A stretch of DNA of 64,000 bases from a plasmid. The translations under genes were made by a program, and so were the position numbers. The stretch lies in the sequence record NZ_CP017041.1. One strand, given 5' to 3'. The notes beneath the pieces were generated by a model. That model was not told where the DNA came from. It ran no database searches and saw only the letters and a list, made by a program, of their open reading frames with translations. Positions 1 to 64,000 of this stretch are shown here, in pieces. Positions within the stretch are counted from its first letter, which is position 1; each line of letters starts with the position of its first letter.

Positions 1-514
1 CCATTGGCGCTAATATCGCAGCGATAAAGAGCGCTACACTGACTCCTAATAGAAACTGCTCATAAATATTTCTATCAAGTATCATATTACCGAGAATAGG
101 ACCTACCGCCGCAGTGCAATTCGCGACAACTTGAATGACAGCGAAACCGCGGTTTTGGGAAGCTCTATCAGGAGTTGCTAGCGCTATAAAGCTTCGCACA
201 CCAGTACCATTAACACTGAACCCTAGGCCCGCAGCGCCCAGAGCAGCAATTATCGCATAGGGGTTTGCCGTAAGCGCCACAACAGCGTAAGAAACCGAGA
301 TCAGAGTAAGAGCAATTCTTACGCAACTTCGCACTGATAAACGGTGAAGTGGCGAAGCAAGAAATAGAGCACCACCACGAGTCATCAGTGTAAGCACGCT
401 TACCGACCCCGCGATGAGTCGTTCCTGCGTACTTCCAAATTTCAATGTAAGCAATAGAGGGAGGACCGGTAGCAACGCAAAGTAAGATGATTGGCTGAGA
501 ACTTGGTCTGCCAT
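1..514 (-). CDS. Membrane transporter (MFS-like), N-terminal part; gene continues beyond window start
   Basis: The minus-strand reading frame opens at an ATG near 514 (MADQVLSQSS...) and runs off position 1. It is hydrophobic and TM-rich with a G-x-x-x-R-G loop motif typical of MFS. It is absent from the ORF track because it is truncated by the window edge. Confidence 0.45.
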   Translation of the reverse strand, partial: MADQVLSQSSYFALLPVLPLLLTLKFGSTQERLIAGSVSVLTLMTRGGALFLASPLHRLSVRSCVRIALTLISVSYAVVALTANPYAIIAALGAAGLGFSVNGTGVRSFIALATPDRASQNRGFAVIQVVANCTAAVGPILGNMILDRNIYEQFLLGVSVALFIAAILAPM

Positions 515-1173
515 AATGAGGTTGAATACGCGCCCAGGAAGCCGAGACTTCGACGGTTTACTTCGTGTCCCTATTGTCTTCACTGGCACCCCTAAACTTC
601 AGTCCAATCAACAACTCTAACAGCTTTTTTAATCGCTTCATCACAAACTTTATCTTCCCGCACGAATCTTCGAGTTTAATGCTCATATTGGTATGACATA
701 TTCGATGCATAAAGATTTCTCTAGTGAATATTAGACATTATATCTATGCTCTTGGTTCATGCGAAGATTATCGGTCGTTCCAGACGTTGGCGAAGAGTGC
801 GAATAGTGGTGCTGTCTTCACTGGCTCCGATCATTCACATAGCTGATGGCCTGTCGGTCTATGACGCCAGAACACACCTCGACCGAGAGCTCAACCACGA
901 GCCGCTGTGGGAATAGTGAACACGGAACTCATATTAGCAGCGACCCAATCACGCATCTCAACATGTTTGTGAGTAGAGAAATTATTCATAATTAGGCGCA
1001 AATCCTTCCTAGAGTAAACAGAAAAATCCTTGATGGCAATATTGGACGTTGACAACTCCAGCCACGCGACTGACGACGATGTTTAAAGCTGCGAACAAGG
1101 TTATCGTAGCGTGCCGCATAATATAGTCATGGTGTGTGTTTCACTGCTCACCGTAAAATCTACTGCCACGCAA

Positions 1174-2481
1174 CTAATCTCTGCTTACAGGAGCGACACG
1201 CACTACGCAAGCATTAGCAGCGCGATCCAATAACTGAGTCACTGTATGCTCGTCATTACCACGGGCAACAATAGCAGCTACCCTTGCATGCGAACCATTT
1301 ACTGCATGTGCTACTTCTCCTGGGAAGCATTCCCAATACAAATCGATTTCTTCAGGGACACTGTCATAGAGCGAAACCTCTGATACCACTCCAGGCGAGG
1401 CTTCGATAAACTTTGAAGCAGCACACTGGGTTATCTCAGGCAAAGGATGGAGAGGAAGTCCACACAAAGAATCAATCAGATTTCCATAGTAGTCGATCCC
1501 TGGTCGCACAGCTGACACAAGATCCGGCGCAATAAAATCTCCACCTTGACGCACGTGAAATTCTCCCCATACAATTTTTTTCTCAGGTGTGACCCAAAAT
1601 TCAACATGCAGATTTCCACACTCAATTCCAAGCGCATTTACACAGCTTTGAAGCTGTTCTTCAAATTCAAGTTTGCTGGATATACTGTTCAGATCAGCTG
1701 GCTGGATATGACCAATTTCAACGAAATCTTCGTTGGTTGTTTTTGCTGTGGTTGTGTAGATGCATACCCGTCCATCTATAGCAATACCCTCAACTGAGTA
1801 CTCAATACCCGTGATAAACTCTTCTAAGCAGTAATTCCCCTCGAGAACGACAGCATCAAGTCCAGAAGTATCTTCAACATTTAAGATGTGTCTAACGCCA
1901 ACACTGCCCATTCCTATGGATGGCTTAACAATCCAGCCTCTTGGGCTATCGGTTGGTTTTTCAACGACAGCGCCTGATGCATCACTAAATTGTAGGCACC
2001 CATCAGAAGTCACTCCAACAATACGCAAGCTTTGTGGCTGATAGATACCAGCTTTTCGAAGCGCATCGCGGCACGCTGGTTTATCTTGGATACGTTCAAT
2101 ACAATCAGCAGTATTTCTAGCAACACCAATAGCTTCAGCTAAAAGACTATTCTGCAACTGATAATTTTCGCGCAGTGCCGTTGAAAGAGCTATCTTTCCA
2201 GGGCATCGGGTTTCAATTTCTGTCGCTATTTTAGCGATCTCATCAGCATCTAAGCTTCTCCTGTAGGGTCCGGATATTCTAATTAAACAATCGACAGAAA
2301 TCGGCGGAATTTTGTTCTTTAGTTCTTCCTCGAAATCTACGCCACATATCATTATGTGGCGCTTCTGGCACGCTTCATAGAAGCTTTTAAACCAATGCGT
2401 TGAGGCATGAGATCCAGATGTGGTGACACCTACCAAAACCGCCCATTTTCTTTCAGCCACTACGCTGTCACGAGAAAACAT
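1174..2481 (-). CDS. ATP-grasp family carboxylate-amine ligase
   Basis: 435 aa ORF. It has an ATP-grasp-like glycine-rich segment (GWIVKPSIGMGSVGV) and lies last in the NRPS operon. Confidence 0.75.
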   Translation of the reverse strand: MFSRDSVVAERKWAVLVGVTTSGSHASTHWFKSFYEACQKRHIMICGVDFEEELKNKIPPISVDCLIRISGPYRRSLDADEIAKIATEIETRCPGKIALSTALRENYQLQNSLLAEAIGVARNTADCIERIQDKPACRDALRKAGIYQPQSLRIVGVTSDGCLQFSDASGAVVEKPTDSPRGWIVKPSIGMGSVGVRHILNVEDTSGLDAVVLEGNYCLEEFITGIEYSVEGIAIDGRVCIYTTTAKTTNEDFVEIGHIQPADLNSISSKLEFEEQLQSCVNALGIECGNLHVEFWVTPEKKIVWGEFHVRQGGDFIAPDLVSAVRPGIDYYGNLIDSLCGLPLHPLPEITQCAASKFIEASPGVVSEVSLYDSVPEEIDLYWECFPGEVAHAVNGSHARVAAIVARGNDEHTVTQLLDRAANACVVRVAPVSRD

Positions 2482-3181
2482 TTAACCATTCCCTTCTTCC
2501 AAAACCTTCATGTGCATAATGCCCTCCGGTCACTTCGATCAATCTGTACGTCTCACTCGTAGCTTCACGCCATTGGACGGCCTCTTCGGAAGAAACAATC
2601 TTATCATCAATAGCGGAAACACAGGTTATAGGGACATGAATCTGCTTAAGTTGGTTACCACAACACGATTCCGCCAGTAAGAGATCATCGAGCGTAGGGC
2701 GAACAAACAGATCATCGGATTCATCGGAGTTCAGAATACTTTTAGGAGTCAATCCGTAGCTACGCATACGCTGCCGTGCACGTTCCAAGTTCCATCCCTC
2801 TCGCTCCCCCCTGTAACTCTTAGGACTTTGCCCACATAAGGCAACCAAACGAGTCGCGAAAATTCCGTCATTTTCTAAAATATTAGCAGCTACGAACGAC
2901 AACATCGCGCCAAAGCTAACCCCGGCGAGTATCAACGGCCCAGTCGGAATTTCGAAGGATGATCGAAACTTGCTGACGAACTCTCCCATGGTTCTGATGC
3001 CGGGTTCAAGTAATCGTTGACCCCTGCCAGGCGGGCAGTAACCCCAAACTGTAGTATCCCCCTCTAAGACAGACATCGATTGAAAGGCAGGAGCTCCGGC
3101 ACCCGTAGGAGGGAATATCAGGACTGTGGAGCAACAAGAGGTAGTTGCTGAACTAATACGCTGCCAAACTTCCGGATTCAA
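2468..3181 (-). CDS. Type II thioesterase (alpha/beta hydrolase)
   Basis: 237 aa ORF with the GxSxG nucleophile elbow (AGVSFGAMLSF). Its size and operon position are typical of editing TEII. Confidence 0.8.
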   Translation of the reverse strand: MNPEVWQRISSATTSCCSTVLIFPPTGAGAPAFQSMSVLEGDTTVWGYCPPGRGQRLLEPGIRTMGEFVSKFRSSFEIPTGPLILAGVSFGAMLSFVAANILENDGIFATRLVALCGQSPKSYRGEREGWNLERARQRMRSYGLTPKSILNSDESDDLFVRPTLDDLLLAESCCGNQLKQIHVPITCVSAIDDKIVSSEEAVQWREATSETYRLIEVTGGHYAHEGFGRREWLNVFS

Positions 3182-4917
3182 TGCTCACGCTCCTCAACAG
3201 GCATCAGCAAGCTGACCAAGCAGGAAATCGTTGGATTGGAATAGAAGTTCCGCAAGGGGACACGAACACCAAACTGTTTACCGATGGCGGTCAAAAGCTG
3301 AACAGCGCGCAACGAATTTCCACCTGCGGAGAAAAAATCACGATCTTCACCGTGGATCTTCTTTCCAAGGACCATATCCCAGATATTTTGCACTTGATCG
3401 TGAACACTGTTACGCTGCATTTGTCCTTGGGATATTCTGTCGTGATCGTAGAGTTCGCTCTGTGCTACCAATTTCAGGCACTCGCACCGATCTATTTTTC
3501 CCGTTCTTGATCTAGGAACATTCTGCGTAGTTACGATCTTGAGAGGAATCATATAGGAAGGTAGAAATTCGGCAAGACGAGAAGTCGTGACCTGAGACTC
3601 CCATTCGCGTGGAATCACGAGCGCCAAAAATCCACCACTGCCTTGGTGATAAACTGCACCACATTGTTTCGTGGAGTTAGCAACTCGAGCTGCAGCTCTT
3701 TCAACCTCTTCCAAGTGGATCTTGTGTCCAGCGATATTTACCGCATTATCGAGCCTGCCAACCAGTGAAAGGACACCATCCTTGATGATTCCCAGATCAC
3801 CAGTCCGTATTTCACGTTGTCCACTTCCAAGTGTAAAGAACGCATCGTCCCCTGGACTGAGTTGACCATTAACGATATATCCATCGGCCACTGGGGCACC
3901 CTGTACGCATATCTGTCCCTCTTCCCCAGATAACTTTTCGTTACCTTTCATGTCCCGAATTACAATTTTCGTAGCACAGATCGGCTCGCCAAGGGGGATA
4001 GGGTCCGGAATGCTACCTGACCGAGAAACCTCGAAACTTGTTGTGTTAGCCGACGTCTCAGTAGCTCCGTAAAGATTCACTACTCGCGCACGGGGCGCGA
4101 TCTCGAAGAATTGACGGACAACGCTTGCCATCAGCTGGTCTGCACTGCTGCACGCTAGACGGAGCTGAGGAAGAGTGCTCCCTTGCTCTGTGGCAATGTC
4201 ACACAAGCTGGCTAGTGCTGGAGGTGTCGTAAAAAGGTGGGTAGCACCACTAGACGCAAGTCGATCGAACATCACGTCAGGTCTGCTACGCTCGATATTA
4301 GTAATCAAAACACCAGTAACACCTGCCAGCAGAGTCCCCAACACTTCCCAAAATGAAGCAACAAATGAGAGTGGCTTCTGGACGACCACAAGATCGCTTG
4401 ACTCGTAAGGGTAGGCGTTCCACATCCACGTGATACGGTTCCGCACCGCATCCATTCCTACTTGGACGGCTTTCGGAACTCCTTCTGATCCAGATGTGAA
4501 ATATAAGAATTTTGATTTATCGCTCCAGGTCAAGGACCTGACATCACTTATCCAGTTCCCTGCAAAAATTGCTTCTTCCGCTGTTGAGTCGTCGATCAGA
4601 ACCGTTTTAGACCCAAGATTAATAATCATGTCCCGCTCTCGTGAAGCCGGAATATTCAACGGAATCCAAGCAATCTTGACAGGCAACGTCACAGCTGCTA
4701 TTACAAGGGCAACAGATTTGGCGGATAAATCGAGTCGAGCAGCAAAAGTAACGCCCTCACTTTGTTCTCGGTTGAACCACCTTCTCCACGCAAGGATATT
4801 TTTAACTAGCTGTTCCCATGAGCATTGCTCGCCGGCGGGACCGGTCAGACAGACATCACCTGGTTTCTGAATGACTATATTACGAAACCCCTCCAGCAAA
4901 TCATGTGACGGTTGCAT
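3178..4917 (-). CDS. NRPS adenylation-PCP didomain protein
   Basis: Core A-domain motifs are present: A3 (TSGSEGVPKAV), A5 (NLYGATETS), A7 (IRTGDLG), A8 (GRLDNAVNIAGHKIHLEEVE) and A10 (RTGKIDR). The PCP motif (FFSAGGNSL) follows at the C-terminus. Confidence 0.9.
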   Translation of the reverse strand: MQPSHDLLEGFRNIVIQKPGDVCLTGPAGEQCSWEQLVKNILAWRRWFNREQSEGVTFAARLDLSAKSVALVIAAVTLPVKIAWIPLNIPASRERDMIINLGSKTVLIDDSTAEEAIFAGNWISDVRSLTWSDKSKFLYFTSGSEGVPKAVQVGMDAVRNRITWMWNAYPYESSDLVVVQKPLSFVASFWEVLGTLLAGVTGVLITNIERSRPDVMFDRLASSGATHLFTTPPALASLCDIATEQGSTLPQLRLACSSADQLMASVVRQFFEIAPRARVVNLYGATETSANTTSFEVSRSGSIPDPIPLGEPICATKIVIRDMKGNEKLSGEEGQICVQGAPVADGYIVNGQLSPGDDAFFTLGSGQREIRTGDLGIIKDGVLSLVGRLDNAVNIAGHKIHLEEVERAAARVANSTKQCGAVYHQGSGGFLALVIPREWESQVTTSRLAEFLPSYMIPLKIVTTQNVPRSRTGKIDRCECLKLVAQSELYDHDRISQGQMQRNSVHDQVQNIWDMVLGKKIHGEDRDFFSAGGNSLRAVQLLTAIGKQFGVRVPLRNFYSNPTISCLVSLLMPVEEREH

Positions 4918-4939
4918 CTTTATCTCCCTTCATACTACA

Positions 4940-7900
4940 TCAATAGCTTTTGAGCATTGTTATCTGAGATGTATCACAATCATTAAGGGCAGTTTTTATG
5001 GCATTAGCGACAGTCGTCTTCCCCGAGAGCCAATCAGAGGTAAGGAACCACGCTGTAAGAGCCAGTACTTTATTAGCGCGTTCTGGTGTCACATACGCCA
5101 CTTTATAAGCAAGTTGCAAGGTATAATCTTCGCCGTGTCGCTGGATATAAAGAGACGCATCATATTTCGTAAACCCAGTATTCAATTCAGTTAAGTGAAG
5201 GCTTCGATCACCATCCCAAAACTCCAGAGACGGGTAAGTAAGCATATTCACCATCGTGCTAAACAATGGATCCTCGTTCGTGTGATCAGCGAACTCAGAA
5301 ACAACCTTGCTAAATACGCTGTCACCGAATGAGACAGCTTCAGTCACATTAGATATCATCGAACGTACTGTGTCACTAATTTTCTTTTCGACATCTATAC
5401 GAGTTCGTATTGCAATCATGTTAAGCATCAGAGTTGGGACGCCAATTTCATACTCATCGTTTCGCCCTGCTACTGGTGCACCGACAACAAAATCATGTTG
5501 GTCAGAGACCGCTGCCAACGCTAACGAATAAGCAGCCACGAATACTGCAAATGGGCTTGTACTCAATGCATGCGCAGTGGAACGGATCTCAGCAGTCGCT
5601 TCGTCATCTAGAGAGACCTCTATAACAGAAGCAGCGTAGGGATCACACGAACTATTTAATGTATCGCGCAATGGGAAACATGATTTCACTCCATCGAGTG
5701 ATTTTGACCAAAATTCTCGTGCTTCAGCGGATATCTCTTCAGGTTTCGACAGATGTTGGAAATATTCCAGAGCTGAAGTCATAGCTGTCTTGACTTCGAT
5801 CTCCTGATCGTCCATGTTACGACACTCAAAAAGAGAAATTAACTGTTCCATGAACTTCATTGCTCCCCAGCCATCGATAAGGATCTCGTTCATGGTCAAA
5901 ACGAACCAGGTAGAATATCCATTTATACGGATCTCGTCCACGGCGATAGCGGGACCTTCCTCCAGGTTAAAAGGGACTGCTGCTTTCATCCAACAGATCT
6001 CACGAGCCTCTTGCGCAGAGGCCACTTCGTGTATTGAGATTTCATCCATATCGATAGCAGAGATAGGAAACGTCTGTGTAAATCTCCCAGTTGAATCCAC
6101 TCCAAACTTCGCCATTAGCTGTGGATTCGCCCGTAATGCCTGGCCAAGAGCACGACGGATTCTATCGGTGTTCGACCCAGCGCATTCTAACAATATCTGA
6201 TAATTATAGTAAGGGCTTTCAGGCTCCAGTAGCCATTGAAAATAAATTCCTTGCTGAGCCGGATTCATATCACAAGTCAAAGGAATTTTGACGTCATCAA
6301 AGCGGGAAGGAGATCTTTTTGCAGAGGTCGATTTCTTCGGAGATATCTGTTGTGCTTGATATTCTTTTGCTAGAGAGCCTAACGTATATGAAGAAAGCAA
6401 ATCTCGTACTCTTACGTAAGATCCTCGTGAGCGGACAATATTGGCTAGCTGAATTGCTCGAAGAGAATCGCCTCCGGATTCGATGAATGTTAGTTCTGGA
6501 TTCACAGGAGTGCCAAGCACGTCCTGAACGAGAAGAATGAAAGAGTCCTGATTCTGTTCAACTCTACCGGGAATGGATCCCTCTCTTGACTCTTGAATTT
6601 CATTCAGTAACAGTTCCCCGGCACGGCGCTCTAATAACTTAATATCTACCTTGCCATTTGAAGTAGTGGGAATATCAGTAACCTCTATCCAACGGGATGG
6701 ACACATCACTCTAGGGAGACTGCTTTTCGCGCGATTATTAAGCATTTTGGGAGTAACTAAACAATCGGCGCGAGGAAGATAGAATGCGGCCAAGCTAGCG
6801 TCTCCTTGGCGAAGAAACTGGTGCGTCGTTTCTCGGAGCACCATTGCGCGACGTTCACGGACACGAGGGTGGAATTTAACCACTACAACGTCTTCAAGCT
6901 CTGGGATTTCTCGAAGGATACGGTTCTCGATTTCACCGGGCTCAATCCGTACTCCACTAATTTTTATCTGTCGATCAGCGCGGCCATCGTAAACCAGCTG
7001 ACCATCCGCTCGCTGGTGAACGAGATCTCCGGTGCGGTATATTCGGAATGGGTATCCATCAATCCTGGCAAATGCTTGAGCGGTTTTATCTGGGCTTCCG
7101 ATATAACCTAAACCCACACAAAGACCAGCAACAAAAAGCTCGCCTTGCGCTCCAGGAGAAACTGGACGCCAAGTACCTTCTGCGTACTCTAGGACGTATA
7201 AAGACGTATTAGGTATTGGAATTCCGATGGGAACTTCACCTGAGTTAAGCGATTCGCCATCCACGATCGCATGCGTTACATCATCAGAACATTCCGTAGG
7301 ACCATACGCATTAATCAACGGGACAAACGGAAATTTGTCTGCCCAGTCTCTAGCCAACCGAAGGGGTAATTCTTCACCAGTCACCAGAACATACTCAAGC
7401 CCAGAGAAAGACACGCTTGACCCAATTTCGTGAATAAGTTCACGAAATACTGTCGGAACTAGTTCAATGTGTGTTATATGTTTCTCTTCCAGTAAAGAAA
7501 AAAGCTCATGTGGATCCTGTGAAATACCGTTGGGGACGATACGTACTGCACCGCCTACCAGTAAAGCTGAACAAAATTGCCAAATGGATACATCAAAGGT
7601 GGTAGGTGCCGTCTGGGCCACAACTGAGTCAACACCAAGATGAAGGAGATGGGCTTTGCTATGCAAGTGATTCATCATGCCCATATGCGCGATTAGCGCA
7701 CCTTTCGGTTCACCTGTGCTACCCGAGGTGAAAAAGCAGTAGCTTGGAGCGTTGAAAGGATCATCCACACGCTCCAGAAATGTGACTCCTAATGGTGCCT
7801 TTGCTTCCGTTACGTGCGAGGTATTTTCAGTGAAAATGGCGACCGCGTTCGTGATTGTCTTAATATGTTTACGACGAGCCTCTGGCCACTGAGGATCAAT

Positions 7901-8236
7901 GGGTGTATAGATGGCACCTACGGCACTACAAGCTAGGATATCGACAAGACATTCGATACCGCGCGAGTGCTCTGAAATGACTACTCTTCCAAAGGCATGT
8001 TTCTTTTCCAAGAGATAGGCTCGATTGTTAACTCGATTCAATAACATTTCGTAGGTGATTTCTTCACCATGAATATCTATTACGGCAACGTGATGTGAAG
8101 TGATCTGGGCCCATTCAACTAAATACGAGTAGAGTGTGCGTTCTAAAGGCCAGTCGACGTTTTCCCCGACCAGTGCACTCCGGGTAGCGAGCAAGCTCAA
8201 CCCATTTTTTTCCAAACTTTTGGTAAGGTTTATCAC
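4940..8236 (-). CDS. NRPS A-PCP-C tridomain protein (C domain C-terminal, with degenerate HHxxxDG core)
   Basis: A domain motifs FTSGSTGEPKG, NAYGPTECS, YRTGDL, GRADRQIKISGVRIEPGEIE and NGKVD are followed by PCP (ESGGDSLRAIQL). A condensation domain follows, with a C1-like MNPAQQGIYFQ and a core reading MNEILIDGWG instead of HHxxxDG. Confidence 0.9.
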   Translation of the reverse strand: MINLTKSLEKNGLSLLATRSALVGENVDWPLERTLYSYLVEWAQITSHHVAVIDIHGEEITYEMLLNRVNNRAYLLEKKHAFGRVVISEHSRGIECLVDILACSAVGAIYTPIDPQWPEARRKHIKTITNAVAIFTENTSHVTEAKAPLGVTFLERVDDPFNAPSYCFFTSGSTGEPKGALIAHMGMMNHLHSKAHLLHLGVDSVVAQTAPTTFDVSIWQFCSALLVGGAVRIVPNGISQDPHELFSLLEEKHITHIELVPTVFRELIHEIGSSVSFSGLEYVLVTGEELPLRLARDWADKFPFVPLINAYGPTECSDDVTHAIVDGESLNSGEVPIGIPIPNTSLYVLEYAEGTWRPVSPGAQGELFVAGLCVGLGYIGSPDKTAQAFARIDGYPFRIYRTGDLVHQRADGQLVYDGRADRQIKISGVRIEPGEIENRILREIPELEDVVVVKFHPRVRERRAMVLRETTHQFLRQGDASLAAFYLPRADCLVTPKMLNNRAKSSLPRVMCPSRWIEVTDIPTTSNGKVDIKLLERRAGELLLNEIQESREGSIPGRVEQNQDSFILLVQDVLGTPVNPELTFIESGGDSLRAIQLANIVRSRGSYVRVRDLLSSYTLGSLAKEYQAQQISPKKSTSAKRSPSRFDDVKIPLTCDMNPAQQGIYFQWLLEPESPYYNYQILLECAGSNTDRIRRALGQALRANPQLMAKFGVDSTGRFTQTFPISAIDMDEISIHEVASAQEAREICWMKAAVPFNLEEGPAIAVDEIRINGYSTWFVLTMNEILIDGWGAMKFMEQLISLFECRNMDDQEIEVKTAMTSALEYFQHLSKPEEISAEAREFWSKSLDGVKSCFPLRDTLNSSCDPYAASVIEVSLDDEATAEIRSTAHALSTSPFAVFVAAYSLALAAVSDQHDFVVGAPVAGRNDEYEIGVPTLMLNMIAIRTRIDVEKKISDTVRSMISNVTEAVSFGDSVFSKVVSEFADHTNEDPLFSTMVNMLTYPSLEFWDGDRSLHLTELNTGFTKYDASLYIQRHGEDYTLQLAYKVAYVTPERANKVLALTAWFLTSDWLSGKTTVANAIKTALNDCDTSQITMLKSY

Positions 8237-8243
8237 TCTATAT

Positions 8244-9233
8244 TCACCGTTTCATGTCTCCGTGAAAGTCTGGAACACGTAATCCATCGCCGGATATTTG
8301 AACGTGCTCGTACAAGCTTTGAGCAACAGCAAGGTCCAAAATTCCTAAACCAAAAGGAGAGAATACGGTTGGATGATCAGGGTCAAGCTGCTTCTCAGAG
8401 CATATGAATTCCGCCAGTGTGCCTGTGATGAAATTTCGATTTCCGTTCAATTGTTCGAGGAGGTGGGGTGTAGTGTTTGCCTTCAGGCAATGTTCAACAT
8501 CATCAAACACGTTATTAGCCGTTCGAATGGTCTCAGGGTGTAAATCACGAAGCGAGATATTGAGAACGAGCTGGTTCGGTTGGAAACGTACACTCATCGG
8601 CACATAAGGAGTTCCGGCGCTGGTGGCTAATAGCACGAGATCACAGCCAAGAGCTTCTTCTAAACTGACTACCGAACACTCGGGGCCGTGGCGAGTGACT
8701 ATACGTGCGACTAATTCACTATTTAAATCGTGAATTTTCACTGGAACCGCTGTCGTGTATAGCGACTTAATAAAATGTAAAGTTGTCTGTGCGATAGGGC
8801 CACTGCCTACTACACCGATACTCGTAGGAGCACCGTGAAGAACTCGAACTGCAAGCGCAGCCGAGGCAGCTGTACGAGCCGCACTAATGCGGCTGGCCTC
8901 GATGAACGCATAAGCATAGCCGTTATCTGTGTTATTTAGCACGATGACTGCTGAAGCTCTTTGTAGCCCATGATCAACATTCTCAGGAAAGCTAGAAATC
9001 CATTTAATTCCCGACACACAGGTTTGATCATTGATATAAGATGGCAACGCTATGATACGATCTCGTGGAGCATCTGGAAACCGAAGAAAATAACTATCGG
9101 GACATACTGTATTTCCAGCGTGATGTGCTCGATAAACACGTTCAACAAGATCGATGAGAAACGACTCTCTGCCTTTTAAAAATGTTTCGACAAGCTTGGC
9201 GTCTATAATTAGCATTTCACCATATTTCGTCAT
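8244..9233 (-). CDS. sbnB: SbnB-like NAD-dependent dehydrogenase (ornithine cyclodeaminase/mu-crystallin family)
   Basis: 329 aa ORF with a Rossmann motif (GVVGSGPIAQ) in the OCD-family layout. It sits directly downstream of the SbnA-like gene, the canonical Dap-synthesis pair. Confidence 0.75.
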   Translation of the reverse strand: MTKYGEMLIIDAKLVETFLKGRESFLIDLVERVYRAHHAGNTVCPDSYFLRFPDAPRDRIIALPSYINDQTCVSGIKWISSFPENVDHGLQRASAVIVLNNTDNGYAYAFIEASRISAARTAASAALAVRVLHGAPTSIGVVGSGPIAQTTLHFIKSLYTTAVPVKIHDLNSELVARIVTRHGPECSVVSLEEALGCDLVLLATSAGTPYVPMSVRFQPNQLVLNISLRDLHPETIRTANNVFDDVEHCLKANTTPHLLEQLNGNRNFITGTLAEFICSEKQLDPDHPTVFSPFGLGILDLAVAQSLYEHVQISGDGLRVPDFHGDMKR

Positions 9234-10235
9234 TTAAATACCTTCCGTTTCTTTCACTTCGTGCGCAACAGGACGAATGGCATAATTAAATGCTGATTCC
9301 CCAAAGTTTTCCATAACCCAATCGTCGTTATATACTCCATCCAGATACCTTTCACCAAGATCCGGCGCAATAATGACAACGCGGCTTCCCTCGGGAATTT
9401 TATCTCGAAGAGCATCAAAAGCTGCTAGCACAGTGCCAGTCGATCCACCCGGTAAAAATCCTTCTACCTGCGCAATGCGTCGGCACTGTCTCACGGTATC
9501 GATTTCATCAATATAATACCGTTTTAGAGGAAATTTTTCGTCAAAGATTGGTGGCTTTACACTAGCGCCTAGACCAGGGATATATCGCCGCGAAGGAGCT
9601 CCTCCGAAAGTCACTGAACCAGTGCTATCAATAGCATAAACTTTGGTGCATGAACCACGCTTCATGACAGCCCTAGATACACCCATAAGCGTGCCAGTGG
9701 TACCAGCACCTACAAATAGGTAATCAGGATCTCCTAACTCTTCGACGATCGCTCTATATGTCTTTTTGGAATGAACCTCAGGATTGGCTACATTTTCGTA
9801 CTGGTTTGTCCATAAAGGCCCTCCTGGCATCTCTACTAATTCGCGAACTCTAGCAAGTCGCGTCCCAAGAAATCCGCCCGCTGCATCCAATGATTGAACA
9901 ACTTCCACTTCCGCGCCCAGTGCACGCATATGCGAAATCGACCTTGAATTTGCATTCAGATCTGTAACAATTGTTAATTTGTATCCTCGGCGCGCACATA
10001 CACCGGAAAGTGCTATGCCTAAACTCCCAGAAGAAGACTCTACGACCCAACCTCCTGGCTGAAGACCATGAAGCTTTTCTAAGCTATCGACGAGTGCAAT
10101 AGCCGTCTTGAGTTTTACGGAACCAGCAGTGTTTAAACCTTCTAATTTTGCGTAAACATCATGTTTAGGAAATGAATTTTTCAAGCGGACAAATTGAGAG
10201 TTTTCATCTAGTTCTTCAATAGATCCTGCAATCAT
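9234..10235 (-). CDS. sbnA: SbnA-like PLP-dependent synthase (cysteine synthase fold)
   Basis: 333 aa ORF with a PLP-lysine motif (KLEGLNTAGSVKLK) and glycine-rich loops (GAGTTGT, GGSTG). It is the first gene of the NRPS operon. Confidence 0.8.
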   Translation of the reverse strand: MIAGSIEELDENSQFVRLKNSFPKHDVYAKLEGLNTAGSVKLKTAIALVDSLEKLHGLQPGGWVVESSSGSLGIALSGVCARRGYKLTIVTDLNANSRSISHMRALGAEVEVVQSLDAAGGFLGTRLARVRELVEMPGGPLWTNQYENVANPEVHSKKTYRAIVEELGDPDYLFVGAGTTGTLMGVSRAVMKRGSCTKVYAIDSTGSVTFGGAPSRRYIPGLGASVKPPIFDEKFPLKRYYIDEIDTVRQCRRIAQVEGFLPGGSTGTVLAAFDALRDKIPEGSRVVIIAPDLGERYLDGVYNDDWVMENFGESAFNYAIRPVAHEVKETEGI

Positions 10236-10425
10236 TTATTTGCTCCTACTGCGCATGACATGACATCGGAAGTTTTCATAACATACAAGCAAATTATAAT
10301 GAGGAGTCTTGTACAGGCTATGGGCGTTATTAGAAGAGGTTTAGGCAAGAAGTTAAGGATCTTGATCATGTTGATCCTGCCTACGAATGGCGTTGATAGA
10401 ATGACAGAGACAACAACACATATGC
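10236..10425. promoter_or_regulatory. Divergent promoter region between NRPS operon (minus) and PPTase gene (plus)
   Basis: A 190-bp AT-rich intergenic region lies between two divergently oriented genes. No promoter motifs were computed. Confidence 0.3.
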
Positions 10426-11250
10426 GTGACCTCCCTAGTGATACACGCTGAAGTAACTTGTCACCTACTTCATGAGCTAGTCTATCTCCTTATAGGACCA
10501 CATAAAAGAGAGGACCAAAAATTGATCTACATTTCTCGTGTGTCACTCGATACATTCCCCAAGAGTGCCTTGCCACAGCTGATGGAAAGAGCTAGTCCTG
10601 AACGACGAGATAGAGCACGAAGATACGTGCGAATCGATGACTGCTTGCGCTGCCTCATAGCTGACGAACTCCGGGCCTATTCATTGAAGCTTGATTACAA
10701 GGTGCCAGTACAGTCAGAGGTATCGAAGAACGCTTTCGGGAAGCCGCTACTAGCAAACCGCGATGGTCCTAAGTTCAACTTGTCGCACGATGGGAAGTGG
10801 ATTGTCTGTGCCACAAGCCCACATCCTGTAGGCGTAGACGTCGAGGCAGTCGCTGAGCCAGGTTTAGCGGTGGTCTCGAACGATTTTTCAGTGGAAGAAG
10901 TGGAGGCCTTGCGGACGACCGCTACGGCTCCCCTCTCCATCGCTCGAGCGATGATCTGGACACGGAAGGAGGCATACCTCAAATATCTGGGGTTGGGTCT
11001 CACTGTTCAGTTAGATTCTTTTTCAGTAATAGATCAAACCTTGCTGTCGCCAGCTGAAGGGATGACAGACGGTATTCAGTTTTATAGTTGGTGCGATGCC
11101 GATAACTCGCATGTGATCTCTGTCTGTGGCCACGGCGAGGAAGTCGTCATCTCTTGCGTCAGCGGGCAAGAATTACTAGATGGACTGCCACCATCTCACT
11201 GTTCAGAAGAACCTCAAGAGCAACTTCGTTGGTTGCCCAATCTTAGTTAA
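10426..11250 (+). CDS. Sfp-type 4'-phosphopantetheinyl transferase
   Basis: It has the FNLSHDGKWIVCATSPHPVGVDVE and WTRKEAYLKYLGLGL (W/FxxKEA) motifs. The true start may be internal, because Sfp enzymes are about 230 aa. Confidence 0.7.
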   Translation: MTSLVIHAEVTCHLLHELVYLLIGPHKREDQKLIYISRVSLDTFPKSALPQLMERASPERRDRARRYVRIDDCLRCLIADELRAYSLKLDYKVPVQSEVSKNAFGKPLLANRDGPKFNLSHDGKWIVCATSPHPVGVDVEAVAEPGLAVVSNDFSVEEVEALRTTATAPLSIARAMIWTRKEAYLKYLGLGLTVQLDSFSVIDQTLLSPAEGMTDGIQFYSWCDADNSHVISVCGHGEEVVISCVSGQELLDGLPPSHCSEEPQEQLRWLPNLS

Positions 11251-11349
11251 GATCATTTTGTAATTATCAAAATTCCAAGTCGCCTCGAGAAAAGCATTAA
11301 CAGAGATCATATCTCACCAGGAGAGATGCGGCTTAAATAACCTTCTCTT

Positions 11350-12054
11350 TCAATCCTTCATGACAGCTAGGCTCTTCACCTCGTCACGATCAAGTACTGG
11401 ATCACTCATGATAGATTTTTCGTGCTCAGCAATGCATCGTGGGCACTTTTTGAAAAAAACTGATCCGAAACGAGTTATACCTGCTGGTAGTGGCCCGTAA
11501 TTAGTAGCTATCTTGGCTATAGCTCCCCATGAAGGAAGAACCCATTCCACAGACTGTCCTTGAGCAGGTACATCCGCTGAACGTCGATAATCAAATCCAC
11601 CCAAGAGCTCCGCAAGATCCCAATAAGCATAAAATAGATCCGAGGCCAAATCGCTCTTCGAATGGACTTCTTGTCGCAAGTCACCATCGTGTAAAATAGC
11701 GATAGTGGATCCCCGATCCTCCCCATGCACCAATGGTGGCATGGAAGAAAATTTCCGAGTATTATAGACATGTACCCAACCAGATACGGATTGCTCTGGA
11801 GCCATCGGGACAACATGTGCTGGTATGGAATCGAATCCTAAATAAAAAGCTGCTCGACACCTGTGGGCTCCATCAAGGATGATGTAAGGTGCCCCTTGGG
11901 CTACGTGGATGCTTTCTCGTAATGCTTCATGTTCTAGCAATTTTGTAAGACGCTTGAGACGCAAAGTCTCACATTCCTCATGCCATACGAGTTGGTTTAG
12001 CGGAAGATACGATGATAACTCACAGCTACTACTAATTTTCATCAATTTCATCAA
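11350..12054 (-). CDS. ParB/sulfiredoxin-fold (ParB-like nuclease domain) protein
   Basis: 234 aa ORF. It carries the motif YIILDGAHRCRAA, which matches the DGxHR ParB/Srx signature. It is the last low-GC gene before the compositional junction. Confidence 0.45.
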   Translation of the reverse strand: MMKLMKISSSCELSSYLPLNQLVWHEECETLRLKRLTKLLEHEALRESIHVAQGAPYIILDGAHRCRAAFYLGFDSIPAHVVPMAPEQSVSGWVHVYNTRKFSSMPPLVHGEDRGSTIAILHDGDLRQEVHSKSDLASDLFYAYWDLAELLGGFDYRRSADVPAQGQSVEWVLPSWGAIAKIATNYGPLPAGITRFGSVFFKKCPRCIAEHEKSIMSDPVLDRDEVKSLAVMKD

Positions 12055-12956
12055 CTCTCAATGCACTATTAATGGCAACCTGGTCTTGAGATATCCGATC
12101 TATGACTCGGACCACTTTTTCATTGAGTAAGACAGTTTCTAGTATGTTTACTACGAATAAGGGAAAACTTTCTTCAATTTTACCTTAGGGAAAGATATCT
12201 CATAGTTCCGCATCACGACTATTGAAATTTGTAGATCGACCGACTTCTATAACCGATAAATTATGGGCGACTACAGCGATGTCTGTCGAGGCACCAACGA
12301 TGATTCTCGACAGCCCTGGACCCGCACTATCTCTTTTTGGGATGGAACGCATCGCATTGGCAATGCCTAACAGATCATGCTCTTCCGATCCTTGTCCATA
12401 CTTAACTGATGACCGCAGAAGCACAGATGCGGTAGGCATGGGCGGTGTCCGGATCATCCCCCCTTGGGAGCTAAGAGACCGTCGTTGATCACTACATCGA
12501 ACAAGGCCTGCAGGATAGGTTTACAAAACCGATCCGCCGCTACCACCAGTTCTGACACAAGCTTACGTACCATTGTTGATGCCATATCGCTCCTTCGCAG
12601 AAGCGTTCCGGGGGCTCGCAGACGGCATTGGCACCTTGGCACCGATGTCCGTGAATCCACAACGGAACCTGAAACTGCCCCACACGGTCTGATGCTCCGA
12701 CTTTCGTCAGCTTCCCCAGATCATCCGGGGCATCAATCCATTACCAGATTGACACTTAGCACTGTACCCTCACCAAGACCACACCAGCATCGAGGACGGT
12801 GGGAGAGAGGCGAACCCGCCACCACACGATGCACAAATACAAAAATACATAGGCATCATGATGCTCTTGGGCATCTCGCATACCCCCGTACGGTGCCCAA
12901 ACTCAATCCCTACGCAAAGCTCGCAGGCCTAAGTCTGCCCATCAAAATCATGGCTT

Positions 12957-13754
12957 TCACCAAACATCGATTTCTACACCGACTAGCCGACCCCTATCGG
13001 CGACATTGCCATACTGCTGACCCGCCTGGTCCTCTAGCCACGACAACGCATCCCGGAACATCCGCACGTCTTCCAAAGCGAAACCGCAGTCGTAGCCGCC
13101 CTTATCCCCCAACCGCACCATCTGGCGCTCCCGACGGCCACCTTCATCGACTTCGATCCATAGTTTCGCGTGCATCCGCTGGCCTCGGCCTTCTGACAGG
13201 ATCTCGGTGAGCAGATCGGAGGCTTGTCCTCGCGCATCCTCGTTGTCGCGAGGGAATTGGAGTGTGTGGGAAGAACGGTGGTGGGGCAGGTTTGTGACCT
13301 CGTGACGCAGCAGGTTGCGCTTGCGCATCTGCCGTTCGAGGCGCTCGGGCTGACTCGTTGACGGGGTTGTGCCGTGGCGGCGTTTCCTCGGCAGGGTTTC
13401 AATGTGTTTCTCGCCCAGCACCTCCTCGTCGGACTGTTGTGGTGCGCGGCTTCGTCTCGGGTGCAGGAGTTCGGCATCCGGTTCGGTGGGACGGTGAGAT
13501 GGTTTTCCGCGCTTACCGCGTACCTTCGCGGTCCGGCCTTTGCGATCATGCCGACGCCGCGGCGGGGTAACCTCCTCGCCCCGCTCCAACTGTGTTAACG
13601 CCTCGACCAGGTTGGTGCCAGGCTTAAGCCCTTTTAGCACGAACCGCACCAGGCGGGGGTCTCGGCCGATTCGTCGGGCAATCTCGGCTTGGCTCCACCC
13701 TTCGGCTAACAGGGTGCGCACCAGGTCCTGAGCCCGATTGTCACGCTCAGTCAC
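12957..13754 (-). CDS. HTH DNA-binding protein
   Basis: 265 aa ORF with an N-terminal helix-turn-helix (LLAEGWSQAEIARRIG) and a basic linker. It is translationally coupled to the upstream 568-aa gene by an 8-nt overlap. Confidence 0.45.
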   Translation of the reverse strand: MTERDNRAQDLVRTLLAEGWSQAEIARRIGRDPRLVRFVLKGLKPGTNLVEALTQLERGEEVTPPRRRHDRKGRTAKVRGKRGKPSHRPTEPDAELLHPRRSRAPQQSDEEVLGEKHIETLPRKRRHGTTPSTSQPERLERQMRKRNLLRHEVTNLPHHRSSHTLQFPRDNEDARGQASDLLTEILSEGRGQRMHAKLWIEVDEGGRRERQMVRLGDKGGYDCGFALEDVRMFRDALSWLEDQAGQQYGNVADRGRLVGVEIDVW

Positions 13755-15453
13755 TGGTCGCCTCCTCGGGGAGTCCTACTTGCTCGGCCTGCTCTGATAG
13801 AGCAGCCCGCTCCGATCCGGTCTGAGGCGCTTCCAAAGGGCCCGGCAAGACACCTTTGACACGCAGCCGCCCGTCCTTGCCGTCATCGCCGCCCCCCTGG
13901 GCCACAGGGAGCGCCCAGGGGGGCACGTTGCTGGTGTAGATAGCGTCGCCGTGGATAGCCAGCAGGGTGCGGGAGTTCATGCGTAGTGCTCCTCCCTTGG
14001 TTGTGGCGTTTTTTCCGGTGGTGGGGTCGGCGATGGGTGTGTTGAGGGTGCGTACGCGGGACAGGGCCCAGATGCGGGCGGCGATTTCGGGGTGCCAGGT
14101 GTCGGGGTCGGGGCGGCGGCGGGCGGTTTGGTATTGGTAGGCGATGGTGTCACCGGTTTTGTTGCGGATGACGTCGAAGCCTTCGATGTCGGAGGGGATG
14201 TCGTCGGCGTCGTAGACGACGGTGGTGGTGACGGGGTTGGAGGCCGACATTTGGCCGATGGTCACGCGCAGCATGTTTTTCAACGCGGAGGTGAGGATTG
14301 TCGTGGCGGTGGGGTTTTTGTCTGCCCAGCGTTTCTCGGCGATGTCGATCATGTCTTGGATGGTTTTGACCCATCCTCGGATGGGATCGACTTTGGTCAG
14401 TTTGATCCCTTCGAGGAACTCGATGGGCTGGGTGATGGGCCCATTTGGTCCGGCTTCGGTGTCCCAGCCTTCGTCGATGGCTAGTTTCAGTTCGGCGGTA
14501 TCGACCCATGTTTCGTGGGTGGTGCCGGGCACGTTGGGCCAAAACCATCCTGCTCGTCCTTTGGTGCGTTTGACCGGTAGTAGGCCGATGTCGTCCCACC
14601 AGGATGGCACGGTGAAGCGGATGTGGTAGCGGGCCGGGTGCCAGGGGTTGTTGGTGAACAGGTCGCGGGCTTCGGTGGCGCTGAGCAGAGTGGCGGGTGC
14701 GGCACCGATCTCTCCGGTCACTGATCCGGCATACATGAATCGGCCGTCGATGTACACGAAGTTAGGGATAGGGCCGGCAGGCACGGTGGGGCGCCAGCCC
14801 TTTTCGCGGTCCTCGGGGTTGCCGTCGTCGACGCATAGTTCGTAGCGGTGCTGAGGGGAGGTGTGTTGGATGAGTGCGCCCAGTTCGGGGTCCATCGGCT
14901 CCATGCGATAGGACTCGGGGGTCCGTAGCTTCCAGAGGTTGATTCCTTCTGCTCCGGGGCGGTCCATGAGGGCCCAGTCGCGGTCGATTCTGGTGGCGAT
15001 GATGTGGGTTAATTCGCGCCATGCCCAGCGGGCCTGGATTGGGGTGAGGGTCTGGCCAGGGAACCATTCATCAGCGACCAGAATGTCGAGGTTGCGGTCG
15101 GTTTCTTTGTGGGTGAACCGGCCTCGGGCGGGCCGCCCGGACAGCATGAACAGGCCCCGCACGTGCCAGTCCTGGTTGAACTCGCGGGTGTGAGCGGGGG
15201 TGTCAGGCAGCAGCCAGGATTGAGGCTGGTCGGGGATGTTACCGCAGACGATCAGGCGTCGGGCGTTGTGGTGTAGCGCGGTTGTTAGCAGGTCTGACAG
15301 GGTTGCGTGCTTGGTGCGTCGTCCCCCCAGCACTGGCAGGATCTCGTTTCCGGCCGCGTCGACTCCCCGGGCGGTGTCGATGTCTAGCCACACTGTTTCG
15401 GGGTCGGGGGGCCGATGTGGGGCGGGACGGCGCTGCTCCTGGTCGTCTCTCAT
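13747..15453 (-). CDS. Large replication-associated protein; possible primase-polymerase (AEP-like) N-terminus
   Basis: 568 aa ORF. The N-terminus has an hhhDhD-like motif (VWLDIDTARG) followed by LGGRRTKH, reminiscent of Prim-Pol motifs I and II. There is no Walker A. The assignment is weak. Confidence 0.4.
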   Translation of the reverse strand: MRDDQEQRRPAPHRPPDPETVWLDIDTARGVDAAGNEILPVLGGRRTKHATLSDLLTTALHHNARRLIVCGNIPDQPQSWLLPDTPAHTREFNQDWHVRGLFMLSGRPARGRFTHKETDRNLDILVADEWFPGQTLTPIQARWAWRELTHIIATRIDRDWALMDRPGAEGINLWKLRTPESYRMEPMDPELGALIQHTSPQHRYELCVDDGNPEDREKGWRPTVPAGPIPNFVYIDGRFMYAGSVTGEIGAAPATLLSATEARDLFTNNPWHPARYHIRFTVPSWWDDIGLLPVKRTKGRAGWFWPNVPGTTHETWVDTAELKLAIDEGWDTEAGPNGPITQPIEFLEGIKLTKVDPIRGWVKTIQDMIDIAEKRWADKNPTATTILTSALKNMLRVTIGQMSASNPVTTTVVYDADDIPSDIEGFDVIRNKTGDTIAYQYQTARRRPDPDTWHPEIAARIWALSRVRTLNTPIADPTTGKNATTKGGALRMNSRTLLAIHGDAIYTSNVPPWALPVAQGGGDDGKDGRLRVKGVLPGPLEAPQTGSERAALSEQAEQVGLPEEATSD

Positions 15454-15971
15454 GGTTTCCTCCTTTGGGCCAGGGAGCGGCCGGCGTCGAGGGCGTTCAT
15501 GCGCTCGCGTTGTTCTTCGCGTAGTTGGTAGACCCGGCCTCGTGACACTCCTGCTGCCTCGGCGATGGTGGTGGCCGGCAGGTGGCCGATGGCGGCAGCG
15601 TCGGCAAGGACGTCACGCCAGGCCAGGTCAATGGTTCCCAGCTGGGCTAGAGCTTCGTCGCGGCGGCGGGTGGCATCAGCCACTACGGAGGCCCACCCTG
15701 TGGGGTGGATGGTCTTGACGACGATTCGGTTGTGGCGGATGGGGCCCCATGCATCAGCGGGGACTTGCCAGCCGTGATTGGCGGCGGACTCGGTGATCTT
15801 GAGGCGTCGCTCAGGTGCGCGGGTGCGGGCAGTGACGTCGGTGTTCCAGGTCTGGACTGGTACCCACGTCCCTTCTCGGATGCGTTCGATGACGCACGTG
15901 GTGACCTCGTCGGTGACTGTGATGACCAGACGATAATCTTTCCCGTCTGGGGTGGTTCGGTAGCTGGGCAT
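15450..15971 (-). CDS. Small DNA-binding protein with C-terminal HTH
   Basis: 173 aa ORF with a C-terminal HTH (IAEAAGVSRGRVYQLREE). It is a paralogue of ORF 18095..18658 in architecture. Confidence 0.45.
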   Translation of the reverse strand: MPSYRTTPDGKDYRLVITVTDEVTTCVIERIREGTWVPVQTWNTDVTARTRAPERRLKITESAANHGWQVPADAWGPIRHNRIVVKTIHPTGWASVVADATRRRDEALAQLGTIDLAWRDVLADAAAIGHLPATTIAEAAGVSRGRVYQLREEQRERMNALDAGRSLAQRRKP

Positions 15972-16040
15972 GTCACCCTCCCCTATCTGTCAAATGAGCT
16001 AGACACAGTGTCTATTTAATTTGACGCAAAGTCAAGTGTG

Positions 16041-16640
16041 CTAGACGCCTTTGTGTGGATCCGCCCGCCCAGACAGGCACTCACGTCTCATGACCCGCCG
16101 CGACGTCTTAACGAAACCAAACCGCTTATAGAACCGCTCCGCAGCGGGCCCGGAGGGCTTCAGTTCGAGGGTGAGACCGTGCTCGTCGGCCCATTGGCAG
16201 ACTTGTGTGAGGATCTGTGAGCCGTGGCCTTGAGTGCGGGGGACGGCGTGGACGCACATGAGCATGGGGCCGTGGCGGCGCGCTGGCGGGGCCACGTAGG
16301 CTCCGCCATGCCAGTCCGGTGTGGTCTGCCAGCTTCGCCATGTCGCGGTACGCCAGTGGTGGGCTTCGAGGGCCACCATGATCACCGCGACGACGACGAG
16401 CGTTGCGGCCCCGATCATGGCCAGCTCACCCTGGCCAGGCCAGTTCCCGCAGATGATCCAGTCTCTTAACGCCCAGATGATCGCGGCTTCCACGCCTGCT
16501 GCGATCGGGATGAGCAAGGCAGAACGACGGTGTCCTGCCATGATCTCGGTGATCTCGCTGCGATGCCACGACAAGGAGAATTCCCACGACTCTTGAATCA
16601 TGCTGATGTGTGAACGGCTTCTTCGGCTTCGCCCTGCCAT
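16041..16640 (-). CDS. GNAT family N-acetyltransferase with N-terminal membrane segment
   Basis: The C-terminal half has GNAT motif A (GHGSQILTQVCQWADEHGLTLEL) followed by AERFYKRFGF. Hydrophobic helices precede it. Confidence 0.5.
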   Translation of the reverse strand: MAGRSRRSRSHISMIQESWEFSLSWHRSEITEIMAGHRRSALLIPIAAGVEAAIIWALRDWIICGNWPGQGELAMIGAATLVVVAVIMVALEAHHWRTATWRSWQTTPDWHGGAYVAPPARRHGPMLMCVHAVPRTQGHGSQILTQVCQWADEHGLTLELKPSGPAAERFYKRFGFVKTSRRVMRRECLSGRADPHKGV

Positions 16641-17002
16641 AGTTTCTCCAAACGACGCTCAGCCAGCTCGTCGGGACACGGCGACAGCCTGCCGCACTCG
16701 GAGCAGACCCCGAAGTGGCGCGAGAGAGTGATGACCGGCTCGTCGGGAGCATGAACCGACTCGATGCCCGGGTGCTGCTCATCGGTGAGTCCCGAAGCGT
16801 GGCTGATCTCGATCAGACGGAGGTGGACCATGCCGTCGTAGCTGTCGGCTCTCTCGACATGGAACGGGTAGGAGCCGTCCGCGGTGTGGCCTGCAACCAG
16901 GTCCCCGATCTTCAACTGGCTGGCGGTCATGGTTCGCACCGGCGGCAGCGGGGTCCGGGTCGCGTTGATCCTCATGGTCTCTCCTTGCTTCTGCGCCTTC
17001 AT
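16598..17002 (-). CDS. Hypothetical protein with CxxC pair
   Basis: ORF 16598..17071. The start is uncertain; internal ATG candidates lie at 17002 and 16975. It contains GVCSECGRLSPCP. Confidence 0.3.
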   Translation of the reverse strand: MKAQKQGETMRINATRTPLPPVRTMTASQLKIGDLVAGHTADGSYPFHVERADSYDGMVHLRLIEISHASGLTDEQHPGIESVHAPDEPVITLSRHFGVCSECGRLSPCPDELAERRLEKLWQGEAEEAVHTSA

Positions 17003-17096
17003 AGATGAAGGTGCCACAGCCGGGGTTGATGTGCGGAACCACAGCCACTTTTTCAATAAATCCATCACCAATCCATCACCACGGTCTCACCCCTTC

Positions 17097-17128
17097 CCAA
17101 ATGTGTAAACCATGATTTACACATTTGG
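17097..17128. promoter_or_regulatory. Perfect inverted repeat (13-bp arms, 6-nt spacer), operator-like
   Basis: The sequence is ccaaatgtgtaaa-ccatga-tttacacatttgg. It is preceded by the direct repeat atccatcacca x2 (17061-17082) and lies in the divergent region upstream of ORF 17132. Confidence 0.4.
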
Positions 17129-17131
17129 GGC

Positions 17132-17500
17132 ATGATCGAACCCACAACCATCTCCACCACGCCCCGCGTGGCCATCATCTCCCCCAGCGGGCCAGCACGG
17201 TTCTGGGGCGAGCCTCCCAGCATCGCACTGCGCCGACACGGCCGGTCCCCCATGAGGTCCCTTCCTTCCGGGGCCCTGCTGCTGGTGTGGGACGTCACCG
17301 TTTTGACCGGGCCCACTCTCGGCCACCGCGTGCGTCCTCTCAGTAAGGACGCCGAGCTGACTGCCCGGCGCTGGCTCGACCAGGTCGCCGACAACCCCGG
17401 CTTCCTCGACACCCTTATCGAGGCCGCCCGCATCACCAATGGATGGCATCACGCGACGCCTCCGCACATTCAGGCCCCTTACCGGACCCTTCATCAGTGA
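17132..17500 (+). CDS. Hypothetical protein
   Basis: 122 aa ORF immediately downstream of the palindrome. It has no recognizable domain. Confidence 0.3.
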   Translation: MIEPTTISTTPRVAIISPSGPARFWGEPPSIALRRHGRSPMRSLPSGALLLVWDVTVLTGPTLGHRVRPLSKDAELTARRWLDQVADNPGFLDTLIEAARITNGWHHATPPHIQAPYRTLHQ

Positions 17501-17516
17501 ACGGAGGTACAACGAC

Positions 17517-18098
17517 ATGACCAGCGACATTGACATTGACCGGACCCACAAACCCGACGACCGCGCCGAGGCTCCTCTTTACCGGTCCTGGGCCAGGAGA
17601 CTCGTGCACGTCTCCGGGATGCCCTGGCGTATCGTCGCCGCCCTGGCCGGGGTCTCCCCCACCTCCATGCACCGGCTTCTATTCGGCCGCAACGGTCGAC
17701 CCGTGGAATGGATCGGCATCAATGATGCTCGCGCCCTGATGGATATCGGCATCGATGATCTCGCCTCAGCGTCCACCGACCGTATCCCGGCCCGCGAATC
17801 CCGCGAGCTGTTGGTAGCCCTGCACACCCTCGGCTGGACCGATGAGCATCTAAGCCGCTGGCTGACCAGTTCCGACCTCGACCTGGCCACCACCCCCAAG
17901 GCCCTCTACGTCACCCGGCTATCCGCCGCCCGCATCCAGGCCACCTACGACATGCTCATCAGCCAACCCGTCCGCCGCTGCGGCCACCCCCGCACCCCGC
18001 CTATCTCGTCCCAGACTCCGGTTACCTCGCCCCAGCCCGGGCCCGAGGATGCCGAAACGTTCCAGCCCGCCCTGTTCGAGCTAGCCGACTGCGCATGA
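17517..18098 (+). CDS. Hypothetical protein
   Basis: The ATG at 17517 is preceded by a ggaggt RBS (17504-17509). The ORF begins MTSDIDIDRTHKPDD. Confidence 0.4.
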   Translation: MTSDIDIDRTHKPDDRAEAPLYRSWARRLVHVSGMPWRIVAALAGVSPTSMHRLLFGRNGRPVEWIGINDARALMDIGIDDLASASTDRIPARESRELLVALHTLGWTDEHLSRWLTSSDLDLATTPKALYVTRLSAARIQATYDMLISQPVRRCGHPRTPPISSQTPVTSPQPGPEDAETFQPALFELADCA

Positions 18099-18658
18099 GA
18101 CCCCACACAAACATGGTTGAATCGAAGGGCTCAGCCAGCAGCCAGTTACCAGGAGTCCCCGTGCGTCTATACCGCGCTGTTCTTACCCACACCGACATCC
18201 AGATCACCGTCCGCATCTGGAGCACCACCGACCACGACTGGACCTGGACTCCCCTCGACACCTGGACCCCCGACCCGACCCCGACCACACCAGCCCAACT
18301 GGCCGACGAACTCCACCGACACGGATGGACCACCCCCGAGGACCCCACCACCCTCACCAAGGTGACTGTGATCCCCGAGAACTGGCAGGCCCTCGTCGAC
18401 CACGCCCTCGCTGCCCGAAACCACCAAGCCAACCAGCTGCGCGTCGCCGAGAACATCCTCACCGACATCCTCGGCGACGCCGCCGACGCCGGCCTTTCCG
18501 TGACCTTCCTCGCCCAGGCCGCCGGACTGTCCCGAGCTGCCTTCTACAAACGCAGCGCTAAGACCATCAACTCTATGAGGCACACCGACCAGCCGCGCGA
18601 AGACCCCTCCCAGCTCACCCGAGCCGAGAAAACAGCACTCAGCCTGGGCGACGAGTGA
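18095..18658 (+). CDS. Small DNA-binding protein with C-terminal HTH (paralogue of 15450..15971)
   Basis: C-terminal HTH (FLAQAAGLSRAAFYKRS). The start is uncertain (an alternative GTG lies near 18161). Confidence 0.4.
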   Translation: MRPHTNMVESKGSASSQLPGVPVRLYRAVLTHTDIQITVRIWSTTDHDWTWTPLDTWTPDPTPTTPAQLADELHRHGWTTPEDPTTLTKVTVIPENWQALVDHALAARNHQANQLRVAENILTDILGDAADAGLSVTFLAQAAGLSRAAFYKRSAKTINSMRHTDQPREDPSQLTRAEKTALSLGDE

Positions 18659-18765
18659 TCCTCACACCTCCTGCGACAGCCCGGCCGTGGAGCCTTCCCA
18701 CACGTGTCTAGCCAGCACTGACCGGGAAAACCTATTCGCGGCACCACACCGGGCCCACTCACCAG

Positions 18766-19071
18766 TCACCTACACCCCCGACTGCCCCTCGCGAAGACCC
18801 AACCAGCGAACCAAGCCCCCAATGCGCCCACCACGATCAGCACACCCACGGCGACCACCAGGTGGGAAGCACTAACCGACCCCAACAACCCAAGATCAAA
18901 CAGGCCCTGCCCGGGAACGCCGAGCAGCCCGTGATCGCGAAGCCATGCTCCGAGATGACCGATGATTTTAGGGGCCATCTTCTTCAGCAGGGCTATCCCT
19001 CCGATACCAACAACGATGAAGGCGAGGATTTCTTCGCATCCGTTGTTTCCTTCTCCGGTGGGGCCGTTCAT
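18766..19071 (-). CDS. Small membrane protein
   Basis: It begins at ATG 19071 (MNGPTGEGNNG...) and has two hydrophobic helices. It overlaps the upstream gene stop in an ATGA arrangement. Confidence 0.4.
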   Translation of the reverse strand: MNGPTGEGNNGCEEILAFIVVGIGGIALLKKMAPKIIGHLGAWLRDHGLLGVPGQGLFDLGLLGSVSASHLVVAVGVLIVVGALGAWFAGWVFARGSRGCR

Positions 19072-19415
19072 GCTGCCTTCTCGGGGTGGACGGCCAGCCA
19101 GCCGATGAGGTTGTCGGCGACCTGTCCTGAGGTTTCGATCAGTTCGACCTGTCCAGCCTGCCATGCGCGCGATGCGCCGGCCAGCAGTGATGCCGGGGCC
19201 CCTGCTGCGCGGCTGAGAGAAGCGACTTCAGTCAAGGCGGTGCGTAGCTCCTCGATGGCGCTTTCGATGTACCAGCCGCTGTCGGTACTGGTCTCGGCGG
19301 CGTCGGTGGCGGTGATAAGGGCGTCGGTGAGGTTGTTGACGGCATGGTCGAGATCAGCGATGCTCGGTAAAGCTACGGGAGTCACGGTGTGTTTTCCTTC
19401 CAGGGATGCCTTCAC
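19068..19415 (-). CDS. Hypothetical protein
   Basis: 115 aa ORF, translationally coupled to the downstream small membrane protein. Confidence 0.4.
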   Translation of the reverse strand: MKASLEGKHTVTPVALPSIADLDHAVNNLTDALITATDAAETSTDSGWYIESAIEELRTALTEVASLSRAAGAPASLLAGASRAWQAGQVELIETSGQVADNLIGWLAVHPEKAA

Positions 19416-19504
19416 TGGTAAAGGTTCCCTGGGTCCGGCCGATGTGCGGTGATTTAAGAAAGATGCTCCGCATCAAGTCGTTTGAGTCAGGAAAATTCGG
19501 CTAG

Positions 19505-19639
19505 AACGGCACCAAGGTTCGCTCCCACTCGTCCAAACCTGTGGCGGGGCTGCCCCTGTCTGAACGCACATGCGTGTGCACTGTCTGCGGGATGATCCTG
19601 GACCGCGGCATCAACGCCGCGGTCAGCCCCGCTCGCTAG
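19505..19639 (+). pseudogene. TnpB (IS605/IS607 OrfB) C-terminal remnant
   Basis: A 44-codon frame ends in LSERTCVCTVCGMILDRGINAAVSPAR*. This matches the TnpB zinc finger (CxxC) plus the RuvC-III D-R-D-x-N-A-A signature. No upstream body is present. Confidence 0.45.
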
Positions 19640-19855
19640 CCACGATGGGCACAGGAGAGCGGCCCGGGGCAGGAGGTCCGTCTACCCTCCGAGGCAGCGG
19701 CTGCTGGCAATGAAGCGTCATTTCCCCTCGGGGAACCGGGCATTGGCAACGGCACTTTGAGACTGAGATGCCACTATCTGACATCCAGACATAACCGTTA
19801 GTGGTCGTTTACGGTCGCTTGTATAACAAGTTATTATTGTAGTACAATATTTGGC

Positions 19856-20125
19856 ATGGCCATCATTTTTACTGAGAGCGCCGCTCGACATGGGTTCACC
19901 CGTGACGACGCAATTCACGCTATGGAGACTCCCGAGGTGTTCACGCCCCACTTTGATCATTCCCGTACTGGGAGTCCTGATGTGGCGGCATGGATTGGCC
20001 CGGCGAGAGGAGGGCTCACCATTGAGGTGTTCGCCACGGTGATCCGACCTCACACAGTCGTGGTCTTTCACTGCATGGAAGTGCGACCTTCAACCCGCGA
20101 GAAACTGAACGGAGAACAATCATGA
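19856..20125 (+). CDS. BrnT-like (DUF497) toxin candidate
   Basis: 89 aa ORF with a ...ARHGFTRDDAIHAME ... IGPARGGLTIEVFATVIRPHTVVVFHCMEVRPSTREKL layout, like BrnT. It has an ATGA overlap with a downstream RHH gene. An AT-rich promoter-like tract lies upstream. Confidence 0.45.
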   Translation: MAIIFTESAARHGFTRDDAIHAMETPEVFTPHFDHSRTGSPDVAAWIGPARGGLTIEVFATVIRPHTVVVFHCMEVRPSTREKLNGEQS

Positions 20126-20448
20126 GCAACAGCCACGAGATCCGTTACGGGATCGACTTCACCGAACTGGCCGACTGGGCCGAGACCGATAACGCCACCC
20201 ATGACCCGCAAACCAGCCCTGTGTTTTGGGGTAAGGATGCCCGGCACGCCAGCCAAGCGCTGCTGAAGCGTGGACGCCCGACCCTTGGCGAGGACCATGC
20301 CACTGGCAAGGGACACTCACCACGCCGTCAACTCCGTCTGGACGCTGAGACAAACACACGCCTCGATGCAATGGCGGCCGAGACCGGGCGCAGCCCCTCC
20401 GACATCATGCGCACCGCCCTCATCGACTACCTCGATGCCGCAAGCTAA
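20122..20448 (+). CDS. RHH (CopG/BrnA-like) antitoxin candidate
   Basis: C-terminal ribbon-helix-helix (RRQLRLDAETNTRLDAMAAETGRSPSDIMRTALIDYL). Confidence 0.5.
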   Translation: MSNSHEIRYGIDFTELADWAETDNATHDPQTSPVFWGKDARHASQALLKRGRPTLGEDHATGKGHSPRRQLRLDAETNTRLDAMAAETGRSPSDIMRTALIDYLDAAS

Positions 20449-20508
20449 CATCACCTCACATGCACGCGCTACAAGGAAGTCATGCAGGCGACAGCATGAA
20501 TCACGATC

Positions 20509-20892
20509 TCACCCCAAGATAATGATCTTGGGATTCTGAGCCGGGTCAATCCATCGCAGCGTGCTAGTCAGCTCTGACAGTGAGTCCATACCCACACACC
20601 CAGCAGTGTAACGCGTCGCATAATGCAAAAAGATCGCTGCCCCCGACTCGGCACCATGACGCGCCAGCGAGCCATAGTTGAAATCCAGTACGGCTGCTTG
20701 CCGGTACTGACGGCCCACGTAGTCCGCCAAGTGCTCGTTATCCGACTTCGACAACGCGCGACAGTCCTGACGCCACCGGTTGTAATCAGGGGCAGTGGGA
20801 TCACCGATCCACCACGAGCACGAATTGATCCGCCGATACGGCAACTTCGTCCCCGGATCACCAGCACCGAAAGCAAAGACGACCCCGTAGAC
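20509..20892 (-). pseudogene. L,D-transpeptidase (YkuD) catalytic-domain fragment, N-terminally truncated
   Basis: The frame encodes ...GAAIFLHYATRYTAGCVGMD..., which is like the LDT H/G-C catalytic motif. It has no ATG/GTG start (TTG only). The upstream frame holds unrelated sequence. Confidence 0.3.
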
Positions 20893-21066
20893 ACCTGATG
20901 GGGCGCCATATCACCCTGAATACACTGAGACCCTGACGTGACACCGAGACTCTTATCCAACCGCGCGACAACCCGCACGGCAGAGCGGTCGACCTCACTA
21001 CACGCCACCCCTCGACGCGCCCGAAAACGGCCGTTTACGAGCAGCTGGTAAGTATTCAGAGGGGCA

Positions 21067-21489
21067 TCAGCGGGTGAGTTGGTAAACCCTTTGGCGGGTC
21101 ACCCCAAGCACGCGGGCGGTGTCGTTGGCGCTGTATTTCTTCTCGACCCTCAGCAGAGTGACGGCCTCACGCTTGCGTGCGGCCGCGTGATCAAGCACCT
21201 TCCGGGCTTGGCGCTCTTCCTCCTCACCTTCTTCCCACATGCGGCGGGCGTCGGCCTCACCATCCAAGCGAACGTGAACCTTAAACGCCTTCTCATCGGG
21301 TCCATCCTCATCCCAGGCGGTAATGATTCCGCGGGCCTCGTCTGCGACCTGACCCAACTTCACTGCTTGCCCAACCGCCCCGAGGGCCGGAATCTCGAAT
21401 ACCCAGAAATTCGCCTCAGGTGAGACCTCACGATGGGCGATCACGTCATAGACCGTCCCAGCTTCTGCTGTCATGCTCATTACTTCCAC
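21067..21489 (-). CDS. hicB: HicB-family antitoxin
   Basis: 140 aa ORF with an N-terminal HicB-like fold region and a C-terminal HTH (ARVLGVTRQRVYQLTR). It overlaps hicA. Confidence 0.55.
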   Translation of the reverse strand: MEVMSMTAEAGTVYDVIAHREVSPEANFWVFEIPALGAVGQAVKLGQVADEARGIITAWDEDGPDEKAFKVHVRLDGEADARRMWEEGEEEERQARKVLDHAAARKREAVTLLRVEKKYSANDTARVLGVTRQRVYQLTR

Positions 21490-21689
21490 TCCTTCGGAAT
21501 CGTCACGCCTGCTCGCTCCAGCTGCGCCAGGACACCAGCGGACATGAGCCGGTGACCTGTTGGTATCGATACGCGCCCGGCCCCGTTAGACCTCCCCCAG
21601 ATTTCATGACTTCCTTTCGCGTCACGCAGATAGTCCCATCCCTGGGAACGGAGCAGCTTGAGGACGTCCTTGGTTTTCTGCGGCTTCAT
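21480..21689 (-). CDS. hicA: HicA-family toxin
   Basis: 69 aa ORF: MKPQKTKDVLKLLRSQGW...KGSHEIWGRSNGAGRVSIPTGHRLMSAGVLAQLERAGV, matching the HicA/YcfA pattern. Confidence 0.6.
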   Translation of the reverse strand: MKPQKTKDVLKLLRSQGWDYLRDAKGSHEIWGRSNGAGRVSIPTGHRLMSAGVLAQLERAGVTIPKEWK

Positions 21690-22168
21690 ACATTATAGTA
21701 TAGCCCCACTATACATATAAGACAACCCCCTATTTACAGTTTAGTTGGCTTCTGTGCGCCCTCCACTGATGCCGTGGTGGACGAAGTCGTACCGTCCCGT
21801 CTGCTCGATTAGCGATATTGTCACGTCCGTAAGTGGCTTCCAGCGCGTCGATGATGAGCTGACGGGCCGTGGTGCCTAGATGCTTGAGGACGTCGCCCAC
21901 AAGGGCCAGCCTCCGCATGGACAGAACGAATCCTCAGCAACGCCGACCCACTGGGATTCCCCGTTGAGCCGGCCAACACGTCACCGCTGCAACATCTCAG
22001 CTCTAATCCCGACAAGATCATCATCATCGACACCCCGGCAGGCAACGGAGACATCACCACATACCCCGATCTGCCAAACCTCAACGACGACAAACACTGA
22101 GCTGAAAGGAACACGATCATGGCGTCGGGCTGGTCTTCGGCGTAGCACAAGCCCAGCGCTTTTGACGG

Positions 22169-22825
22169 TCAGTGAGCGATGGCCAGGCCGACGAGGGCGC
22201 CGCTGCACAGGCTGGGCGCCCAGGGAAGGAATCGGGTGGTGTGGTGTCGGCAGCGGTCGATGAGGGCGTAGAGGGCGATCAGAGTCAGCCCGGCGATGAC
22301 CGTGGCGTGGATCGTGGTGATCCCGGTTGCGGCGGCCGGGGCCGCCCACAGCGGCGTGATGCGCACATCAGAGAAACCGAATCCGCCTCGGGAGATGACC
22401 CAGACGATCATCCACGCCGCGGAGATGACGACAGTAGCGATAGCAGCACGGATCGCCGCAGTCTGGTTCGCGAGAGCGATCATGGCCACAGCCCCGATCC
22501 ATCCAACCCAGCCGGTCCAGGCGAGGACTGCCGGTATCCATGTGGTGATGGCGTCGATGACGGCTACCCATGCCCCGATGGTGGCTAGCAGAGCCCAGGC
22601 CGGCCAGGTGGGTGCTGGGGCCCACGCTACGGCGGCGATCATGGTTGTCGCAGATGCAGCACAGACAGCGATCATGCTTCGGAGACTGTAGGTGTCGCGG
22701 TAGGCGATTTTGTCGGGGCTGGCGGTAGCTGGTTCTGGCAAGACGCGGGTGAGGGCAGGCCACCCTGCGGCCGCGATAGCCATCACGGCGACCACCCACA
22801 CAATCTGTTGCATGGGTCTCATCAT
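22169..22825 (-). CDS. Prepilin peptidase (A24 family, CpaA/TadV-like)
   Basis: Polytopic membrane protein carrying AVIDAITTWIP and GGFGFSDVRI, the two Asp motifs of type IV prepilin peptidases. Confidence 0.5.
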   Translation of the reverse strand: MMRPMQQIVWVVAVMAIAAAGWPALTRVLPEPATASPDKIAYRDTYSLRSMIAVCAASATTMIAAVAWAPAPTWPAWALLATIGAWVAVIDAITTWIPAVLAWTGWVGWIGAVAMIALANQTAAIRAAIATVVISAAWMIVWVISRGGFGFSDVRITPLWAAPAAATGITTIHATVIAGLTLIALYALIDRCRHHTTRFLPWAPSLCSGALVGLAIAH

Positions 22826-22862
22826 GGCCCATCAACGCCGAAAATGGGTGGCCGACATGGGT

Positions 22863-24860
22863 TCAGCCGTCGAGAGGTGTGCGGGTGGACATGGCTTCTC
22901 CTGCGCCGAGCATGAGGGTTCCGGAATCGTCGCCGGCCGATTCCCAATCGACGATGACCTGCTCACCGTCGACGCTGGACTCGGCGATGGTCACCCAATC
23001 TCCGTCTATGTCGATGAGCATCCCAGCAGTCAACTCGGTGGCGGCCACCGGGTGGGGTGGGCTGTAGAAGCGGTCGATGTCGCAAACGGGATCTTCGTCG
23101 GGTTCCTCGACTACCGGGGGCGGGGCGGGCCTGGCTGTCTCGGTGTCGGCAGCCAGGTCGGCTCCCAGGATGCGCTCCCACTGCGGGCTGGTTTTCTTGC
23201 CCGCTGAGGCCATGGCCTTAGCGATCTGTTTGTCAGTGGGCCACACAAACTTCTTCTTGGTCCAGGTCGTGGTGGCGGGTCGCAGCTGTTCCAGCAGCTT
23301 CAGGTCTTGCGGGGAGCGGGCTTTGCGGGGGTCGGGGGTGTAGAAGAACTGGACTTCTTTGGGGGTTGATTCGCCGGATAGGTAGGTGCCGCGGCCGCGT
23401 TTGCCGAACGGGATGCCCACGCCGACGTGTTCGGAGCCGAACATCATGCGGGCGCCATCGGAGGACAGGGGTCCGGTGGCGGCTCGGCCGGAGAAGTTGT
23501 CTCGGATCTCGCCGCCCAGAAATTCGGCGTCTGGGCGTTGGGTTCCTAGATCGACGTGGATGCGGCAGGCTGCTGCCATGCGCAGCAGGGAGCCGATCCA
23601 TCCGAAGACGGGGCATTCTCCGGGCATTCCGGAGACTTTGATCGTCGACCACCAGTTTTTCGTGTTGCCGTAGAACTGGCGGTATTCGTCGATGAGGACG
23701 AGCACTCGGGTGAAGTCGGTTTCTCGTGCTCCTTCTTCCTCGATGCGTCGGTAGCGGTCCTCCATGAGGGCCCACAGCCAGTGGATGAGGGCGACCTGGT
23801 CGGGCACGGTGGTGGCGACCATTTCGATGTTGGGCCACTCCCGCAAGCCCAGATATTCGATGCGTTTGGGGTCGATGATGAAGACGCGCCAGTCACGGCG
23901 GGCGGCCTCGACGGCGTCACCGATCATGGATACCGTTTTCCCGGTGCGGGTACGGCCGGCTTTGAGCTGGTGGGCCATGACACCAGAGATGTCCCAGTAG
24001 CAGGTGTTGCCGTCCTCGTCGACGGCTTGAGGGATCTTCTCCCAATCTGGGGAATCTGGGGCAGGAAGGGCCACCGGTCGCGCCGCCACCGAGGGCAAAG
24101 GGCGTCGACGAGTGACAGTGATGGTGTCGTGCTCCAAGTCGAAGTCGCTGCGCCATTGGCCGGGCATCATCGCCGAGGTTACCGCGGCCAGGCGTAGCTG
24201 AATGTTGGGGCTGGACAGGTGAGCGCCACGCTGGTGGTGAATGGTGAACCCGTCCAGCTTCCCCTGATCGGTGCTCCAGGAATCGACAGTGACCGCCGAC
24301 CCATAGATTTGGGTGGCCACGTCTTTGGCGCGCTCGGTGGCCCGATCCAGATCAGTCTTGTCAGGCTCGGGGGTGGGGTCACGGTAGGCCAGGATGAACC
24401 GTCCGGCCGGGATCGTTGCGGAAGCCACCGTGAATTGTCCTGGCGGCCAGGCAGCTGCAGCTGCCTGGGTCAGCGTCATTGGCACGGTCTCCCCCGCGGC
24501 CGCCTCAGGAGGAATAGTGAGGATCAGTCGGCGCGGGTGTTTGCCCTTGCGATCCCACGTAACTTTCTGGGACACCGGCACCTTCAGCGTCGCCTGGATA
24601 GCCAGGCGGGCTGTTTCAGCGGTCTCAGTGCGCCGGTCGGCGCGCAACGCACGACTGGCGTGAAGAGTCCCCGCCACAGCGCAGCCCACACATAGCAGCC
24701 ACCAGCGGGGATCCGCGGCCGCGGCGTAGCCTCCTGTGGCCAGTACCGCACCCGACCAGCCGGCCGCAGTGTTCGTCCACGCCGGTTTCACGCTGACAGC
24801 GAGCTGGGCGGAGGGTGTCTTCTTCGCGGCCGCAACTGAGGGACGAGACCGGATGGTCAT
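22863..24860 (-). CDS. FtsK/SpoIIIE-family DNA translocase (conjugative coupling protein)
   Basis: 665 aa ORF with N-terminal TM helices, Walker A (GRTRTGKTVS) and Walker B (VLVLIDEY). Confidence 0.8.
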   Translation of the reverse strand: MTIRSRPSVAAAKKTPSAQLAVSVKPAWTNTAAGWSGAVLATGGYAAAADPRWWLLCVGCAVAGTLHASRALRADRRTETAETARLAIQATLKVPVSQKVTWDRKGKHPRRLILTIPPEAAAGETVPMTLTQAAAAAWPPGQFTVASATIPAGRFILAYRDPTPEPDKTDLDRATERAKDVATQIYGSAVTVDSWSTDQGKLDGFTIHHQRGAHLSSPNIQLRLAAVTSAMMPGQWRSDFDLEHDTITVTRRRPLPSVAARPVALPAPDSPDWEKIPQAVDEDGNTCYWDISGVMAHQLKAGRTRTGKTVSMIGDAVEAARRDWRVFIIDPKRIEYLGLREWPNIEMVATTVPDQVALIHWLWALMEDRYRRIEEEGARETDFTRVLVLIDEYRQFYGNTKNWWSTIKVSGMPGECPVFGWIGSLLRMAAACRIHVDLGTQRPDAEFLGGEIRDNFSGRAATGPLSSDGARMMFGSEHVGVGIPFGKRGRGTYLSGESTPKEVQFFYTPDPRKARSPQDLKLLEQLRPATTTWTKKKFVWPTDKQIAKAMASAGKKTSPQWERILGADLAADTETARPAPPPVVEEPDEDPVCDIDRFYSPPHPVAATELTAGMLIDIDGDWVTIAESSVDGEQVIVDWESAGDDSGTLMLGAGEAMSTRTPLDG

Positions 24861-25174
24861 GCCGCAGTTTCCTTGTGGCAGGTCAGCTCATAGGCATGAT
24901 GTCCAGCAATGATGCCGTGACGCACCGCCCCGGTGGCCGCATAGACCGTGCATAGCTTGAACACGGGGCACCCATTACAGGCCGCCGGGTTCATGCTTTC
25001 TTTGTCCCACGACGGCGGATCATCGGTGCACGGCACAACCAGGCCATCCTGTTGGACAGCACTGATAGCGGTGAACAGTCGCAGCTGGGCGCGAACTTGT
25101 TCCCGGGTTAGGTTGACGGAGCGGGATACACGCATGGGGGCTTCCTTCCTCTTCACTGGTGAAGGTGTCTGCAC
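24857..25174 (-). CDS. WhiB-like (Wbl) Fe-S transcription factor
   Basis: Cys spacing is C-x17-C-x2-C-x5-C (VPC...AACNGCPVFKLC). It is translationally coupled to the FtsK-like gene. Confidence 0.55.
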   Translation of the reverse strand: MQTPSPVKRKEAPMRVSRSVNLTREQVRAQLRLFTAISAVQQDGLVVPCTDDPPSWDKESMNPAACNGCPVFKLCTVYAATGAVRHGIIAGHHAYELTCHKETAA

Positions 25175-25396
25175 GCTCCTGGATGTGCGGAGGAATTTGT
25201 CAGTGCTTGATCGCGGTGATCAGCCAGCCGGTCGCGGCAGTGGGTTCGGGCACCAGGGTCAGGTGCACCACGGTGTGGTCGGCCAAGGGCACGTCAATCA
25301 GGGGTCCGTCGGCAGTTGCCCCAGCGAAGGTGGGGGTGGCGGGCAGTTGCTGGTTAAGGCCTGGCTAGTTGACTTAAGCACACTATAGTAGGTGGT

Positions 25397-26017
25397 ATGA
25401 ATCTCAAGGAGTGGGCAGGAGTGCGCGGGATTTCGTATCAGACCGCGCTGCGGTGGTATCACCGTGGGCTTATGCCTGTTCCCGTGCATCGAGTGGGAAG
25501 GCTCGTGCTCGTTGATTGTGACGAGCATGGGTTGCCGTTCGAGGGATCGACCCCCGAGCCGACGAAAACGATCATTTATGCTCGGGTGTGCTCGGCGGAT
25601 CAGAAACCCGATCTTGATAGACAGATCGCTCGAGTCATGACATGGGCGAGCGCGAAGGAATTGTCGGTTGATGGTGTTGTCACCGAGGTTGGTTCTGGTC
25701 TCGATGGGCATCGGAAGAAGTTCGAGAAATTGTTGAAGGATGGTTCTGTCAGGACGATTCTTGTGGAACATCGCGATCGATTCTGCCGATTCGGGTCGGA
25801 ATACATTGAAGCGGCACTTTCGGCACAGAATCGTCGTCTCCTTGTTGTTGACGACAAGGAGATCGAAGACGATCTTGTGCAGGATATGACAGATGTGCTC
25901 ACGTCCATGTGTGCGAGATTGTACGGAAAGAGATCAGCGAAACATCGCGCCCGAAAGGCCGTGGAAACGGCCATGACCACTGGCGGTGAAGAATCCGTTA
26001 AGGATGATCACACATGA
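25397..26017 (+). CDS. tnpA: IS607-type transposase TnpA (MerR-like HTH + serine recombinase)
   Basis: N-terminal HTH (GISYQTALRWYHRG) and a serine recombinase catalytic region (IIYARVCSADQKPDLDRQ). Confidence 0.85.
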   Translation: MNLKEWAGVRGISYQTALRWYHRGLMPVPVHRVGRLVLVDCDEHGLPFEGSTPEPTKTIIYARVCSADQKPDLDRQIARVMTWASAKELSVDGVVTEVGSGLDGHRKKFEKLLKDGSVRTILVEHRDRFCRFGSEYIEAALSAQNRRLLVVDDKEIEDDLVQDMTDVLTSMCARLYGKRSAKHRARKAVETAMTTGGEESVKDDHT

Positions 26018-27459
26018 TCACGAAGCCCGCCGCCCCGAAATTGGACAAGAATGGCCCAGATGTTGTTGTCCGGTCCTACAAGTTTGCGTTGAAACCCACG
26101 AAGTCGCAGGAACAGAAATTGCGTCAGCATACGGGTGCAGCAAGGTTTGTCTACAATTATCTCATTTCCCAGTGGCGCGACGACATTCACACTCGTGCCG
26201 AAGAGAAGAAATGCGGCGTTCCTGAGGATGAATTGACGCCGTTCACGTTTAAGTTGTCTGCCTATGATATGCGTAATTACTGGAATCGCACCAAGGGCGA
26301 GTGTGCTCCGTGGTGGCCAGAAGTATCGAAGGAGATCGGCAACGATGCGGCACGTCGTGCCCATGACTCCATTGAGAACTGGTACGACTCCAAGGGCGGG
26401 AAACGCAAGGGCAGAAGAGTGGGCTTCCCCCGGTTCCACAAGCGCGGATGCCATGAATCATGCACGTTCTCAACCGGGACGATCCGTGTCAATCCTGACC
26501 GTCACTCGGTGGCACTGCCCCGAATCGGAACCATAAAGACTCGCGAAAATACGCGCGAATTGCAACGCAAAATCGCCAAAGGTACGGCAAGAATCACTCA
26601 GGCCACGATCTCTCGCGGGTTCAATTATTGGCACGTCTCCTTCACCGTGTACGAGAAGAAACACATTCCCGAAACCCACGCACATTCCGGCTCTGTTGTC
26701 GGGGTGGACATGGGTGTGGGAGATCACGTCATCGTTGCGGCAACCCCAAACGGTGATGAAGTCATGCGTAGGGGATTGCCGCAATCGGTCAAGAAGGATG
26801 AAGCGCGAGTGCGGCACCTTCAGCGCAAACTGTCGCGTAAGCATGGCCCGGATAAGAGGACGAAAACCACGCCCTCGAATCGGTGGATTCGCGCGAACAA
26901 CCAAGTCAATAAGTATCGCGCGAAACTGGCTAACATACGTCGCGATCTTGCGGCGAAGGCTGCTCATGGGTTGGCGACGAATTATGAGACCGTCGTCATC
27001 GAGGACTTGAACGTTCAAGCCATGATGACGCGCGGAGGCGCACACAAACGTGGTCTGAATCGCGCGATAGCGCAGGCCTCATTTGCCGATGTCAGGCGAC
27101 GAATCACCTACAAAACGAGGTGGAATGGCGGTAGAACCGTCATTGCCGATCGGTGGTTTCCATCGTCGAAAACGTGTTCGGAATGTGGAGAAGTGAAATC
27201 CAAGCTCTCCTTGTCCGAGCGTGAATACATCTGCCATCGTTGCGGTGTTGTCGTGGACAGAGACCTCAATGCTGCAACAAATCTGGCGAAATTAGCGGCA
27301 CCGAAATCCGGTGTCGATTTTCACGGAACCGGGAGTTCGCCGGGGATGGGACGTGGAGGCGCGGGGAAGACCAACTCATCCTCGGGTGAGCTGGCACCGG
27401 CCGGTGAAGCGTCAATGGCCCGAAAGGACCTGAGCGGCCGCAAGGCCGGCACGAGATAA
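26014..27459 (+). CDS. tnpB: TnpB (RNA-guided nuclease, OrfB_IS605 family)
   Basis: 481 aa ORF with a C-terminal zinc finger plus RuvC-III (CSECGEVKSKLSLSEREYICHRCGVVVDRDLNAATNLA). Confidence 0.85.
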   Translation: MITKPAAPKLDKNGPDVVVRSYKFALKPTKSQEQKLRQHTGAARFVYNYLISQWRDDIHTRAEEKKCGVPEDELTPFTFKLSAYDMRNYWNRTKGECAPWWPEVSKEIGNDAARRAHDSIENWYDSKGGKRKGRRVGFPRFHKRGCHESCTFSTGTIRVNPDRHSVALPRIGTIKTRENTRELQRKIAKGTARITQATISRGFNYWHVSFTVYEKKHIPETHAHSGSVVGVDMGVGDHVIVAATPNGDEVMRRGLPQSVKKDEARVRHLQRKLSRKHGPDKRTKTTPSNRWIRANNQVNKYRAKLANIRRDLAAKAAHGLATNYETVVIEDLNVQAMMTRGGAHKRGLNRAIAQASFADVRRRITYKTRWNGGRTVIADRWFPSSKTCSECGEVKSKLSLSEREYICHRCGVVVDRDLNAATNLAKLAAPKSGVDFHGTGSSPGMGRGGAGKTNSSSGELAPAGEASMARKDLSGRKAGTR

Positions 27460-27551
27460 CCTGACCATCAGAGTCAGTTCTCATGCAACGGTGAAGGCGG
27501 CCAGGCCTGCTGGGATGAGGATGGCGGCCGCGCTGACGGACCGTAGTGAGG

Positions 27552-28616
27552 TCATTTGACGATCCTTCGGTAGCTCGAGGGGTTGCCGTAGATCTTCTCC
27601 ACGTTGATGCCGCGGGCTTGGTTGTCGGCGCTGATCATCTGGCCTCTACCGATGTAGGTGGCTACGTGGTGGGCAGGGATGCCCCAGAAGATAAGGTCGC
27701 CGACTTTGAGCTGGTTGCGGTTGACTGGGGTGCCGACTTTTTGCTGTTCGGCAGCGGTGCGGGGAAGGTTGATGCCGATACGTCGGTACAGTGCCGAGGT
27801 CAGGCCTGAGCAGTCGTAGCCGCCATCGCTCGCACCATTACCGCCCCACACGTAGGTGTAGGAGTTGTTGGCGGCGATCGATTTGGCCCATTCCACGGCT
27901 TTGGTCAGGTTCTTTGAGACGCCGGTTTCGTTAGCGGTCCCGGTGACACAGTCGTTGGACAGGCGCCCTGTGGTGGTGGCTCCCACCATCTGTTTGGCGA
28001 TGGCCTCCCATTTAGCGTAAGCGTTAGGCAGGGCTGAGGCCTGAACCGCTTGGGCTGCTTGGGCCGGGGATTTCGACTGCCAGTCGGGGACATCGACAAG
28101 GCCGGGAATGTGGTAGCCGGGGCCGCCGGCCGATGTGGGGCCAGCATAGGTGATGGTGTGGCCTTTCAGGAATGTCTCCGTGGCGTAGGCATCATTGTTG
28201 ACTTGGTCCAAGGTGCCGTACCAGCCCGGTAGAACGCGCTGTTGGAATGGGCCGGCGTCGCCGTCACCGTTAGGTTTCGTTGCGGCGGGGTTGGCTCCGA
28301 GGTCTGATTCCTGTTTAGCGGTCATGATGGCGATGACCGCAGCCTGGACAGGTAGTTTGTCGCGTTGGACCACGGTGACGATGGTGGTCACTAGTTGCTT
28401 CTGCCTGGTTGTGAGGCCTCCGACACTAACAGCGCCACCGGTGACAGTTCCTATGCAGGGATCCCCACCGACGCCGCCAGCGCCAGAGTTGTCGTCGAGG
28501 GCCCCGGCGCCTACTGACAGTAGTGGCACCACAATCACGGCAGCTGACGACATTGCCAGGCCCGCAAGGATCAGTGCTACGACACTTGCTACGACGATCA
28601 CGCGAGACGCCTTCAT
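27552..28616 (-). CDS. Secreted cell-wall hydrolase with C-terminal NlpC/P60 domain
   Basis: N-terminal TM/signal. The C-terminus has YVWGGNGASDGGYDCSGL...H, the catalytic Cys/His region of NlpC/P60. This is typical of conjugation-associated hydrolases. Confidence 0.7.
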   Translation of the reverse strand: MKASRVIVVASVVALILAGLAMSSAAVIVVPLLSVGAGALDDNSGAGGVGGDPCIGTVTGGAVSVGGLTTRQKQLVTTIVTVVQRDKLPVQAAVIAIMTAKQESDLGANPAATKPNGDGDAGPFQQRVLPGWYGTLDQVNNDAYATETFLKGHTITYAGPTSAGGPGYHIPGLVDVPDWQSKSPAQAAQAVQASALPNAYAKWEAIAKQMVGATTTGRLSNDCVTGTANETGVSKNLTKAVEWAKSIAANNSYTYVWGGNGASDGGYDCSGLTSALYRRIGINLPRTAAEQQKVGTPVNRNQLKVGDLIFWGIPAHHVATYIGRGQMISADNQARGINVEKIYGNPSSYRRIVK

Positions 28617-30733
28617 CGCTGGCCGCCCTTCGCTGGTTTGAGGGGGCTTCGCCTGCTGATACGCACGGGCTTCGTTGATCCACTCCGCCGTCGGTTGGCA
28701 GGCCTGGGTTTGAGCGGCTTATTGGGTTGCGGTTGAGGTTCCGGAGGCTTCTTAGGTTCCTTAGGGGGTTTCACATGCCTAGGCACTTCGGTGGCGGTGG
28801 GAGGAGTCAGCACGTGGCGCACCGGCTTAGTGACCTTCCGGACACCCAAGACAACCGGTTTGATCACCGCTTTGGTGCCCTTAACCATCGGTGCGGCTAC
28901 CTTCGCACCGGTGGCCTTGACTGCATGATGCGTCTTGATGGCCCCGGCCTCGGTTCGGCCAACCCGTCTAGCAGCAGCATCGAGGGTCGGGTGGCCCGTC
29001 GTCGCCCTCACCGGTGCGTCCTTGCCCTGGCGGGTCTGCTTAGCGATCGCCGACATGCCGCCTCGCAATGCCGAAACATGATTGTGGGCGTGGGCGATCG
29101 CCGACATGCCGGCCGTCGCGATTTTTGACTGGCCCTGCGGGGCCCCTGCCCCAGCACGAATCTGCCGGTAAGCCGCCGACGTGCGACGAGCACCCGCCGC
29201 CATTCGCGCCACCTTCGCAGCCCTAGTCACTCCCGTCGACACGCCACCCGTGGCTACCGCAGCAGCACCCGAGACCACAGTCGAGGCCATCCGCCTTCGA
29301 CCCCATCCGGTGAGCTTGCGACCACCACTGCGCACCATCCGGCGAGCACCCCGCCCAGCCCACTGGCCGATCACCGAGCCCCTTTCGGAACGCTTGCTGC
29401 GCATCCAATCGTTGATCTTGTCCCTCAGCCCCTTCTCGCCCTTGTGACGACGCCACATGGACATCAAGAACCCGATAATCCCCACGAGCTCGAGCATGTT
29501 GACAACCATGACCTTGATGGCGACATCACCGTCAGAGGCGAAAACCGACTTGATGATGAGCATGACCACACCCAACATCACCATCGACCCGACAATGCCG
29601 ATCATCGAGTACAAGATCGAACACAGATCCCGGATGAGCGGATCTGTGCGGCCAGGGATAGCCCGCAACACGTTGAGCATCGACATGAACGCCGACCACA
29701 CCAACTTGCACACGTAGAACCAGCACATGCCCGCGAACACCAGCAGGACCACAGCCAAACCCGCCACCGTCGACGAGTAAAAGAAGAACCCCACCAACCA
29801 CGAACCATCCGCAATATCGCCGGCGTAATCCGACAACCCCTCATCACAGTCACCAAGGTCGTCGCGAGCATCCGAGACGTCATCGTAAGGGCCACCCTTG
29901 AGCACCTCGATGTACTTGTCGTGGCACTTCGCATCAATAATCCGGCCATAGTTGAGCTGCTGATGAACCGGCGCCACGAACGAGTCCACAATGATCGCCG
30001 ACAGCTTCGGATCCTTCGAGTCTCCCGTCGAGGTCATGTCATCAGGAACCTCGACCTCACCAGCGGTCGCCGTCGCAGGATCAACCGAACTAGTAATCAT
30101 GTGAGACAGCGCCACACCGAACTGCTGGGTGCGAGCCAACGGAGTAGCCAACGTCGTCGTATCGCCTGCGAACTTCGCCACTGGGGCCGCCAAGAAACCC
30201 AACGCCAGCGCCGCAGCAATCGCCGCACGCGCACCCGTAGCCCACGCCCCAGCCGTGCGTCCCCTCATCATCTTGACGACCACGCCCACACCGGCGCACG
30301 TCGTCAGCAACGTCAACACCGTTCCACCCCAGCTGTCCGCTCCCAGCGGAGCCAAAACCTTGTCGTGGATGTCGTTCTGCAACCCCACCAGCGGGCCGGT
30401 AATCCACCCCACCCAGCTCATCGCCACGGTCCAGTCCAACAACCGGCACAACAGGGCAACGACCATCAGGTACGTGTTCCAACACATACCAATAATGGAG
30501 GCCCACATACCCTTCAGCGGGGCCGTAACACCACCATCGTCCAACGACATCTGGTACTGAAACAAGTGAATACCGTTGGAGTCAGTCACATTGAAACCAT
30601 CACCCATCCAGCCCAGCCCAGGACCCGACGCCATAGCAGGCACACTGCCCAACGCCACCACCAGAACCAGCGTGGTGACGATGATACGGAACCACCGCTC
30701 CCCGGTTCCGCGACGATACGGATGACGGCTCAC
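28613..30733 (-). CDS. Polytopic membrane protein, VirB6/TcpH-like, with basic Ala/Pro-rich C-terminal tail
   Basis: 706 aa ORF with many hydrophobic helices. It lies between the VirB4-like ATPase and the hydrolase. The C-terminal ~250 aa are low-complexity (K/R/A/P-rich). Confidence 0.45.
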   Translation of the reverse strand: MSRHPYRRGTGERWFRIIVTTLVLVVALGSVPAMASGPGLGWMGDGFNVTDSNGIHLFQYQMSLDDGGVTAPLKGMWASIIGMCWNTYLMVVALLCRLLDWTVAMSWVGWITGPLVGLQNDIHDKVLAPLGADSWGGTVLTLLTTCAGVGVVVKMMRGRTAGAWATGARAAIAAALALGFLAAPVAKFAGDTTTLATPLARTQQFGVALSHMITSSVDPATATAGEVEVPDDMTSTGDSKDPKLSAIIVDSFVAPVHQQLNYGRIIDAKCHDKYIEVLKGGPYDDVSDARDDLGDCDEGLSDYAGDIADGSWLVGFFFYSSTVAGLAVVLLVFAGMCWFYVCKLVWSAFMSMLNVLRAIPGRTDPLIRDLCSILYSMIGIVGSMVMLGVVMLIIKSVFASDGDVAIKVMVVNMLELVGIIGFLMSMWRRHKGEKGLRDKINDWMRSKRSERGSVIGQWAGRGARRMVRSGGRKLTGWGRRRMASTVVSGAAAVATGGVSTGVTRAAKVARMAAGARRTSAAYRQIRAGAGAPQGQSKIATAGMSAIAHAHNHVSALRGGMSAIAKQTRQGKDAPVRATTGHPTLDAAARRVGRTEAGAIKTHHAVKATGAKVAAPMVKGTKAVIKPVVLGVRKVTKPVRHVLTPPTATEVPRHVKPPKEPKKPPEPQPQPNKPLKPRPANRRRSGSTKPVRISRRSPLKPAKGGQR

Positions 30734-33252
30734 GCTGCCTCCTGGTCGTGCTCGGGCGGGTTGGAGCTAGCGGCCTCACGATGGGGACCGTAGGCAGGTC
30801 TCAAGAGCCGAATCTCACCGACGTTGCCGTGTTGGTCGGCGTACAGGCCACAACCGGGGCCTCCGGGGTTGAGAGCAATCTTGACCAGGTCAGCGAACTC
30901 CTCAGGGGACGTTTTAGGGTCCACGCCCAGGAACTCGACACCTTTCTGGGCGAGGTTGATGTTGTCGCACAGCAACACGATGCGATGCTGAATGAGGTTA
31001 CGGACGGTCTCGTTGGGGTAATCGGCCTCGGGGTCGTGGGAGCCAGTAATGAGCCAGGCGTTGGCTCGGCGGGACTCACGCACGTACTCATCGATGGCGT
31101 GGGAGGCCTCCGGCGAGGACGACATATGGTGGAACTCATCAACGATGAAAGCGGCGTCGCGGGCCCGGTCGCTAAAGCACACCAGGCGAGCCAGACGAGC
31201 AATGAGCGCGTAGAGAGCCCGGCCAAACACCTTGTGCGGGGGCAGCTGCCGAAACAAATGTTCTGACAGCATCTCCTCGGCGTTAGGAAGAGCGATGCCA
31301 CAAGTGCCGATGATGAGGATGTCGGCACTCAGGTCGGCGGGAGGAAGGTCCGGGTCAAAGATGGCCGAAGCTAGGGAGGCCGAGTTCTCGATGTCAGCGA
31401 ACACGGCAATCCTGTCAGCGATCGCGGTGGCCTCGGGAAGGTCGCACTCCTCGGCCAGGTGGCGGGCCAAACGCCCACACGAGGTGATCTGGTGGTCACG
31501 CATGTAGGCCGGCTTGAGGACCTTGGCCAGCGTGGTTCCGGCCACACCGATGGTCTCCAAGTTAAGCAAGGTCAGCAAGAACGACTGGGCGACCTGTCCG
31601 GCCATCTCCGGGGGAAGGATGCGCAGCGGGTCCAGCGACAGCTTGGGGTGGGCCGTGTCGACGATCTGGCGTCTAACCCCGTCGATAGAGTTGACAAAGG
31701 TTACCCACTCCCGCTCATCGGAGTTGTCGGTGGCAATAATGCGCCCGCCCCGGGCCGCGATGGCTGCGCACAGCCGCTTCTCGGCCATCGTCTTGCCCGC
31801 GCCCATCTTGCCGATGAACGCCACCGTGTTGCCCTTCTGATCCTGAGTGTCGGCATGCAGGTCAAGGAAGGCCAGCGACTGCAACGGGGAGCCTGTGACC
31901 ACAGCCAACGGGATGCCGGTGGTACGGCCCAACCGGTACTCGACCACCGGGATAGATGCGGCGAACGCGGAGGCGTGAGTCAGCTGACGGTAGGCGTTAA
32001 GCGAGGAGGAGAACCGGCCACCGGGCCGGGCAGCCCACAGCAAGTCCTCCTGACGGCCCACGGGACGCACCCACGTGAAGTCACCGAACACCGGATCATT
32101 GACGAACGCTCCTGCCAGCTCCTCGGTGGTCTCAAAGTCAGGAGACGAGACAGTGACGGTGATAAGAGCCTGGATCTCGACCTCACGCTCATCGGCGGCC
32201 AGCTCGGCGTTGTAGTCGACGAGCACCTGAGCGGAATGCTCGATAGACATGAGGGTCGAAGCCTGGGTCATCTCACCGCCCTCGACGTTGTCGAGCTGGT
32301 CGACGGTTTGGCGGATGGCCCGCTGATTTTTCTGCATCGCAGCGTGACGGGTCCGGGCCACTCCCCGGATCGCCACGTCGACCGGCACGCCAGTGTCGTC
32401 GATACGGCCCAGGAACTCGTAGGCAGGCCACGTCATCGTGCGGGGCACCTTGCCCAGCGCAATGTGGGACTGGTAGACGGTCTCGCCGGTGTCGGCACCG
32501 ATTTTGAGGACGCGACGATTCCACGCCTGAGCCGTCCGGGACATGTCGGAGACTCGCTTGTCATCCCCGCTGGCCAGCAGGTCGGAGGTCGCGGCCTCAT
32601 CGATGACCAACTCCCCCAGCGCGGCACGTCCAGCCTCATCCATGAGGGCGATTCCCTCGCCAGGGGCATCATCACGCAACCGGGTCGGGTGGCCTGACAG
32701 GTGCTGCCGAAGCCAGATCTGTTCATCAACGGTGACCGGGCGGGGTTGGAACGCTGCCGGCAGTTTCGCACCGAATTCCTTAGCCTGACGGAGGGCCCAC
32801 TCCCGTGCGACACGGCCAGGAGCGGTGGTCATGAGTCCGGCGGCTTCGGTGATTTTGTTGAGGGCGGCGGTCCAGGCGGTGTGGGTGCGTATTTTCTGGT
32901 CTTGGTTGAGTTTGATCGATAGGAACCACACGCGCCGGCCTAGGGATTCGGTTTCAGGCTGGTCGAGGGTGGCGTCGATTTCGTCGGCCCACACGGGGTG
33001 TTCGCTCAGGTCGAGGCCGGCGGCCATGGCGTCGACGATTTCTGTGGGGTCGGTCCAGGTGAGGGCTCCGTTGAGGCAGAACTCGTGGCGGGCGAGGTGG
33101 CGGAATAGGTCGCGGTGAGCTGCGGCGACGGTGAGGGAGGCGTTCTCGGTGACGGGTCGCTGGAGGGGAGTGAGTCGCCAAGTGGCCCAGATGTCGCCGG
33201 TGGAGGTCCAGACGAGGTTGTCGAAGAGGAACCGTTCGGGGATGGACATCAT
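30730..33252 (-). CDS. VirB4/TcpF-like conjugative ATPase
   Basis: 840 aa ORF with Walker A (GKMGAGKT) and Walker B (AAFIVDEFHHM). Confidence 0.8.
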   Translation of the reverse strand: MMSIPERFLFDNLVWTSTGDIWATWRLTPLQRPVTENASLTVAAAHRDLFRHLARHEFCLNGALTWTDPTEIVDAMAAGLDLSEHPVWADEIDATLDQPETESLGRRVWFLSIKLNQDQKIRTHTAWTAALNKITEAAGLMTTAPGRVAREWALRQAKEFGAKLPAAFQPRPVTVDEQIWLRQHLSGHPTRLRDDAPGEGIALMDEAGRAALGELVIDEAATSDLLASGDDKRVSDMSRTAQAWNRRVLKIGADTGETVYQSHIALGKVPRTMTWPAYEFLGRIDDTGVPVDVAIRGVARTRHAAMQKNQRAIRQTVDQLDNVEGGEMTQASTLMSIEHSAQVLVDYNAELAADEREVEIQALITVTVSSPDFETTEELAGAFVNDPVFGDFTWVRPVGRQEDLLWAARPGGRFSSSLNAYRQLTHASAFAASIPVVEYRLGRTTGIPLAVVTGSPLQSLAFLDLHADTQDQKGNTVAFIGKMGAGKTMAEKRLCAAIAARGGRIIATDNSDEREWVTFVNSIDGVRRQIVDTAHPKLSLDPLRILPPEMAGQVAQSFLLTLLNLETIGVAGTTLAKVLKPAYMRDHQITSCGRLARHLAEECDLPEATAIADRIAVFADIENSASLASAIFDPDLPPADLSADILIIGTCGIALPNAEEMLSEHLFRQLPPHKVFGRALYALIARLARLVCFSDRARDAAFIVDEFHHMSSSPEASHAIDEYVRESRRANAWLITGSHDPEADYPNETVRNLIQHRIVLLCDNINLAQKGVEFLGVDPKTSPEEFADLVKIALNPGGPGCGLYADQHGNVGEIRLLRPAYGPHREAASSNPPEHDQEAA

Positions 33253-33890
33253 GACTCCTTTTCGGCGGCGGCGAGGAAGGCTTCCAGGCCGCTGCGGCGT
33301 ACAGCGTTCCCGGTAGGGTGCAGGGGTTTTCTGGGGGTGGGTTCAGGTTTCGGGTCTGGGAGGGGTTTGGGCTCGTAGGTGGTGTCGATGTCTTCGGCGA
33401 GGACGTGGTCGAGCAGGCAGGTGGCCGGGGTGTCGGTAGTCTCGTCCAGCTCGTCGATCATCTCGTCGAGGAGGTTGGGGGTGGTGGATGCGGCCCACAC
33501 AGGTGGGATAGCCGGTGCGGGTCGAGGCGGTGTGGGGAGGCGGAGTTTGGTTTGGCCCCAGAGGGGTGTGTGGGTCATGCCGGCGGGAGTGGTGGCGGCG
33601 TGAGTGGTCACGCGCCACCAGCCCGCCAGCCATGCCAGAGGTGACCAGGTCCAGTCGATGCGGCCGATGATGAACTGGGCGAGCCATCCGGCGGCCAGCG
33701 CGAAGATGAAACCGCGGATGGTCATGCCCCCGTCGATAATTTTGAAGCCCATCATCGCGGCAGGAACTACGCCGCCGACAGCGAGCACCTGATAGATCGT
33801 GTAAGGCCCGCCGGGGATCTTTCGACCCGAAGAGTCCTTACCGATGATGCGGGGCTGCTGGCGGGCTTCGGTGTGCCACTGGATGTCCAT
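33249..33890 (-). CDS. Small membrane protein (VirB3/TcpE-like position)
   Basis: 213 aa ORF with two or three TM helices. It is immediately upstream of, and coupled to, the VirB4-like gene. Confidence 0.4.
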   Translation of the reverse strand: MDIQWHTEARQQPRIIGKDSSGRKIPGGPYTIYQVLAVGGVVPAAMMGFKIIDGGMTIRGFIFALAAGWLAQFIIGRIDWTWSPLAWLAGWWRVTTHAATTPAGMTHTPLWGQTKLRLPTPPRPAPAIPPVWAASTTPNLLDEMIDELDETTDTPATCLLDHVLAEDIDTTYEPKPLPDPKPEPTPRKPLHPTGNAVRRSGLEAFLAAAEKES

Positions 33891-33965
33891 GACTTGCTTC
33901 CGGGTTCTCGGCTCTACCGGGCGGGAGCCTCAATAGCGGCCTTTGTGTGCTGGGGAATGTCCATG

Positions 33966-34232
33966 TCAGCCCTTGCCCAGTCCCTGCATCATCTGTCCGA
34001 AGAATTGGATGGCGTTGCCTTGGATGAGCCAGTACGCCATGCCACAGACGAACAGCATGGAGACGATTTTCGCGAGGCTCATGCCGTGTCGGAAGATGTT
34101 GAACGCGGCGAGGGCCATGACTGCGAGCATGGCGACGGCTCGCACTGCGGAGTTTCCTTCACCTGCCTTAGTTGTGGTCCATTCGAAGAGGTTCTGTGTT
34201 TCCAGTGGGAACAGGAGAAATTGGTCGAGCAT
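33966..34232 (-). CDS. Small two-TM protein, VirB2/TrbC pilin-like candidate
   Basis: An internal ATG at 34232 gives an 89-aa hydrophobic protein. The 154-aa ORF-track version has an implausible Arg/Pro-rich N-terminal extension. Confidence 0.35.
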   Translation of the reverse strand: MLDQFLLFPLETQNLFEWTTTKAGEGNSAVRAVAMLAVMALAAFNIFRHGMSLAKIVSMLFVCGMAYWLIQGNAIQFFGQMMQGLGKG

Positions 34233-34249
34233 GAGGATGGCTTGTCCTT

Positions 34250-35140
34250 TCAGGAGGCCGACCGGGATGGGCCCGGTGTTGACGGGCTGGGCGACACGGG
34301 TGTGCCGGCCAGGGGCAGAAGGCGTGACGGCTGGTCGAGGGCGGCGACCTCCCATCGGCCTGCACGGCTGACAAGGGTCAGGCCGTACTGGCTGGTCCGG
34401 GTGGTGGATTCGTCGCCGGTGGGCTGGCATGTCACGGTCACCGTGACGGTAATCTTCTGCCGGTCTGAGGGGGTGGGGACCTCGTCAGGTCCCACCACAT
34501 GAGTGGTTTTCACTGATACGCATGGGGCTGGGTCAACCGCGGTGAAAGCGGTCCCTGGGCTGCTCCATCTCGACAGGTCGGTGCTTCCGGCCAGCATGGC
34601 GGTTAGGAAGCCTGAAGAGGTTTGGGCGGCCGGGTCGGCGGTGCGAAGCTCCGAGGTGTCTAGGGTGGGGGCCGAGGCCGGTGCAGGCATGGGGATCTGT
34701 CCAGGTAGACGCAAGGCGATGGCCTTGCCGTTGGAATCGACGTGGACCGGGACTGACCAGGCCTGTCCGCTCCCGGATTGACCGCCCATGGTGACCACGG
34801 TGACCTGCCACAGGCTCGGGTCAGACGGGGAGACGGTGGCATCGGCGACGGTGACTGTGGTGGGGGCCGGGCCGGGTTTGCGGGGCAGTCGGGCGTCGGT
34901 GATCTTGGCCGCCACCAGGTGCCCCAAGTTGTCCAGGTGCTCAGAGTCGGAGGTCAGCAGAAGAGTAGTCACCTCGACCGCGGTGGCTGAGGCGATCTGA
35001 GCTGTGCGGCGGTCGTGATGGGTGGTGTCAGTGCTGACAGCTGTGGTGGGAGCGGATGCCGGGGCCGCCGAACGGACCAGGGCAACGGGGCCGCATGCGA
35101 CTCCGCACAGCACGAGGGCAAGGAAGCCTTTGGTGGCCAT
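34250..35140 (-). CDS. Secreted protein / putative lipoprotein of transfer module
   Basis: A start at the MATKGFLALVLCGVACGPVAL signal peptide (lipobox-like LCGVAC) is preferred over the longer ORF-track start. Confidence 0.4.
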   Translation of the reverse strand: MATKGFLALVLCGVACGPVALVRSAAPASAPTTAVSTDTTHHDRRTAQIASATAVEVTTLLLTSDSEHLDNLGHLVAAKITDARLPRKPGPAPTTVTVADATVSPSDPSLWQVTVVTMGGQSGSGQAWSVPVHVDSNGKAIALRLPGQIPMPAPASAPTLDTSELRTADPAAQTSSGFLTAMLAGSTDLSRWSSPGTAFTAVDPAPCVSVKTTHVVGPDEVPTPSDRQKITVTVTVTCQPTGDESTTRTSQYGLTLVSRAGRWEVAALDQPSRLLPLAGTPVSPSPSTPGPSRSAS

Positions 35141-35260
35141 CGATCCGGTGTGGGGCCAGGGACCCACGTTTTCCTGTGCCTGTTTTTTCTTGGCCGACCA
35201 GCGGCGGGACTTAGGGTTAGCGGATGCACCTTCTGGGGTGCATGCTCGTCTCAATCGCAT

Positions 35261-36086
35261 CGGTCACCTCCTTCATTCACTGGATGAAGGGATGAAGGGA
35301 GTGGCCCATGTGCGGTCGAACCCGAAAAAGTTCAAACTTTTTTCTGGGTCTGCCTCAAGTACGACAGAAGGCCTGCATCATCACGGCGTTGTGGTAGCAG
35401 ATCTTGCGTCAGCGTAAATGTATGGGCCTCGTAGGAGTAGCTCTTAGGTGGGTCCCGGTGGTTGCGGCCAGGGCGAGGGTGTCGGGTATGTGTAGCGCTA
35501 GTCCCGGGTTCGTGGTGTGAGGGCTTTTGGGTGCTGACATGCACTACCCATTGCTAGACGCTGTGCTGTGGCATGGCTAGGCGTCTAGCAGACGGGTTGA
35601 CATCACCTTTAGGCTGGCAGCATCCGAGGCCGCAGGCCAGAGGAATGCGGACAGCCTAACGATTGACGTCCCCCTCTTATTTCCTTCACCTCTTCCACTT
35701 TCTGGAGCTGGCACTCCCCTTGCTGATGTCAGCTTTTTCCTGGATGCCACGGTTGAGTCGACTACTCGAAGGTGGATCGATCCACCGATGTATCTGACTC
35801 TGGTTTTAGAGGCCATCCCCGCTACTTCTGAAGTCACCCCTTCTCCCCCGGCATGACAGGCGGCGCCCCACAGATTGACGACACTGCGGGGCTGCGGAGG
35901 TCTTCCAAGACTGTCGCCAGGGAAAGTGCGTGTCTGTCATCTCATCTTTTCCCGTCACATTTCCCCTTGTCAGAGCGGTTTTTGCAAAGTGACAACGTCA
36001 GGGGTCTTGACGACAACATCCTCGACAACATCGTGGCGGTGGTCTGTGTCTCGTCAGTTCAACGCACCGGGGAAAGAGGCACCGCT
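35261..36086. promoter_or_regulatory. ~0.8-kb noncoding divergent region with several inverted repeats (candidate oriT / promoter hub)
   Basis: No ORF of at least 60 aa. Inverted repeat ctagacgc-N19-gcgtctag at 35554-35588. Perfect 14-bp palindrome gtggatcgatccac at 35772-35785. The region lies between minus-strand transfer genes and plus-strand sigma/par/tad genes. Confidence 0.3.
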
Positions 36087-36774
36087 GATGTTCACCACCA
36101 CAAACACTCTCAACGATGAATGGGACCAGATTCGCGCCATCGAGATCGATTGGCATGACTGCCCCGAACTGATGCACTGCATCGACGTTGATGATGTGTT
36201 GGCCGTCATTCCTGCCGCCCCCGACGCCATCCTGGGCTACCTCATTACCCGAGCTCAGGGCGGTGACGAGTTGGCCACCCGCACTATCATCCAAGCGTTC
36301 ACAGGCAAGCTTATTTTGATGGCCACGGCCACCAAGGTGCGCCGTACTAATGACGGCTTCAATGATCTGCTGGCGGGGTTGTGGGAGACGATCATCACGT
36401 ACCCGTTGGATCGTCGCCCTGACAAGATCGCTGCGAACCTCACCCTCGACACGTTGCACCGGGTTACCCGGTTCTGGCGTGCTGATTCCCCCGATGAGGA
36501 AGAGGCTCACGGTCTGGTGCCCTTCCCTGACACTCTCATCGCCCCAGAGCCCGATGAGGACGTCACAGCTAGCCAGGCCATCGCCTTGGCGGTGGACCGC
36601 AACTGGATTACCGAGGACCTAGCCCGCCTCATGAGCCATATTTACTGTGACGGTATGACTGGAGCTGATGCGGGTCGTCTGCATGGCTGCGCTCCAGCTA
36701 CGGTGCGATCTCGATGCCGTGATGGTCGGGCCGTGTTGCAGCGCAACGCCGAGACGATCCTGGCCGTCTGCTGA
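36087..36774 (+). CDS. ECF-type sigma-70 family factor (regions 2 and 4)
   Basis: The C-terminus has a region-4 HTH (HIYCDGMTGADAGRLHGCAPATVRSRCRDGRAVLQRN). The ATG at 36087 is preferred over the ORF-track start at 35875. Confidence 0.5.
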
Positions 36775-37517
36775 TCCCTCTCTTGCTCATGCCTGCCGCC
36801 ACCCTACCCCTACCTGCTAGAAACATAGCCATGTCTCCAGCAACGCATCTAGCATATTTTCTAGCAATTGATCTAGCTATGTATATAGCTGATGATCTAG
36901 CTATCATATAGCTGTGTCTCCAGCCTATGGGTCACGTTTACTGTGACGGTATGACTGGAGCTGATGCGGGTCGTCTGCATGGCTGCGCTCCAGCTACGGT
37001 GCGATCTCGATGCCGTGATGGTCGGGCCGTGTTGCAGCGCAACGCCGAGACGATCCTGGCCGTCTGCTGATCCCTCTCTTGCTCATGCCTGCCGCCACCC
37101 TACCCCTACCTGCTAGAAACATAGCCATGTCTCCAGCAACGCATCTAGCATATTTTCTAGCAATTGATCTAGCTATGTATATAGCTGATGATCTAGCTAT
37201 CATATAGCTGTGTCTCCAGCCTATGGGTCACGTTTACTGTGACGGTATGACTGGAGCTGATGCGGGTCGTCTGCATGGCTGCGCTCCAGCTACGGTGCGA
37301 TCTCGATGCCGTGATGGTCGGGCCGTGTTGCAGCGCAACGCCGAGACGATCCTGGCCGTCTGCTGATCCCTCTCTTGCTCATGCCTGCCGCCACCCTACC
37401 CCTACCTGCTAGAAACATAGCCATGTCTCCAGCAACGCATCTAGCATATTTTCTAGCAATTGATCTAGCTATGTATATAGCTGATGATCTAGCTATCATA
37501 TAGCTGTGTCTCCAGCC
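36641..37517. repeat. Tandem direct repeat, 296-bp unit x ~3, carrying AT-rich ATAGCT/CTAGC iteron-like motifs (parS-like)
   Basis: Identical 69-aa ORFs recur at 296-bp spacing (36698, 36994, 37290). Each unit is the last ~44 codons of the sigma gene plus 150 bp of AT-rich sequence with repeated gatctagcta / atagct inverted hexamers. An 11-nt junction (tatgggtcacg) joins the copies. Confidence 0.9.
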
Positions 37518-37600
37518 CAAATGACAGCCCAATGGCATGCTTGCCACAGGAAGGTGCGTCAGCCTCCCGAAATACTGGAAGGAGCTTTACCGTGCAGGAC

Positions 37601-38527
37601 ATGACCTCGACCAGACCGATTGACCGATCCCCGTTCGACCGCAGCATCGCGGTATGGAACCACAAAGGCGGCACGTTCAAGACGTCCGTCGTGGCGAACC
37701 TGGGATACCTGTTCGCCGCCGGTGGCAACAAGGTGCTGATGGTCGACATGGACCCCCAAGCCAATCTCGACATTGACTTCGGTATACCCGCGGGAGAACG
37801 TGAACGGGGCATGGGATTAGCCGAGGCGCTACGTGAGGGGACGGCCCTTCCCCCACCGCGTCATCTCAGCGAAAACCTTCACCTGGTCAGTGGCGGCCCG
37901 GCCCTCCACGAGTTCACCGACCCCGCCTCCCTAGCGGCCATCCTCGAGCGGGTCACTACCGCACGCTACGACCTGCTGGCCCAGGCCCTCGCACCGCTGG
38001 CCTGGGACTACGACCTTATCCTTATCGATTCCGGGCCGGCCCAGACTGTGCTGTCCCAGACCATCCTTGGAGTAGCCCGCTACCTGGTGGTGCCCACCCG
38101 CTCCGATAACGCCTCGATCACCGGGCTGGTCGGCGTTCAGGACGCCATCGATGAGGTCGCCGACTGCAACCCCGGCCTGAACCTGCTCGGTGTTGTGCTG
38201 GCTGGTGTGGGCACTCAGGCCACCCGGATCGGGGCCGATAAACGCAAGGCCATTGACACGGTCTTGGGGGAGGGGACCGTCTTCGAGGCGATCATCCACT
38301 ACTCCGAAAAAGTGGCCGTGCTCGCACGCCAGCAGGGTAAGACCGTCGCCGAGTTGGCTGGCGAATACCACCACACCCAGCCCGCCTACACCTACCTAGC
38401 CCAAGGCAAAAAGGTCCCCAACGTCGCTAAGGCGGCCGTCGCCATTGAAACCGACTACCTACGGTTGGCCACCGAAATCAGTGACCGCATGTTCGCCGGC
38501 GACGAGCAGGAGTCCACTCATGACTGA
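37601..38527 (+). CDS. parA: ParA/Soj-family partition ATPase
   Basis: Deviant Walker A (NHKGGTFKTS) followed by VLMVDMDPQANL. A start at 37601 is preferred (the ORF-track start at 37532 lies inside the repeat-derived sequence). Confidence 0.75.
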   Translation: MTSTRPIDRSPFDRSIAVWNHKGGTFKTSVVANLGYLFAAGGNKVLMVDMDPQANLDIDFGIPAGERERGMGLAEALREGTALPPPRHLSENLHLVSGGPALHEFTDPASLAAILERVTTARYDLLAQALAPLAWDYDLILIDSGPAQTVLSQTILGVARYLVVPTRSDNASITGLVGVQDAIDEVADCNPGLNLLGVVLAGVGTQATRIGADKRKAIDTVLGEGTVFEAIIHYSEKVAVLARQQGKTVAELAGEYHHTQPAYTYLAQGKKVPNVAKAAVAIETDYLRLATEISDRMFAGDEQESTHD

Positions 38528-39140
38528 CGATCCGACCCTGCCCGACCACACCTCCACCGAGGGCGACGACGCCGACACGCGCCTGGCTGAGGAGTGGACC
38601 ACCAGCGGCCGCAAAGTAGGCATCCTGCCCCAGCGTCAGCGACCCGGACGCTCCACAAAACCCGCTAAACAGACTCCTGTCTCGTCCCCTGCTCCTGCTG
38701 CACCAGCACCAAGGAAAACCCCGGCGGCCACAACCACCCAGAATGAACGCCAGCGGATCAACGTCACCGTCTACGTTGTCCCCGAACTGGCCGCCGAGCT
38801 GCGCTCCCGGTCTGCGGCGACGGGGGTGACGGTCTCGGATCTGGTGGTGCAGGCTCTGGTTTTTGTGGCCGATCACGCGGGCGAGGCGGTCGCCGATGAT
38901 GTTCGCGTCGACGCGGTTACTGGTGATGGGGGAGGGTTGTTCGATGTGACCCCGTCGCGGCCGACAGGTGTCGCTAAGACCCAGTTGGGGGTGCGGATGA
39001 CCCGCCACAACAAGGACGGTTTGGACCAGCTGACCCAGATCAGTGGGGCCCGTGACCGTAGTCATCTTGTGTCCGTGGCCGTGCGCGACTATCTCGACTC
39101 TAATCCTGTTCCTGTGAAGAAAGGCCACCATGTCCGCTGA
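38519..39140 (+). CDS. Centromere-binding protein candidate with two RHH-like modules (ParG-like)
   Basis: It overlaps the parA stop (ATGACTGA). A Pro/Ala-rich linker is followed by QRINVTVYVVPELAAELRSRSAATGVTVSDLVVQAL and a second segment, LGVRMTRHNKDGLDQLTQISGARDRSHLVSVAVRDYL. Confidence 0.5.
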
Positions 39141-39783
39141 TGAAACCCTGGCCGGGCGACACTTTGAAACGACTGTTAAGCCCAGGCGGCGTCCCGTGTT
39201 CGTCGCCGCCGGGATCGCCATCGTCGTGGTCGGTGCTCTGCTTATTGCCCAGTTGATTCACGCGGGTCAGACCGAGAATCGCGTGTTGGAGGTCCGTTCC
39301 GATGTGGGGCGTGGCGAGGTGATTCGTGACACCGATCTGGTGGCGGTGACCGTTGGCCAGGTCGGCAACGTGTCAACGGTTCCCGCCGATCAGCTTGATG
39401 CCCTGGTCGGCAAGCGTGCCGCGGTGGATCTGCGTTCCGGGTCTTTGTTGTCTGCCGGGGCTATTGGGGCGGCCGACACTGTTCCAGCCCCGGGTAAGTC
39501 GCTGGTTGGGTTGAAGCTGGCCCCCGGGCAGGTTCCTATCGGGGATCTGACCGCCGGGGCGAAACTGCGTCTGATCCAGACGTCGGCCCTCAACGGGTCG
39601 GCCACCGCGACCGACGCCGCCAATACCAATGGTCAGTCGTGGGATGCGACGATGGCGGCCAGCACCAAGGGCACCGATCAGGTCACTTTGGTCAATGTGG
39701 AGGTGAAATCGGGTGAGGCGGCCCGGATCGCCCAGCTGACCTCCCAGGGCCGTATCGCTGTGGTGAAGGACTCGAGCCGGTGA
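39130..39783 (+). CDS. cpaB: Flp pilus assembly protein CpaB/RcpC (SAF domain)
   Basis: N-terminal TM followed by a RVLEVRSDVGRGEVIRDTDLVAVTV SAF-like segment. It is the first gene of the tad operon. Confidence 0.7.
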   Translation: MSADETLAGRHFETTVKPRRRPVFVAAGIAIVVVGALLIAQLIHAGQTENRVLEVRSDVGRGEVIRDTDLVAVTVGQVGNVSTVPADQLDALVGKRAAVDLRSGSLLSAGAIGAADTVPAPGKSLVGLKLAPGQVPIGDLTAGAKLRLIQTSALNGSATATDAANTNGQSWDATMAASTKGTDQVTLVNVEVKSGEAARIAQLTSQGRIAVVKDSSR

Positions 39784-40598
39784 GCACCATCGTTGTAACC
39801 AGTGTCTCGGGAGCCCCTGGGGTGACCACGACGGCGATTGGGTTGGGCCGGGTGTGGCCACAGTCCAGTCTGGTCGTCGAGGACGATACTCATCACGCCA
39901 TGCTGGCGGGCTATCTGCGAGCCGGTCAGCATGCCGAGCCGAATCTGGCTACGGTGGCGAGCTTGACGTCGACTCCGACTAACGCCCAAACGGTGTGGGA
40001 ATCCATTGCCAGGCCCCTGCCCACCGATGATCCGGTCAGCGGGCTGCGGCGCAAGGTTATCCTCGGCCCACCTACCCCGTGGTCTCGCGCGGGTATCGAC
40101 CCTAGGTGGGGCTTCATGTTGGGGTTGTGGCGGCGGCTGGAGGAGGCTGGTATTGACACCATCATCGACTTGGGCCGCCTGGCCACGCCGCTGACGTCGA
40201 CCCCGCAGCTGATCGCCGCCCCCATTGTCGAGGACGCCGACATGATCTTGGTGATGATCGAGGCGAGGCTACGAGACGTAGCCGGCGCTCACACGATGGT
40301 CGAGGGGCTAGCCGAGCAGATGAATCTGGCCGGGGCCCACCAGCGCCTCGGGTTGCTGGTTCACCGTGGCGGGGCGGCCCGCGGAGTCCCCGAGTTCACT
40401 GACAGGGAGATCACTTCGGCGTTGAAACTGCCGGTGTGCGGGTCGATAGTCCATGACCCGGTCGGGGCCGCCCAGCTGTCCGATGGTGTGGGGCAGCGGT
40501 TCGACAGGTCGCGTCTGGGCAGATCGTTGTCGAAGGTGGCGGCTGGCCTGGTTGAGGACATTGACAAGCGCCGTGCTGAGGGCAAGGAGGATCTGTGA
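39780..40598 (+). CDS. tadZ: TadZ/CpaE-like pilus-localization ATPase-fold protein
   Basis: 272 aa ORF with a degenerate P-loop (VSGAPGVTTTAIGLG). It holds the position between cpaB and tadA typical of actinobacterial tad loci. Confidence 0.6.
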   Translation: MSTIVVTSVSGAPGVTTTAIGLGRVWPQSSLVVEDDTHHAMLAGYLRAGQHAEPNLATVASLTSTPTNAQTVWESIARPLPTDDPVSGLRRKVILGPPTPWSRAGIDPRWGFMLGLWRRLEEAGIDTIIDLGRLATPLTSTPQLIAAPIVEDADMILVMIEARLRDVAGAHTMVEGLAEQMNLAGAHQRLGLLVHRGGAARGVPEFTDREITSALKLPVCGSIVHDPVGAAQLSDGVGQRFDRSRLGRSLSKVAAGLVEDIDKRRAEGKEDL

Positions 40599-42139
40599 TG
40601 GCCAGTTTTTCTGACAATCCGTTCGACAAGTTGCGTTCCCGTCTTGATGTTGGGGTGTCGTCGGCGACGTCGATGGCCGGGCACATAGATGCAGGGGAGT
40701 CCTCAGTGGGGCAGGAGTCCTCTCCCAGGTTTGCCTCGGAGTTGTTTTCGACGTCGTCGGGGTGGACCAGTTCCCAGCAGGTGACTCAGACTTCCCCGGT
40801 GATGACCCGTTCGGAGAAGGTCGATTGGTCTGTTGTTGCGGAACTGGCTAGTACGGCCACGGATGAGATTGAGACCGAGATCACCCGGTGGAGTGCTACT
40901 CATGAGGGCCTGGCGACGTTGGACATGCGCCAGGCCATCGCCGAACCTGCTATCGCGTCGGCGGTAGCCACCTACGCTGACCGGCGTCAGATCGACGTAG
41001 GGGAGACCTGGCCTGACCTGGTACGTCAGGGCTACCGCAAGGCCGTGTGGGATCAGTTGTTCGGGATGGGGCGGTTGCAGCCGCTGTTCGAAATCAGCGA
41101 CGCCGAAAACATCGTCGTAGTGGGTAATCACGAGGTGATCGTCGATCACAACGATGGTTCCCGGTCGACGTTGCCGCCGGTGGCTGATTCGGATGCCGAG
41201 TTGGAATCCCAGATCGCCCGAATGGCGAGGAATGCGACCCCGCGGCGTGCCTTCGACGCCGACCATACTGATGTGACGATCATGCACCAGCAGAAATTCC
41301 GCATCCACGCGATCTCTGCGGAAGTGTCGTTACAGCCATCGGTGGTGATCCGCCAGCATTTGCTGACCCACATCAGCCTGGGGGATCTGTCCCAGCGCGG
41401 AATGATGCCGCTGGAGGTGGCCCGGTTCCTGGACCAGGCGGTGCAAGCCGGCAAGTCCATCGTGGTCGCCGGTGAGCAGGGTGCAGGCAAGACAACATTT
41501 CTGCGGGCACTCATCCACGCCATCCCGATGCGGGAACGATTTGCCACCCTGGAGACCGATCAGGAGTTGTTCGCTCATCTGATGCCAGGCCGACAGAACA
41601 CGCTGGTGCTGTTCGCCCGTGACGGTAACGGCGAGATTGATCCAGCCACCGGAACCCAGCATGGCGCCATCGAGATTGCCCAGCTCATTCCGCCTAGTCT
41701 GCGCCAAGCGTTGACCCGGGTCATCGTCGGTGAGGTGCGCGGCAACGAGGCTTCGGCCATGTTTCAGGCCATGCAGTCGGGTACGGGCACCATGAGTAGC
41801 ATTCATTCTCCGCGGGCCTCGGAGGTGCCATCTCGACTGGCCCAGATGATTTCGATGGGCCCGGTCTACAATTTGGATCAGGCCATGCTCCAGATCGGTC
41901 ATTCGATCGACTACATCGTCTTCGTGCGTCGGCGTGACCTGCCTGACGGGACCCGGCTGCGGTTCGTTGAGCAGATCCGGTCAGTCTCGCCTGGCGATGC
42001 GACAACTCCCAGTCTCGGCGAGGTGTACACGGCCGATGCGTGGACCGGTCAGCCGTTGACCCCGCTCATGCCCGGATCGGCCGCCGACGAGCTGTCTCAC
42101 TTCGCCCGCGACTTGGATTACTGCGAGGCCCACTCATGA
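40595..42139 (+). CDS. tadA: TadA/CpaF secretion ATPase
   Basis: Walker A (VVAGEQGAGKTTFLRAL), VIVGEVRGNEA, and an overall CpaF layout. Confidence 0.85.
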   Translation: MMASFSDNPFDKLRSRLDVGVSSATSMAGHIDAGESSVGQESSPRFASELFSTSSGWTSSQQVTQTSPVMTRSEKVDWSVVAELASTATDEIETEITRWSATHEGLATLDMRQAIAEPAIASAVATYADRRQIDVGETWPDLVRQGYRKAVWDQLFGMGRLQPLFEISDAENIVVVGNHEVIVDHNDGSRSTLPPVADSDAELESQIARMARNATPRRAFDADHTDVTIMHQQKFRIHAISAEVSLQPSVVIRQHLLTHISLGDLSQRGMMPLEVARFLDQAVQAGKSIVVAGEQGAGKTTFLRALIHAIPMRERFATLETDQELFAHLMPGRQNTLVLFARDGNGEIDPATGTQHGAIEIAQLIPPSLRQALTRVIVGEVRGNEASAMFQAMQSGTGTMSSIHSPRASEVPSRLAQMISMGPVYNLDQAMLQIGHSIDYIVFVRRRDLPDGTRLRFVEQIRSVSPGDATTPSLGEVYTADAWTGQPLTPLMPGSAADELSHFARDLDYCEAHS

Positions 42140-43002
42140 ACACTCCCGCACTAACCAGCGCCCTCATCATGGCCGGGCTAGGGCTGATCCTGGCCATCGA
42201 CGGGCTGGTCCCGGCGCCGCCTCGACCTGGGGCCCCGCTGAGCCCGGCCCAAAGGTGGGCTCGGCTCACCCACCGTCCCACAGGAGCGGCCGGGCGCCGC
42301 CGGGACCTGCGCTGGGGGCTGGCTGTTCTCGTCGGCGTCGTCCTATTTGTGCTCACTGGCTGGGTCGCTGCGCTGGCGCTGGGCCCCATCATCGTGCTGC
42401 TGGCCCCCACCCTGCTGGGGGCGGCCCCGCCGACCGACATCCCGCTGATGGAGGCGTTGGATCGCTGGGTGCGTCAGGTCGCTGCGGTGCTGCCACAGGG
42501 GCGAGACATCATCACAGCGGTGCGGATCTCACGGCCGCGGGCCCCGAAGCTGATCGCCGGGTCGGTGGATCAACTGGTGTCGCGCCTCGATGGCCGTATG
42601 GAGCCGAGGGAGGCATTCCAGCGGATGGCCGACGAGCTGGACTCATCTGAGGCTGACGCGGTGCTGGCCTCGCTGGCATTAGCAGCCACTCACCCGCGGG
42701 GCGCATCGGTGACATTAAAGGCTATTGCTGGCACTATTCAGCAGCGGTTAAAAGTGCTGCGGCAGGTGGAGGCTGAACGGTCCAAGCCGCGCAACGCAGT
42801 GCGCCAGATCACGCTGGTCACGATCGCCATGTTCGGGGTACTGCTGGTTGTTGGGCGCTCGTTCTTGGCCCCACTGGCAACCCCTCCCGGTCAGGTTCTG
42901 GTCACCGCGGCGGTGGTCATGTATGTCACCGCATTAGTGCAGATGTATCGGATGGCGCGGCCGCGACGTCGTACGCGGATCATGGTCAGGAGGACCCGAT
43001 GA
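42136..43002 (+). CDS. tadB: TadB (T2SS-F family) inner-membrane pilus platform protein
   Basis: ATGA overlap with the tadA stop. Polytopic membrane protein of about 290 aa. Confidence 0.65.
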   Translation: MNTPALTSALIMAGLGLILAIDGLVPAPPRPGAPLSPAQRWARLTHRPTGAAGRRRDLRWGLAVLVGVVLFVLTGWVAALALGPIIVLLAPTLLGAAPPTDIPLMEALDRWVRQVAAVLPQGRDIITAVRISRPRAPKLIAGSVDQLVSRLDGRMEPREAFQRMADELDSSEADAVLASLALAATHPRGASVTLKAIAGTIQQRLKVLRQVEAERSKPRNAVRQITLVTIAMFGVLLVVGRSFLAPLATPPGQVLVTAAVVMYVTALVQMYRMARPRRRTRIMVRRTR

Positions 43003-43892
43003 CCACCACTGCTTTGTCTCTGCTGGCCGGAGCCGTTGTCACCGTCGGACTGCTGGTCATCACAGCAGCGTTCCGGCCTGCCCCAGGCCCTGATCTGGTA
43101 GCCGCCCTGGAGGTGGTGTCAGGTCGCACCTCAAGCGTTGACGAACAGATCGACCAGACCCGAATCGGGCGGCTAGGTCGCAGCGTGACCCGCACATTCC
43201 ATCTGTCGGTGTCCCCAGCTATGCGGGCCGCACTACGCCTCCAGGGCACCACCCCCGAGGCGTTCTACGGTCGCCGCCTGATGAGCGCGCTGGCCGGGGC
43301 GATCCTGCCGTGGCTGCTCAACGCGATAGCCATCGCGGTAGGGGCGAATTTCCCAAGCCTGCTCATCCCTGCGGCGCTGTGTGTAGCGTTAGCTGGCGCC
43401 GGATGGATGCTGCCAGCAGCACGACTGAAGGCTGCAACCGGACCAACCAACGATGATTCGTTCGAGGCACTGCTGGTATTCATCGACCTGGTCGTGTTGG
43501 AGCGGCTAGCCAATGAAACCTCCGTCGACGCACTCACCAATGCGGCGCATGTCTCGGATGCCCCACTGTTCATCCAAATCCGTCAAGTCCTGAATCGAGC
43601 CGCCCTCGAGAACGTCGACCCGTGGAACGGGCTAGACCGGCTAGCCGACGACATCAAACTGCCCGAACTCACCGATGTGGTCTCCATCGCCCGCCTCCAA
43701 GAAGAAGGCGCCTCCTTGGTCGACAGTTTCCGCGCCCGGGTCGCCGAGCTGCGCGACGCCTACCTGCTGCGCCTCCAGCAGGAATCCACCACCATCACCC
43801 AGCGCCTCGGCTTGTGGACAGTCCTGCAAGCAGGCTCGGTCATGCTCATCTTGTTAGGAGCAGCCGCCCTCACCCTCATCACAACCGGATAA
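42999..43892 (+). CDS. tadC: TadC inner-membrane pilus platform protein
   Basis: 297 aa membrane protein, coupled to tadB. Confidence 0.6.
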   Translation: MTTTALSLLAGAVVTVGLLVITAAFRPAPGPDLVAALEVVSGRTSSVDEQIDQTRIGRLGRSVTRTFHLSVSPAMRAALRLQGTTPEAFYGRRLMSALAGAILPWLLNAIAIAVGANFPSLLIPAALCVALAGAGWMLPAARLKAATGPTNDDSFEALLVFIDLVVLERLANETSVDALTNAAHVSDAPLFIQIRQVLNRAALENVDPWNGLDRLADDIKLPELTDVVSIARLQEEGASLVDSFRARVAELRDAYLLRLQQESTTITQRLGLWTVLQAGSVMLILLGAAALTLITTG

Positions 43893-43999
43893 ATCGGCAT
43901 CGTGTCGAGCCCCCACACCACGAAAGAATCATCCATAATGACGGCCATAGGCACCACAATGCCGATCACATCGAAATCGAAAGTGAAGGAGAACTCATA

Positions 44000-44191
44000 A
44001 TGACCGATCTCGACCTAGCCAAGAACCAGATCACCTGGCTAGCCGCACACCTGCGCTCCCGGGTTGTTGACGAGCGTGGTGGTGGTAGTTCCACCGTGGA
44101 GACATTGATTTGGATTGGTGTCATCGTGGTGGCGGTGATTGCTGTGGGCGCCGGGGTGACGGCGTTCATCAAGTCGAAGATGCCTCACTAA
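44000..44191 (+). CDS. flp: Flp/Fap-family pilin
   Basis: 63 aa ORF. A basic leader is followed by ERGGGSSTVETLIWIGVIVVAVIAV (G/XXXXE-like processing motif plus a hydrophobic stretch). Confidence 0.6.
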   Translation: MTDLDLAKNQITWLAAHLRSRVVDERGGGSSTVETLIWIGVIVVAVIAVGAGVTAFIKSKMPH

Positions 44192-44572
44192 GTGATGCGA
44201 GACAAGGTGAGGACCGATCAGCGTGGTGGTGGTTCGGCGTCGGTGGGGATGCTGCTGCTGGTGCCGGCGATCATGCTGATGACATTCGGCGGGATTGAGA
44301 TCGGGTTGTGGTATCACGCCCATCAGTCGACCCTCGCTGCGGCCCAAAGCGCCGCGGAGGCTCAGCGTGTCGTCCACCCGGATCCGGGGTCGGCGCAGGA
44401 GGCAGCCGAGAGAATCACCAGTCATGGCGGGGTGCGTGATACCCGGATATCGGTCAGTGATGACGGGGCCACCGTCACGGTGACCGTCTCGGGTCGGGCC
44501 CCATCGATGTTGGGGTTGCATCTGCCGGCTGTGTCGTCAACGACGTCGATGCCTAAGGAGCGTCTGTCATGA
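44192..44572 (+). CDS. TadE-like pseudopilin
   Basis: RGGGSASVGMLLLVPAIMLMTFGGIEIG N-terminal TM, typical of TadE/TadG. It directly follows flp. Confidence 0.5.
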   Translation: MMRDKVRTDQRGGGSASVGMLLLVPAIMLMTFGGIEIGLWYHAHQSTLAAAQSAAEAQRVVHPDPGSAQEAAERITSHGGVRDTRISVSDDGATVTVTVSGRAPSMLGLHLPAVSSTTSMPKERLS

Positions 44573-44982
44573 GGCGCAGCGAGCGCGGTGGAGCGAGTCT
44601 GAGCGTCGAGGTGCTGATGTGGGCACCGATTGCGCTAGTGGTCATCGGGTTTGTCGCAGCCATTGGCCGGATGTCGATGGCCCAGGATGCGGTGAGGGGC
44701 GCGGCGGGGGCGGCGGCCCGGGCGGCGTCGTTAGAGCGTGAGGGCCAGTCGGCTCAGTCCGCGGCAGTCCAGGCGGCGACCGCGAATCTGTCGGCCGGTG
44801 GGCTGACGTGTACTCCACGTGTGAGCGTGGACACCTCAGTGTTCACCCGTCCTGCCGGTCAGGCGGGCACGGTATACGCCACGGTTACGTGTGTCACTTC
44901 GCTAGGACCCGGGTTCGGGTCTCGGACGGTGCACGCGACAGGGGCGGCCCCGGTAGACACCTACCGGCAAAGGAGAGGCTGA
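44569..44982 (+). CDS. TadE/TadG-like pseudopilin
   Basis: RGGASLSVEVLMWAPIALVVIGF N-terminus. Confidence 0.5.
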   Translation: MRRSERGGASLSVEVLMWAPIALVVIGFVAAIGRMSMAQDAVRGAAGAAARAASLEREGQSAQSAAVQAATANLSAGGLTCTPRVSVDTSVFTRPAGQAGTVYATVTCVTSLGPGFGSRTVHATGAAPVDTYRQRRG

Positions 44983-44983
44983 G

Positions 44984-45379
44984 ATGGATGAGCGTGGCGG
45001 CGGTTCGGCGTCGGTGTGGATGCTGCTCATGGTGCCAGTGATCCTGGTGGTGGCCGGTCTGGTCTTTGACGGGTCCCGTCAGATCTCAGCAACCCAGGCG
45101 GCTCAGGATGCTGCGGTGGCGGCGACCCGCGCCGGAACCGATGCGGCAGCAACCCCGCAACTGGCCGGCCGCGACGGTGCGGCCGCGGCTGTCCAGGCAG
45201 CCCGACAGGCGCTGTCTGCGGCCGGGGTGAGTGGATCGGTGCAGGTGGGCGGGGTGACCATCACGGTGACCACGTCTCAGAGCCGGCCGACGCTGTTTCT
45301 GTCGGCGATCGGAATCAGCCAGGTGACCGGGCACGGGAAGGCTCATGCCCAGCTTGTAGGACCGGGAGAACGTCCATGA
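44984..45379 (+). CDS. TadE/TadG-like pseudopilin
   Basis: RGGGSASVWMLLMVPVILVVAGLVFDG N-terminus. Confidence 0.5.
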   Translation: MDERGGGSASVWMLLMVPVILVVAGLVFDGSRQISATQAAQDAAVAATRAGTDAAATPQLAGRDGAAAAVQAARQALSAAGVSGSVQVGGVTITVTTSQSRPTLFLSAIGISQVTGHGKAHAQLVGPGERP

Positions 45380-48300
45380 CAGTGATGCGTCGTATCCGTG
45401 CCCTGGTGGCGCTATGCGTGGTGATCGTCGGCCTACCGATCGGGCTGGCGGTTGCGGGCGCCCCACTGATGCCTTCGGGTCTGTCGTGGGCTCATCTACG
45501 GCATCTGCTAACGACCCCGGATATGACCGGGTCTGTGCTGGTGTGGCTGGTCAGCCTCATCGGCTGGATCTGCTGGGCGTGGTTTACCCTGGCCGTGGCA
45601 GCCGAGGCGGTCACGATGGCCTCGGGGCGTCGACTTCGGTTGCACATGCCTGGCCCCCGCGTGGTACCCCGCGTGGCTGCCGGTCTCCTTATTGCCGCGT
45701 TCGCGGCCGCACCGGCGGCCACGTCGATAGCTCACGCCGCAGAGGCCCCCCATGTGGCGGTTACCGCCCAGGTGGCCCCAGCCCACGCGGCTACCACCCA
45801 TAACAGTCATGGCCCTCACACCCCCGGGGCTCCGAAGATCTGGAAGACTCACACGGTGCGGCCCGGCGACTACCTGTGGGAGATCGCCGAGCACTACTAC
45901 GGTGACGGCTCCCACTTCCGTCGTATCGCCGAGGCCTCCGGTATCGACCCGCACTCGGAACTGAAAGCCGGCCAAAAACTGGTCCTACCAGTTCCCGAAA
46001 ACACAGCCGCGGTTCATTCGGTCCAGGCGGGGGAGTACCTGTGGGAGATCGCCGAGCACTACTACGGTGACGGCTCCCAGTTTCATAAAATCGCCGAGGC
46101 TTCCGGTATCGACGCCCATTCCGATCTAGCCGTGGGCCAAAAACTCATCATCCCCGGGCCTCTCCACCACGCCACAGCCCCAACATCAACCCATCCGAAG
46201 GTCCACACGCCGAATGCCGCGGTGGTCCCCGCATCCGCGACTGCGCCTGTCCATAAGGCCACACCTGCGCCCGCCCCGACGTCGTCTATTCCAGCTCACC
46301 CGAAGGCCCCGGCCGTCTCCTCTGCCGGCCACTCAACCAGCGACAAGCACCCCACCAGCCCAGCCACCGTCGCCGCTATTAGTGACGAGGAGGCCTTGTC
46401 CCCGGTTCAGGTGGGGCTGACCGCCAGCGTCGGACTCGTGCTCGTCGCCGGGCTGGTCACCACCCTTAACCGCCGCTACCGGACCCGGTTCACCCGCCAG
46501 CCCCGCGGCACGGCCATGACCCTGCCCAGCCCAGACGCCCAAACCGCTGAGATAGCGCTACGCAGCACCAGGGCAACCGACACTCTGACGATCACATGCC
46601 TCGACCAGGCGCTCCGCGCGATCGGCGCATGGTGCCACCACACCGGGCACCCGCTGCCACCCCTGCTGGCTGCCCGCATCGACGACGACCGAATCGACCT
46701 GCTGCTATCGGCGTCCACCCCCGACCATCCCAAAGCGGTAGACCTAACCGCCGACGGATCGGTGTGGACCCTGACCGCCGAGCGGATCGACGACCTGCTA
46801 GCCCACGCCGACGACGACCAGGCAGCCCCGTGGCCATCTCTGGTCACGCTGGGACGCGACGACGACGGCGCCCATATTCTTATCGACCTGGAAGCCGCAG
46901 GGACCTTGCACCTGATCGGCGACGACCAAGTCGACACAGCCCTGGCCGCCATCGCTGTAGAACTAGCCACCTGCGACTGGTCCGACGAGGTCAACATCAC
47001 CCTGGTCGGCCAAATATGCCCAGGCCTAGAAGAGGCGTTAGGATCTGCGACCCTGACCCGCGCCGCCGACGTTGACGCCCTCCTCACCACCCTGGAAGCT
47101 CGCGCCAACGATCAGCGGCGCATCCTCACCGAGGAAAGCCCCCTCGCCGCTCACCGAGCTGACCCAGCCCTCTCTGACGGGTTCGACACCGAAGTAATCC
47201 TCCTCAACACCGACCTAACCGAAGCCCAGCGCGACCGGCTCGCCAACCTCATCGAAGCCCTTCCCCGAGTGTCAGTCGCCGCAGTAACAACCAGCCACAC
47301 CAGCCCACACGAATGGTCCCTCACCTTGACAGGGGACCCCCTAGTCGCCAAGCTGGCCCCTCTCGGCTGGCATGTCCACCCCCAAACCCTCTCCCCAGAC
47401 CTCTACGACCGCGTGGTCGAACTGTTAGCCAATTCCGCTGACGACGATTACGAACCTGCCAGCTGGTGGGACCACAACACCGAAATCAAACCAAACACCA
47501 GCCAGGACGACGAAGATAAGACTGCCATCAGCAGGCACACCCGCCCGAATATCCGCCTAACCACTCTGACCGGCGACATCAACCTATCCAGCGTCGACAT
47601 CGACACCATCATCGACGACGCCAACCAGGCCCTCAACGCCGACGAACCCACCGACCAGGTTCGTGTCAATGCCCACCAACCCGGCACCGATACCCCCTTC
47701 CCCATCGACGACATCGACCCGCTGAACTCAGGCCACCCCGTCCTATCAATCATCGGCCACCCCAACATCACCGGTACCACCGGAACCGCCGGGCGCTCCC
47801 CGTGGCGCTGCCAGCAGCTAGCTCTCTACATCGCTGAGCATCCGGGAGTATCAGGGGCAACTATCGCCGACGATTTGGGTCTATCAGGTGCGACGGTGCG
47901 CTCGATTGCTACACACCTACGACACTGGTTGGGGGCCGATGAGGCCGGGGTGGCTTACATGCCGGCGGCCACGCATGGCTACCGGCTCGATGACCGGATC
48001 GTCACTGATGTGGATTTGATCGACGCCGCCCTGGCCGGGCGGGGTATCAACACCGCTGAGACGGCTACTCTGGTGGCCATTTTGAAACTGGGCCGGGGTC
48101 GGGTCTTCGCCGGCGTTCCTGACTCGGATCTTCGCCAGTTCCGGGCATCGATGTACCACGTGGAGGCCCGCATCGTCGATGCTGCTCTCCAGGTGACTGA
48201 TCGGGCTCTGGAGGCCGGGGACCTGGGGCTGGCCCGCTGGGCGCTAACCCAAGGACTGCTGGTATCTCCCGATCATGAAGATCTGGTGGCTGGGTGTCTA

Positions 48301-48453
48301 CGCACCGAATACCAGGCCGGGAATATGGAAAAAGTCGCCGAACTCGTCGATCATTTATCGGCTACCGCGCGACGGCTGGGTGTCGACTTGAGCGCCGACA
48401 CCACCCGGATCATCGACTCCGTTATTACCCATACACGCAGGAGAGCGTCATGA
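45376..48453 (+). CDS. Membrane protein with two LysM repeats and a C-terminal SARP-like module (winged HTH + BTAD)
   Basis: 1025 aa ORF. N-terminal TM helices. Two near-identical LysM units (HTVRPGDYLWEIAEHYYGDGSHFRRIAEASGID... and HSVQAGEYLWEIAEHYYGDGSQFHKIAEASGID...). A Pro/Ala linker and a TM (VGLTASVGLVLVAGLV) follow. The long cytoplasmic part ends in an OmpR-type wHTH (LALYIAEHPGVSGATIADDLGLSGATVRSIATHLRHWLG) and a BTAD-like helical region. Confidence 0.6.
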   Translation: MTVMRRIRALVALCVVIVGLPIGLAVAGAPLMPSGLSWAHLRHLLTTPDMTGSVLVWLVSLIGWICWAWFTLAVAAEAVTMASGRRLRLHMPGPRVVPRVAAGLLIAAFAAAPAATSIAHAAEAPHVAVTAQVAPAHAATTHNSHGPHTPGAPKIWKTHTVRPGDYLWEIAEHYYGDGSHFRRIAEASGIDPHSELKAGQKLVLPVPENTAAVHSVQAGEYLWEIAEHYYGDGSQFHKIAEASGIDAHSDLAVGQKLIIPGPLHHATAPTSTHPKVHTPNAAVVPASATAPVHKATPAPAPTSSIPAHPKAPAVSSAGHSTSDKHPTSPATVAAISDEEALSPVQVGLTASVGLVLVAGLVTTLNRRYRTRFTRQPRGTAMTLPSPDAQTAEIALRSTRATDTLTITCLDQALRAIGAWCHHTGHPLPPLLAARIDDDRIDLLLSASTPDHPKAVDLTADGSVWTLTAERIDDLLAHADDDQAAPWPSLVTLGRDDDGAHILIDLEAAGTLHLIGDDQVDTALAAIAVELATCDWSDEVNITLVGQICPGLEEALGSATLTRAADVDALLTTLEARANDQRRILTEESPLAAHRADPALSDGFDTEVILLNTDLTEAQRDRLANLIEALPRVSVAAVTTSHTSPHEWSLTLTGDPLVAKLAPLGWHVHPQTLSPDLYDRVVELLANSADDDYEPASWWDHNTEIKPNTSQDDEDKTAISRHTRPNIRLTTLTGDINLSSVDIDTIIDDANQALNADEPTDQVRVNAHQPGTDTPFPIDDIDPLNSGHPVLSIIGHPNITGTTGTAGRSPWRCQQLALYIAEHPGVSGATIADDLGLSGATVRSIATHLRHWLGADEAGVAYMPAATHGYRLDDRIVTDVDLIDAALAGRGINTAETATLVAILKLGRGRVFAGVPDSDLRQFRASMYHVEARIVDAALQVTDRALEAGDLGLARWALTQGLLVSPDHEDLVAGCLRTEYQAGNMEKVAELVDHLSATARRLGVDLSADTTRIIDSVITHTRRRAS

Positions 48454-48489
48454 TCTCCCGTTGCACTCATCCCTATCAGGAAGGTTCCT

Positions 48490-49077
48490 ATGCACCATTA
48501 TCGTCTTGGTATCGGCACTGCCCTCATCGCGGTAGCCGCCGTGGCCGGCTGTCGCTCAACAGACTCGACACCCACACCACCTCCATCCCGTGTCTCCGCC
48601 ACGACATCAGCGAGCTCTACCCTCAGCCCGACCCCGTCAGCCGGAGCGATCAGTGCCGCCGACGCCGAAAAGGTCTACCGCACCGCCTACATCAATAACT
48701 TCGAGGTGGAGAAGATGGGAGGCCTGGCCCCTGGTGAGCCGGCCCCGCTCATGCTCACCAACTACGCCTCCGGCCAAGCCCTCAAGAACTACATGATCTT
48801 CAACCGCAAGGTCTACAACCTAGGCATCCGATGGAAGTCAGGGGCCCCAAAAATCACGGCAGTACGGGAGAAGAAGGGTGATACCACCTATCCTGAGGCT
48901 GCTATCGCTTTGGAGTCCTGCGAGGACGGCCGCTCTATCCGTACTGTGGACCGCCACGGAGAAGCTGACCATGGACGCATCATCCATCTCGATAGCTGGT
49001 ATGCCCGCGACAAGAAGGGCACCGTCAAAATGATCGCACGTAACGGAGTGGAGGTCCCCTCATGCGACGTCAAGTAA
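48490..49077 (+). CDS. Lipoprotein, unknown function
   Basis: Signal peptide with lipobox (LIAVAAVAGC) and a Ser/Thr/Pro-rich linker. Confidence 0.5.
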   Translation: MHHYRLGIGTALIAVAAVAGCRSTDSTPTPPPSRVSATTSASSTLSPTPSAGAISAADAEKVYRTAYINNFEVEKMGGLAPGEPAPLMLTNYASGQALKNYMIFNRKVYNLGIRWKSGAPKITAVREKKGDTTYPEAAIALESCEDGRSIRTVDRHGEADHGRIIHLDSWYARDKKGTVKMIARNGVEVPSCDVK

Positions 49078-49970
49078 TCACCGCGGGCCTCCTGAGCCTG
49101 GCCCTCGCCGCCATGCCCCTGACCGCCCTCGCAGACGACGAAAACTTCAGTAGCCATACGGACACGAATGGTCCTGGCTATGACGTGCGGGTAGATGTGT
49201 GGAACCATCCTCATTCTGGGGCTCATACTCGCTCGGGGGATCGGGGCGGTGATGGGAAGAATCATGATGATGGCCCGGGCGAGGCTACGTCTGTTGATGG
49301 GTTGTCGCAGGCTGATGCGTGGGCTGCTCATGCCGGGTATGCCTCGGCGGCTAACTATCAGTGTCAGATGATGAAGTCTTTTCTTGATAGTTCCGAATCG
49401 GCGCATATGACTGCCGCTGAACGTGCCAGCGGGCAAGCCGATTTCACTAAGAAATGCCGGACGGATCCGTCAGGTAAGGCCAGTGCGATCCCTGACCCGG
49501 CCTGGCTGGGACGCCATGCGGCCATGAAGATGACCCTGCCCGGTGCCCGACCGGTCATTGCCCCTGACCCGAGTCTGAATCAGTGGCATTCGGCGGCGGT
49601 GGGCCAGGCGTTGTGGCTGTCGGTTGATGATCCCACCGCCACCACGCACAAATCGATCACGTTTATGGGACAGATTGTCTCGTTGAGCGCCAAACGAAAC
49701 GGTCTGTCGTTTGATATGGGCGACGGCCACACCGTCCATTGCGACGCCACGACCCCCTGGAGTCCGTCGGTGGAGCCGGGCACCCCCTCCCCAACGTGCG
49801 GCTACACCTATCAGCAGGCAGCCCCGCCAGAGGGCTACAAGGTCACCGCGATCACGTCGTGGGATGTGACGTGGTCGGTGCTGGGCCACACCGGGTCAGT
49901 CCATATTGAAAAGGCCGGTGGGCAGATGCTTCCGGTCGGCGAGTTGGAGTCGGTTGTCACCCACCGATGA
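49062..49970 (+). CDS. Secreted protein, unknown function
   Basis: Sec signal (MRRQVITAGLLSLALAAMPLTALA). Confidence 0.45.
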   Translation: MRRQVITAGLLSLALAAMPLTALADDENFSSHTDTNGPGYDVRVDVWNHPHSGAHTRSGDRGGDGKNHDDGPGEATSVDGLSQADAWAAHAGYASAANYQCQMMKSFLDSSESAHMTAAERASGQADFTKKCRTDPSGKASAIPDPAWLGRHAAMKMTLPGARPVIAPDPSLNQWHSAAVGQALWLSVDDPTATTHKSITFMGQIVSLSAKRNGLSFDMGDGHTVHCDATTPWSPSVEPGTPSPTCGYTYQQAAPPEGYKVTAITSWDVTWSVLGHTGSVHIEKAGGQMLPVGELESVVTHR

Positions 49971-50965
49971 CCCCCGATAGCCCCACCCTCTACGAGGTGT
50001 TAGGGGTTGCCCCCGACGCCACCGACACCCAGCTCAAGACGGCATGGCGCCTCGCCGCGAAAGCGACCCACCCCGATGCCGGCGGCGACCCCCAGGCGTT
50101 CACCACCGCCCAGCACGCCTGGGAAGTGTTGTCTGACCCGGGCTCCCGCGCCTCCTATGATGCCGCCCTGGCGGGAGAAGGCGACCCCGACGTAGAGGCC
50201 CCAGACAACACCGTCGACCCCTTGACCCCCTCGTGGTCGTGGAGTGTCTCCTTCATCGATGCCACCCCGCAGCTACGCCACACCCGGCCCGGCACGCTCG
50301 CCGCGATCGTGGTAGCCGCCGCCGGGGTCGAGGCCGGGATCGGCTGGCATGAGGCGTTGGAGGCCCTCGCCCCCTCTCCCGGGTTCGTAGGTTCGTGGTG
50401 GATGACCTCGGTTCCGGTCGTGGCCGCAGTGACATGGCTCGCGGCGATCACGGGGGTACAGGCCATCATGGCCGGGATCGGCTGGCTGGGGTGGGGCTTG
50501 ATCGGTGCCGCCTGCCTGTGGGGACACCCGTGGGCTGTGGCCGTATTGGGAGCCGGATGGGTGGCCTGGGTAGCCGCCGCAGTGTGGTGGTGGCGCCGAC
50601 GGATGGCCTGGCCTGCCCGCACCTGCCGGGCAGGAAACATGGTCGACATGCCCGAGGTTGACCCGCCATGGATGGAACCGGTGGAACTGGTAGCAGAACT
50701 CATCCCCTCCGTGCGGGCCATGTGGTCTCCTGACGGGCAAACGGTGGCTGTAGTAGCCGGTCGGCGGGTAGCAACCTTAGGGATGCCGATGCGAGGGTGG
50801 CGTGGCATCGAGATGCGGGGCTGGAACCCGATCGGTGCCGACACCGCGTGGATCGTTGACCAGATAGGCGGCTGGCTGGCCGACCAAGACAAACCGCTCA
50901 CCATCGACGGGAAAATCTTGTTCGAGACCTGGGACAGGCTACAGACAGTTCGTCCTCACAGCTGA
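49967..50965 (+). CDS. J-domain (DnaJ-like, HPD motif) membrane protein
   Basis: N-terminal J domain (LYEVLGVAPDATDTQLKTAWRLAAKATHPDAGGD...SYDAAL). It is followed by several Trp-rich TM helices and a cytoplasmic tail. Confidence 0.6.
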   Translation: MTPDSPTLYEVLGVAPDATDTQLKTAWRLAAKATHPDAGGDPQAFTTAQHAWEVLSDPGSRASYDAALAGEGDPDVEAPDNTVDPLTPSWSWSVSFIDATPQLRHTRPGTLAAIVVAAAGVEAGIGWHEALEALAPSPGFVGSWWMTSVPVVAAVTWLAAITGVQAIMAGIGWLGWGLIGAACLWGHPWAVAVLGAGWVAWVAAAVWWWRRRMAWPARTCRAGNMVDMPEVDPPWMEPVELVAELIPSVRAMWSPDGQTVAVVAGRRVATLGMPMRGWRGIEMRGWNPIGADTAWIVDQIGGWLADQDKPLTIDGKILFETWDRLQTVRPHS

Positions 50966-51040
50966 GAAAAATTTTGGGTCCGCCCTGCATATCGGGGCCT
51001 CTTCATACCTTCAAAAGTGTGAAGGGGAATACAGACTCTT
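50881..51040. repeat. Direct repeat copy A (last ~20 codons of J-domain gene + downstream hairpin ccttcaaaagtgtgaagg)
   Basis: About 75% identical to 53161-53325 over ~160 bp. The hairpin lies at 51008-51025. Confidence 0.7.
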
Positions 51041-51134
51041 CGACTGGAATTAAAATGGTATATGGCGTGTCCGGTCCGCACCCAGCTCCACGATGCGCCA
51101 TAGGGGAGCCATAACTTCACCAATCGTATACGAT

Positions 51135-51401
51135 ATGAGTGTGGGTGAGCATCTACCGGTGGCCGACAGTCAGATACAAGCATGGGCGGATGAAGCAGAA
51201 GCTGATTATGACCTCAGCATGCTTCCGCCGTCTCGACGTGGTCGCCCACCGGTGGGGAGGGGCCCGGGCACTGTGGTCCCTGTGCGCTTCGACGCGGACA
51301 CTCTCAAGGCGTTGTCACAACGAGCCCATGACGAAGGATTGACCACGCGTTCTGACGCGATCCGTGCTGCGGTTAACCAGTGGCTCGGCCTCGGCTCGTA
51401 A
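51135..51401 (+). CDS. RHH (CopG-family) DNA-binding protein / antitoxin-like
   Basis: C-terminal RHH (VVPVRFDADTLKALSQRAHDEGLTTRSDAIRAAVNQWL). The start at ATG 51135 is preferred. Confidence 0.45.
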   Translation: MSVGEHLPVADSQIQAWADEAEADYDLSMLPPSRRGRPPVGRGPGTVVPVRFDADTLKALSQRAHDEGLTTRSDAIRAAVNQWLGLGS

Positions 51402-51969
51402 ACATTATCGGCGCGACAACCTTACTGATGACGCTGTTGGTTACGCCGTAGAGCACATCTTGTACTCGTGGGCGCTCGACGATGCTGATGATCCTCGGTG
51501 CTGGATGATGATTCGGTGTTGACCCAGCTGGCCTCCTCATGGAGCTAGTTATCCTCATCTACGACGATGGCTATGAACTCCTGATCCACGCCATGAAAGC
51601 CCGCCCTCAGTATCTGAGCTACTTCGCTATCTAGTGTTGTTGGGCGAGTTGAACTCAACTTTTCTCCGACGCAAGCGCCAATAAAAGGCTGATCCATCCG
51701 AATACCACCAAACACGGCTGAAGTGTGGAACAGATTCAGCAAGACAGGGTGCGGTGCTCGGGTGCGTTGGGGAGATGAGGATATTCAGGCTTCTGGCGGG
51801 ATGTGGCTTGATGACGTCCAGGATCACCGGTTCGGTTTTGAAGGTGCCTTGCATTAATGTCGACAGGGTCGTACGACTCGAGGATTGGATCGACCAGCCC
51901 GTTGCGTCTGAAGAACTTCATCCACCCCGGTGGAGCTCCGGCCGCGTACTGGTGCAACGGATCATTAGC

Positions 51970-52944
51970 ATGGGTAGCGTGAGTATGCCTTCGATCGTGG
52001 TCAGTGCTGTCATCATCCAAGATTCTGACGGGCGGCTTCTCACTGTCCGTAAACGAGGCACCGAGGCATTCATGCTGCCAGGCGGCAAGCCGGAGCCCGG
52101 CGAGGACTCGCGTCAGGCAGTAGTCCGGGAAGTGCACGAAGAGCTCGGCGTCGCATTGTCTTCCGACGACCTGCGTCGGGTGGGAGTGTTCACCACGCGA
52201 GCAGCGAATGAGGCCGGCCATCAGGTGGTGGCGACGATTTTCACCCACACCCCGGTTGCGGTGAGTGAGCCAGCTGCTGAGATCGAGCAGATTCGTTGGC
52301 TCGATTGGAGTGTCGACGCCCTGCCTGACGACCTGGCCCCGCTGCTGGTCGAGGCAGTCATCCCGTGGCTGCGGCGCCGTATCCGGTCGGTCGCTGTATT
52401 CACGGGTGCGAAGGATGGAACCGACCCTCATTATCGTGTCGAAGCAACCGCCTTGGGCCGGGGTCTCGCACACGCCGGGATCACCCTGGTTTATGGCGGC
52501 GGGAAGGTCGGGATGATGGGTGCTGTTGCTGATGCGGCCCTCGCTGCTGGCGGCGCTGTGATCGGAGTGATGCCGCAGCACTTGGTGGACGGGGAGATCG
52601 CCCATCCTAGTCTGACTCACCTCGAGGTAGTGCGGACTATGCATGAGCGCAAGCAGCGGATGAGTGACCTAGCTGACGCGTTCGTCGCGCTACCCGGCGG
52701 CGGCGGAACCCTTGACGAGCTATTCGAAGCATGGACATGGCAGCAGCTCGGTGTACACAGCAAACCCGTGGCCTTGTACGACTCGACCTTCTGGGCACCG
52801 CTGACCGCGCTACTCAACCACATGACCATCGAAGGCTTCATCCGCCCTGAGGACCGCGCCTCGCTCGTGATCGCCGATACCATACATCAGCTGATGGCCG
52901 ATCTTGAGGGATGGACCCCACCACCACCGAAGTGGCGCTCGTGA
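51970..52944 (+). CDS. NUDIX hydrolase - LOG family (cytokinin riboside 5'-monophosphate phosphoribohydrolase-like) fusion protein
   Basis: Complete Nudix box (GGKPEPGEDSRQAVVREVHEELGV, i.e. Gx5Ex7REUxEExGU). It is followed by LOG signatures (VYGGGKVGMMGAV and ALPGGGGTLDELFEAW, i.e. GGGxxGxM and PGGxGTxxE). The start at ATG 51970 is preferred over the ORF-track 51754. Confidence 0.7.
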   Translation: MGSVSMPSIVVSAVIIQDSDGRLLTVRKRGTEAFMLPGGKPEPGEDSRQAVVREVHEELGVALSSDDLRRVGVFTTRAANEAGHQVVATIFTHTPVAVSEPAAEIEQIRWLDWSVDALPDDLAPLLVEAVIPWLRRRIRSVAVFTGAKDGTDPHYRVEATALGRGLAHAGITLVYGGGKVGMMGAVADAALAAGGAVIGVMPQHLVDGEIAHPSLTHLEVVRTMHERKQRMSDLADAFVALPGGGGTLDELFEAWTWQQLGVHSKPVALYDSTFWAPLTALLNHMTIEGFIRPEDRASLVIADTIHQLMADLEGWTPPPPKWRS

Positions 52945-53086
52945 CATAGAACAAATGATTCTGACTATGGCTCATTGACATCTGCGCAGCGGCTACTAGC
53001 TCCATTGACTTCAAATCGGGCCTTGGCCGAGGCTCGGTTCAGGTGGCCCGGAATGGATCCCCACAAATTGAATGCTCATGATCGAG

Positions 53087-53245
53087 GTGATGAACGCCCA
53101 CTCTATTGTCCTACGCCCGGTTGTATCCAGCGAGCAATTGAAGGTGCTGCGCCTGCTGGTCGACCAGGCCGAGCCACTCATCATCGACGGGCGCATCTTG
53201 TACGAGGCATGGGACAGGCTGCAAACAGCCCGTCCGGCCCGCTAG
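53087..53245 (+). CDS. Small ORF (52 aa) whose C-terminus is paralogous to the J-domain protein C-terminus
   Basis: MNAHSIVLRPVVSSEQLKVLRLLVDQAEPLIIDGRILYEAWDRLQTARPAR. Compare ...TIDGKILFETWDRLQTVRPHS at 50900-50965. It is below the ORF-track length threshold. Confidence 0.3.
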   Translation: MMNAHSIVLRPVVSSEQLKVLRLLVDQAEPLIIDGRILYEAWDRLQTARPAR

Positions 53246-53325
53246 AAAAAATTTTTAGGGCCCGCTCCGCACATCCCGGTCTGTACCCACACCTTCAAGG
53301 GTGTGAAGGGAATAAAAACACACCT
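53161..53325. repeat. Direct repeat copy B (with hairpin ccttcaagggtgtgaagg)
   Basis: About 75% identical to 50881-51040. The hairpin lies at 53292-53309. Confidence 0.7.
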
Positions 53326-53396
53326 AACAACAACTTTGTTTCATGATTTGGCGCGTCGGACCCTTTCTGACCGATGTCGTGCGCAACAATGGACCC

Positions 53397-53741
53397 ATGA
53401 GTTCGCCTACCAAGATGCGCCGGAAGGGAACACGCGGCCCGAAACCTCGCAGCGACGAGGAGCTAACGGCTGTGATGTGCCGCATCCCAGAGTCAGTGGC
53501 CGAACGTGTCAGCGATATGGCTTGGGAGCTGAGGCTCTCCCGATCCGATCTTGTGGGCTGGTCGGCCCTCTATGCACTCAACTCGATGCTCAGACAGCGC
53601 GGAGAGGACACGATTCCGGTTCCGGAGTATCTGGACAAGGCCGTGCTCACTGCGTTGTATCCCGATGGGTTGCCCTTCGACGAGGACAACGAGGAGCCGG
53701 GCGAGAATGCCGGGCAGGAGGAGCTTGCGATGACTGGATGA
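53397..53741 (+). CDS. RHH (CopG-like) protein upstream of rep-like gene
   Basis: RIPESVAERVSDMAWELRLSRSDLVGWSALYAL ribbon-helix-helix with an acidic C-terminal tail. Confidence 0.4.
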   Translation: MSSPTKMRRKGTRGPKPRSDEELTAVMCRIPESVAERVSDMAWELRLSRSDLVGWSALYALNSMLRQRGEDTIPVPEYLDKAVLTALYPDGLPFDEDNEEPGENAGQEELAMTG

Positions 53742-54054
53742 GCCCGAACATGGTTGAAGGCCGCCCCGCCAGGCGACCTTCAATCAATGGTTTCGGTTGT
53801 CAGCTGCAGCCACCCTTGCCAGGTGCTGTGGTTCTTCTCCAGAGGAGGAGGGACCGCCATGAAGACCAAGAAGACCTAGAAGATCCAAAAGAACCGGTTT
53901 CAGCTTTTGCTTCGGTCTTCATGGTAGCTGATAGCCCGCGTCGTTGGAAGTGCGACGACGCCGATCCTCATCGGTATCGCACCCTGAAACAGGGTGTTGA
54001 ACATGAAGGGTTGACCGCTATGTCAAGCCATGAGACGCCCTCCCGGAGGGCGTC

Positions 54055-55605
54055 ATGACCGCTTTAATTCAAGCTCTGCCGACAGCTGAACTGTCTGCTG
54101 GACCTGGTGCTAGCAGTCCAGCTAGACCCTCTGCTGAGGGCTTCATCAAGATTCATCACGACCTCATTAGTGCGGGCGTGTCGGGTAACGCGATGGCGTT
54201 GTTCGTCGCGTTACGTAACCAGCCCGGCTGTGATCAGTGGACCCGTCACTCGTACCTGCGGCTAGCCCAATGGTGCGGCTGGGATGGGCTGTCGGAGGCG
54301 GCGGGCTGTAAGCGGGTGCAGCGGGCCGCTGCTGAGCTCGCTAGCGGTGGTTGGCTGGAATCGCGGGTCGGCCATGATCGTCGCACCGCTAAGACGCTGG
54401 TGTGGCATCGGTTGACCAGCCCCGACACCGACCGCTGGGAGCAATTGCCGCGGATTGTGTGGGCGAGGATCTGCCAGATCGCCGGGGAGACGTCGGGAGA
54501 GTGGGTGAGGCATTGGCTGGTGTGGCGGATGCTGGCCGGTCGTACTGGTGTGGCTCAGGCCCCTACGTCCATCGTGGCCCGGTTCCTGGGCTGTTCTTCG
54601 CGCCAGGTCTCTCATATCCGTGGGGCTCTCGTTGATGCCGGTCTGCTCGGCTGTGACGAGGTGTCGGGGGCGGCGAGCCGGGTGTGGTTCCCCTCGATGG
54701 CCGAGGAGTGTGCAGCGGATCGTGAGGTGGTCGATGGGGCCGTCGTCGGTGCTGGGGTGGGCTCTGGTGAAGGTGTCGAGGAGGGCGGGGAACCCCTGTC
54801 GATTTTGTCCACCCACCCCTGTCGATTTTGTCCACCCACCCCTGTCGATTTTGTCCGCCAAGTATTAGACAAACCATTAGACAGTGAATTAGACCTTGGG
54901 TCGCGTCAGCGTGTTAGCTCACCAACGCGCGCGCGCGCGGCGGCCGAGCCGCCGAAGCCAAAGAAACCCATACCACCAACGCCTGAACCAGCAGCCCCCG
55001 CTTCAGACAGTCCTGTGTCAGCGCACGCTGATGAGGCTGCCGAGTTGGCGTGGCGGTTCGTGGGGTGGTGTCCTCAGCTGGTAGGGGCACCGAAGAAGGT
55101 GCGTGGCCAGCTCCGTCAGATGGTTGCCAAGCAGATCCGTCTCCATCGTGCCTGGCTGGATGTGCCGGCGTTGACTGTTGCCGCTGAGCGAGTCCGGGAA
55201 ATCGGGGCGCTGGGTGATCGGCACTGCGAGATCGTTCGAGACGAGCTGCATGGCGTGATTGCCGACCGCAAGGCAGCCCCCCCAGCCCCCTCACCCTCAC
55301 CAGACGAAGGAGACACGACTGTGTGGATTTACAAAGACCCTCATGAGACTCTTGACGAGTTTGCGGCCAGGACTGAGCCCTCTCGTGTGTGGGAGGTCTC
55401 CGAGCGCGATGACATGGCTGGCGGGATCGCCGTGAACTTGCTGGCGGCTAAGCCGGATGATCCGATGGGCTGGCTGACTCGCCGGCAAACCATGCTGATG
55501 GTCCGGTTCCCCCAAGCCGTCGACGAGGTCGTAGAGATGTGTCACATCGTGCGTACCGCCTTGGAGGCCGACATGGCCGCCGGAACCCGGTGGGAGGACC
55601 GATGA
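54055..55605 (+). CDS. Replication-initiator-like protein (N-terminal winged-helix) with internal 23-bp iterons
   Basis: 516 aa ORF. The N-terminus (FIKIHHDLISAGVSGNAMALFVALRNQ) resembles Rep/wHTH proteins. A 23-bp x3 repeat lies inside the CDS. Confidence 0.45.
   Translation: MTALIQALPTAELSAGPGASSPARPSAEGFIKIHHDLISAGVSGNAMALFVALRNQPGCDQWTRHSYLRLAQWCGWDGLSEAAGCKRVQRAAAELASGGWLESRVGHDRRTAKTLVWHRLTSPDTDRWEQLPRIVWARICQIAGETSGEWVRHWLVWRMLAGRTGVAQAPTSIVARFLGCSSRQVSHIRGALVDAGLLGCDEVSGAASRVWFPSMAEECAADREVVDGAVVGAGVGSGEGVEEGGEPLSILSTHPCRFCPPTPVDFVRQVLDKPLDSELDLGSRQRVSSPTRARAAAEPPKPKKPIPPTPEPAAPASDSPVSAHADEAAELAWRFVGWCPQLVGAPKKVRGQLRQMVAKQIRLHRAWLDVPALTVAAERVREIGALGDRHCEIVRDELHGVIADRKAAPPAPSPSPDEGDTTVWIYKDPHETLDEFAARTEPSRVWEVSERDDMAGGIAVNLLAAKPDDPMGWLTRRQTMLMVRFPQAVDEVVEMCHIVRTALEADMAAGTRWEDR
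54793..54861. repeat. Tandem 23-bp repeat x3 (cccctgtcgattttgtccaccca), iteron-like
   Basis: Three copies with a period of 23 bp, not a multiple of 3. They are read in three frames (PLSILSTH / PCRFCPP / TPVDFVR) inside the rep-like ORF. Confidence 0.8.
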
Positions 55606-56363
55606 GGTCACTGCGGCGAAACATCATGGTTGTGGCTGGTGTGCTCGGCGTCGCGGTAGCGGCGGGCCCGACCTTAGCCAGGTCGTTGCCGTTTGCCGAC
55701 AGGTCTCAGCCGCCGACGACCAGAAATGCCACCCAGGCGGCCGCAACCGGTGCAACGGCTGCGGCGGGCGCGCTCAACCGTCTGCCAGTCAAAGGCAAAG
55801 CAGCGATGACCGGATACACCCGGACCCAATTCGGGCAGGCGTGGACCGATGACACCGACCGGGAGTTGACCCGCCCCTGGGGCCACAACGGATGCGACAC
55901 CCGCAACGATGCCCTTGCCCGCGACCTGGTCGAGGCCCACCTGAAACCCGGATCACGATGCGTGGTCGTCTCCGGGCGACTCCACGACCCCTACACCGGG
56001 TCCACACTCGCCTGGCGGCGCGGCCGGCACACCTCGACAACAGTCCAAATCGACCACGTCGTAGCCCTCGGGAACGCGTGGATTACCGGCGCGCAAAAAC
56101 TCTCACCGCTGCAACGCACCGCCCTGGCCAACGACCCGTTGAACTTGCTGGCTGTCGACGGACCCGCTAATGAGGCCAAACGAGACAGGGATGCAGCGAC
56201 CTGGCTACCCCCTAACAAGGCCTACAGATGCGACTATGTGGCCCGCCAAATCGCCGTCAAAATGAAGTACCAGCTGTGGGTCACCGCCGCAGAGAAGACC
56301 GCTATGGCGCGGGTATTGCACCGCTGCCCGACCCAGACACTCCCTGTAGGAGCCACACGATGA
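55602..56363 (+). CDS. Secreted DUF1524/HNH-type endonuclease
   Basis: Signal peptide (MRSLRRNIMVVAGVLGVAVAAGPTLA). HNH-like core (IDHVVALGNAW...NLLAVDGPANEAKRDRDAATWLPP). ATGA overlap with the rep-like stop. Confidence 0.55.
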   Translation: MRSLRRNIMVVAGVLGVAVAAGPTLARSLPFADRSQPPTTRNATQAAATGATAAAGALNRLPVKGKAAMTGYTRTQFGQAWTDDTDRELTRPWGHNGCDTRNDALARDLVEAHLKPGSRCVVVSGRLHDPYTGSTLAWRRGRHTSTTVQIDHVVALGNAWITGAQKLSPLQRTALANDPLNLLAVDGPANEAKRDRDAATWLPPNKAYRCDYVARQIAVKMKYQLWVTAAEKTAMARVLHRCPTQTLPVGATR

Positions 56364-56524
56364 CCACCCATTGGATCCCCGAACAACTCCTAGAACCCGG
56401 AGTCGGAGTCATCCTCGACACCGAAACCACCGACCTGGACGGGCGCATCATCGAAATATCGATCATTGACGCAGCCACCGGGACGGTCCTGATGGACCAA
56501 CTCATCAACCGTTGCACGAGATAA
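56360..56524 (+). pseudogene. DEDD (DnaQ-like) 3'-5' exonuclease N-terminal fragment, truncated
   Basis: 54 codons with an Exo I motif (GVILDTETTDLDGRIIEISIID). It ends abruptly at ...CTR* in a sequence homologous to the IS607 right end. Confidence 0.4.
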
Positions 56525-56556
56525 CCTGACTACTCAAGTTAGTTCTCGTGCAACGG
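56512..56556. repeat. IS607 right-end-like hairpin (solo copy)
   Basis: The sequence ccgttgcacgagataacctgactactcaagttagttctcgtgcaacgg is a perfect 13-nt-arm palindrome. It is about 80% identical to the sequence at the tnpB 3' end (27455-27500: cacgagataacctgaccatcagagtcagttctcatgcaacgg). Confidence 0.5.
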
Positions 56557-56639
56557 TTGTTTAGAGGAAGGGGGCCGGGCGGTGAGCCCGGGCCCCTGGT
56601 GTGTGCTGAGTCGGCCAACGGGCCCAGCACACAGGTCTG

Positions 56640-57116
56640 TTATGAGGCGCTGGCCTGTTTCGGGCGGCCTGCCTTAGGCTGGCGTGTCCGCGCCCACTGC
56701 TCGGCGGCGGCTTTGGGAAACAGCGGGCCGGCCGCGGTCTTGATGACAGGTGCGGGGAACCCGGCGGTGGCGGCAAGCTGACGGATACGCTGACGTGAGA
56801 GGCCCGCAAGGTGAGCGATCTCGGTGTATCCGACTACTGGGGGAAACAGTGGCCGGTCAAGGTCTGCGAAGAACTCTCCTTCGGGGCGGGCCTCGAGTCC
56901 TGTCACGGTGACATCGCCGCACGCCTCGACGATAGCTGTGCGGGCTGTCTCGGCAGCATGGAGCAGGGAGTCAGCTTCGACGAACACCGAAATTGATCCG
57001 GTGTGCCCGTCCTGGCTCAGTGAGGCGACCGGGGACAGATGATCGAGTGCTTCCAGGGCATCGAGCATCATGTCTTCGCTGACTGCGCGAAGGGACAGGC
57101 GAACGTGCCACATCAT
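56640..57116 (-). CDS. hicB: HicB-family antitoxin
   Basis: N-terminal HicB-like fold (MMWHVRLSLRAVSEDMMLDALE...). C-terminal HTH (YTEIAHLAGLSRQRIRQLAATAGFP). It is downstream of hicA on the minus strand. Confidence 0.5.
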   Translation of the reverse strand: MMWHVRLSLRAVSEDMMLDALEALDHLSPVASLSQDGHTGSISVFVEADSLLHAAETARTAIVEACGDVTVTGLEARPEGEFFADLDRPLFPPVVGYTEIAHLAGLSRQRIRQLAATAGFPAPVIKTAAGPLFPKAAAEQWARTRQPKAGRPKQASAS

Positions 57117-57186
57117 GCATTCTCCTTTCGTGTCGATGTATCTCATGGAGGGGATAGGGGGCTGGGGCTCCAGCCCCCCGTGACTG

Positions 57187-57396
57187 CTAGACAGTGAATC
57201 CCGAGCGCCTCAGTTCGGAAAGCATGTTGGCCCATGCTCTGCGATCCGATGGAGTCTTGTGGATCATGACCGCTGATCGTGACGTATCCGGCGGGTAGAT
57301 CATCCATCCCTTGCGCCGGGTCTCGATGCGGGCACCTTGCTCAGATTCCAGTTCCTTGAACAGTTTCTTAAGCGACTTGCGGTACTCGTTTCCCAT
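57187..57396 (-). CDS. hicA: HicA-family toxin
   Basis: 69 aa ORF: ...LKKLFKELESEQGARIETRRKGWMIYPPDTSRSAVMIHKTPSDRRAWANMLSELRRSGF. Confidence 0.6.
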   Translation of the reverse strand: MGNEYRKSLKKLFKELESEQGARIETRRKGWMIYPPDTSRSAVMIHKTPSDRRAWANMLSELRRSGFTV

Positions 57397-57519
57397 GTCT
57401 CACCTCCCCTGTTGAGTTGTGAGACCAGCATAACACTAAACACTTCCCAATGACAAGGGTTTAGTGTTTGTGGGGTGACTTAGCCGATAGTGCGCTACCT
57501 CTCCCCCGCTTATCGGCGC

Positions 57520-57843
57520 TTAGACGGTGAGGGCTTGGGTTACGAGGTCGAGGGGAAGCTGGTAGAGGCGGGCCAGGGTGTCGATGCTGAGGTGGGGGTC
57601 CAGGGTGGAGGCGGCGATGATGGCCCCGTGGAGCATCCATAGGGCGCTTTCGTCGGTGGGGTTGTCGAGCCAGCGTTGGCGGATGTCGGCGAAGGGGTAA
57701 TGGTTTAACAGGAGCAGGCAGGCTCCCATGGAGTAGTCCTCAACTTCGTCGTCGCTGAGGCGGTCGATGTGGTTGATGTCAGCGAGGACGGTGCCGAAGA
57801 TATCGCTGTCAGATTCGGTGATGTCATCCATATTGGGGTGCAT
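57520..57843 (-). CDS. Small acidic protein, unknown function
   Basis: 107 aa ORF. It is strongly acidic (D/E-rich N-terminus: MHPNMDDITESDSDIFG...SDDEVEDY). Confidence 0.4.
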   Translation of the reverse strand: MHPNMDDITESDSDIFGTVLADINHIDRLSDDEVEDYSMGACLLLLNHYPFADIRQRWLDNPTDESALWMLHGAIIAASTLDPHLSIDTLARLYQLPLDLVTQALTV

Positions 57844-58066
57844 AGGGGCTCCTGAGATGTCGTCGCTAGGGAAAGGTTAGAGGAGGTTGGGGTAGCTGGC
57901 GGGGTCGACACTCGATGCAAAGATGCATAAGTGTCCGCTATGGTGGGGGTGCAGTGGGCTCCTGTGGTGGCTGGGGGATCGTTGTATGTGGGCTGGGGTT
58001 TCCCCTCGCAACACGCCGATACACATATATACAGATACATAGATGCACATGTGTAATGATGTATTT

Positions 58067-58129
58067 ATGCGTAGTATTTCTATTGTCAACACCAAGGGTG
58101 GGGTTGGGAAGACGACCACGGCGGTCTAC
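58067..58129 (+). pseudogene. parA N-terminal fragment interrupted by IS insertion
   Basis: MRSISIVNTKGGVGKTTTAVYL (canonical KGGVGKTT Walker A) stops at the left IS inverted repeat. An AT-rich promoter-like tract lies upstream. Confidence 0.4.
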
Positions 58130-58179
58130 CTAGGGTGTGTCTCCTATATGTGAGGTGAGGGTCGCGAGATACTGGCGGG

Positions 58180-58596
58180 GTGAATGAGAAGTCTCGGTTT
58201 GAGGCGATGACGGATGAGCAGTGGGAGCGTGTGGAGCCCCTGTTGCCAACGAACTGTGGGCGTCGGGGTCGCCCGTTCTCGAATAGTCGGATGATCGTCA
58301 ACGGGATCATCTACCGCTACAGGACGGGGATTCCTTGGAGAGACCTGCCTCGTGAGAGGTATGGGCCGTGGCAGACGGTGTGGAAGCGTCACCGCTCCTA
58401 CGCGAGGCGGGGCGTGTGGGATTGTGTCCTTTTTCAGGTGGTGGCCCAAGCGGATTCGGCTGGGAAAGTGGATTGGACGGTCAGCATTGACGCCACGATC
58501 AACCGTGCCCACCAACACGCCACGAACACGACGCGCCCCGACCAGGACACGGGGGGCTTCATCGAACTACAAGAATTCTCCGCTGGGCGAGGATGA
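58180..58596 (+). CDS. IS5/IS427-group transposase OrfA
   Basis: RYRTGIPWRDLPRERYGPWQTVWKRHRSYARRGVWD matches IS427-type OrfA. Confidence 0.75.
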   Translation: MNEKSRFEAMTDEQWERVEPLLPTNCGRRGRPFSNSRMIVNGIIYRYRTGIPWRDLPRERYGPWQTVWKRHRSYARRGVWDCVLFQVVAQADSAGKVDWTVSIDATINRAHQHATNTTRPDQDTGGFIELQEFSAGRG

Positions 58597-59090
58597 GCCT
58601 GCAGGTCACGGCATTGGACGCTCGCGCGGGGGGGTTGACCACGAAGATCCACCAGGTCGTGGACGGCAACGGGCGTCCCTTGGCCATGGTCGTCACTGGA
58701 GGCCAGCGCAACGACGGCGCGATGATGCAGGACACCTTGAAGGACATCTACGTCCCCAGGCCCACCGGCAGGCCCCGCACCACACCCGACACGGTCATGG
58801 CGGACCGGGGCTACACGTCGGGCGTGAACCGTGAATACCTTCGAGATCACCACGTCAAGGCAGTGATCCCCCAGAAGAAGAACGAGATCGCCTCCCGGAA
58901 GAAGAAGGGCTCCAAGGGAGGCCATCCACCCGCCTTTGACGCAGAGGCATACAAGGGACGAAACGTCGTGGAACGCTCCTTCAACAGCGTCAAACAGTGG
59001 CGTGGTCTGGCCACCAGGTACGACAAGCTTGCCGTCACCTACAGGTCAGCCACAGTCCTACACGCCATCCTCCAATGGCTCCAAATATAG
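58593..59090 (+). CDS. IS5/IS427-group transposase OrfB (DDE catalytic part; probably expressed by programmed frameshift from OrfA)
   Basis: ...ADRGYTSGVNREYLRDHHVKAVIPQKKNE...RNVVERSFNSVKQWRGLATRYDK matches the DDE transposase C-terminus. Confidence 0.75.
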   Translation: MSLQVTALDARAGGLTTKIHQVVDGNGRPLAMVVTGGQRNDGAMMQDTLKDIYVPRPTGRPRTTPDTVMADRGYTSGVNREYLRDHHVKAVIPQKKNEIASRKKKGSKGGHPPAFDAEAYKGRNVVERSFNSVKQWRGLATRYDKLAVTYRSATVLHAILQWLQI

Positions 59091-59171
59091 GAGACACGCC
59101 CTAGACCCATTGACCCCTATCAACCCTGTTAGTACTGTCAGAGTCAATAGTATCAACCCAAGGAGGAACCC

Positions 59172-59342
59172 ATGAGCTACATCACCCGCACCGGAAACCT
59201 GGCCGGCGCCCCCGAGCTGCGCGAGGGAGAGCGTGGCCCGTACACCTACGCCCGCGTCATCGTGTCCGACCGCATCCGCCAGGAGGACGGCAGCTACACC
59301 GACGGACCGGCGGCAGCCGATTCGTCGGCACCGCGCCCCTGA
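59172..59342 (+). pseudogene. SSB (single-stranded DNA-binding protein) N-terminal fragment
   Basis: 56-codon ORF with RBS aggagg: MSYITRTGNLAGAPELREGERGPYTYARVIVSDRIRQ... It is like the SSB OB-fold start (ITVVGNLTADPELRF). Confidence 0.4.
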
Positions 59343-59373
59343 CAGTACTATTGACACTATTGGAGGTATCACC

Positions 59374-60172
59374 GTGACCGCTCAAATCTTCGCCCTCTGC
59401 AACCAGAAGGGCGGCGTCGGCAAGTCGACGACGACATTTCACCTGGCCCGCGCCGCGGTGCTGCGCGGCCAGCGCGTGCTTGTGGTCGACAACGATCCCC
59501 AGGGGAACCTGACGTCCGTCGCGGCCGCCGAGCCCGTCGGGGAAGACCAGGCAGGACTGGCCGACGCGCTCAGTGCGCGCGCGCCCGAGACCATCCGCGA
59601 CGTGATCGTGCCGGGAGTCTGGCCCGGCCTCGACGTCGTGCCGACGTCGGGAGTCACGCTCGGCTACGTGCGCGACGAGACTCGTGATCGCCGGGGCCGG
59701 CCGAGAGGGCCGGCTGCGCGAGGTCCTGGCCGCCGTCGCTGGCGACTACGACGTGATCCTGATCGACTGCGCACCGAGCCTGGACCAGCTCACGATCAAC
59801 GGCCTAACGGCCGCGCAGGGCGTCGTCGTTGTGACCCACTCGAAGCTGTGGAGCGCGAATGGCTTGGCGCAGCTGCTCGACACGATCGAGAGCGTGCGCG
59901 CCTACTACAACCCCGAGCTGTGCGTGGCGGGCATCATCGTCAACCAGCACGAGGAGAACACCGTCAGCGGAAAGACCTGGCTCGGCGAGCTGGCCCAGGC
60001 CGCCGAGTCCCGAGGGCTGAGCGTGCTCAGCCCTCCGATCCCGAAGCGCGTCGTCATCGCAGACGCCACCGAGGCCGCGCGCGGCCTCGACGAGTGGGGG
60101 AGTGCCGAGGCGACCGCACTCGGCCAGCTTTACGCCGACCACCTGACCAGTATCGAAGGAGTCCTGTCATGA
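59374..60172 (+). pseudogene. parA: parA with internal frameshift (or sequencing error) near 59690
   Basis: A GTG start with a ggaggt RBS gives VTAQIFALCNQKGGVGKSTTTFHLA...VLVVDNDPQGN. The frame is lost after ...LGYVRDE. The remainder (LVIAGAGREGRLREVLAAVAGDYDVILIDCAPSL...) continues in the +1 frame to 60172. Confidence 0.55.
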
Positions 60173-60546
60173 ACCGCCCATCCCCCCGCAAGTCCTCACT
60201 GAGCGGATCGAGCCCGGTCGCCCCGCCGCCGGCAGAGACGCCCGAGACGAAGCCGACACCGGCCGCGCCCGTCACGCGCAAGGCCGAGGAACCGTCGACG
60301 AGCGGCAAGAAGAAGTGGCGGCACAAGGTGTCGTTCTACCAGGACCCGGCCGACACCGACCGGGTGCGAGGAGCGATCCTGCACACGATGGTGCAAGAGG
60401 GCAACCGGAACCTGAGCCAGTTCGTCAACGACGCCGTGATGGCCAAGGTCGAGGAGCTGGAAGCCAAGTACAACCACGGCGAGCCCTTCCCCGCCGTGGG
60501 AGCCCGAGAGCTGCCCCAGGGCGGCGCGGCCGCCGCTGGCGAGTAA
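60169..60546 (+). CDS. Partition/centromere-binding protein candidate (ParG/RHH-like) downstream of parA
   Basis: Pro/Ala-rich N-terminus, then KVSFYQDPADTDRVRGAILHTMVQEGNRNLSQFVNDAVMAKVEEL. ATGA overlap with the parA stop. Confidence 0.45.
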   Translation: MNRPSPRKSSLSGSSPVAPPPAETPETKPTPAAPVTRKAEEPSTSGKKKWRHKVSFYQDPADTDRVRGAILHTMVQEGNRNLSQFVNDAVMAKVEELEAKYNHGEPFPAVGARELPQGGAAAAGE

Positions 60547-60552
60547 GAACCC

Positions 60553-61002
60553 ATGAAGGCGCGCGCCATCGCCACAGTGGCCCTGCTGGGCCTGCTGGCC
60601 GGGTGCGCACCGAGCACGTCGGCCGCCTCGACGGCGACCGTCACCGTCGGTACCCGCCAGTTCCAGGTGGAGGTCGCAGACACCGCGGACGAGCAACGAA
60701 CCGGACTCAGCGGACGAGCCGAGGTGCCTGAGGGCACCGGAATGCTGTTCACGTTCGCCGGCCGCCAGGAGCGGCAGGTGTGGATGGCCGGCATGCAGAC
60801 CCGGATCGACGCGGCATGGATCGTCGATGACCAGGTGCTCGCCGTCGAGACCCTGGACCCGTGCACGATGACCGATCAGAGCATGTGCCCGCGCTGGACG
60901 TCGCCTGGCGACGTCGACGCACTGCTGGAAGTCCCCGCCGGCGCACTCGAAGGTGTGCCGGTCGGAGAGACCGTCACCATCCGAGAGGACACCCCATCAT
61001 GA
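60553..61002 (+). CDS. DUF192-family lipoprotein
   Basis: Lipobox (LLAGCAPS). ...QFQVEVADTADEQRTGLSGRAEVPEGTGMLFTF...VWMAGMQTRIDAAWIVDD... matches the DUF192 (COG1430) pattern. Confidence 0.5.
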   Translation: MKARAIATVALLGLLAGCAPSTSAASTATVTVGTRQFQVEVADTADEQRTGLSGRAEVPEGTGMLFTFAGRQERQVWMAGMQTRIDAAWIVDDQVLAVETLDPCTMTDQSMCPRWTSPGDVDALLEVPAGALEGVPVGETVTIREDTPS

Positions 61003-61415
61003 CCACGACGACCGCCGACGCGCTGCGCGCCTGGGCGAAAGGCATCTACCCGAGTGAGGCCGGCGTCGAGCTGCTGATCCGGTCCGGGCGAGCCGTCTAC
61101 GACGGCGCACCCTGGATCACCCGAGACGGCGACATGGCATGGATCGACGTCGACGAGCTGCTGCGCGAGACCGGAGCCTGGTCGGGAGGAGAGCGACGCC
61201 TGGTGCGCATCGCCGCGTCGCTGCTGGGCGGCCCCGCCGTCGACCTGTCCGAGGACGTGCCCGGCCTCGACCGTCAGGCGGCCGCCCTGGTGCTCGCTGC
61301 CATCGCACACGCCAACGGCTCGCACGAGCACTCAGAGTTTCAGTTCAACGAGGACGGCACACCGCGAGGCTTCTCGCGGGTGCCCACGCTGTATCCCTGG
61401 CCAGAGACCCGATAG
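60999..61415 (+). CDS. Hypothetical protein
   Basis: 138 aa from ATG 60999, coupled to the upstream gene. Confidence 0.4.
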   Translation: MTTTTADALRAWAKGIYPSEAGVELLIRSGRAVYDGAPWITRDGDMAWIDVDELLRETGAWSGGERRLVRIAASLLGGPAVDLSEDVPGLDRQAAALVLAAIAHANGSHEHSEFQFNEDGTPRGFSRVPTLYPWPETR

Positions 61416-61439
61416 CGCACTACCCGAGGAGATGCGGCA

Positions 61440-61673
61440 ATGGCCACGAAGTGCCCACACTCAGACGTCGACGTCAACGGCTACTGCTACGCATGCGGAG
61501 CCTACGTCGAGGGCCGCGACGCCGGCGCGGCGATCGCGGCGCTGTTCCCGGAGTTGTACGAGGCCGTGACCGAGCGGCCGGCCTGGCTGGATGCCAAGAG
61601 CGACGGCCCGATGGCCGACGCGCTCCGACCGCTGCGCGAGGCGTCGCAGGACGAGGACGGCGAGGACCGGTAA
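61440..61673 (+). CDS. Small zinc-ribbon-like protein
   Basis: MATKCPHSDVDVNGYCYACGAY... (C-x11-C-x2-C) with an acidic C-terminus. Confidence 0.4.
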   Translation: MATKCPHSDVDVNGYCYACGAYVEGRDAGAAIAALFPELYEAVTERPAWLDAKSDGPMADALRPLREASQDEDGEDR

Positions 61674-61903
61674 CGATCGTTTACGGCGCCCAGGCAGCGG
61701 GACCGTTGCAACGCCCGCGCAAACGTCGATCGGAATCGCGTTTCGGAGGACGTTTACGGCAGCTGGTAGTCAGGCGCGCAGCGCCTGACGCTGTTCAGGT
61801 ACGGCCACCAGTGATGATGGCTTCGGGGTGCCACTTGAGCATGTACTGGAACAGGGGATCGAGGATAGAAATAGTGGCTTCTCGGTCCTGTCCCTTTACC
61901 GGC

Positions 61904-62263
61904 TCATCCGAATCCAGGGTGTAGTCGGGGTCTGAACCCGCCGGTCTCGAGCAGGGATCTGGCGATGTAGTTGGTCAGGTTGCGGAACCCCAGCGCCGAG
62001 CCGCGCAGGTGCTCGAGCCTGCCGTTGATCGCCTCGGTGGGCCCGTTGGAGGTGCTGGGCCGGTCGAAGTAGGCCAGCACGTCGGCGGCGCGCTTCTTCA
62101 GCGTCCTGCCGAGCTTGGTGATCTCGACCAGGGCCTTGGGGACGCCGGTGCTGATCGAGTCGATGAGCCGGGCCATCAGCTCGCGGCCGTGGCGCCGGTT
62201 CTCGTGGCGGTAGGCGGCGATCATGGGCTGGTAGACGCTCCGTGACCTCGACCTGGGCGTCGT
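61904..62263 (-). pseudogene. ISL3-family transposase C-terminal fragment
   Basis: ...VLAYFDRPSTSNGPTEAINGRLEHLRGSALGFRNLTNYIARSLLETGGF is the conserved ISL3 C-terminus. The N-terminal body is absent; the remainder of the 354-aa ORF is unrelated Arg-rich readthrough. Confidence 0.5.
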
Positions 62264-62392
62264 CGGCGAGCAGGGTGTCCAGTCGGTCCTTCTGCTTGTC
62301 GTTGAGCAGGTCGGCGCCGTTACCGCTGCCGCACCGACCAGACGCATGTCTACAGGGAATCCGCGCCCATCGACGACCTGGTCGAAGACCTC

Positions 62393-62842
62393 ATGGTCAA
62401 GGCCCTGCGCAAGGTCGAGATGAGGGCCCTGTTGGCACCCGCCGCGCCCGACGTCGATGCGGCCGCCATCCAGCGGGAGTTGGCCGACATCGACGCCAAG
62501 AGGATCCACTACGCCACAATGCTGGCCGACGACGAGATGGACGACGCTCAGTTCAAGGCCGCCAACAAGCGGCTCGCCGCGCGTCGCGCGGCGTTGGAGG
62601 AGCAACTGCCAGCCCCGGTCTCCCCGGTGGCCCAGCGCATTCTCGATGTGCCCCCGGAGACCGTGGCCAACGAGTGGGCCCTGCTCGACCAGGACGAGAA
62701 GCGGGCCCTGATCGACGCACTGTTCACTATCGAGCTGGCGGCCCCCGGCACCAAGGAGAACGCCTACAAGGACTGGCGGAAGAGGATCGTGAACCCCGAG
62801 ACGGTCATCGTGACGCCGAAGCAGCAGGGTAAGGTTGCTTAG
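62393..62842 (+). pseudogene. Recombinase-like C-terminal fragment (coiled-coil region), N-terminally truncated
   Basis: 149 aa with an Ala/Arg-rich helical segment (KRIHYATMLADDEMDDAQFKAANKRLAARRAALEEQL). There is no catalytic domain. The assignment is weak. Confidence 0.25.
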
Positions 62843-63353
62843 GTGTTTCGCATCGACGGTCGAACAGCGACCAACCCTGCTTGGTGAGGCGATAGCACTT
62901 GCCAAAGACGTCGGCCAGCTCGACCAGGTCGCCACCCGCCGCGAACTCGGCCATGCCCCCGCCGACATGCTGGGTGAGGGTGCTGCGGCCCACCAGCTGC
63001 CACGTCAGGGCGTGGGCGTCGCCGCTCATCAGCCGCCACAGCAGGCGCACGTCCAGAGCAGCGCTGGGGCTGAAGACCACTTCGGCGGCTGCCCCCACAA
63101 CAGTGGTCACGTTCAGTGCCTGCTTCTTGGTCAGGCCCGCAGCATCGGCCCACCTCGACCTGGCCTCTGTCCGACGGTGTCGCATGTGCTCGCGGGAATC
63201 CAGCCAAGAGCCGGCCTCCGGGTGGGTGCGATCCACGTATGGCTCGAGATCATCGCCGTACTGCAGCGCCCGCTTGTAGAACTCGTCAACCACCCGCAAA
63301 GCCCGCTGCTGGCGATCCACTGGGACATCGGGCGCCAGCACCCAGACCGCCAT
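62805..63353 (-). CDS. Hypothetical protein
   Basis: 182 aa ORF with no recognizable domain. Confidence 0.3.
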   Translation of the reverse strand: MAVWVLAPDVPVDRQQRALRVVDEFYKRALQYGDDLEPYVDRTHPEAGSWLDSREHMRHRRTEARSRWADAAGLTKKQALNVTTVVGAAAEVVFSPSAALDVRLLWRLMSGDAHALTWQLVGRSTLTQHVGGGMAEFAAGGDLVELADVFGKCYRLTKQGWSLFDRRCETPKQPYPAASASR

Positions 63354-63523
63354 GGCTGTGTCAAGCTAATCCGGCCCCGGAATGACGGCCTCAATTGGCT
63401 CCACCCCGTTACGTGCGGACAGGATCCGTTCGGGATCGGATAGCGGACACCTACCCGCCCGGTTTCGAAGCGAGCCAGCAGGCCCATGGCACGCGCGTGG
63501 GGTTGCGTGCCATGGGGTTGGTG

Positions 63524-63847
63524 TCAGTGCTGGGGCGGAAAGCGCCTCTTGACGACCCCGCGGGTGACGCCCTTCCAGTCGGTGTTGTCGGTGGCGATGG
63601 TGCCCCGTGTGGTGTCCCTGTAGCCGGCCTCGTCGATGTGGGTGGCCTGTCGCGTGGTGTAGTTCCACGGCGCGCTGCTGGCTTCGGAGGTTCGCGGGGC
63701 AGCCGCTTCGGGGGCGGGCTCTTGGCGCTCTGGCTGGACGGCCGACGCTTCGGCCTTGGGCTGGACGGCGGGCGCGGGGGTCTGCGGGGTGAACGGGCTG
63801 CTTCCTGTGTCGATGGTGTAGCCGTCGACGGAGGTGTAGTAGCGCAT
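63524..63847 (-). CDS. Hypothetical Pro/Ala-rich protein
   Basis: 107 aa ORF. It is low complexity, and its coding status is uncertain. Confidence 0.25.
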   Translation of the reverse strand: MRYYTSVDGYTIDTGSSPFTPQTPAPAVQPKAEASAVQPERQEPAPEAAAPRTSEASSAPWNYTTRQATHIDEAGYRDTTRGTIATDNTDWKGVTRGVVKRRFPPQH

Positions 63848-64000
63848 GGTTCCTTCTTGGGTTGATCGTTCTAGCGAATGGGTTGGGGTTGGACGTTCGC
63901 GGGGGCGGTCGCCCGGGGTCGTGTGGTTGGCCGGGTCACTGGGTGGGTGGTGTGGTGATGGGCGCTCCTGTGGGGGTGAGAAGGCTGGTCAGTGCTGGCT

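Follow-up and report, generated by a model that had tools for sequence, protein, structure and literature searches.

The stretch of DNA analysed here, hereafter the window, comprises 64,000 nucleotides of the plasmid record NZ_CP017041.1, and the features under study lie at its beginning:

1..514, minus strand: N-terminal part of an MFS exporter (Pfam MFS_1, E 4.5e-9), running past the window edge
515..1173, minus strand: non-coding scar of 659 bp with a frameshifted IS630-family transposase remnant
1174..2481, minus strand: AG1, ATP-grasp ligase of the L-amino-acid-ligase type (Pfam ATP-grasp_4/3; LAL_C2 weak)
2468..3181, minus strand: stand-alone thioesterase, type II-like (Pfam Thioesterase, E 2.3e-10)
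3178..4917, minus strand: NRPS 2, A-T (Pfam AMP-binding, PP-binding)
3310-3324, minus strand: PCP serine motif GGNS of NRPS 2
4940..8236, minus strand: NRPS 1, A-T-C (Pfam AMP-binding, PP-binding, Condensation)
~5102-6268, minus strand: C domain of NRPS 1, with NEILIDG replacing HHxxxDG at 5870-5890
6461-6475, minus strand: PCP motif GGDS of NRPS 1
~6617-8116, minus strand: A domain of NRPS 1, code DVWELTADDK
8244..9233, minus strand: SbnB (TIGR03944, 403 bits vs cut-off 326.9; Pfam OCD_Mu_crystall)
9234..10235, minus strand: SbnA (TIGR03945, 390 bits vs cut-off 349.95, i.e., ~350)
10236..10425, no strand: intergenic stretch separating the divergent sbnA and PPTase genes, presumed promoter site by position only
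10426..11250, plus strand: Sfp-type 4'-phosphopantetheinyl transferase (PPTase; Pfam ACPS, AASDHPPT_N)
11350..12054, minus strand: SerK/SbnI-family free L-serine kinase (NCBIfam SbnI, E 3e-6)
12055..12500, no strand: edge of the low-GC island, GC ~0.35-0.47 climbing to >0.6 by ~13,000

The genes for SbnA, SbnB, the A-T-C and A-T proteins, the thioesterase, the ATP-grasp ligase and the MFS exporter form a minus-strand block, with the PPTase gene divergent on the plus strand, and every gene named by the initial annotation was found at the place given for it. The junctions are close (gaps of 0, 7, and 22 nt; overlaps of 4 and 14 nt), consistent with a single operon, but the block is not uninterrupted up to the transporter as had been described, since the scar splits the ATP-grasp gene from the MFS gene. 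Likewise, the extent of 1-11250 does hold these genes, whereas the cluster reaches 12054 with the serine kinase. This kinase, the insertion sequence-mediated loss of a second ATP-grasp ligase (AG2) and the setting of the cluster, a foreign island on a plasmid, had been omitted. A scan for promoters gave a site count not above chance. The PPTase gene, whose GC3 of 0.50 is like that of the remaining island, encodes a protein with AusB as top NCBIfam match (E 6.5e-17, under that model's cut-off). The MFS gene starts at an ATG at 514 or, alternatively, a GTG at 583, with ~171-194 aa inside the window; it is a complete 383-406 aa gene in the identical contigs L012/L013, 56-72% identical to the MFS genes closing the orthologous clusters. 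Colinear operons occur in Paenarthrobacter, Raineyella and three lineages from metagenomes.

At 46% GC (GC3 0.33-0.50), the block forms an island inside a 62% GC linear plasmid of the human-skin bacterium Cutibacterium modestum/acnes, which is widespread and common in skin metagenomes. The low GC content ends at ~12,400-12,600 and homology to C. acnes plasmids begins at ~12,957; the ~13-kb biosynthetic island is of foreign origin and, in our main reading, was acquired horizontally. Eight island genes were compared between plasmid variants, and each had a dN/dS within 0.13-0.41, or 0.15-0.41 when only comparisons with dS >0.01 are counted; the MFS fragment was left unscored. For AG1, dS was 0.17-0.29 and dN/dS 0.22-0.28; across the thioesterase and AG1, dS reached 0.32 with dN/dS of 0.20-0.28. 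The island genes are thus under purifying selection, and these values, together with eight complete genes intact and free of stop codons in the variants compared, argue for an island that is still functional.

The initial annotation of SbnA and SbnB as an L-2,3-diaminopropionate (L-Dap) synthase pair was upheld, both proteins passing their equivalog cut-offs. SbnA is predicted to be the pyridoxal phosphate (PLP) enzyme condensing O-phospho-L-serine with L-glutamate, the first step to L-Dap, and SbnB the NAD-dependent ACEGA dehydrogenase of the second step. Staphylococcus aureus SbnA was the top PDB match of the former (213 bits, E 4e-62), and equivalents of the PLP lysine Lys47, Arg132 and Tyr152 are retained; a glycine at the equivalent of Ser185 counts against our main reading. 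Housekeeping CysK/OCD enzymes were considered for the pair and ruled out by the equivalog scores, the kept residues and the bit scores of cysteine synthases (at most 143 vs 213). The kinase matched the PDB structure of SbnI, 5uje, over residues 16-197 (E 5e-5), and a profile derived from it picked up authentic SbnI and SerK (45/55 and 40/55 members; best E 2e-144). It keeps H25/E26 and D61-G62-x-H64-R65 and, as a predicted O-phospho-L-serine synthase, would supply O-phosphoserine. Altogether, the gene content points to a complete serine-to-2,3-diaminopropionate route on the island.

Adenylation-domain codes were extracted against GrsA, the control returning DAWTIAAICK. The code of the first A domain (A1), D[IV]WE[LIM]TADDK, places three acidic residues in the pocket and is kept in 11/11 A-T-C proteins examined; all of these loci have an SbnA-type PALP gene a short distance upstream, and 10 of them an SbnB-type gene as well, none being called in the soil-metagenome locus L009. 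The second A domain (A2) has the code VAWFCSLANK, with Val for Asp235 (FVASFW at 4348-4365), unchanged in seven orthologues examined (window, L002-L004, L007, L028); Lys517 is present and none of the adenylation motifs is disrupted. An aliphatic residue for Asp235 is reported as the distinguishing mark of A domains that activate keto acids (PMC10949194; PMC11355689), and A2 therefore probably loads a non-amino acid of the keto-acid type. Neither code was matched to that of a characterised A domain, and the other code residues of A2 gave no verified match to a known amino or keto acid code. Ketoreductase (KR) domains are normal in keto-acid modules; these NRPS proteins contain none, which weighs against our main reading. 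Comparing the 10-residue codes had been suggested as a check, with A domains for non-amino-acid substrates expected to speak against a Dap peptide: A1 proved acidic and Dap-linked, and it was A2 only, through its lack of Asp235 in all orthologues, that gave such a prediction.

The C domain of the A-T-C protein is otherwise full length, with Glu at the catalytic His position throughout the clade. The motif reads [N/H/S]ExxxDG in orthologues and HExxxDG in a ~34%-identical Streptomyces/Amycolatopsis clade, and the alignment with 5u89 places MHHMIVDGWS opposite MNEILIDGWG. Without the catalytic His, this domain may catalyse no condensation at all or another chemistry. The thioesterase, in contrast to the release by amine capture that had been proposed, is the probable release enzyme: its nucleophile elbow GVSFG (2909-2923; GxSxG intact) and a C-terminal GGHYAH are present in all orthologues, a 4-nt overlap joins its start to the stop of the A-T gene, and every full-length orthologue conserves the enzyme and its translational coupling.

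The AF2 model of AG1 (pLDDT 88.5) resembled best, in Foldseek, the L-amino acid ligases 3VOT (TM 0.73-0.79) and BacD (0.71), with biotin carboxylases at ~0.6, and an L-amino-acid-ligase fold is thus predicted. Its nearest curated family, the ATP-grasp domain of DabC-type proteins, counts against our main reading. The AG1 family comprises 31 clusters among 5.8 billion proteins, always with this biosynthetic gene cluster family or its remnants; three Actinomyces species keep only AG1 and a thioesterase tail. AG2, which is weakly DdaF-like, is present in all full-length orthologous clusters, and the scar stands at its place here. A tblastn search of the window with AG2 matched only the paralogue AG1. 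The stitched frames of the scar, which had no Pfam match, were 48-50% identical to annotated IS630 transposases (E 2e-8), and the scar is 96-100% identical between plasmid variants. By these comparisons, AG2 belonged to the ancestral pathway and was lost from the Cutibacterium island, apparently via an IS630 event, the scar being older than the diversification of the plasmid variants. The original activity may have been altered or eliminated by this loss.

From the gene and domain identities, active-site motifs, conservation, AG2 loss, foreign origin and purifying selection, all directly supported, we infer the substrates, step order and product of the pathway. We propose a model, to which we give an even chance of being right, in which the acquired island makes and exports a small Dap-based pseudopeptide as follows: (i) the kinase would convert free L-serine to O-phosphoserine, from which SbnA and SbnB would make L-Dap with glutamate, and the PPTase would prime both carrier domains; (ii) A1 would put L-Dap on the carrier of the A-T-C protein (T1), and the A-T protein would charge its own (T2) with a carboxylic acid lacking an alpha-amino group, for which a small alpha-keto acid of primary metabolism, or a related one, is the likeliest candidate; (iii) the unusual C domain would couple both into an N-acyl-Dap thioester; and (iv) the thioesterase would hydrolyse this thioester, AG1 would append one amino acid, and the MFS protein would pump the product out. 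We regard a small N-acyl-Dap pseudopeptide as the likeliest product, set free by the thioesterase, lengthened by a single ligase and then exported; after the loss of AG2, it should be one residue shorter in Cutibacterium. A small hybrid NRPS/ATP-grasp Dap product, as suggested initially, thus appears reasonable from the acidic A1 code, the sbnA/sbnB linkage and the ligase fold, an acyl-Dap pseudopeptide fitting better than a peptide given A2.

One objection to our model concerns the order of the carriers. With T1 as donor and T2 as acceptor, an amine-less acid on T2 could not accept, and the scheme needs the C domain to take T1-bound Dap as acceptor. A canonical two-module line would respect the standard layout of A-T-C then A-T. 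In it, T1-Dap would be the donor, T2 would hold an unusual nucleophile-bearing acid (beta- or gamma-amino or hydroxy), the C domain would form Dap-X on T2 as an amide or ester, and release by the thioesterase and extension by AG1 would follow. The thioesterase comes after T2 in the operon, and Glu for His could act as a base towards a hydroxyl group or an amine in another position. Beta-amino-acid codes, however, generally retain Asp at the neighbouring position, and at 235 and 236 the A2 code offers no acidic residue that could bind an amine; without a KR domain a keto acid would not become a hydroxy acid, and no orthologous locus has a gene for a special amino acid besides Dap. We hold this alternative to be unlikely. 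Release by the C domain itself, with T1-bound Dap or acyl-Dap freed by VibH-like capture with a free amine or by intramolecular cyclisation and the thioesterase only editing, is very improbable in our judgement. The domain is terminal without a cis-TE, and the minimal Amycolatopsis relative has only sbnA-sbnB-A-T-C-MFS, so that there the C domain must itself be capable of product release; against this, the catalytic His is missing, full-length orthologues all have the thioesterase, the Streptomyces relative has it fused to an M20 peptidase, and no evidence points to an amine co-substrate.

Two further readings concern function as a whole. A metallophore, in which Dap is coupled to a keto acid or a dicarboxylic acid, for instance 2-oxoglutarate, as a staphyloferrin-B-like chelating unit exported by the MFS protein, would account for the presence of SbnA, SbnB and a kinase of the SbnI type, whose counterparts in the staphyloferrin B operon are its three genes for Dap supply, and for A2 as a predicted keto-acid loader; by established chemistry SbnB gives off 2-oxoglutarate, and an SBP_bac_5/ABC importer is encoded ~7 kb away in some of the plasmid variants. 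Yet the orthologous loci all lack a NIS synthetase (IucA/IucC) and a receptor, no siderophore-type importer lies next to any of them, no iron-regulation element was found, and the Paenarthrobacter cluster has a GNAT resembling amino-acid antimetabolite resistance enzymes, which makes this reading distinctly unlikely. The island as a decaying, non-functional remnant carried along by a successful plasmid seems to us the least probable: the IS630 scar where AG2 belongs, the lack of the catalytic His, the reduced Actinomyces loci and the truncated gene calls in some assemblies (L033, AP024748.1) would fit it, but the complete genes are intact under constraint, the scar predates the variants, and Glu at the His position goes back to the ancestor of the entire clade, which includes the intact clusters of free-living actinobacteria.

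Returning to the proposed N-acyl-Dap pathway, its closest analogy is the dapdiamide (dda) cluster of Pantoea agglomerans, with DdaA/B for Dap supply, the single A-T protein DdaD, the thioesterase DdaE, an efflux pump and DdaF, an ATP-grasp amide ligase adding an amino acid to N-acyl-Dap. Dap supply, A-T protein, stand-alone thioesterase, ATP-grasp ligase and efflux recur here with the same acyl-Dap plus amino acid logic, and the initial term "dapdiamide-type" stands as an analogy. It does not extend further: the cluster lacks a DdaG-type acyl-AMP ligase, the DdaH amidotransferase and the DdaC oxygenase, while a serine kinase and an A-T-C protein whose C domain is non-canonical come in addition. 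In the dda comparison an HMM was used for DdaF only; it had no match to AG1, and AG2, the sole DdaF-similar ligase and deleted here, scored 39 bits vs a cut-off of 840. The S. aureus staphyloferrin B cluster (sbn) shares SbnA, SbnB, an SbnI-family kinase for serine to L-Dap and an MFS exporter, whereas the NIS synthetases SbnC/E/F, SbnG/SbnH and the Sir uptake genes are absent here, assembly relies on NRPS and ATP-grasp enzymes, and the kinase is distant from SbnI (26.8 bits vs a cut-off of 350). The cluster thus falls outside both families.

AG1 shares the fold (TM 0.71-0.79) and ATP-grasp core of the L-amino acid ligases BacD/YwfE and BL00235, but only 15-17% identity, with LAL_C2 under the Pfam threshold. 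Similarly, A2 resembles cereulide/valinomycin-type and StsA keto-acid A domains in its aliphatic residue at Asp235 and kept Lys517, and differs in having no KR domain and a non-canonical partner C domain. No characterised relative of the cluster, or publication on it, was found; it represents an orphan family with a small and unusual assembly line. Loci of Streptomyces atratus (L008), Amycolatopsis taiwanensis (L010) and the soil metagenome (L009), for which no characterisation was found either, share the A1 code D[IV]WE[LI]TADDK, the Asp235-less A2 code VAWF..L.NK, the His-to-Glu C domain (HExxxDG) and an MFS exporter, with SbnB genes in L008 and L010. They differ in their identity of only ~31-35% and in having no ATP-grasp ligases; the Streptomyces locus adds a methyltransferase and a TE-M20 peptidase fusion, while that of Amycolatopsis has nothing past A-T-C. 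Both oddities, that of the C domain and that of A2, are conserved across the relatives.

The low-GC block at the start of this plasmid stretch (NZ_CP017041.1) is a real, intact and horizontally acquired orphan biosynthetic gene cluster, carried by a prevalent human-skin plasmid and combining a verified 2,3-diaminopropionate (Dap) supply module with an unusual, conserved NRPS core. Its genes were established from the ORF listing and profile searches, by which every gene reported in the initial annotation was found, although that inventory was incomplete, having missed a kinase gene, the foreign-island context, the loss of a second ATP-grasp ligase (AG2) and the non-canonical chemistry.

Genes of the island, in window coordinates
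11350-12054: SerK/SbnI-type kinase, 234-aa ORF, inside the island and beyond the part covered by the initial annotation
10426-11250, plus strand: Sfp-type PPTase, divergent
9234-10235, minus strand: SbnA (TIGR03945, 390.1 bits against a cut-off of 349.95)
8244-9233, minus strand: SbnB (TIGR03944, 403.1 bits against a cut-off of 326.9)
4940-8236, minus strand: A-T-C NRPS (domains A1, T1 and C)
3178-4917, minus strand: A-T NRPS (domains A2 and T2)
2468-3181, minus strand: stand-alone thioesterase
1174-2481, minus strand: ATP-grasp enzyme AG1
Leaving the window at position 1, minus strand: MFS transporter, first ~171 codons only

The junctions between island genes abut or overlap, which is consistent with a single operon; a promoter and terminator scan gave no excess of sites over chance.

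The earlier assignment of SbnA and SbnB to L-Dap synthesis is borne out, both proteins scoring past their equivalog cut-offs and their genes being adjacent (stop at 9234, start at 9233). The competing possibility named at that time, a housekeeping CysK/OCD pair, is ruled out by the same kind of score, since SbnA lies below the cysteine synthase models (cysK 160 bits, cut-off 351; cysM 126 bits). As a query against the PDB, the window SbnA matched SbnA at 213 bits versus at most 143 bits for cysteine synthases. The PLP lysine and O-phosphoserine-site residues of Staphylococcus aureus SbnA are Lys47, Arg132, Tyr152 and Ser185; in the alignment to 5d87, the equivalents of the first three are kept and that of Ser185 is Gly.

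We assign the kinase to the SbnI/SerK free-serine-kinase family, as a divergent member and not as an SbnI orthologue, because of its alignment to SbnI structures, its profile matches and its conserved catalytic residues. It aligns nearly end to end with SbnI crystal structures (PDB, E 5e-5, residues 16-197) and is not a member of the SbnI equivalog (NF033589, 26.8 bits against a cut-off of 350, E 3e-6). Nearly an orphan in a word-indexed search, it reached 179 proteins in an exhaustive profile search, and an NCBIfam scan of the family alignment (55 full-length sequences, i.e., 54 matches and the window protein) recovered SbnI in 45 of the 55 (best E 2e-144) and the archaeal ADP-dependent serine kinase SerK in 40. 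This alignment shows no variation at His25, Glu26, Gly62 or Arg65 and at least 90% conservation at Asp61 and His64, corresponding to the HE and DGxHR elements of the ParB/Srx type. The AF2 model, built on a 3-sequence alignment, had a pLDDT of 36. Most plausibly, the kinase would supply O-phosphoserine to SbnA; no gene of this type was seen in the flanks of the orthologous clusters.

The specificity codes of both A domains were extracted against GrsA, for which the control gave the textbook code DAWTIAAICK, as listed in PMC11355689. A1 reads DVWELTADDK (D[IV]WE[LIM]TADDK clade-wide), with a short pocket backed by three acidic residues, and an SbnA-type gene lies close upstream in 11 of the 11 loci examined, accompanied in 10 by an SbnB-type gene (none was called in the soil-metagenome locus); L-Dap is its obvious predicted substrate. 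A2 reads VAWFCSLANK, invariant among orthologues (VAWFTGLSNK in Streptomyces). Asp235, the anchor for the alpha-amino group in A domains, is kept in A1 and is Val in A2 of the window and of all relatives, the adenylation motifs being intact in A2 as in A1 (TSGS(T/E)G.PK, NxYGxTE, TGD, GK(V/I)D and Lys517). Because an aliphatic residue in place of Asp235 is reported to be typical of A domains that activate keto acids (PMC10949194), the acid loaded by A2 probably lacks an alpha-amino group. Thus, the code extraction suggested in the initial annotation fits Dap for A1 and, for A2, points to a non-amino acid, which that annotation had itself named as an outcome speaking against its proposal. Neither code matched a published one in full-text searches, complete or partial, or in the PARAS supplement; DIWELTADDK may be a known Dap/Dab code and "VA.F" an aryl-pyruvate code, and neither possibility was used as evidence.

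Both T domains hold the phosphopantetheine-attachment Ser (GGDS, GGNS), and the GxSxG and His motifs of the thioesterase are intact. The C domain reads NEILIDG where HHxxxDG is expected, and aligning it with 5u89, an A-T-C protein of solved structure, confirmed the register. The motif is [N/H/S]ExxxDG in orthologues and HExxxDG in the ~34%-identical Streptomyces and Amycolatopsis proteins; judged from these motifs, a change of the catalytic His to Glu defines the whole C-domain clade, which offers a natural test of the need for this histidine. Our literature search found no paper on the HExxxDG motif.

We propose an eight-step acyl-Dap pathway as the most likely reading of this gene content: (i) the kinase would phosphorylate serine to O-phosphoserine, (ii) SbnA and SbnB would turn it into L-Dap, (iii) L-Dap would be loaded on T1 and (iv) a small non-amino (keto-type) acid on T2, (v) the Glu-type C domain would join both into an N-acyl-Dap thioester, (vi) the stand-alone thioesterase would hydrolyse this thioester, (vii) AG1 would append one amino acid, where the ancestral pathway would have used two ligases, and (viii) the MFS pump would export the product. 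Weak points of the scheme are that the C domain would have to take T1-bound Dap as the acceptor and that the cluster has no KR domain.

Among the alternatives, a canonical Dap-X dipeptide or depsipeptide would suit the order of the A-T-C and A-T proteins, and it is doubtful given the non-amino acid predicted for A2; the small peptide initially proposed is, for the same reason, not supported as stated. A more speculative and rather improbable possibility is that the Glu-type C, the Asp235-less A and the Dap-type A domains constitute a dedicated, previously unrecognised catalytic trio performing non-standard Dap chemistry, e.g., a T-bound alpha-keto acid acylating one Dap nitrogen, after which the second amine would close a ring onto the keto group and yield a dihydropyrazinone carboxylate. 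The trio is nearly always SbnA/SbnB-linked. Glu-type C domains always occur with a Dap-type A domain and, in 10 of the 11 loci examined, with an Asp235-less A domain. If this possibility held, small heterocyclic or antimetabolite molecules of a new class, made from a common skin-commensal plasmid, would shape the skin community. Release by amine capture or by cyclisation at the C domain would suit a protein ending in that domain, and we consider it very unlikely; the amine capture invoked in the initial annotation finds no support as stated, since the C domain lacks the catalytic His and the thioesterase motifs are intact.

A metallophore is unlikely too, if slightly less so than release at the C domain. 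The island and the staphyloferrin B (sbn) operon have the three Dap-supply genes in common; unlike that operon, the island and its orthologous loci are without NIS synthetases (IucA/IucC family), SbnG/SbnH or a cognate uptake system. The likeness to the dapdiamide (dda) cluster is one of outline, both having Dap supplied by SbnA/B-type enzymes together with an A-T protein, a stand-alone thioesterase, an ATP-grasp ligase and an efflux pump. In the dda cluster, the ligase is DdaF (dapdiamide A synthase), and there are also the acyl-AMP ligase DdaG, the amidotransferase DdaH and the Fe/2OG oxygenase DdaC. No ORF for DdaG, DdaH or DdaC was present in positions 1-12,500 or in the orthologous loci, and neither AG1 nor its orthologue in one of these loci (L004) matched the DdaF model (NCBIfam NF041595), to which AG2 of the relatives scored far below threshold (39 bits, cut-off 840). 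The cluster therefore falls outside the dda family, and the dapdiamide-type details of the initial annotation are not supported as stated. A poly(L-Dap) synthetase was also ruled out, as the island has a soluble C domain of standard length and a second A-T protein, whereas the PDAP synthetase resembles Pls, its C1-C3 domains being flanked by transmembrane segments, and lacks a Pfam Condensation domain (PMC4668381).

The true relatives are uncharacterised actinobacterial clusters built on the same A1/A2/C trio. The A-T-C protein has just four orthologue clusters at 52-61% identity, after which identity falls to 36% or less; they represent Paenarthrobacter and three metagenomic lineages, to which the AG1 profile added Raineyella and a second Paenarthrobacter. 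One orthologous cluster (L002, Paenarthrobacter sp. NPDC056912) has an extra small GNAT acetyltransferase at 20031-20447, weakly like the arsinothricin-resistance protein ArsN2 and amino-acid N-acetyltransferases. It could be a self-resistance gene, a hint that the family product may be a toxic amino-acid analogue. At L008 15081-17348, in the more distant relative from Streptomyces atratus, the thioesterase forms a fusion with an M20 (ArgE/DapE-type) deacylase, and the gene ahead of A-T-C encodes a SAM methyltransferase, which suggests an acyl-protection/deprotection or methylation step in the Streptomyces branch.

The orthologous loci are colinear (sbnA-sbnB-ATC-AT-TE-AG1-AG2-MFS, followed in some by the PPTase). 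AG2 is absent from the window, where tblastn recovers only its paralogue AG1 and 659 bp of non-coding DNA occupy its position. Stitched frames of this scar match IS630-family transposases (48-50% identity, E 2e-8, tblastn against annotated plasmids); a Pfam search of the stitched IS fragment gave no match. The scar is 96-100% identical across all plasmid variants, and the loss of AG2 is therefore old and fixed. This natural deletion provides a ready comparison of the ancestral and shortened products.

In its AF2 model (pLDDT 88.5), the remaining ligase AG1 is structurally closest to L-amino-acid ligases, with Foldseek placing 3VOT (E 9e-25, TM 0.73/0.79) and BacD (TM 0.71) ahead of biotin carboxylases; Pfam gave ATP-grasp_4 at 48.9 bits and LAL_C2 at 19.6 bits, below its cut-off of 29.4. 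The best curated family for AG1 (window 1174-2481; L004 8219-9526) and AG2 (L004 9523-10758) is the N-terminal ATP-grasp domain of the PRK02186 "argininosuccinate lyase" family (E 1e-26 to 1e-29). From its common domain architecture, this family appears to be equivalent to the DabC-type fusion found in 2,3-diaminobutyrate operons; no function has been assigned to the ATP-grasp part of that fusion (PMC10906522). There may be a recurring link of this subfamily with SbnA-like PLP enzymes. Moreover, AG1 orthologues (57-63% identity) stand alone in Actinomyces oricola (L023), A. glycerinitolerans (L024), A. ruminis (L025) and an Actinomyces sp. MAG (L022), loci with no sbnA/B, NRPS genes, AG2 or MFS gene. 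A remnant of the thioesterase C terminus (29-39 aa) precedes AG1 in three of the four, none being detected in A. oricola. Decay of the cluster has spared AG1 alone among the ligases, a hint that AG1 has a use of its own.

The loss of AG2 could suggest a dead remnant, which is the least likely of the alternatives considered. Every island gene is intact in the plasmid variants L011, L030, L031 and L021, against which dN/dS was 0.13-0.41 in the eight genes scored (the MFS fragment was left out) and 0.15-0.41 where dS exceeded 0.01. Such purifying selection argues for a functional pathway, not a decaying relic. The thioesterase (2468-3181) and AG1 (1174-2481) form a mosaic relative to L030 and L021, with 89-96% nucleotide identity, dS of 0.11-0.32 and dN/dS of 0.20-0.28 versus 98.5-99.9% nucleotide identity in the rest of the island, the IS scar alongside being at ~97%. 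This argues for recombination among related islands and suggests that a more diverged allele of this low-GC island was the partner; related islands would therefore form a pool, the original low-GC host of which was not found.

The cluster is a foreign, horizontally acquired island, with a GC content of 46.5% versus 62.4% in the remainder of the window and GC3 of 0.33-0.50 for all nine island genes versus 0.68-0.79 for backbone genes. Its borders by GC lie at ~12,400-12,600 on one side and just past the MFS gene on the other; in a search for transposon-defining direct or inverted repeats, the flanks gave only short, chance-level matches. The window shares 99.5% identity with pKB17-24694, a Cutibacterium modestum linear plasmid (AP024748.1), and the backbone from ~12,957 on, with genes for FtsK, a VirB4-like ATPase, a Tad ATPase and ParA, matches C. 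acnes HL096PA1-type plasmids at 88-92%. In the assembly collection, 434 indexed blocks contain the exact AG1 protein, skin metagenomes included, with an identical gene layout in all eight AG1 contexts listed among them, and the 98%-identity cluster of the A-T-C protein comprises 4234 sequences. A literature search on Cutibacterium NRPS or plasmid gene clusters found no paper describing it.

In the C. modestum record (AP024748.1, 41474-53573), SbnA is the sole island gene annotated by name, the large NRPS is called as a 1767-nt fragment, and the PPTase, kinase and MFS gene are not annotated, deviations that look like assembly frameshifts or annotation gaps; unlike these gene calls, the window copy has all reading frames intact. 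The same island with plasmid-type neighbours also lies ~110 to 130 kb from one end of ~884-kb contigs (GCA_002572785.1, GCA_040486805.1, GCA_003384535.1 and GCA_002775615.1), one labelled C. acnes and another Propionibacterium sp. NM47_B9-13, and 57 index blocks place it on contigs of 0.2-1 Mb. The ~884-kb contigs reflect either a chromosomally integrated plasmid in a common lineage or scaffolding joins. Copies or fragments at 88-100% protein identity in bins of unrelated taxa, i.e., Lawsonella clevelandensis (L021), Rhodospirillaceae (L020) and a Blastococcus sp. assembly (L029, 326 bp), probably stem from contamination by, or mis-binning of, skin-plasmid contigs; L021 is nonetheless a genuinely diverged allele of the island (46% GC).

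Sebaceous human skin is dominated by Cutibacterium, a genus for which very few small molecules are known, to our knowledge essentially only the thiopeptide cutimycin. Given its foreign origin, the purifying selection and the presence of its plasmid in hundreds of index blocks, including those of skin metagenomes and isolate genomes, the cluster is a concrete candidate, open to experiment, for a bioactive compound made by a commensal. Acyl-Dap peptides could be antibacterial or antifungal, by analogy with dapdiamide-type inhibitors of glucosamine-6-phosphate synthase, and interest would rise if the Glu-type C domain did new chemistry or if the product shaped the skin community.

Some variants also carry, outside the window and ~7 kb past the MFS gene, an SBP_bac_5 solute-binding protein and an ABC permease of an Opp/Nik-type importer (L030 20000-21308; L031 19690-21308), which would be relevant solely in the case of a metallophore product or of a peptide that is taken up again. 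Within the window, the backbone holds an intact IS605-type TnpB (26014-27459, plus strand; OrfB_IS605, Cas12f1-like TNB and HTH domains) in a stretch of locally lower GC (GC 0.55, GC3 0.62).

Follow-up and report, generated by a model that had tools for sequence, protein, structure and literature searches.

Two described systems share parts with the gene cluster analysed here. In Staphylococcus aureus, the L-2,3-diaminopropionate (L-Dap) module of staphyloferrin B biosynthesis includes SbnA and SbnB, with SbnI adjacent, and the remainder of the pathway uses NIS synthetases. The dapdiamide (dda) cluster of Pantoea agglomerans combines an SbnA/SbnB-like Dap pair with an adenylation-thiolation (A-T) protein, a thioesterase, an ATP-grasp ligase and an MFS exporter. 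The present locus lies in a stretch of 64,000 nucleotides from plasmid record NZ_CP017041.1, referred to below as the window. Like S. aureus, it encodes SbnA and SbnB, both above their equivalog cut-offs; an SbnI-like gene is adjacent here too, but its similarity is remote, and the rest of the pathway consists of NRPS and ATP-grasp genes, unlike staphyloferrin B. By parts list, the cluster also resembles dda, from which it differs by a condensation domain and an additional adenylation domain; no epoxidase, amidotransferase or fumarate-ligase genes were seen in it.

The genomic setting has been described as well. In C. acnes KPA171202, the region PPA1278-PPA1304, with NRPS genes PPA1284-1292 and a ParA gene, PPA1280, was described as 'acquired via plasmid insertion' (Brzuszkiewicz 2011, PMC3124536), and the TAD contig of 'P. 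humerusii' P08 was found to match that region with its 5' end, which is lower in G+C (Brüggemann 2012, Fig. 4, PMC3316620). The compositional break is thereby already known, having been in the literature since 2011-2012 (PMC3124536, PMC3316620), and the additions made here are modest: the exact borders, the absence of an integration scar, evidence for an old junction, the affinity of the cluster to high-GC clusters including one on a Raineyella sp. contig, and a probable SbnI/SbnA/SbnB module. The GC step is a real, already published border at which a foreign peptide-biosynthesis cluster meets linear conjugative plasmid backbone, which supports the first-pass annotation in its view of a compositionally foreign NRPS block joined to a high-GC actinobacterial conjugative element. 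As a whole, the locus is best explained as old foreign cargo on a Cutibacterium plasmid that later also reached the C. acnes chromosome, a reading to which we give a probability of roughly 0.85.

Composition step, spacer and plasmid backbone

The GC content is 46.4% for window positions 1-12200 and 62.6% for 13001-64000. In 1-kb windows (SD 1.3 points on the left and 3.4 points on the right), the two sides do not overlap, as the left maximum is 0.490 and the right minimum 0.544. Change-point analysis of GC and tetranucleotide composition placed the single best change point at 12979 and 12986, respectively, bearing out the abrupt discontinuity noted at first reading. A three-segment fit set breaks at 12265 and 12980, with averages of 46%, 53.7% and 63% GC and a step of 16 GC points within 0.7 kb. 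The transition zone, predicted to span 400-800 bp, thus measures 715 bp (12265-12980), and the high-GC plateau begins near 12.98 kb rather than at 12.5 kb. Similarly, GC3 is 0.33-0.49 in genes left of the junction and 0.68-0.79 in genes to its right. The right side is high in GC as described, but not within the narrow range of 63-68%, since GC in its 1-kb windows ranges between 54 and 69% and drops at the IS607 element (25-27 kb) as well as in the intervals 35-38 kb and 51-54 kb.

The AT-rich trough on the cluster side of the spacer is likely the promoter region of the SbnI-like gene. A promoter-like TCGACA-18-CATAAT (10/12 matches) is located at 12289-12260(-), but such sites are no commoner than in shuffled sequence, and the same applies to terminator-like sites. 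The spacer itself is missing from C. acnes pIMPLE-type plasmids, is matched among PLSDB plasmids by AP024748.1 only, and is kept with indels in a diverged variant of the element. It holds no ordinary-sized gene, in agreement with the first reading that no convincing gene was present, and contains only a conserved 43-aa ORF (12454-12585(-)), the frame of which is open in 12/12 copies examined. Compared with the diverged variant, this ORF displays 7 synonymous and 6 non-synonymous codon changes, and residues 7-31 show synonymous changes only. Other candidates were discarded, namely an 85-aa ORF (12200-12457(-)), which has no family hits and a frame that is not kept in the diverged variant, and a 248-aa ORF (12464-13210(+)), likewise without family hits. 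An Rfam search of 11-14 kb returned no match up to E 1. The two variants can be aligned over the whole spacer, with no step in divergence along it. BLAST splits the alignment to the diverged variant at 12430/12431 (91% identity on the left, 83% on the right) because of a 97-bp indel; a recombination breakpoint at this position was rejected, as identity in 250-bp bins tracks coding versus intergenic sequence without a step.

On sequence grounds, the window belongs to a linear conjugative Tad plasmid of skin Cutibacterium, of the C. modestum ('P. humerusii') type. The linear topology is taken from the AP024748 deposit, for which Nanopore and Illumina reads were combined in Unicycler into a linear plasmid (PMC8620323), and the window contains neither plasmid end. 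C. modestum pKB17-24694 (AP024748.1) and the 'P. humerusii' P08 TAD contig represent the same element, junction included (1-51569, 99.4-99.5%). Window positions 1-37221 align to AP024748.1 as one block with 99.46% identity and 36920-51569 with 99.4%, while 51868-54087 are more diverged (86.6%); the segment at 51.5-60.5 kb is 95-97% identical to the right arm of C. acnes plasmids. Compared with AP024748.1, the window derives from another strain, reaches about 10 kb further into the right arm and has three copies of a 296-bp repeat instead of two. Plasmid-like contigs of P. humerusii have been reported at 3-5-fold higher read coverage (Kasimatis 2013, PMC3666418). Exact occurrences of the ATP-grasp protein fall in 434 index blocks, all on contigs of at most 200 kb, and the longest contigs bearing it, 62-82 kb, stop 5-9 kb past the gene.

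Five Cutibacterium plasmids cover 74-79% of window 12500-37000 at 88-99.6% identity. Rightwards from 12957, pIMPLE-HL096PA1 (NC_021086.1) and p15.1.R1 (CP012356.1) have the same backbone order with 82-93% identity, and the HTH stop codon, at 12957, is the precise point where C. acnes plasmid homology starts; from there, DNA identity to both plasmids is 91.9-92.8%. They also share the left-arm parA and toxin-antitoxin genes as well as the Tad and conjugation genes, yet lack the NRPS cluster. Homology stops at 12957 and picks up again at the parA gene, and the slot between parA and the HTH gene measures 2.3 kb in these plasmids, with a CopG-family gene and small ORFs, versus 16.2 kb here. The genes found on the right side include FtsK/SpoIIIE, a VirB4-like AAA_10 ATPase, TcpC, NlpC/P60 and Tad components (T2SSE, T2SSF, SAF), in line with the FtsK-type conjugation and Tad functions previously read from an actinobacterial-type right side; a SARP, also listed there, was absent from the ORFs scanned. 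The WhiB call holds in part: a cysteine-pattern search found a WhiB-like four-cysteine motif in ORF 24857-25219(-), but the WhiB turn motif G[VIL]WGG was not found and the ORF has no NCBIfam hit. An IS607 family element is located at 25.4-27.5 kb, at a different position in assembly ALWM01, and an ISL3 transposase at 61.9-63.0 kb.

The peptide-biosynthesis cluster and its relatives

Domain hits agree with the reading of the left-hand genes as an NRPS cluster (Table 1). The cluster core is self-contained, spans about 13.4 kb at 46% GC and has gene functions assigned from domain content.

Table 1 Features of the low-GC cluster, the spacer and the first backbone genes, in window coordinates
Feature	Position	Strand	Basis or remark
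MFS exporter gene, 5' part (196 codons)	1..589	-	extends past the left end of the window
ATP-grasp ligase (L-amino-acid-ligase type), 45% GC	1174..2481	-	PF13535 E 7e-13; weak LAL_C2
Stand-alone thioesterase	2468..3181	-	PF00975 E 2e-10
NRPS protein, A-T	3178..4917	-	AMP-binding, PP-binding
NRPS protein, A-T-C	4940..8236	-	AMP-binding, PP-binding, Condensation domains
SbnB-family dehydrogenase, L-2,3-diaminopropionate step 2	8244..9233	-	TIGR03944, 403 bits (cut-off 327)
SbnA-family PLP enzyme, L-2,3-diaminopropionate step 1	9234..10235	-	TIGR03945, 390 bits (cut-off 350)
Sfp-type 4'-phosphopantetheinyl transferase (PPTase)	10426..11250	+	PF01648, PF22624
Distant SbnI homologue (ParB/Srx-like regulator and serine kinase family)	11350..12054	-	GC 46%, GC3 0.37
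AT-rich trough (36-40% GC, lowest of the area)	12055..12265		GC scan 12000-12300; upstream of SbnI-like gene
Intermediate-GC spacer (53.7%)	12265..12980		three-segment fit
Conserved 43-aa ORF	12454..12585	-	GAAGGAG ribosome-binding site; no Pfam hit
265-aa HTH protein, first backbone gene	12957..13754	-	weak HTH_38/HTH_23 hits
568-aa backbone protein	13747..15453	-	no family hit

The SbnI-like, SbnA and SbnB genes probably constitute a diaminopropionate module, as suggested by homology. The SbnA-family protein matches S. aureus SbnA structures (E 4e-62). The SbnI-like gene is the final low-GC gene ahead of the junction, and its 234-aa product scores E 3e-6 and 26.8 bits against NCBIfam NF033589, far under the cut-off of 350; its alignment to SbnI in PDB 5uje covers residues 16-197 (180 residues) at E 5e-5 and brings the DGxHR motif into register. 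Together, these three proteins would supply L-2,3-diaminopropionate, the A-T-C and A-T proteins and the thioesterase would build and release a short peptide, and the ATP-grasp ligase would attach one further residue to it. The PPTase would prime the carrier domains, and the MFS pump would export the product. Two adenylation domains and one condensation domain are presumably too few for the 'surfactin-like cyclic lipopeptide' annotated in 2011. Decay of the NRPS genes was considered, as the A-T-C gene is truncated (442 aa) in some gene calls, and rejected, as no internal stop was present in the copies examined. At its other end, the low-GC block finishes with the MFS gene, beyond which DUF929 and ParA genes are located. 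The window 2-589(-) frame is identical to residues 1-196 of a 408-aa ORF of AP024748.1, which matches PF07690 MFS_1 with E 1.7e-12.

Seven core genes are syntenic, with 50-72% amino-acid identity, with clusters on Raineyella sp. contig JAYFNG010000010.1 (L029) and on two human-metagenome contigs (L024 and L037), and for the ATP-grasp ligase the identity to the syntenic gene is 52-58%. These clusters share the order SbnA, SbnB, A-T-C, A-T, thioesterase, ATP-grasp, then MFS. They differ in being 61-66% GC versus 46% here, in possessing a second ATP-grasp (LAL) gene, of which no relic was found in window 590-1173, in having a PPTase without detectable similarity to the one here, and in lacking an SbnI-like gene; their surroundings are chromosomal or IS-flanked. 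Outside the cluster of 99% identical sequences, the nearest relatives of the A-T protein are metagenome proteins with 56-58% identity, followed by proteins of Paenarthrobacter, Raineyella and Microbacterium with 47-51%, and no protein at 58%-99% identity was found among 5.8 billion proteins. S. aureus SbnA is clearly more distant than the high-GC relatives. Using tblastn, the A-T-C and ATP-grasp proteins matched nothing above about 33% among 72,556 plasmids except AP024748.1. An SbnA scan of genome contigs found a 6.8-kb scaffold binned as Lawsonella, two distant actinomycetes and nothing else; the scaffold represents the diverged Cutibacterium-type variant, HTH end included.

The closest sampled relatives are therefore in high-GC DNA, and the gamma-proteobacterial/Firmicute affinity and inter-phylum origin initially proposed for the cluster are unsupported. 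The taxonomy of these relatives rests on one Raineyella sp. contig, three proteins at 47-51%, and the GC and gene context of metagenome contigs. All other members found of this cluster family are in high-GC DNA; the one described here, with 46% GC, is the sole low-GC exception and remains at ~46% GC in both diverged Cutibacterium lineages. Its immediate donor would be low in GC and absent from the sampled genomes. It could be speculated that the donor was a low-GC organism, possibly a low-GC skin actinobacterium, that amelioration has been very slow or AT-richness selected for, and that the product is a new diaminopropionate peptide, although we regard this combination as doubtful. If true, the AT-rich block may be kept for control by, for example, a xenogeneic silencer, and a new diaminopropionate-containing peptide would move among skin Cutibacterium species via a conjugative plasmid.

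Age of the junction and route of the join

About 20 independent loci, from isolates and metagenomes, show the junction in colinear arrangement. It is present in three NCBI drafts at 99.3-99.5%, and C. acnes contigs of 0.70-0.88 Mb are colinear with window 1350-19664 at 98.5-99.3%; these contigs carry a protein assigned by name to C. acnes that is seen on contigs up to 2.56 Mb. In addition, six skin-metagenome contigs and one MAG scaffold contain a diverged variant with the same junction and spacer, with 89-92% identity in the cluster and 83-84% on the HTH side. As the junction is common to independent assemblies and to a lineage with a divergence of 9% within the cluster and about 17% within the HTH gene, a measure of sequence distance rather than of time, it is neither a chimera nor the very recent event suggested by the first-pass annotation. 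The join would predate the split of the element into two Cutibacterium lineages, now 9-17% apart.

The GC step at 12.27-12.98 kb would be the inner edge of a cargo segment in the left arm of the plasmid, placed between the par and toxin-antitoxin genes near the plasmid end and the HTH gene (12957-13754). An att site or tRNA had been raised as a possibility at the junction and was not borne out. The 64-kb window contains no tRNA or tmRNA, no integrase or recombinase is encoded among the ORFs flanking either border, and the sole serine recombinase is part of the IS607 element, 13 kb away. Flanking repeats between the borders are at most 19 nt and at chance level, the best being 11 nt exact and within the shuffled range. 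No IS, IS fragment or terminal inverted repeat was found at either border in the window, AP024748.1 or the diverged variant. A 16-nt inverted pair (window 12401-12416, AP024748 54606-54621) was rejected as transposon ends, having only 11 exact bases; it scores 22 versus 15.9 ± 2.6 for shuffles, with a maximum of 32. As no recombination scar is recognisable, which is weak evidence, the most likely route is replacement of accessory-arm cargo through ordinary or illegitimate recombination rather than site-specific integration.

Alternatively, the cluster may have been captured as a composite transposon or IS-flanked cassette, with the flanking IS copies later lost. This would be consistent with the homologous cluster in Raineyella sp., which is flanked by rve-type and DDE_Tnp_1 transposases, and with the mobile IS of the plasmid (the IS607 family element and the ISL3 transposase). 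Yet such capture appears unlikely in view of the borders, clean of IS remains in all three sequences, and of the make-up of the cargo: from parA to the HTH gene it consists of three or more compositional segments, a mosaic that points to several events.

Following cargo replacement on the plasmid, a piece comprising the cluster, the junction and about 8 kb of backbone would later have entered the C. acnes chromosome as island 2 (the 'NRPS island', KPA171202 PPA1278-PPA1304), here mapped via sequence identity to C. acnes contigs, with locus tags from papers. Island 2 is chromosomal, on contigs of 0.7 to 2.5 Mb, and has the same cluster, junction and backbone stretch at 98.5-99.3%, and its plasmid homology stops near window 21 kb. 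As expected from island 2, the aberrant-GC NRPS cluster of the window adjoins plasmid-type genes, with parA beyond the MFS gene. The high identity of chromosomal and plasmid copies over window 1350-19664 indicates a recent transfer in either direction and would also allow the junction to have arisen in the C. acnes chromosome, the plasmid later acquiring the cluster and its neighbours. We consider this order of events very unlikely, however. The genes right of the junction keep the plasmid order common to cluster-free pIMPLE-type plasmids, plasmid homology of the chromosomal copies ends at about 21 kb, and the chromosomal island has a plasmid parA gene (PMC3124536). Furthermore, the 568-aa backbone gene is frameshifted in 7/8 chromosomal-type copies and intact in plasmid copies, which argues for transfer from plasmid to chromosome. 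A compositionally foreign biosynthetic cluster hence moves with the C. acnes chromosome as well as with a conjugative plasmid, and this mobility is relevant to strain-level differences in the skin microbiome.

Had an island from another phylum been integrated very recently and site-specifically, at an att core or tRNA within 12.1-12.95 kb, this would account for the strong contrast in composition and in GC3 without any sign of amelioration, but such an event is highly improbable: no tRNA, tmRNA or Rfam match marks such a target, the borders lack an integrase, a recombinase and any repeat beyond the shuffled range, the junction and spacer are common to the diverged lineage, and for every core gene the nearest relatives are located in high-GC DNA, the Raineyella sp. 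contig among it. Finally, an assembly artefact joining a low-GC organism to an actinobacterium at about 12.5 kb has the size of the step as its only support and is already refuted for the element as such, leaving it a negligible chance, as the junction recurs base for base, strain SNPs and small indels aside, in the hybrid long- and short-read AP024748.1 and in isolate, chromosomal and skin-metagenome assemblies, the last of these from several projects, is also found in the variant diverged on either side, and was published in 2012 for strain P08. Continuity in the window rests on these other assemblies, which are 99% identical, and the result clears the assembly of suspicion, the window being a plasmid of a common skin commensal.

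Composition and gene content across the step

The composition changes abruptly just short of 13 kb, as the first-pass annotation had claimed and as both a sliding-window profile and a likelihood change-point scan confirm. In 1-kb windows, GC content is 44.7-49.0% at 1-12000, 49.2% at 12001-13000 and 54.4-69.4% at 13001-64000, with a mean of 46.4% on the left vs 62.6% on the right and no overlap between the windows of the two sides. At 200-bp resolution, a trough of 36-40% at 12000-12300 is followed by a shoulder of 47-58% at 12200-13100 and by at least 61% from 13000, so that the high-GC plateau begins ~0.5 kb further right than had been annotated. The single best break is 12979 for GC and 12986 for four-letter composition, and a three-segment model isolates an intermediate stretch of 53.7% GC bounded by breaks at 12265 and 12980. 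At third codon positions, GC is 0.33-0.49 in the eight left-hand genes, as opposed to 0.68-0.79 in right-hand genes.

Features of the window on both sides of the junction
Feature	Position	Strand	Remark
MFS exporter gene	1-589	-	runs off window start
ATP-grasp ligase	1174-2481	-	
Thioesterase	2468-3181	-	
Adenylation-thiolation (A-T) NRPS protein	3178-4917	-	
Adenylation-thiolation-condensation (A-T-C) NRPS protein	4940-8236	-	
SbnB	8244-9233	-	above NCBIfam equivalog cut-off
SbnA	9234-10235	-	above NCBIfam equivalog cut-off
PPTase	10426-11250	+	
234-aa SbnI-like protein	11350-12054	-	last low-GC gene before junction
43-aa ORF	12454-12585	-	GAAGGAG ribosome-binding site; in intermediate-GC spacer
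265-aa HTH protein	12957-13754	-	first backbone gene
568-aa backbone protein	13747-15453	-	no assigned function
120-aa ORF	24857-25219	-	directly upstream of FtsK/SpoIIIE gene
IS607-family element	25397-27459		L002 2079-4141; 206-aa serine recombinase and 481-aa OrfB/TnpB-type protein
Perfect tandem array	36641-37517		3.0 copies of 296-bp unit, 100% identity; directly upstream of ParA-like gene
ParA-like gene	37532-38527		
GmrSD_C-domain gene	55539-56363	+	type IV restriction endonuclease, E 2e-20
ISL3-family transposase	61904-62968	-	

The left-hand genes, all on the minus strand except that for the PPTase, belong to an NRPS cluster on whose product no paper was found in the literature. SbnI produces O-phospho-L-serine for SbnA, as the name of PDB entry 6nr6 also indicates. 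The 234-aa protein has no Pfam match. It aligns to S. aureus SbnI (NCBIfam E 3e-6; PDB 5uje E 5e-5), the structure match spanning residues 16-197 and bringing the DGxHR motif into register, and its gene is therefore probably a functional part of the cluster. Further right, the backbone encodes a GNAT acetyltransferase, a HicA-type toxin with an adjoining partner, FtsK/SpoIIIE, NlpC/P60, TcpC, a VirB4-like AAA_10 ATPase and a Tad locus with SAF, T2SSE and T2SSF domains. The FtsK and Tad genes named in the first-pass annotation are present; as for WhiB, the 120-aa ORF has a WhiB-like C-X20-C-X2-C-X5-C cysteine pattern but neither the GVWGG turn nor an NCBIfam match, and no SARP was found among the ORFs scanned.

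The junction in plasmids, chromosomes and a diverged lineage

In a PLSDB megablast, the window proves to be Cutibacterium plasmid DNA. Positions 1-37221 match C. modestum pKB17-24694 (AP024748.1, 59,050 bp, linear) in one block at 99.46%, followed by 36920-51569 at 99.4% and the more diverged 51868-54087 at 86.6%. Past the end of this "nearly complete" record, window 51.5-60.5 kb has its counterpart in the right arm of C. acnes plasmids (95-97% identity). Three NCBI drafts, reached via the exact SbnI-like protein, follow the window colinearly through the junction at 99.3-99.5% identity, and show strain-specific differences such as a 71-bp indel and another location of the IS607 element in ALWM01. 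A variant of this protein with a different start site occurs in 69 index blocks; the contigs are mostly 0.2-1 Mb long, and one exceeds 1 Mb. Seven fetched loci on 0.70-0.88 Mb contigs share colinear sequence with window 1350-19664 (98.5-99.3% identity), and members of its protein cluster are named C. acnes and lie on contigs of up to 2.56 Mb. A chimeric assembly is rejected, since the junction is colinear in these independent drafts and C. acnes contigs.

The C. acnes chromosomal copies include cluster and junction plus ~8 kb of the plasmid backbone, with homology ending near 21 kb. The 568-aa backbone gene is frameshifted in seven of eight chromosomal-type loci and intact in plasmid copies, which suggests that it matters for plasmid life only. 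These features agree with the entry of a plasmid fragment into the chromosome. The exact ATP-grasp protein is found in 434 index blocks, none on contigs of >200 kb, and its longest contigs (62-82 kb) stop 5-9 kb past the gene, which is what a plasmid end would give.

A diverged Cutibacterium-type variant of the element was recovered from six skin-metagenome contigs and a 6.8-kb scaffold binned as Lawsonella, and some of its protein-cluster members carry the name C. acnes subsp. elongatum. Its order (HTH gene, spacer, SbnI-like gene, then cluster) is that of the window, with 89-92% identity in the cluster vs 83-84% on the HTH side. The entire 0.9-kb spacer is alignable save indels of 10-97 bp, and identity in 250-bp bins tracks coding vs non-coding sequence with no step at the junction. 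Sequence comparison therefore places the join before the split of the two lineages, and the "very recent" insertion proposed earlier is not borne out. The scaffold (NZ_QFOZ01000015.1, from a Lawsonella clevelandensis MAG) matches window 6428-13160 at 83-89% identity and reaches into the plasmid HTH gene, of which it has the 3' end; mis-binning of a Cutibacterium contig is the most likely explanation. The 43-aa ORF in the spacer is open in 12/12 copies examined and has no family match; its residues 7-31 differ from the diverged variant by synonymous substitutions only.

Origin of the cluster and its place in the plasmid

Searching 5.8 billion proteins with the A-T protein returned a 99% cluster and then nothing down to 56-58%, with named matches in Paenarthrobacter, Raineyella and Microbacterium at 47-51%. 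The loci of the 56-58% matches and the Raineyella locus share the gene order of the window, with seven genes 50-72% identical; the DNA of these relatives (human-metagenome contigs L024 and L037, and Raineyella sp. contig JAYFNG010000010.1) has 61-66% GC and flanks of 65-76%. S. aureus SbnA aligns to the window SbnA with 213 bits over ~296 residues; the L024 homologue, at 72% identity, is clearly closer. Given these syntenic high-GC relatives and the more distant S. aureus SbnA, the cluster family occurs in high-GC DNA of actinobacterial type, and the suggested gamma-proteobacterial/Firmicute ancestry is not upheld. The immediate low-GC donor would be an unsampled lineage, and an "inter-phylum" origin is unsupported. 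In the relatives, a second ATP-grasp gene, of LAL type, sits between the first one and the MFS gene, whereas the window has only a 585-bp gap (590-1173) with no detectable relic of it. In its high-GC hosts, the cluster family likewise lies 5-15 GC points under its flanks, and the Raineyella sp. cluster has one transposase on each side; overall, the family looks horizontally mobile.

Homology to two C. acnes plasmids, pIMPLE-HL096PA1 and p15.1.R1, starts exactly at 12957, the HTH stop codon, and continues rightwards at 92-93% identity; left of it they are unrelated to the window. On the far side, outside the window, homology picks up again at parA of AP024748.1. The slot from parA to the HTH gene is 16.2 kb long here but 2.3 kb in the two C. 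acnes plasmids, where it contains a CopG-family gene and small ORFs. The low-GC block of AP024748.1 spans ~41.0 to 54.6 kb with the MFS gene last, and is separated from parA by a 60%-GC stretch and a DUF929 gene at 47-54% GC, so the cargo is a mosaic. The tRNA or att core suggested at the junction was looked for: the 64-kb window has no tRNA or tmRNA, 11-14 kb gave no Rfam match, neither border of the low-GC block carries an integrase or transposase, and repeats between the two borders do not exceed chance, so nothing points to a site-specific event. The cluster is thus cargo in the accessory left arm of the plasmid, and the absence of such marks suggests that it was probably acquired by recombination that has left no trace.

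Region PPA1278-PPA1304 of C. acnes KPA171202 was described by Brzuszkiewicz et al. 2011 (PMC3124536), and Brüggemann et al. 2012 (PMC3316620), whose Fig. 4 gives a G+C plot along the "P. humerusii" P08 contig with the TAD locus, state that the 5' end of this contig "has a lower G+C content" and is a match to PPA1278-PPA1304. Kasimatis et al. 2013 (PMC3666418) reported plasmid-like contigs in P. humerusii at 3-5-fold higher coverage and genes common to pIMPLE and KPA171202. As the low-GC NRPS end was published in 2011-2012, the finding was already known. The GC step is a real feature, correctly seen and ordinary in kind, being plasmid cargo; recent inter-phylum insertion and chimera are both rejected in the form proposed.

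Repeats, mobile elements and the right arm

Each 296-bp unit of the tandem array contains 24-bp sub-repeats (ATCTAGCTATTATATAGCAAATG), and AP024748.1 apparently has one copy fewer. It may be of iteron or centromere-like type, or else reflect collapse or expansion of a repeat in one of the assemblies. The GmrSD_C-domain gene lies in the right arm, in a region absent from the AP024748.1 record. The Cutibacterium plasmid matches end near 60.5 kb, and the last 3.5 kb of the window (60.5-64 kb, 67-69% GC) lies beyond them. Finally, the ALWM01 copy of the IS607 element, 95% identical, sits near window 17.9 kb, and the element has therefore moved recently.

Follow-up and report, generated by a model that had tools for sequence, protein, structure and literature searches.

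The window, a stretch of 64,000 nucleotides from plasmid record NZ_CP017041.1, belongs to a Cutibacterium linear Tad-pilus plasmid and is 99.6% identical to C. modestum pKB17-24694. Its plus strand carries an upstream gene (36088..36774) encoding a weakly sigma-like protein of 228 amino acids, a gene (37592..38527) for a ParA-family ATPase, and a gene (38520..39140) for a protein with two RHH modules. Between the upstream gene and parA lies a tandem repeat (36641..37517), for which Tandem Repeats Finder gives a period of 296, 3.0 copies, 100% matches, 0 indels and a score of 1754. By direct string comparison copy 1 (36641..36936) equals copy 2 (36937..37232), and the third copy (37233..37517, 285 bp) matches the unit exactly over its first 285 bp. 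The repeat is hence made up of a 285-bp segment present three times head-to-tail, with an identical 11-nt junction between each pair of copies. The original prediction of a 296-bp unit triplicated in tandem immediately upstream of a parA and RHH pair is borne out, and the copies, which it had called near-perfect, are perfect. The left edge of the unit is placed 134 bp ahead of the stop codon of the upstream gene, and the right edge is 75 bp short of the GTG start of parA at 37592, so that each unit comprises the final 134 bp of the sigma-like gene and an AT-rich array of about 105 bp. Copy 1 runs on from the intact upstream gene, which is therefore undisrupted. Copy 3 runs on into the native leader of parA, which thus retains its normal upstream context.

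The junction, TATGGGTCACG, is found at 36926..36936 and 37222-37232; the window has no further occurrence of it, even when one mismatch is allowed. Compared to CATGAGCCATA, the 11 nt ahead of copy 1, it displays 6 matches and 5 transitions; as it differs by transitions only, it is not random filler. The description of this junction as novel is therefore right in so far as it joins the copies and is unique in the window, but it is a variant of the sequence preceding copy 1. No donor of the junction was found in the window (up to 3 mismatches over an 18-mer) or in viral contigs.

The ParA-family protein has 311 amino acids (AAA_31, 1.8e-23; CbiA, 3.5e-14). Its Walker A motif KGGTFKTS begins at residue 24, so about 16 residues precede the ATPase core. 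It is thus a deviant Walker A ParA without N-terminal DNA-binding domain, as found in type Ib systems, and is longer than classical type Ib ParA proteins of about 200 amino acids. A scan of genome contigs with the ParA protein gave generic Walker-motif matches (best 33% identity), none from Cutibacterium. The leader of parA (37518..37591, plus strand) contains a Shine-Dalgarno sequence GGAAGGAG (37577-37584) that is kept across lineages. A regulatory RNA switch in this leader (GGAAGG...CCTCCC...GGAAGGAG) was considered and dropped, since folding is no better than that of shuffled sequence (z=+1.35) and no significant RNA structure is seen. An Rfam search of 35200-37700 (E<=1) returned no match.

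The RHH gene starts at 38520, 8 bp ahead of the parA stop at 38527. Its product of 206 amino acids contains two RHH modules (amino acids ~77-120 and ~153-193) behind a disordered N-terminal region of about 75 residues, and scores 22.1 bits with RHH_3 (cut-off 21.6). The AF2 model, of low confidence overall (pLDDT 48.6; below 50 for the N-terminal 80 amino acids), displays beta-alpha-alpha twice. Relatives differ in the N-terminal region and have nearly invariant RHH modules. This corresponds to the binding protein of type Ib systems, an RHH protein with a flexible N-terminal tail, in a variant that holds two RHH modules in one chain. A profile search of the RHH protein against solved structures gave chance matches only. 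In Foldseek the model matches best, though weakly (E=0.03; TM 0.5 on the target), chains E and G from the F relaxosome structure. Their length of 102-113 residues, and the account of F TraY as an RHH dimer in a single chain given by the depositors of that structure (PMC12117103), make TraY their probable identity. The single-chain double-RHH family comprises about 450 representative clusters, is unnamed, and is always coupled to a ParA of about 300 amino acids. Overlapping start and stop codons link parA, the RHH gene, SAF/RcpC, a gene for 272 amino acids and CpaF/TadA.

The clusters of short hexamers originally described in each unit are present, and they form an ordered array. In copy 1 (36813..36917, plus strand) TAGC cores are located at 36826, 36850, 36862, 36874, 36886, 36898 and 36909, with spacings of 24, 12, 12, 12, 12 and 11 nt. 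The corresponding 12-mers start at 36823, 36847, 36859, 36871, 36883, 36895 and 36906 (consensus AT(C/A)TAGC). An inverted box, TTCTAGCA, marks the left edge of the array at 36815-36823, so the array consists of seven direct (A/T)T(C/A)TAGC boxes in 12-nt phase and one inverted box: 8 boxes in 105 bp, about 75 bp from parA. The arrays of copy 2 (37109..37213) and copy 3 (37405..37509) are identical to it by string comparison; the latter is the sole array in single-copy relatives. TAGC occurs 6.3 times per 100 bp in the array vs 0.23 times in the remaining high-GC part of the window (about 27-fold), a box cluster of such density is a single instance in the 64 kb, and TAGCTA is confined to the arrays within the window. 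The GC content is 35-38% in the array vs about 62% for the plasmid.

The same box occurs 1.26 kb upstream of the array as a distal inverted pair (35552..35590). Its two arms, TGCTAGACGC and GCGTCTAGCA, form an inverted repeat that is perfect over 10 bp and has TTGACA behind it; three lineages keep the pair, which on grounds of sequence is probably a second operator. No promoter of the sigma-70 type emerged from a consensus scan of the array. Scans for sigma-70 promoters and intrinsic terminators over 36500-37700 and 35200-36150 gave no matches either, so no promoter can be placed. In viral contigs a degenerate form of the core pattern matched ten times; none of these contigs is BLAST-related to the locus, and the matches were discarded as chance.

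Analogous arrays stand at the same position in five other lineages. In p11-79 and the L100 lineage the boxes are kept in either orientation and in 12/24-nt phase, and the spacers have diverged. Over the six lineages the sequence of the box shifts together with the residues of the RHH beta-strands, in three specificity classes. Strands VTVY/QLGxR go with TAGC boxes (the window, HL096PA1, p11-79, L100 and L132, the last despite only 32% identity of the RHH protein), strands ITFNIP/QFGxRL with TGTTAG boxes (L106, L129), and strands CPAYLP/MFFSGL with ten GTTRCGC boxes in 13-nt phase (L133). The distal box switches along with the array box in L106. This co-variation, together with the invariance of the sigma-like recognition helix described below, suggests that the array is most likely the operator of the RHH protein and a type-Ib-like centromere.

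The upstream gene adjoins the array and might be thought to encode the protein that reads it. Its original designation as a sigma-factor gene is justified only in part. The C-terminus weakly resembles sigma-70 region 4 in sub-threshold profile matches (Sigma70_r4_2: 14.2 bits vs a cut-off of 25.7; E=0.006-0.03, best family member E=0.0057), and this likeness recurs in all five family members (5/5). However, profile search of the gene product gave no match to sigma region 2, and ECF/sigma-70 factors are recognised by regions 2 and 4 above family thresholds. NCBIfam SigM gives 20 bits (cut-off 190), a sequence search against solved structures returned nothing relevant and chance matches only, and the AF2 model has a pLDDT of 38, too low for use. 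NCBI nevertheless names the orthologue a sigma factor, and this orthologue, PAGK_2357, is labelled 'sigma 70 family' in PMC3666418.

The in-frame ATG that the junction provides comes with conservative changes of codons (MSHIY to MGHVY), and the list of open reading frames accordingly contains a frame of 47 amino acids (36927..37070, plus strand; MGHVYCDG...ILAVC) with a region-4-like HTH fragment, and a second, identical one (37223-37366). The extra sigma region-4 fragments that were predicted thus do form in frame, but neither a Shine-Dalgarno sequence nor a leaderless-compatible -10 was found ahead of the ATG, an exact look-up returned no record and no gene caller has the frame, which leaves expression unsupported. 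One could imagine that the upstream sigma-like/HTH protein is the one that reads the boxes, with expressed fragments of 47 amino acids competing with it as a decoy. The position of the gene, the region-4 likeness and the conservative in-frame start would fit such a model; the missing translation signals and the absence of the product from gene calls speak against it. We consider it highly improbable and reject the idea that the sigma-like protein reads the boxes: in L106 these have TGTTAG instead of TCTAGC, yet the putative recognition helix ATVRSRCRDG of the protein is unchanged.

The anatomy of the locus may be compared with known RHH systems. ParF-ParG-parH of TP228 likewise combines a Walker-type ParA lacking an HTH domain, an RHH protein with a flexible N-terminal tail encoded behind it, and a centromere of about 100 bp upstream of the ATPase gene, built of short degenerate boxes with AT-rich spacers. 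In TP228, parH is an array of tetramer boxes which is coated cooperatively and in which box number matters, as deletion of boxes weakens it progressively (PMC3130281). The present locus differs by (T)CTAGC boxes in 12-nt phase instead of ACTC tetramers, by a single chain of about 200 amino acids with two RHH modules instead of a homodimer of 76 amino acids, by its ParA (311 amino acids, Walker A KGGTFKTS), by an operon that runs on into tad pilus genes, and by an array placed within a tandemly amplified, copy-variable 296-bp unit that is known from sequence. A site of short direct repeats is also found in an actinobacterial host, Leifsonia xyli, where nine 9-nt repeats of the pCXC100 centromere are bound successively and cooperatively by an RHH ParB (PMC3074162). 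In contrast to the present array, with its 12-nt period, spacers and one inverted box, those repeats are uninterrupted, and the RHH proteins have no detectable sequence relation.

In the delta-omega system of pSM19035 the omega boxes are contiguous 7-bp heptads, bound by a small homodimer, which distinguishes it from the system described here. Arrays of short boxes in direct or inverted orientation serve the omega RHH protein, a centromere binder and global repressor, at more than one promoter as both operators and parS sites (PMC3074150), which resembles the occurrence of the same box in the main array and in the distal inverted pair. TraY of the F plasmid also holds both halves of an RHH dimer in one polypeptide, as predicted for the 206-residue protein, but it acts at oriT as an accessory protein of the relaxosome, and the 206-residue protein is coupled to ParA instead.

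Based on these data, we favour, with somewhat better than even confidence, a recombination-prone amplification of an RHH-bound array that serves as operator of parA-RHH(-tad) and as type-Ib-like centromere. The amplified segment would be non-coding in function, its working part being the AT-rich array of about 105 bp with its phased boxes. Each box would probably take one molecule of the single-chain double-RHH protein, and the coated array would probably repress the promoter of the parA-RHH(-tad) operon and probably also act as centromere for the ParA ATPase, as in type Ib systems. Amplification takes the boxes from 8 to 24 and leaves the upstream gene and parA intact, with the 3' fragment of the sigma-like gene as passenger in the unit. 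The sequences themselves establish the repeat, its junction and polymorphism, the phasing of the boxes, the order of the genes and the co-variation of box and protein; RHH binding, both functions of the array and any phenotypic effect of the extra copies are what we infer.

The part of the original prediction that concerns a centromere is accordingly strengthened by the type Ib anatomy of centromere and operator and by the co-variation of boxes and RHH protein, but weakened by other ParA cassettes and by the continuation of the operon into tad. Three small ParA cassettes occur in HL096PA1 and one beside the replication protein in p11-79, and the window itself holds a frameshifted Soj-like ParA cassette at ~59.4 kb. 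As this plasmid family carries other ParA cassettes, the parA-RHH module need not be the partition system. The ~59.4-kb cassette displays 78-83% DNA identity to plasmids of Leifsonia, Corynebacterium and Glutamicibacter, and by this similarity it is this cassette, rather than parA-RHH, that belongs with the par loci common to actinobacterial plasmids.

Since parA and the RHH gene head an operon running into tad pilus genes, an operator with a regulatory role alone has to be taken seriously. The array, and for the sigma-like gene also the distal pair, would then be a promoter/operator, the RHH protein an autoregulator, and this ParA would not segregate the plasmid; amplification would multiply operators, and possibly promoters, and so change expression of Tad pilus and ParA. 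The chain of overlapping codons, the other par cassettes including the one adjoining a rep gene, and the conserved inverted pair by TTGACA that co-switches with the array in L106 are all compatible with this. Moreover, the only published interpretation sees the neighbouring genes as sigma/antisigma regulators of Tad and proposes that they control its transcription (PMC3666418), and the synteny of sigma-like gene, ParA, RHH and tad persists in the very distant element L133. On the other hand, 8-11 phased boxes exceed ordinary RHH operators and are typical of type Ib centromeres (PMC3130281, PMC3074162), ParA with Walker A KGGT(F/Y)KTS is kept in all lineages and always coupled to the RHH gene, and L132 has the ParA and double-RHH pair without tad genes. 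Altogether this explanation appears possible, though distinctly less probable than a combined operator and centromere. The two roles are not mutually exclusive, since operator and centromere share the same DNA in type Ib systems.

An AT-rich island with phased repeats at a place where gene orientation diverges may also suggest, in place of a par site, a replication origin with iterons or an oriT to which a TraY-like accessory protein binds. The structural matches of the RHH protein to the relaxosome chains, the VirB4-like, TcpC-like and FtsK-like transfer proteins encoded on the plasmid and the location of the L132 pair near a TrwC relaxase would agree with the latter. However, the annotated replication protein of p11-79 (3623-4372) is beside a different ParA and about 18 kb from the array, which parA and the sigma-like gene flank at ~22.4 kb, and boxes of 6-7 bp in 12-nt phase differ from iterons of 17-22 bp. 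Annotation shows no relaxase in the vicinity, MOB-suite typing detects none on these plasmids and classes them as non-mobilizable, the RHH gene is translationally coupled to the ParA gene in every lineage including L132, and the Foldseek match is weak and derives from a low-confidence model. We regard both possibilities as very unlikely and reject them on gene context.

Comparison with relatives indicates how the repeat arose. Outside the repeat the window is colinear with pKB17-24694 at 99.5-99.7%, without any other anomaly. This plasmid, a Unicycler assembly of long and short reads (PMC8620323), carries 2 copies with the same junction. Beyond these two, at least five assemblies contain the junction: metagenome contig L092 as well as L122, L123, L125 and L126 (the last being NCBI assembly GCA_004793845.1). 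Single-copy versions, which the original prediction had proposed for comparison, are found in C. acnes plasmids, in 13/14 metagenome contigs and in the near-identical backbones L095, L127 and L128. On this distribution of the junction and of single copies, the repeat is a genuine natural copy-number polymorphism (1, 2 or 3 copies), the count of three resting on this one assembly, and the single copy in close relatives indicates that the amplification originated within one sub-lineage of these plasmids. At a SNP in the array, the window, L092, L122, L125 and L126 have T in every copy, and C stands there in both copies of pKB17 and in the single-copy plasmids; by this pattern the array copies are homogenised.

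In bacteria, tandem duplication-amplification proceeds by an illegitimate join followed by RecA-dependent expansion and contraction. Identical head-to-tail units, one unique junction common to all carriers, variable copy number, homogenised copies and single-copy ancestors among close relatives agree with such a process and with the recent amplification originally proposed. Unlike a simple microhomology join, the junction holds 11 nt that resemble a transition-only variant of neighbouring sequence. A single illegitimate event would have made the junction, and homologous unequal exchange would then alter the copy number and keep the copies identical.

Three copies are seen in the window only; every other junction-bearing assembly retrieved has exactly 2 copies or a gap, as in L123 with 100 N within the repeat. 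It may thus be asked whether the third copy is an assembly error, such as tandem over-expansion, with a real duplication whose true state is 2 copies or a mixed population; the 100% identity of three copies is also what consensus polishing would yield. However, a 296-bp tandem unit is not countable by short-read assemblies, and two copies are the minimal assembler path for any tandem repeat of two or more units, hence a lower bound. Changes from 2 to 3 copies are expected from RecA-type unequal exchange between perfect 296-bp repeats, and the remainder of the window is free of anomalies. We therefore deem an erroneous third copy rather unlikely.

The array is an ordinary kind of site and its amplification an ordinary kind of mutation. 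A more far-reaching idea, to which we give little credence, is that the 296-bp unit is a reversible, recombination-driven copy-number switch that expands and contracts the array (1, 2, 3 or more copies), tuning segregation or incompatibility, or ParA-RHH-Tad expression, in Cutibacterium populations on skin. The junction, which keeps an ATG and the frame, would then be under selection, and each extra unit would encode a free, modulatory sigma-region-4-like HTH peptide.

In Cutibacterium acnes and its relatives, the large mobile elements are mainly these linear Tad-pilus plasmids, some of them carry macrolide or tetracycline resistance, and Tad pili are linked to colonisation. To our knowledge, the maintenance of these plasmids has not been studied. 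The present analysis defines a concrete cis-site (TCTAGC boxes in 12-nt phase and a distal inverted pair), names its probable reader, a family of single-chain double-RHH proteins coupled to ParA, and shows that natural populations vary in how many copies of the site they have. Should the array be a centromere, the variants with one, two and three copies would be a natural series for relating centromere dosage to segregation and incompatibility. If it is an operator only, the same series would inform on the regulation of Tad pili.

Tandem Repeats Finder resolves 36641-37517 into 3.0 copies of a 296-bp period, at 100% matches and 0 indels. By direct string comparison, copy 1 (36641-36936) and copy 2 (36937-37232) are identical, and copy 3 (37233-37517) matches the first 285 bp of the 296-bp unit exactly; the architecture is therefore A-J-A-J-A, with A being a segment of 285 bp and J an 11-mer. 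Hence, the tandem array described in the original prediction is correctly observed in the sequence, and its copies, there called near-perfect, are in fact exact. The left edge of A lies 134 bp ahead of the stop codon of the upstream gene (36088-36774, 228 aa), and the right edge 75 bp short of the parA GTG start at 37592. The upstream gene runs into copy 1 and the parA leader out of copy 3, which leaves both genes undisrupted, with a net gain of 592 bp between them. The window is from a Cutibacterium linear plasmid, colinear with C. modestum pKB17-24694 (AP024748.1; identity 99.5-99.7%) and 82-92% identical to the C. acnes plasmids pIMPLE-HL096PA1, pTP-CU411 and p11-79.

The junction J (TATGGGTCACG, at 36926-36936 and 37222-37232) is absent from the rest of the 64-kb window, even with one mismatch allowed. 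Alignment with the 11 nt before copy 1 (CATGAGCCATA, 36630-36640) displays six matches and five mismatches, all five of them transitions; two further positions leftwards add one transition and one match. The probability of finding no transversion is 4.9e-4 for 11 nt and 1.2e-4 for 13 nt, in a test chosen post hoc. Read in the frame of the upstream gene, J changes MSHIY to MGHVY, with the ATG and the reading frame kept, and its codons CAC-GTT resemble CAC-GTC of a divergent lineage (contig L100). Because the differences are transitions only, the ATG is kept and the codons are L100-like, J resembles a homeologous form of the upstream gene's own sequence rather than random filler. A donor was not found in the window or in viral contigs.

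Recent amplification, as originally proposed, is borne out by junction-bearing relatives with two copies and close relatives with one. Plasmid pKB17-24694, assembled by Unicycler from long and short reads (PMC8620323), holds two copies with a junction identical to that of the window, as does metagenome contig L092 (two copies, junction present). Exact look-up of the 228-aa upstream protein placed it in 548 index blocks; of the seven places displayed, five carry the junction (L122, L123, L124 (pKB17 itself), L125 and L126, the last in NCBI assembly GCA_004793845.1), and two a single copy (L127, L128). The array is likewise single in the C. acnes plasmids, in 13 of the 14 metagenome contigs holding its core, and in contig L095, despite a parA-RHH region 99-100% identical to that of the window. 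Among the assemblies retrieved, three copies are seen in the window alone, and the exact number is the one provisional element; short reads cannot count the units, as a 100-N scaffold gap within the repeat of L123 shows. As the junction is unique, the duplication arose once, inside a single sub-lineage in which it has since become widespread. One array SNP is T in every copy of the window, L092, L122, L125 and L126, and C in both pKB17 copies and in single-copy plasmids; this concerted pattern agrees with copies made uniform through unequal exchange or gene conversion, although consensus polishing could mimic it.

Up to and including the array, the left part of the window matches HL096PA1 at 96-100% identity (transfer genes, upstream gene, array), versus 70-88% from about 37.8 kb rightwards (parA, RHH and tad genes). 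This sharp boundary at ~37700-37900 marks a breakpoint of recombination in the 5′ end of parA. L092 joins the duplication to an HL096-type right arm, and L095 a single copy to a window-type right arm; such mosaics could each stem from a recombination event close to the array, from a duplication that has reverted, or from chimeric metagenome contigs. Elsewhere, positions 1-12500 (GC 46% vs ~62% for the rest; features include an SbnA/cysK-like gene) are common to pKB17-24694 and absent from the C. acnes plasmids, and look like an insertion of foreign DNA peculiar to the C. modestum-type plasmid. At 21897-22061, a remnant 69% identical over 55 aa to a small ParA of pIMPLE-HL096PA1 (record 3643-4233) suggests a decayed par cassette. 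A further par-like cassette (59233-60546) encodes a Soj-like ParA whose N-terminal part (from ~59383) and C-terminal part (ORF 59684-60172) lie in different reading frames, owing to a frameshift or to an error in sequencing; an RHH-like C-terminus follows (…HKVSFYQDPADTDRVRG…). The cassette displays 78-83% DNA identity to par loci of Corynebacterium, Leifsonia and Glutamicibacter plasmids, and only a ~230-bp piece matches other Cutibacterium plasmid records.

The orthologue of the upstream gene is named a sigma factor by NCBI and by Kasimatis et al. (PMC3666418), a label also used in the original prediction. All five family members examined match Sigma70_r4_2, each under the cut-off (best E=0.0057), no match to sigma region 2 was found in the family, and NCBIfam SigM reaches 20 bits where 190 are required. 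The gene is therefore no more than weakly sigma-like, and its sigma label is weak. The predicted extra region-4 fragments do exist as reading frames: J gives rise to a pair of identical 47-aa ORFs (36927-37070 and 37223-37366) coding for the C-terminal helix-turn-helix. No Shine-Dalgarno sequence precedes them, and exact look-up returned no such product on record.

The functional-looking part of each unit is an AT-rich array (GC 35-38% vs 62% for the plasmid) of 12-mers with the consensus AT(C/A)TAGC, starting in copy 1 at 36823, 36847, 36859, 36871, 36883, 36895 and 36906, with an inverted box (TTCTAGCA) at the left edge. TAGC density is ~27-fold that of the remaining plasmid, and no second comparable cluster was found in the window. 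The parA leader also contains a palindrome (TGGCATGCTTGCCA, 37530-37544), kept in the window/HL096 and p11-79 lineages and not in L100. The sigma-like gene is preceded by 830 bp of non-coding DNA, which contains a perfect 10-bp inverted repeat with a TCTAGC box (TGCTAGACGC/GCGTCTAGCA, 35552-35590; followed by TTGACA, region to 35602), conserved in HL096PA1, p11-79 and L100. Lineage L106 has TGTTAGC as the homologous box. This distal repeat probably serves the putative array-binding protein as a further operator; since its box is shared with the array and switched in L106, the data suggest that a single trans-factor acts on two or more operators.

parA (37592-38527) encodes a ParA-family ATPase (AAA_31, 1.8e-23) without an N-terminal DNA-binding domain. 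The Walker A motif KGGT(F/Y)KTS of this ~300-aa family is kept in every lineage compared; in the window it reads KGGTFKTS (residues 24-31, 37661-37684). The aromatic residue, always F or Y, stands where Gly is found in most ParA/MinD proteins. The following gene (38520-39140) overlaps the parA stop codon and encodes a 206-aa protein with a variable, disordered N-terminus of ~75 residues and two nearly invariant ribbon-helix-helix (RHH) modules. RHH_3 is marginally over its cut-off, and AF2 predicts beta-alpha-alpha twice at low confidence (pLDDT 48.6). The best structural matches are F-plasmid relaxosome chains E and G, whose lengths fit TraY, a monomer holding an entire RHH dimer fold according to the depositors' paper (PMC12117103). 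A profile search of 1.84 billion representatives returned 449 relatives, nearly all of 170-250 aa and matched over both modules; those looked up had no informative name. Start/stop overlaps run on through SAF/RcpC, a 272-aa gene and CpaF/TadA, and parA therefore heads a long operon. In one lineage, L129, an inserted IS605-family OrfB/TnpB gene (1097-2326) separates parA from the gene for the double-RHH protein.

Boxes and RHH strands change together across lineages, which points to the RHH protein as the probable reader of the boxes. Strands VTVY/QLGxR accompany TAGC boxes in the window, HL096PA1, p11-79, L100 and L132; ITFNIP/QFGxRL accompany TGTTAG in 11-nt phase in L106 and L129; and CPAYLP/MFFSGL accompany ten GTTRCGC boxes in 13-nt phase in L133. 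In p11-79 and L100 the spacers have diverged, and the TCTAGC boxes are retained at 12/24-nt phase in either orientation. In L132, the ParA/double-RHH pair has a TrwC relaxase nearby and no tad genes; the RHH protein there shares 32% identity with that of the window, and TAGC/GCTA reaches 7.2 per 100 bp immediately upstream of parA versus a background of 0.29. L133 is a distant homologue of the entire module and keeps the synteny whole (VirB4-like, TcpC-like, sigma-like, ParA, RHH, tad), with about ten 13-bp tandem repeats (CGGTTACGCCGCT, 3743-3890) between the sigma-like gene and parA; one additional box lies upstream of its sigma-like gene. Between L106 and the window, the sigma-like proteins are 45% and the RHH proteins 30% identical. 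Even in L106, with its different box, the sigma-like protein retains its putative recognition helix (ATVRSRCRDG) without change, which makes this protein an unlikely reader of the boxes.

Judged from sequence, the anatomy is that of a type Ib partition locus: the Walker ParA lacks an HTH, the RHH protein coupled to it has a flexible tail, and ~100 bp of short boxes, set apart by AT-rich spacers, lie upstream of parA. Among the closest described parallels are TP228 parH (PMC3130281), the nine 9-nt repeats of pCXC100 (PMC3074162) and the pSM19035 omega system. Because of this anatomy, we think that the parA-RHH(-tad) operon has its operator, and probably its centromere too, in the array; amplification would then triple the RHH binding boxes from 8 to 24. 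Readings of the array as a replication origin, oriT or sigma-binding site appear unlikely from context and co-variation. The main rival is an operator-only role without any part in segregation. It is favoured by other par cassettes on these plasmids, namely three further small ParA cassettes in HL096PA1, one beside the replication gene of p11-79, and the apparently frameshifted Soj-like one at ~59.4 kb of the window, and by the only published reading, in which neighbouring genes are sigma/antisigma regulators of Tad (PMC3666418). The interpretation in the original prediction is supported in part; its centromere assignment, in line with the type Ib anatomy and with the co-variation of boxes and RHH strands, is a plausible inference. 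The amplification itself is established, and the process behind it is ordinary duplication-amplification of a type-Ib-like operator/centromere array. Its useful particulars are a family of probable single-chain double-RHH readers, a natural series of one, two and three copies across plasmids, and a transition-only junction.
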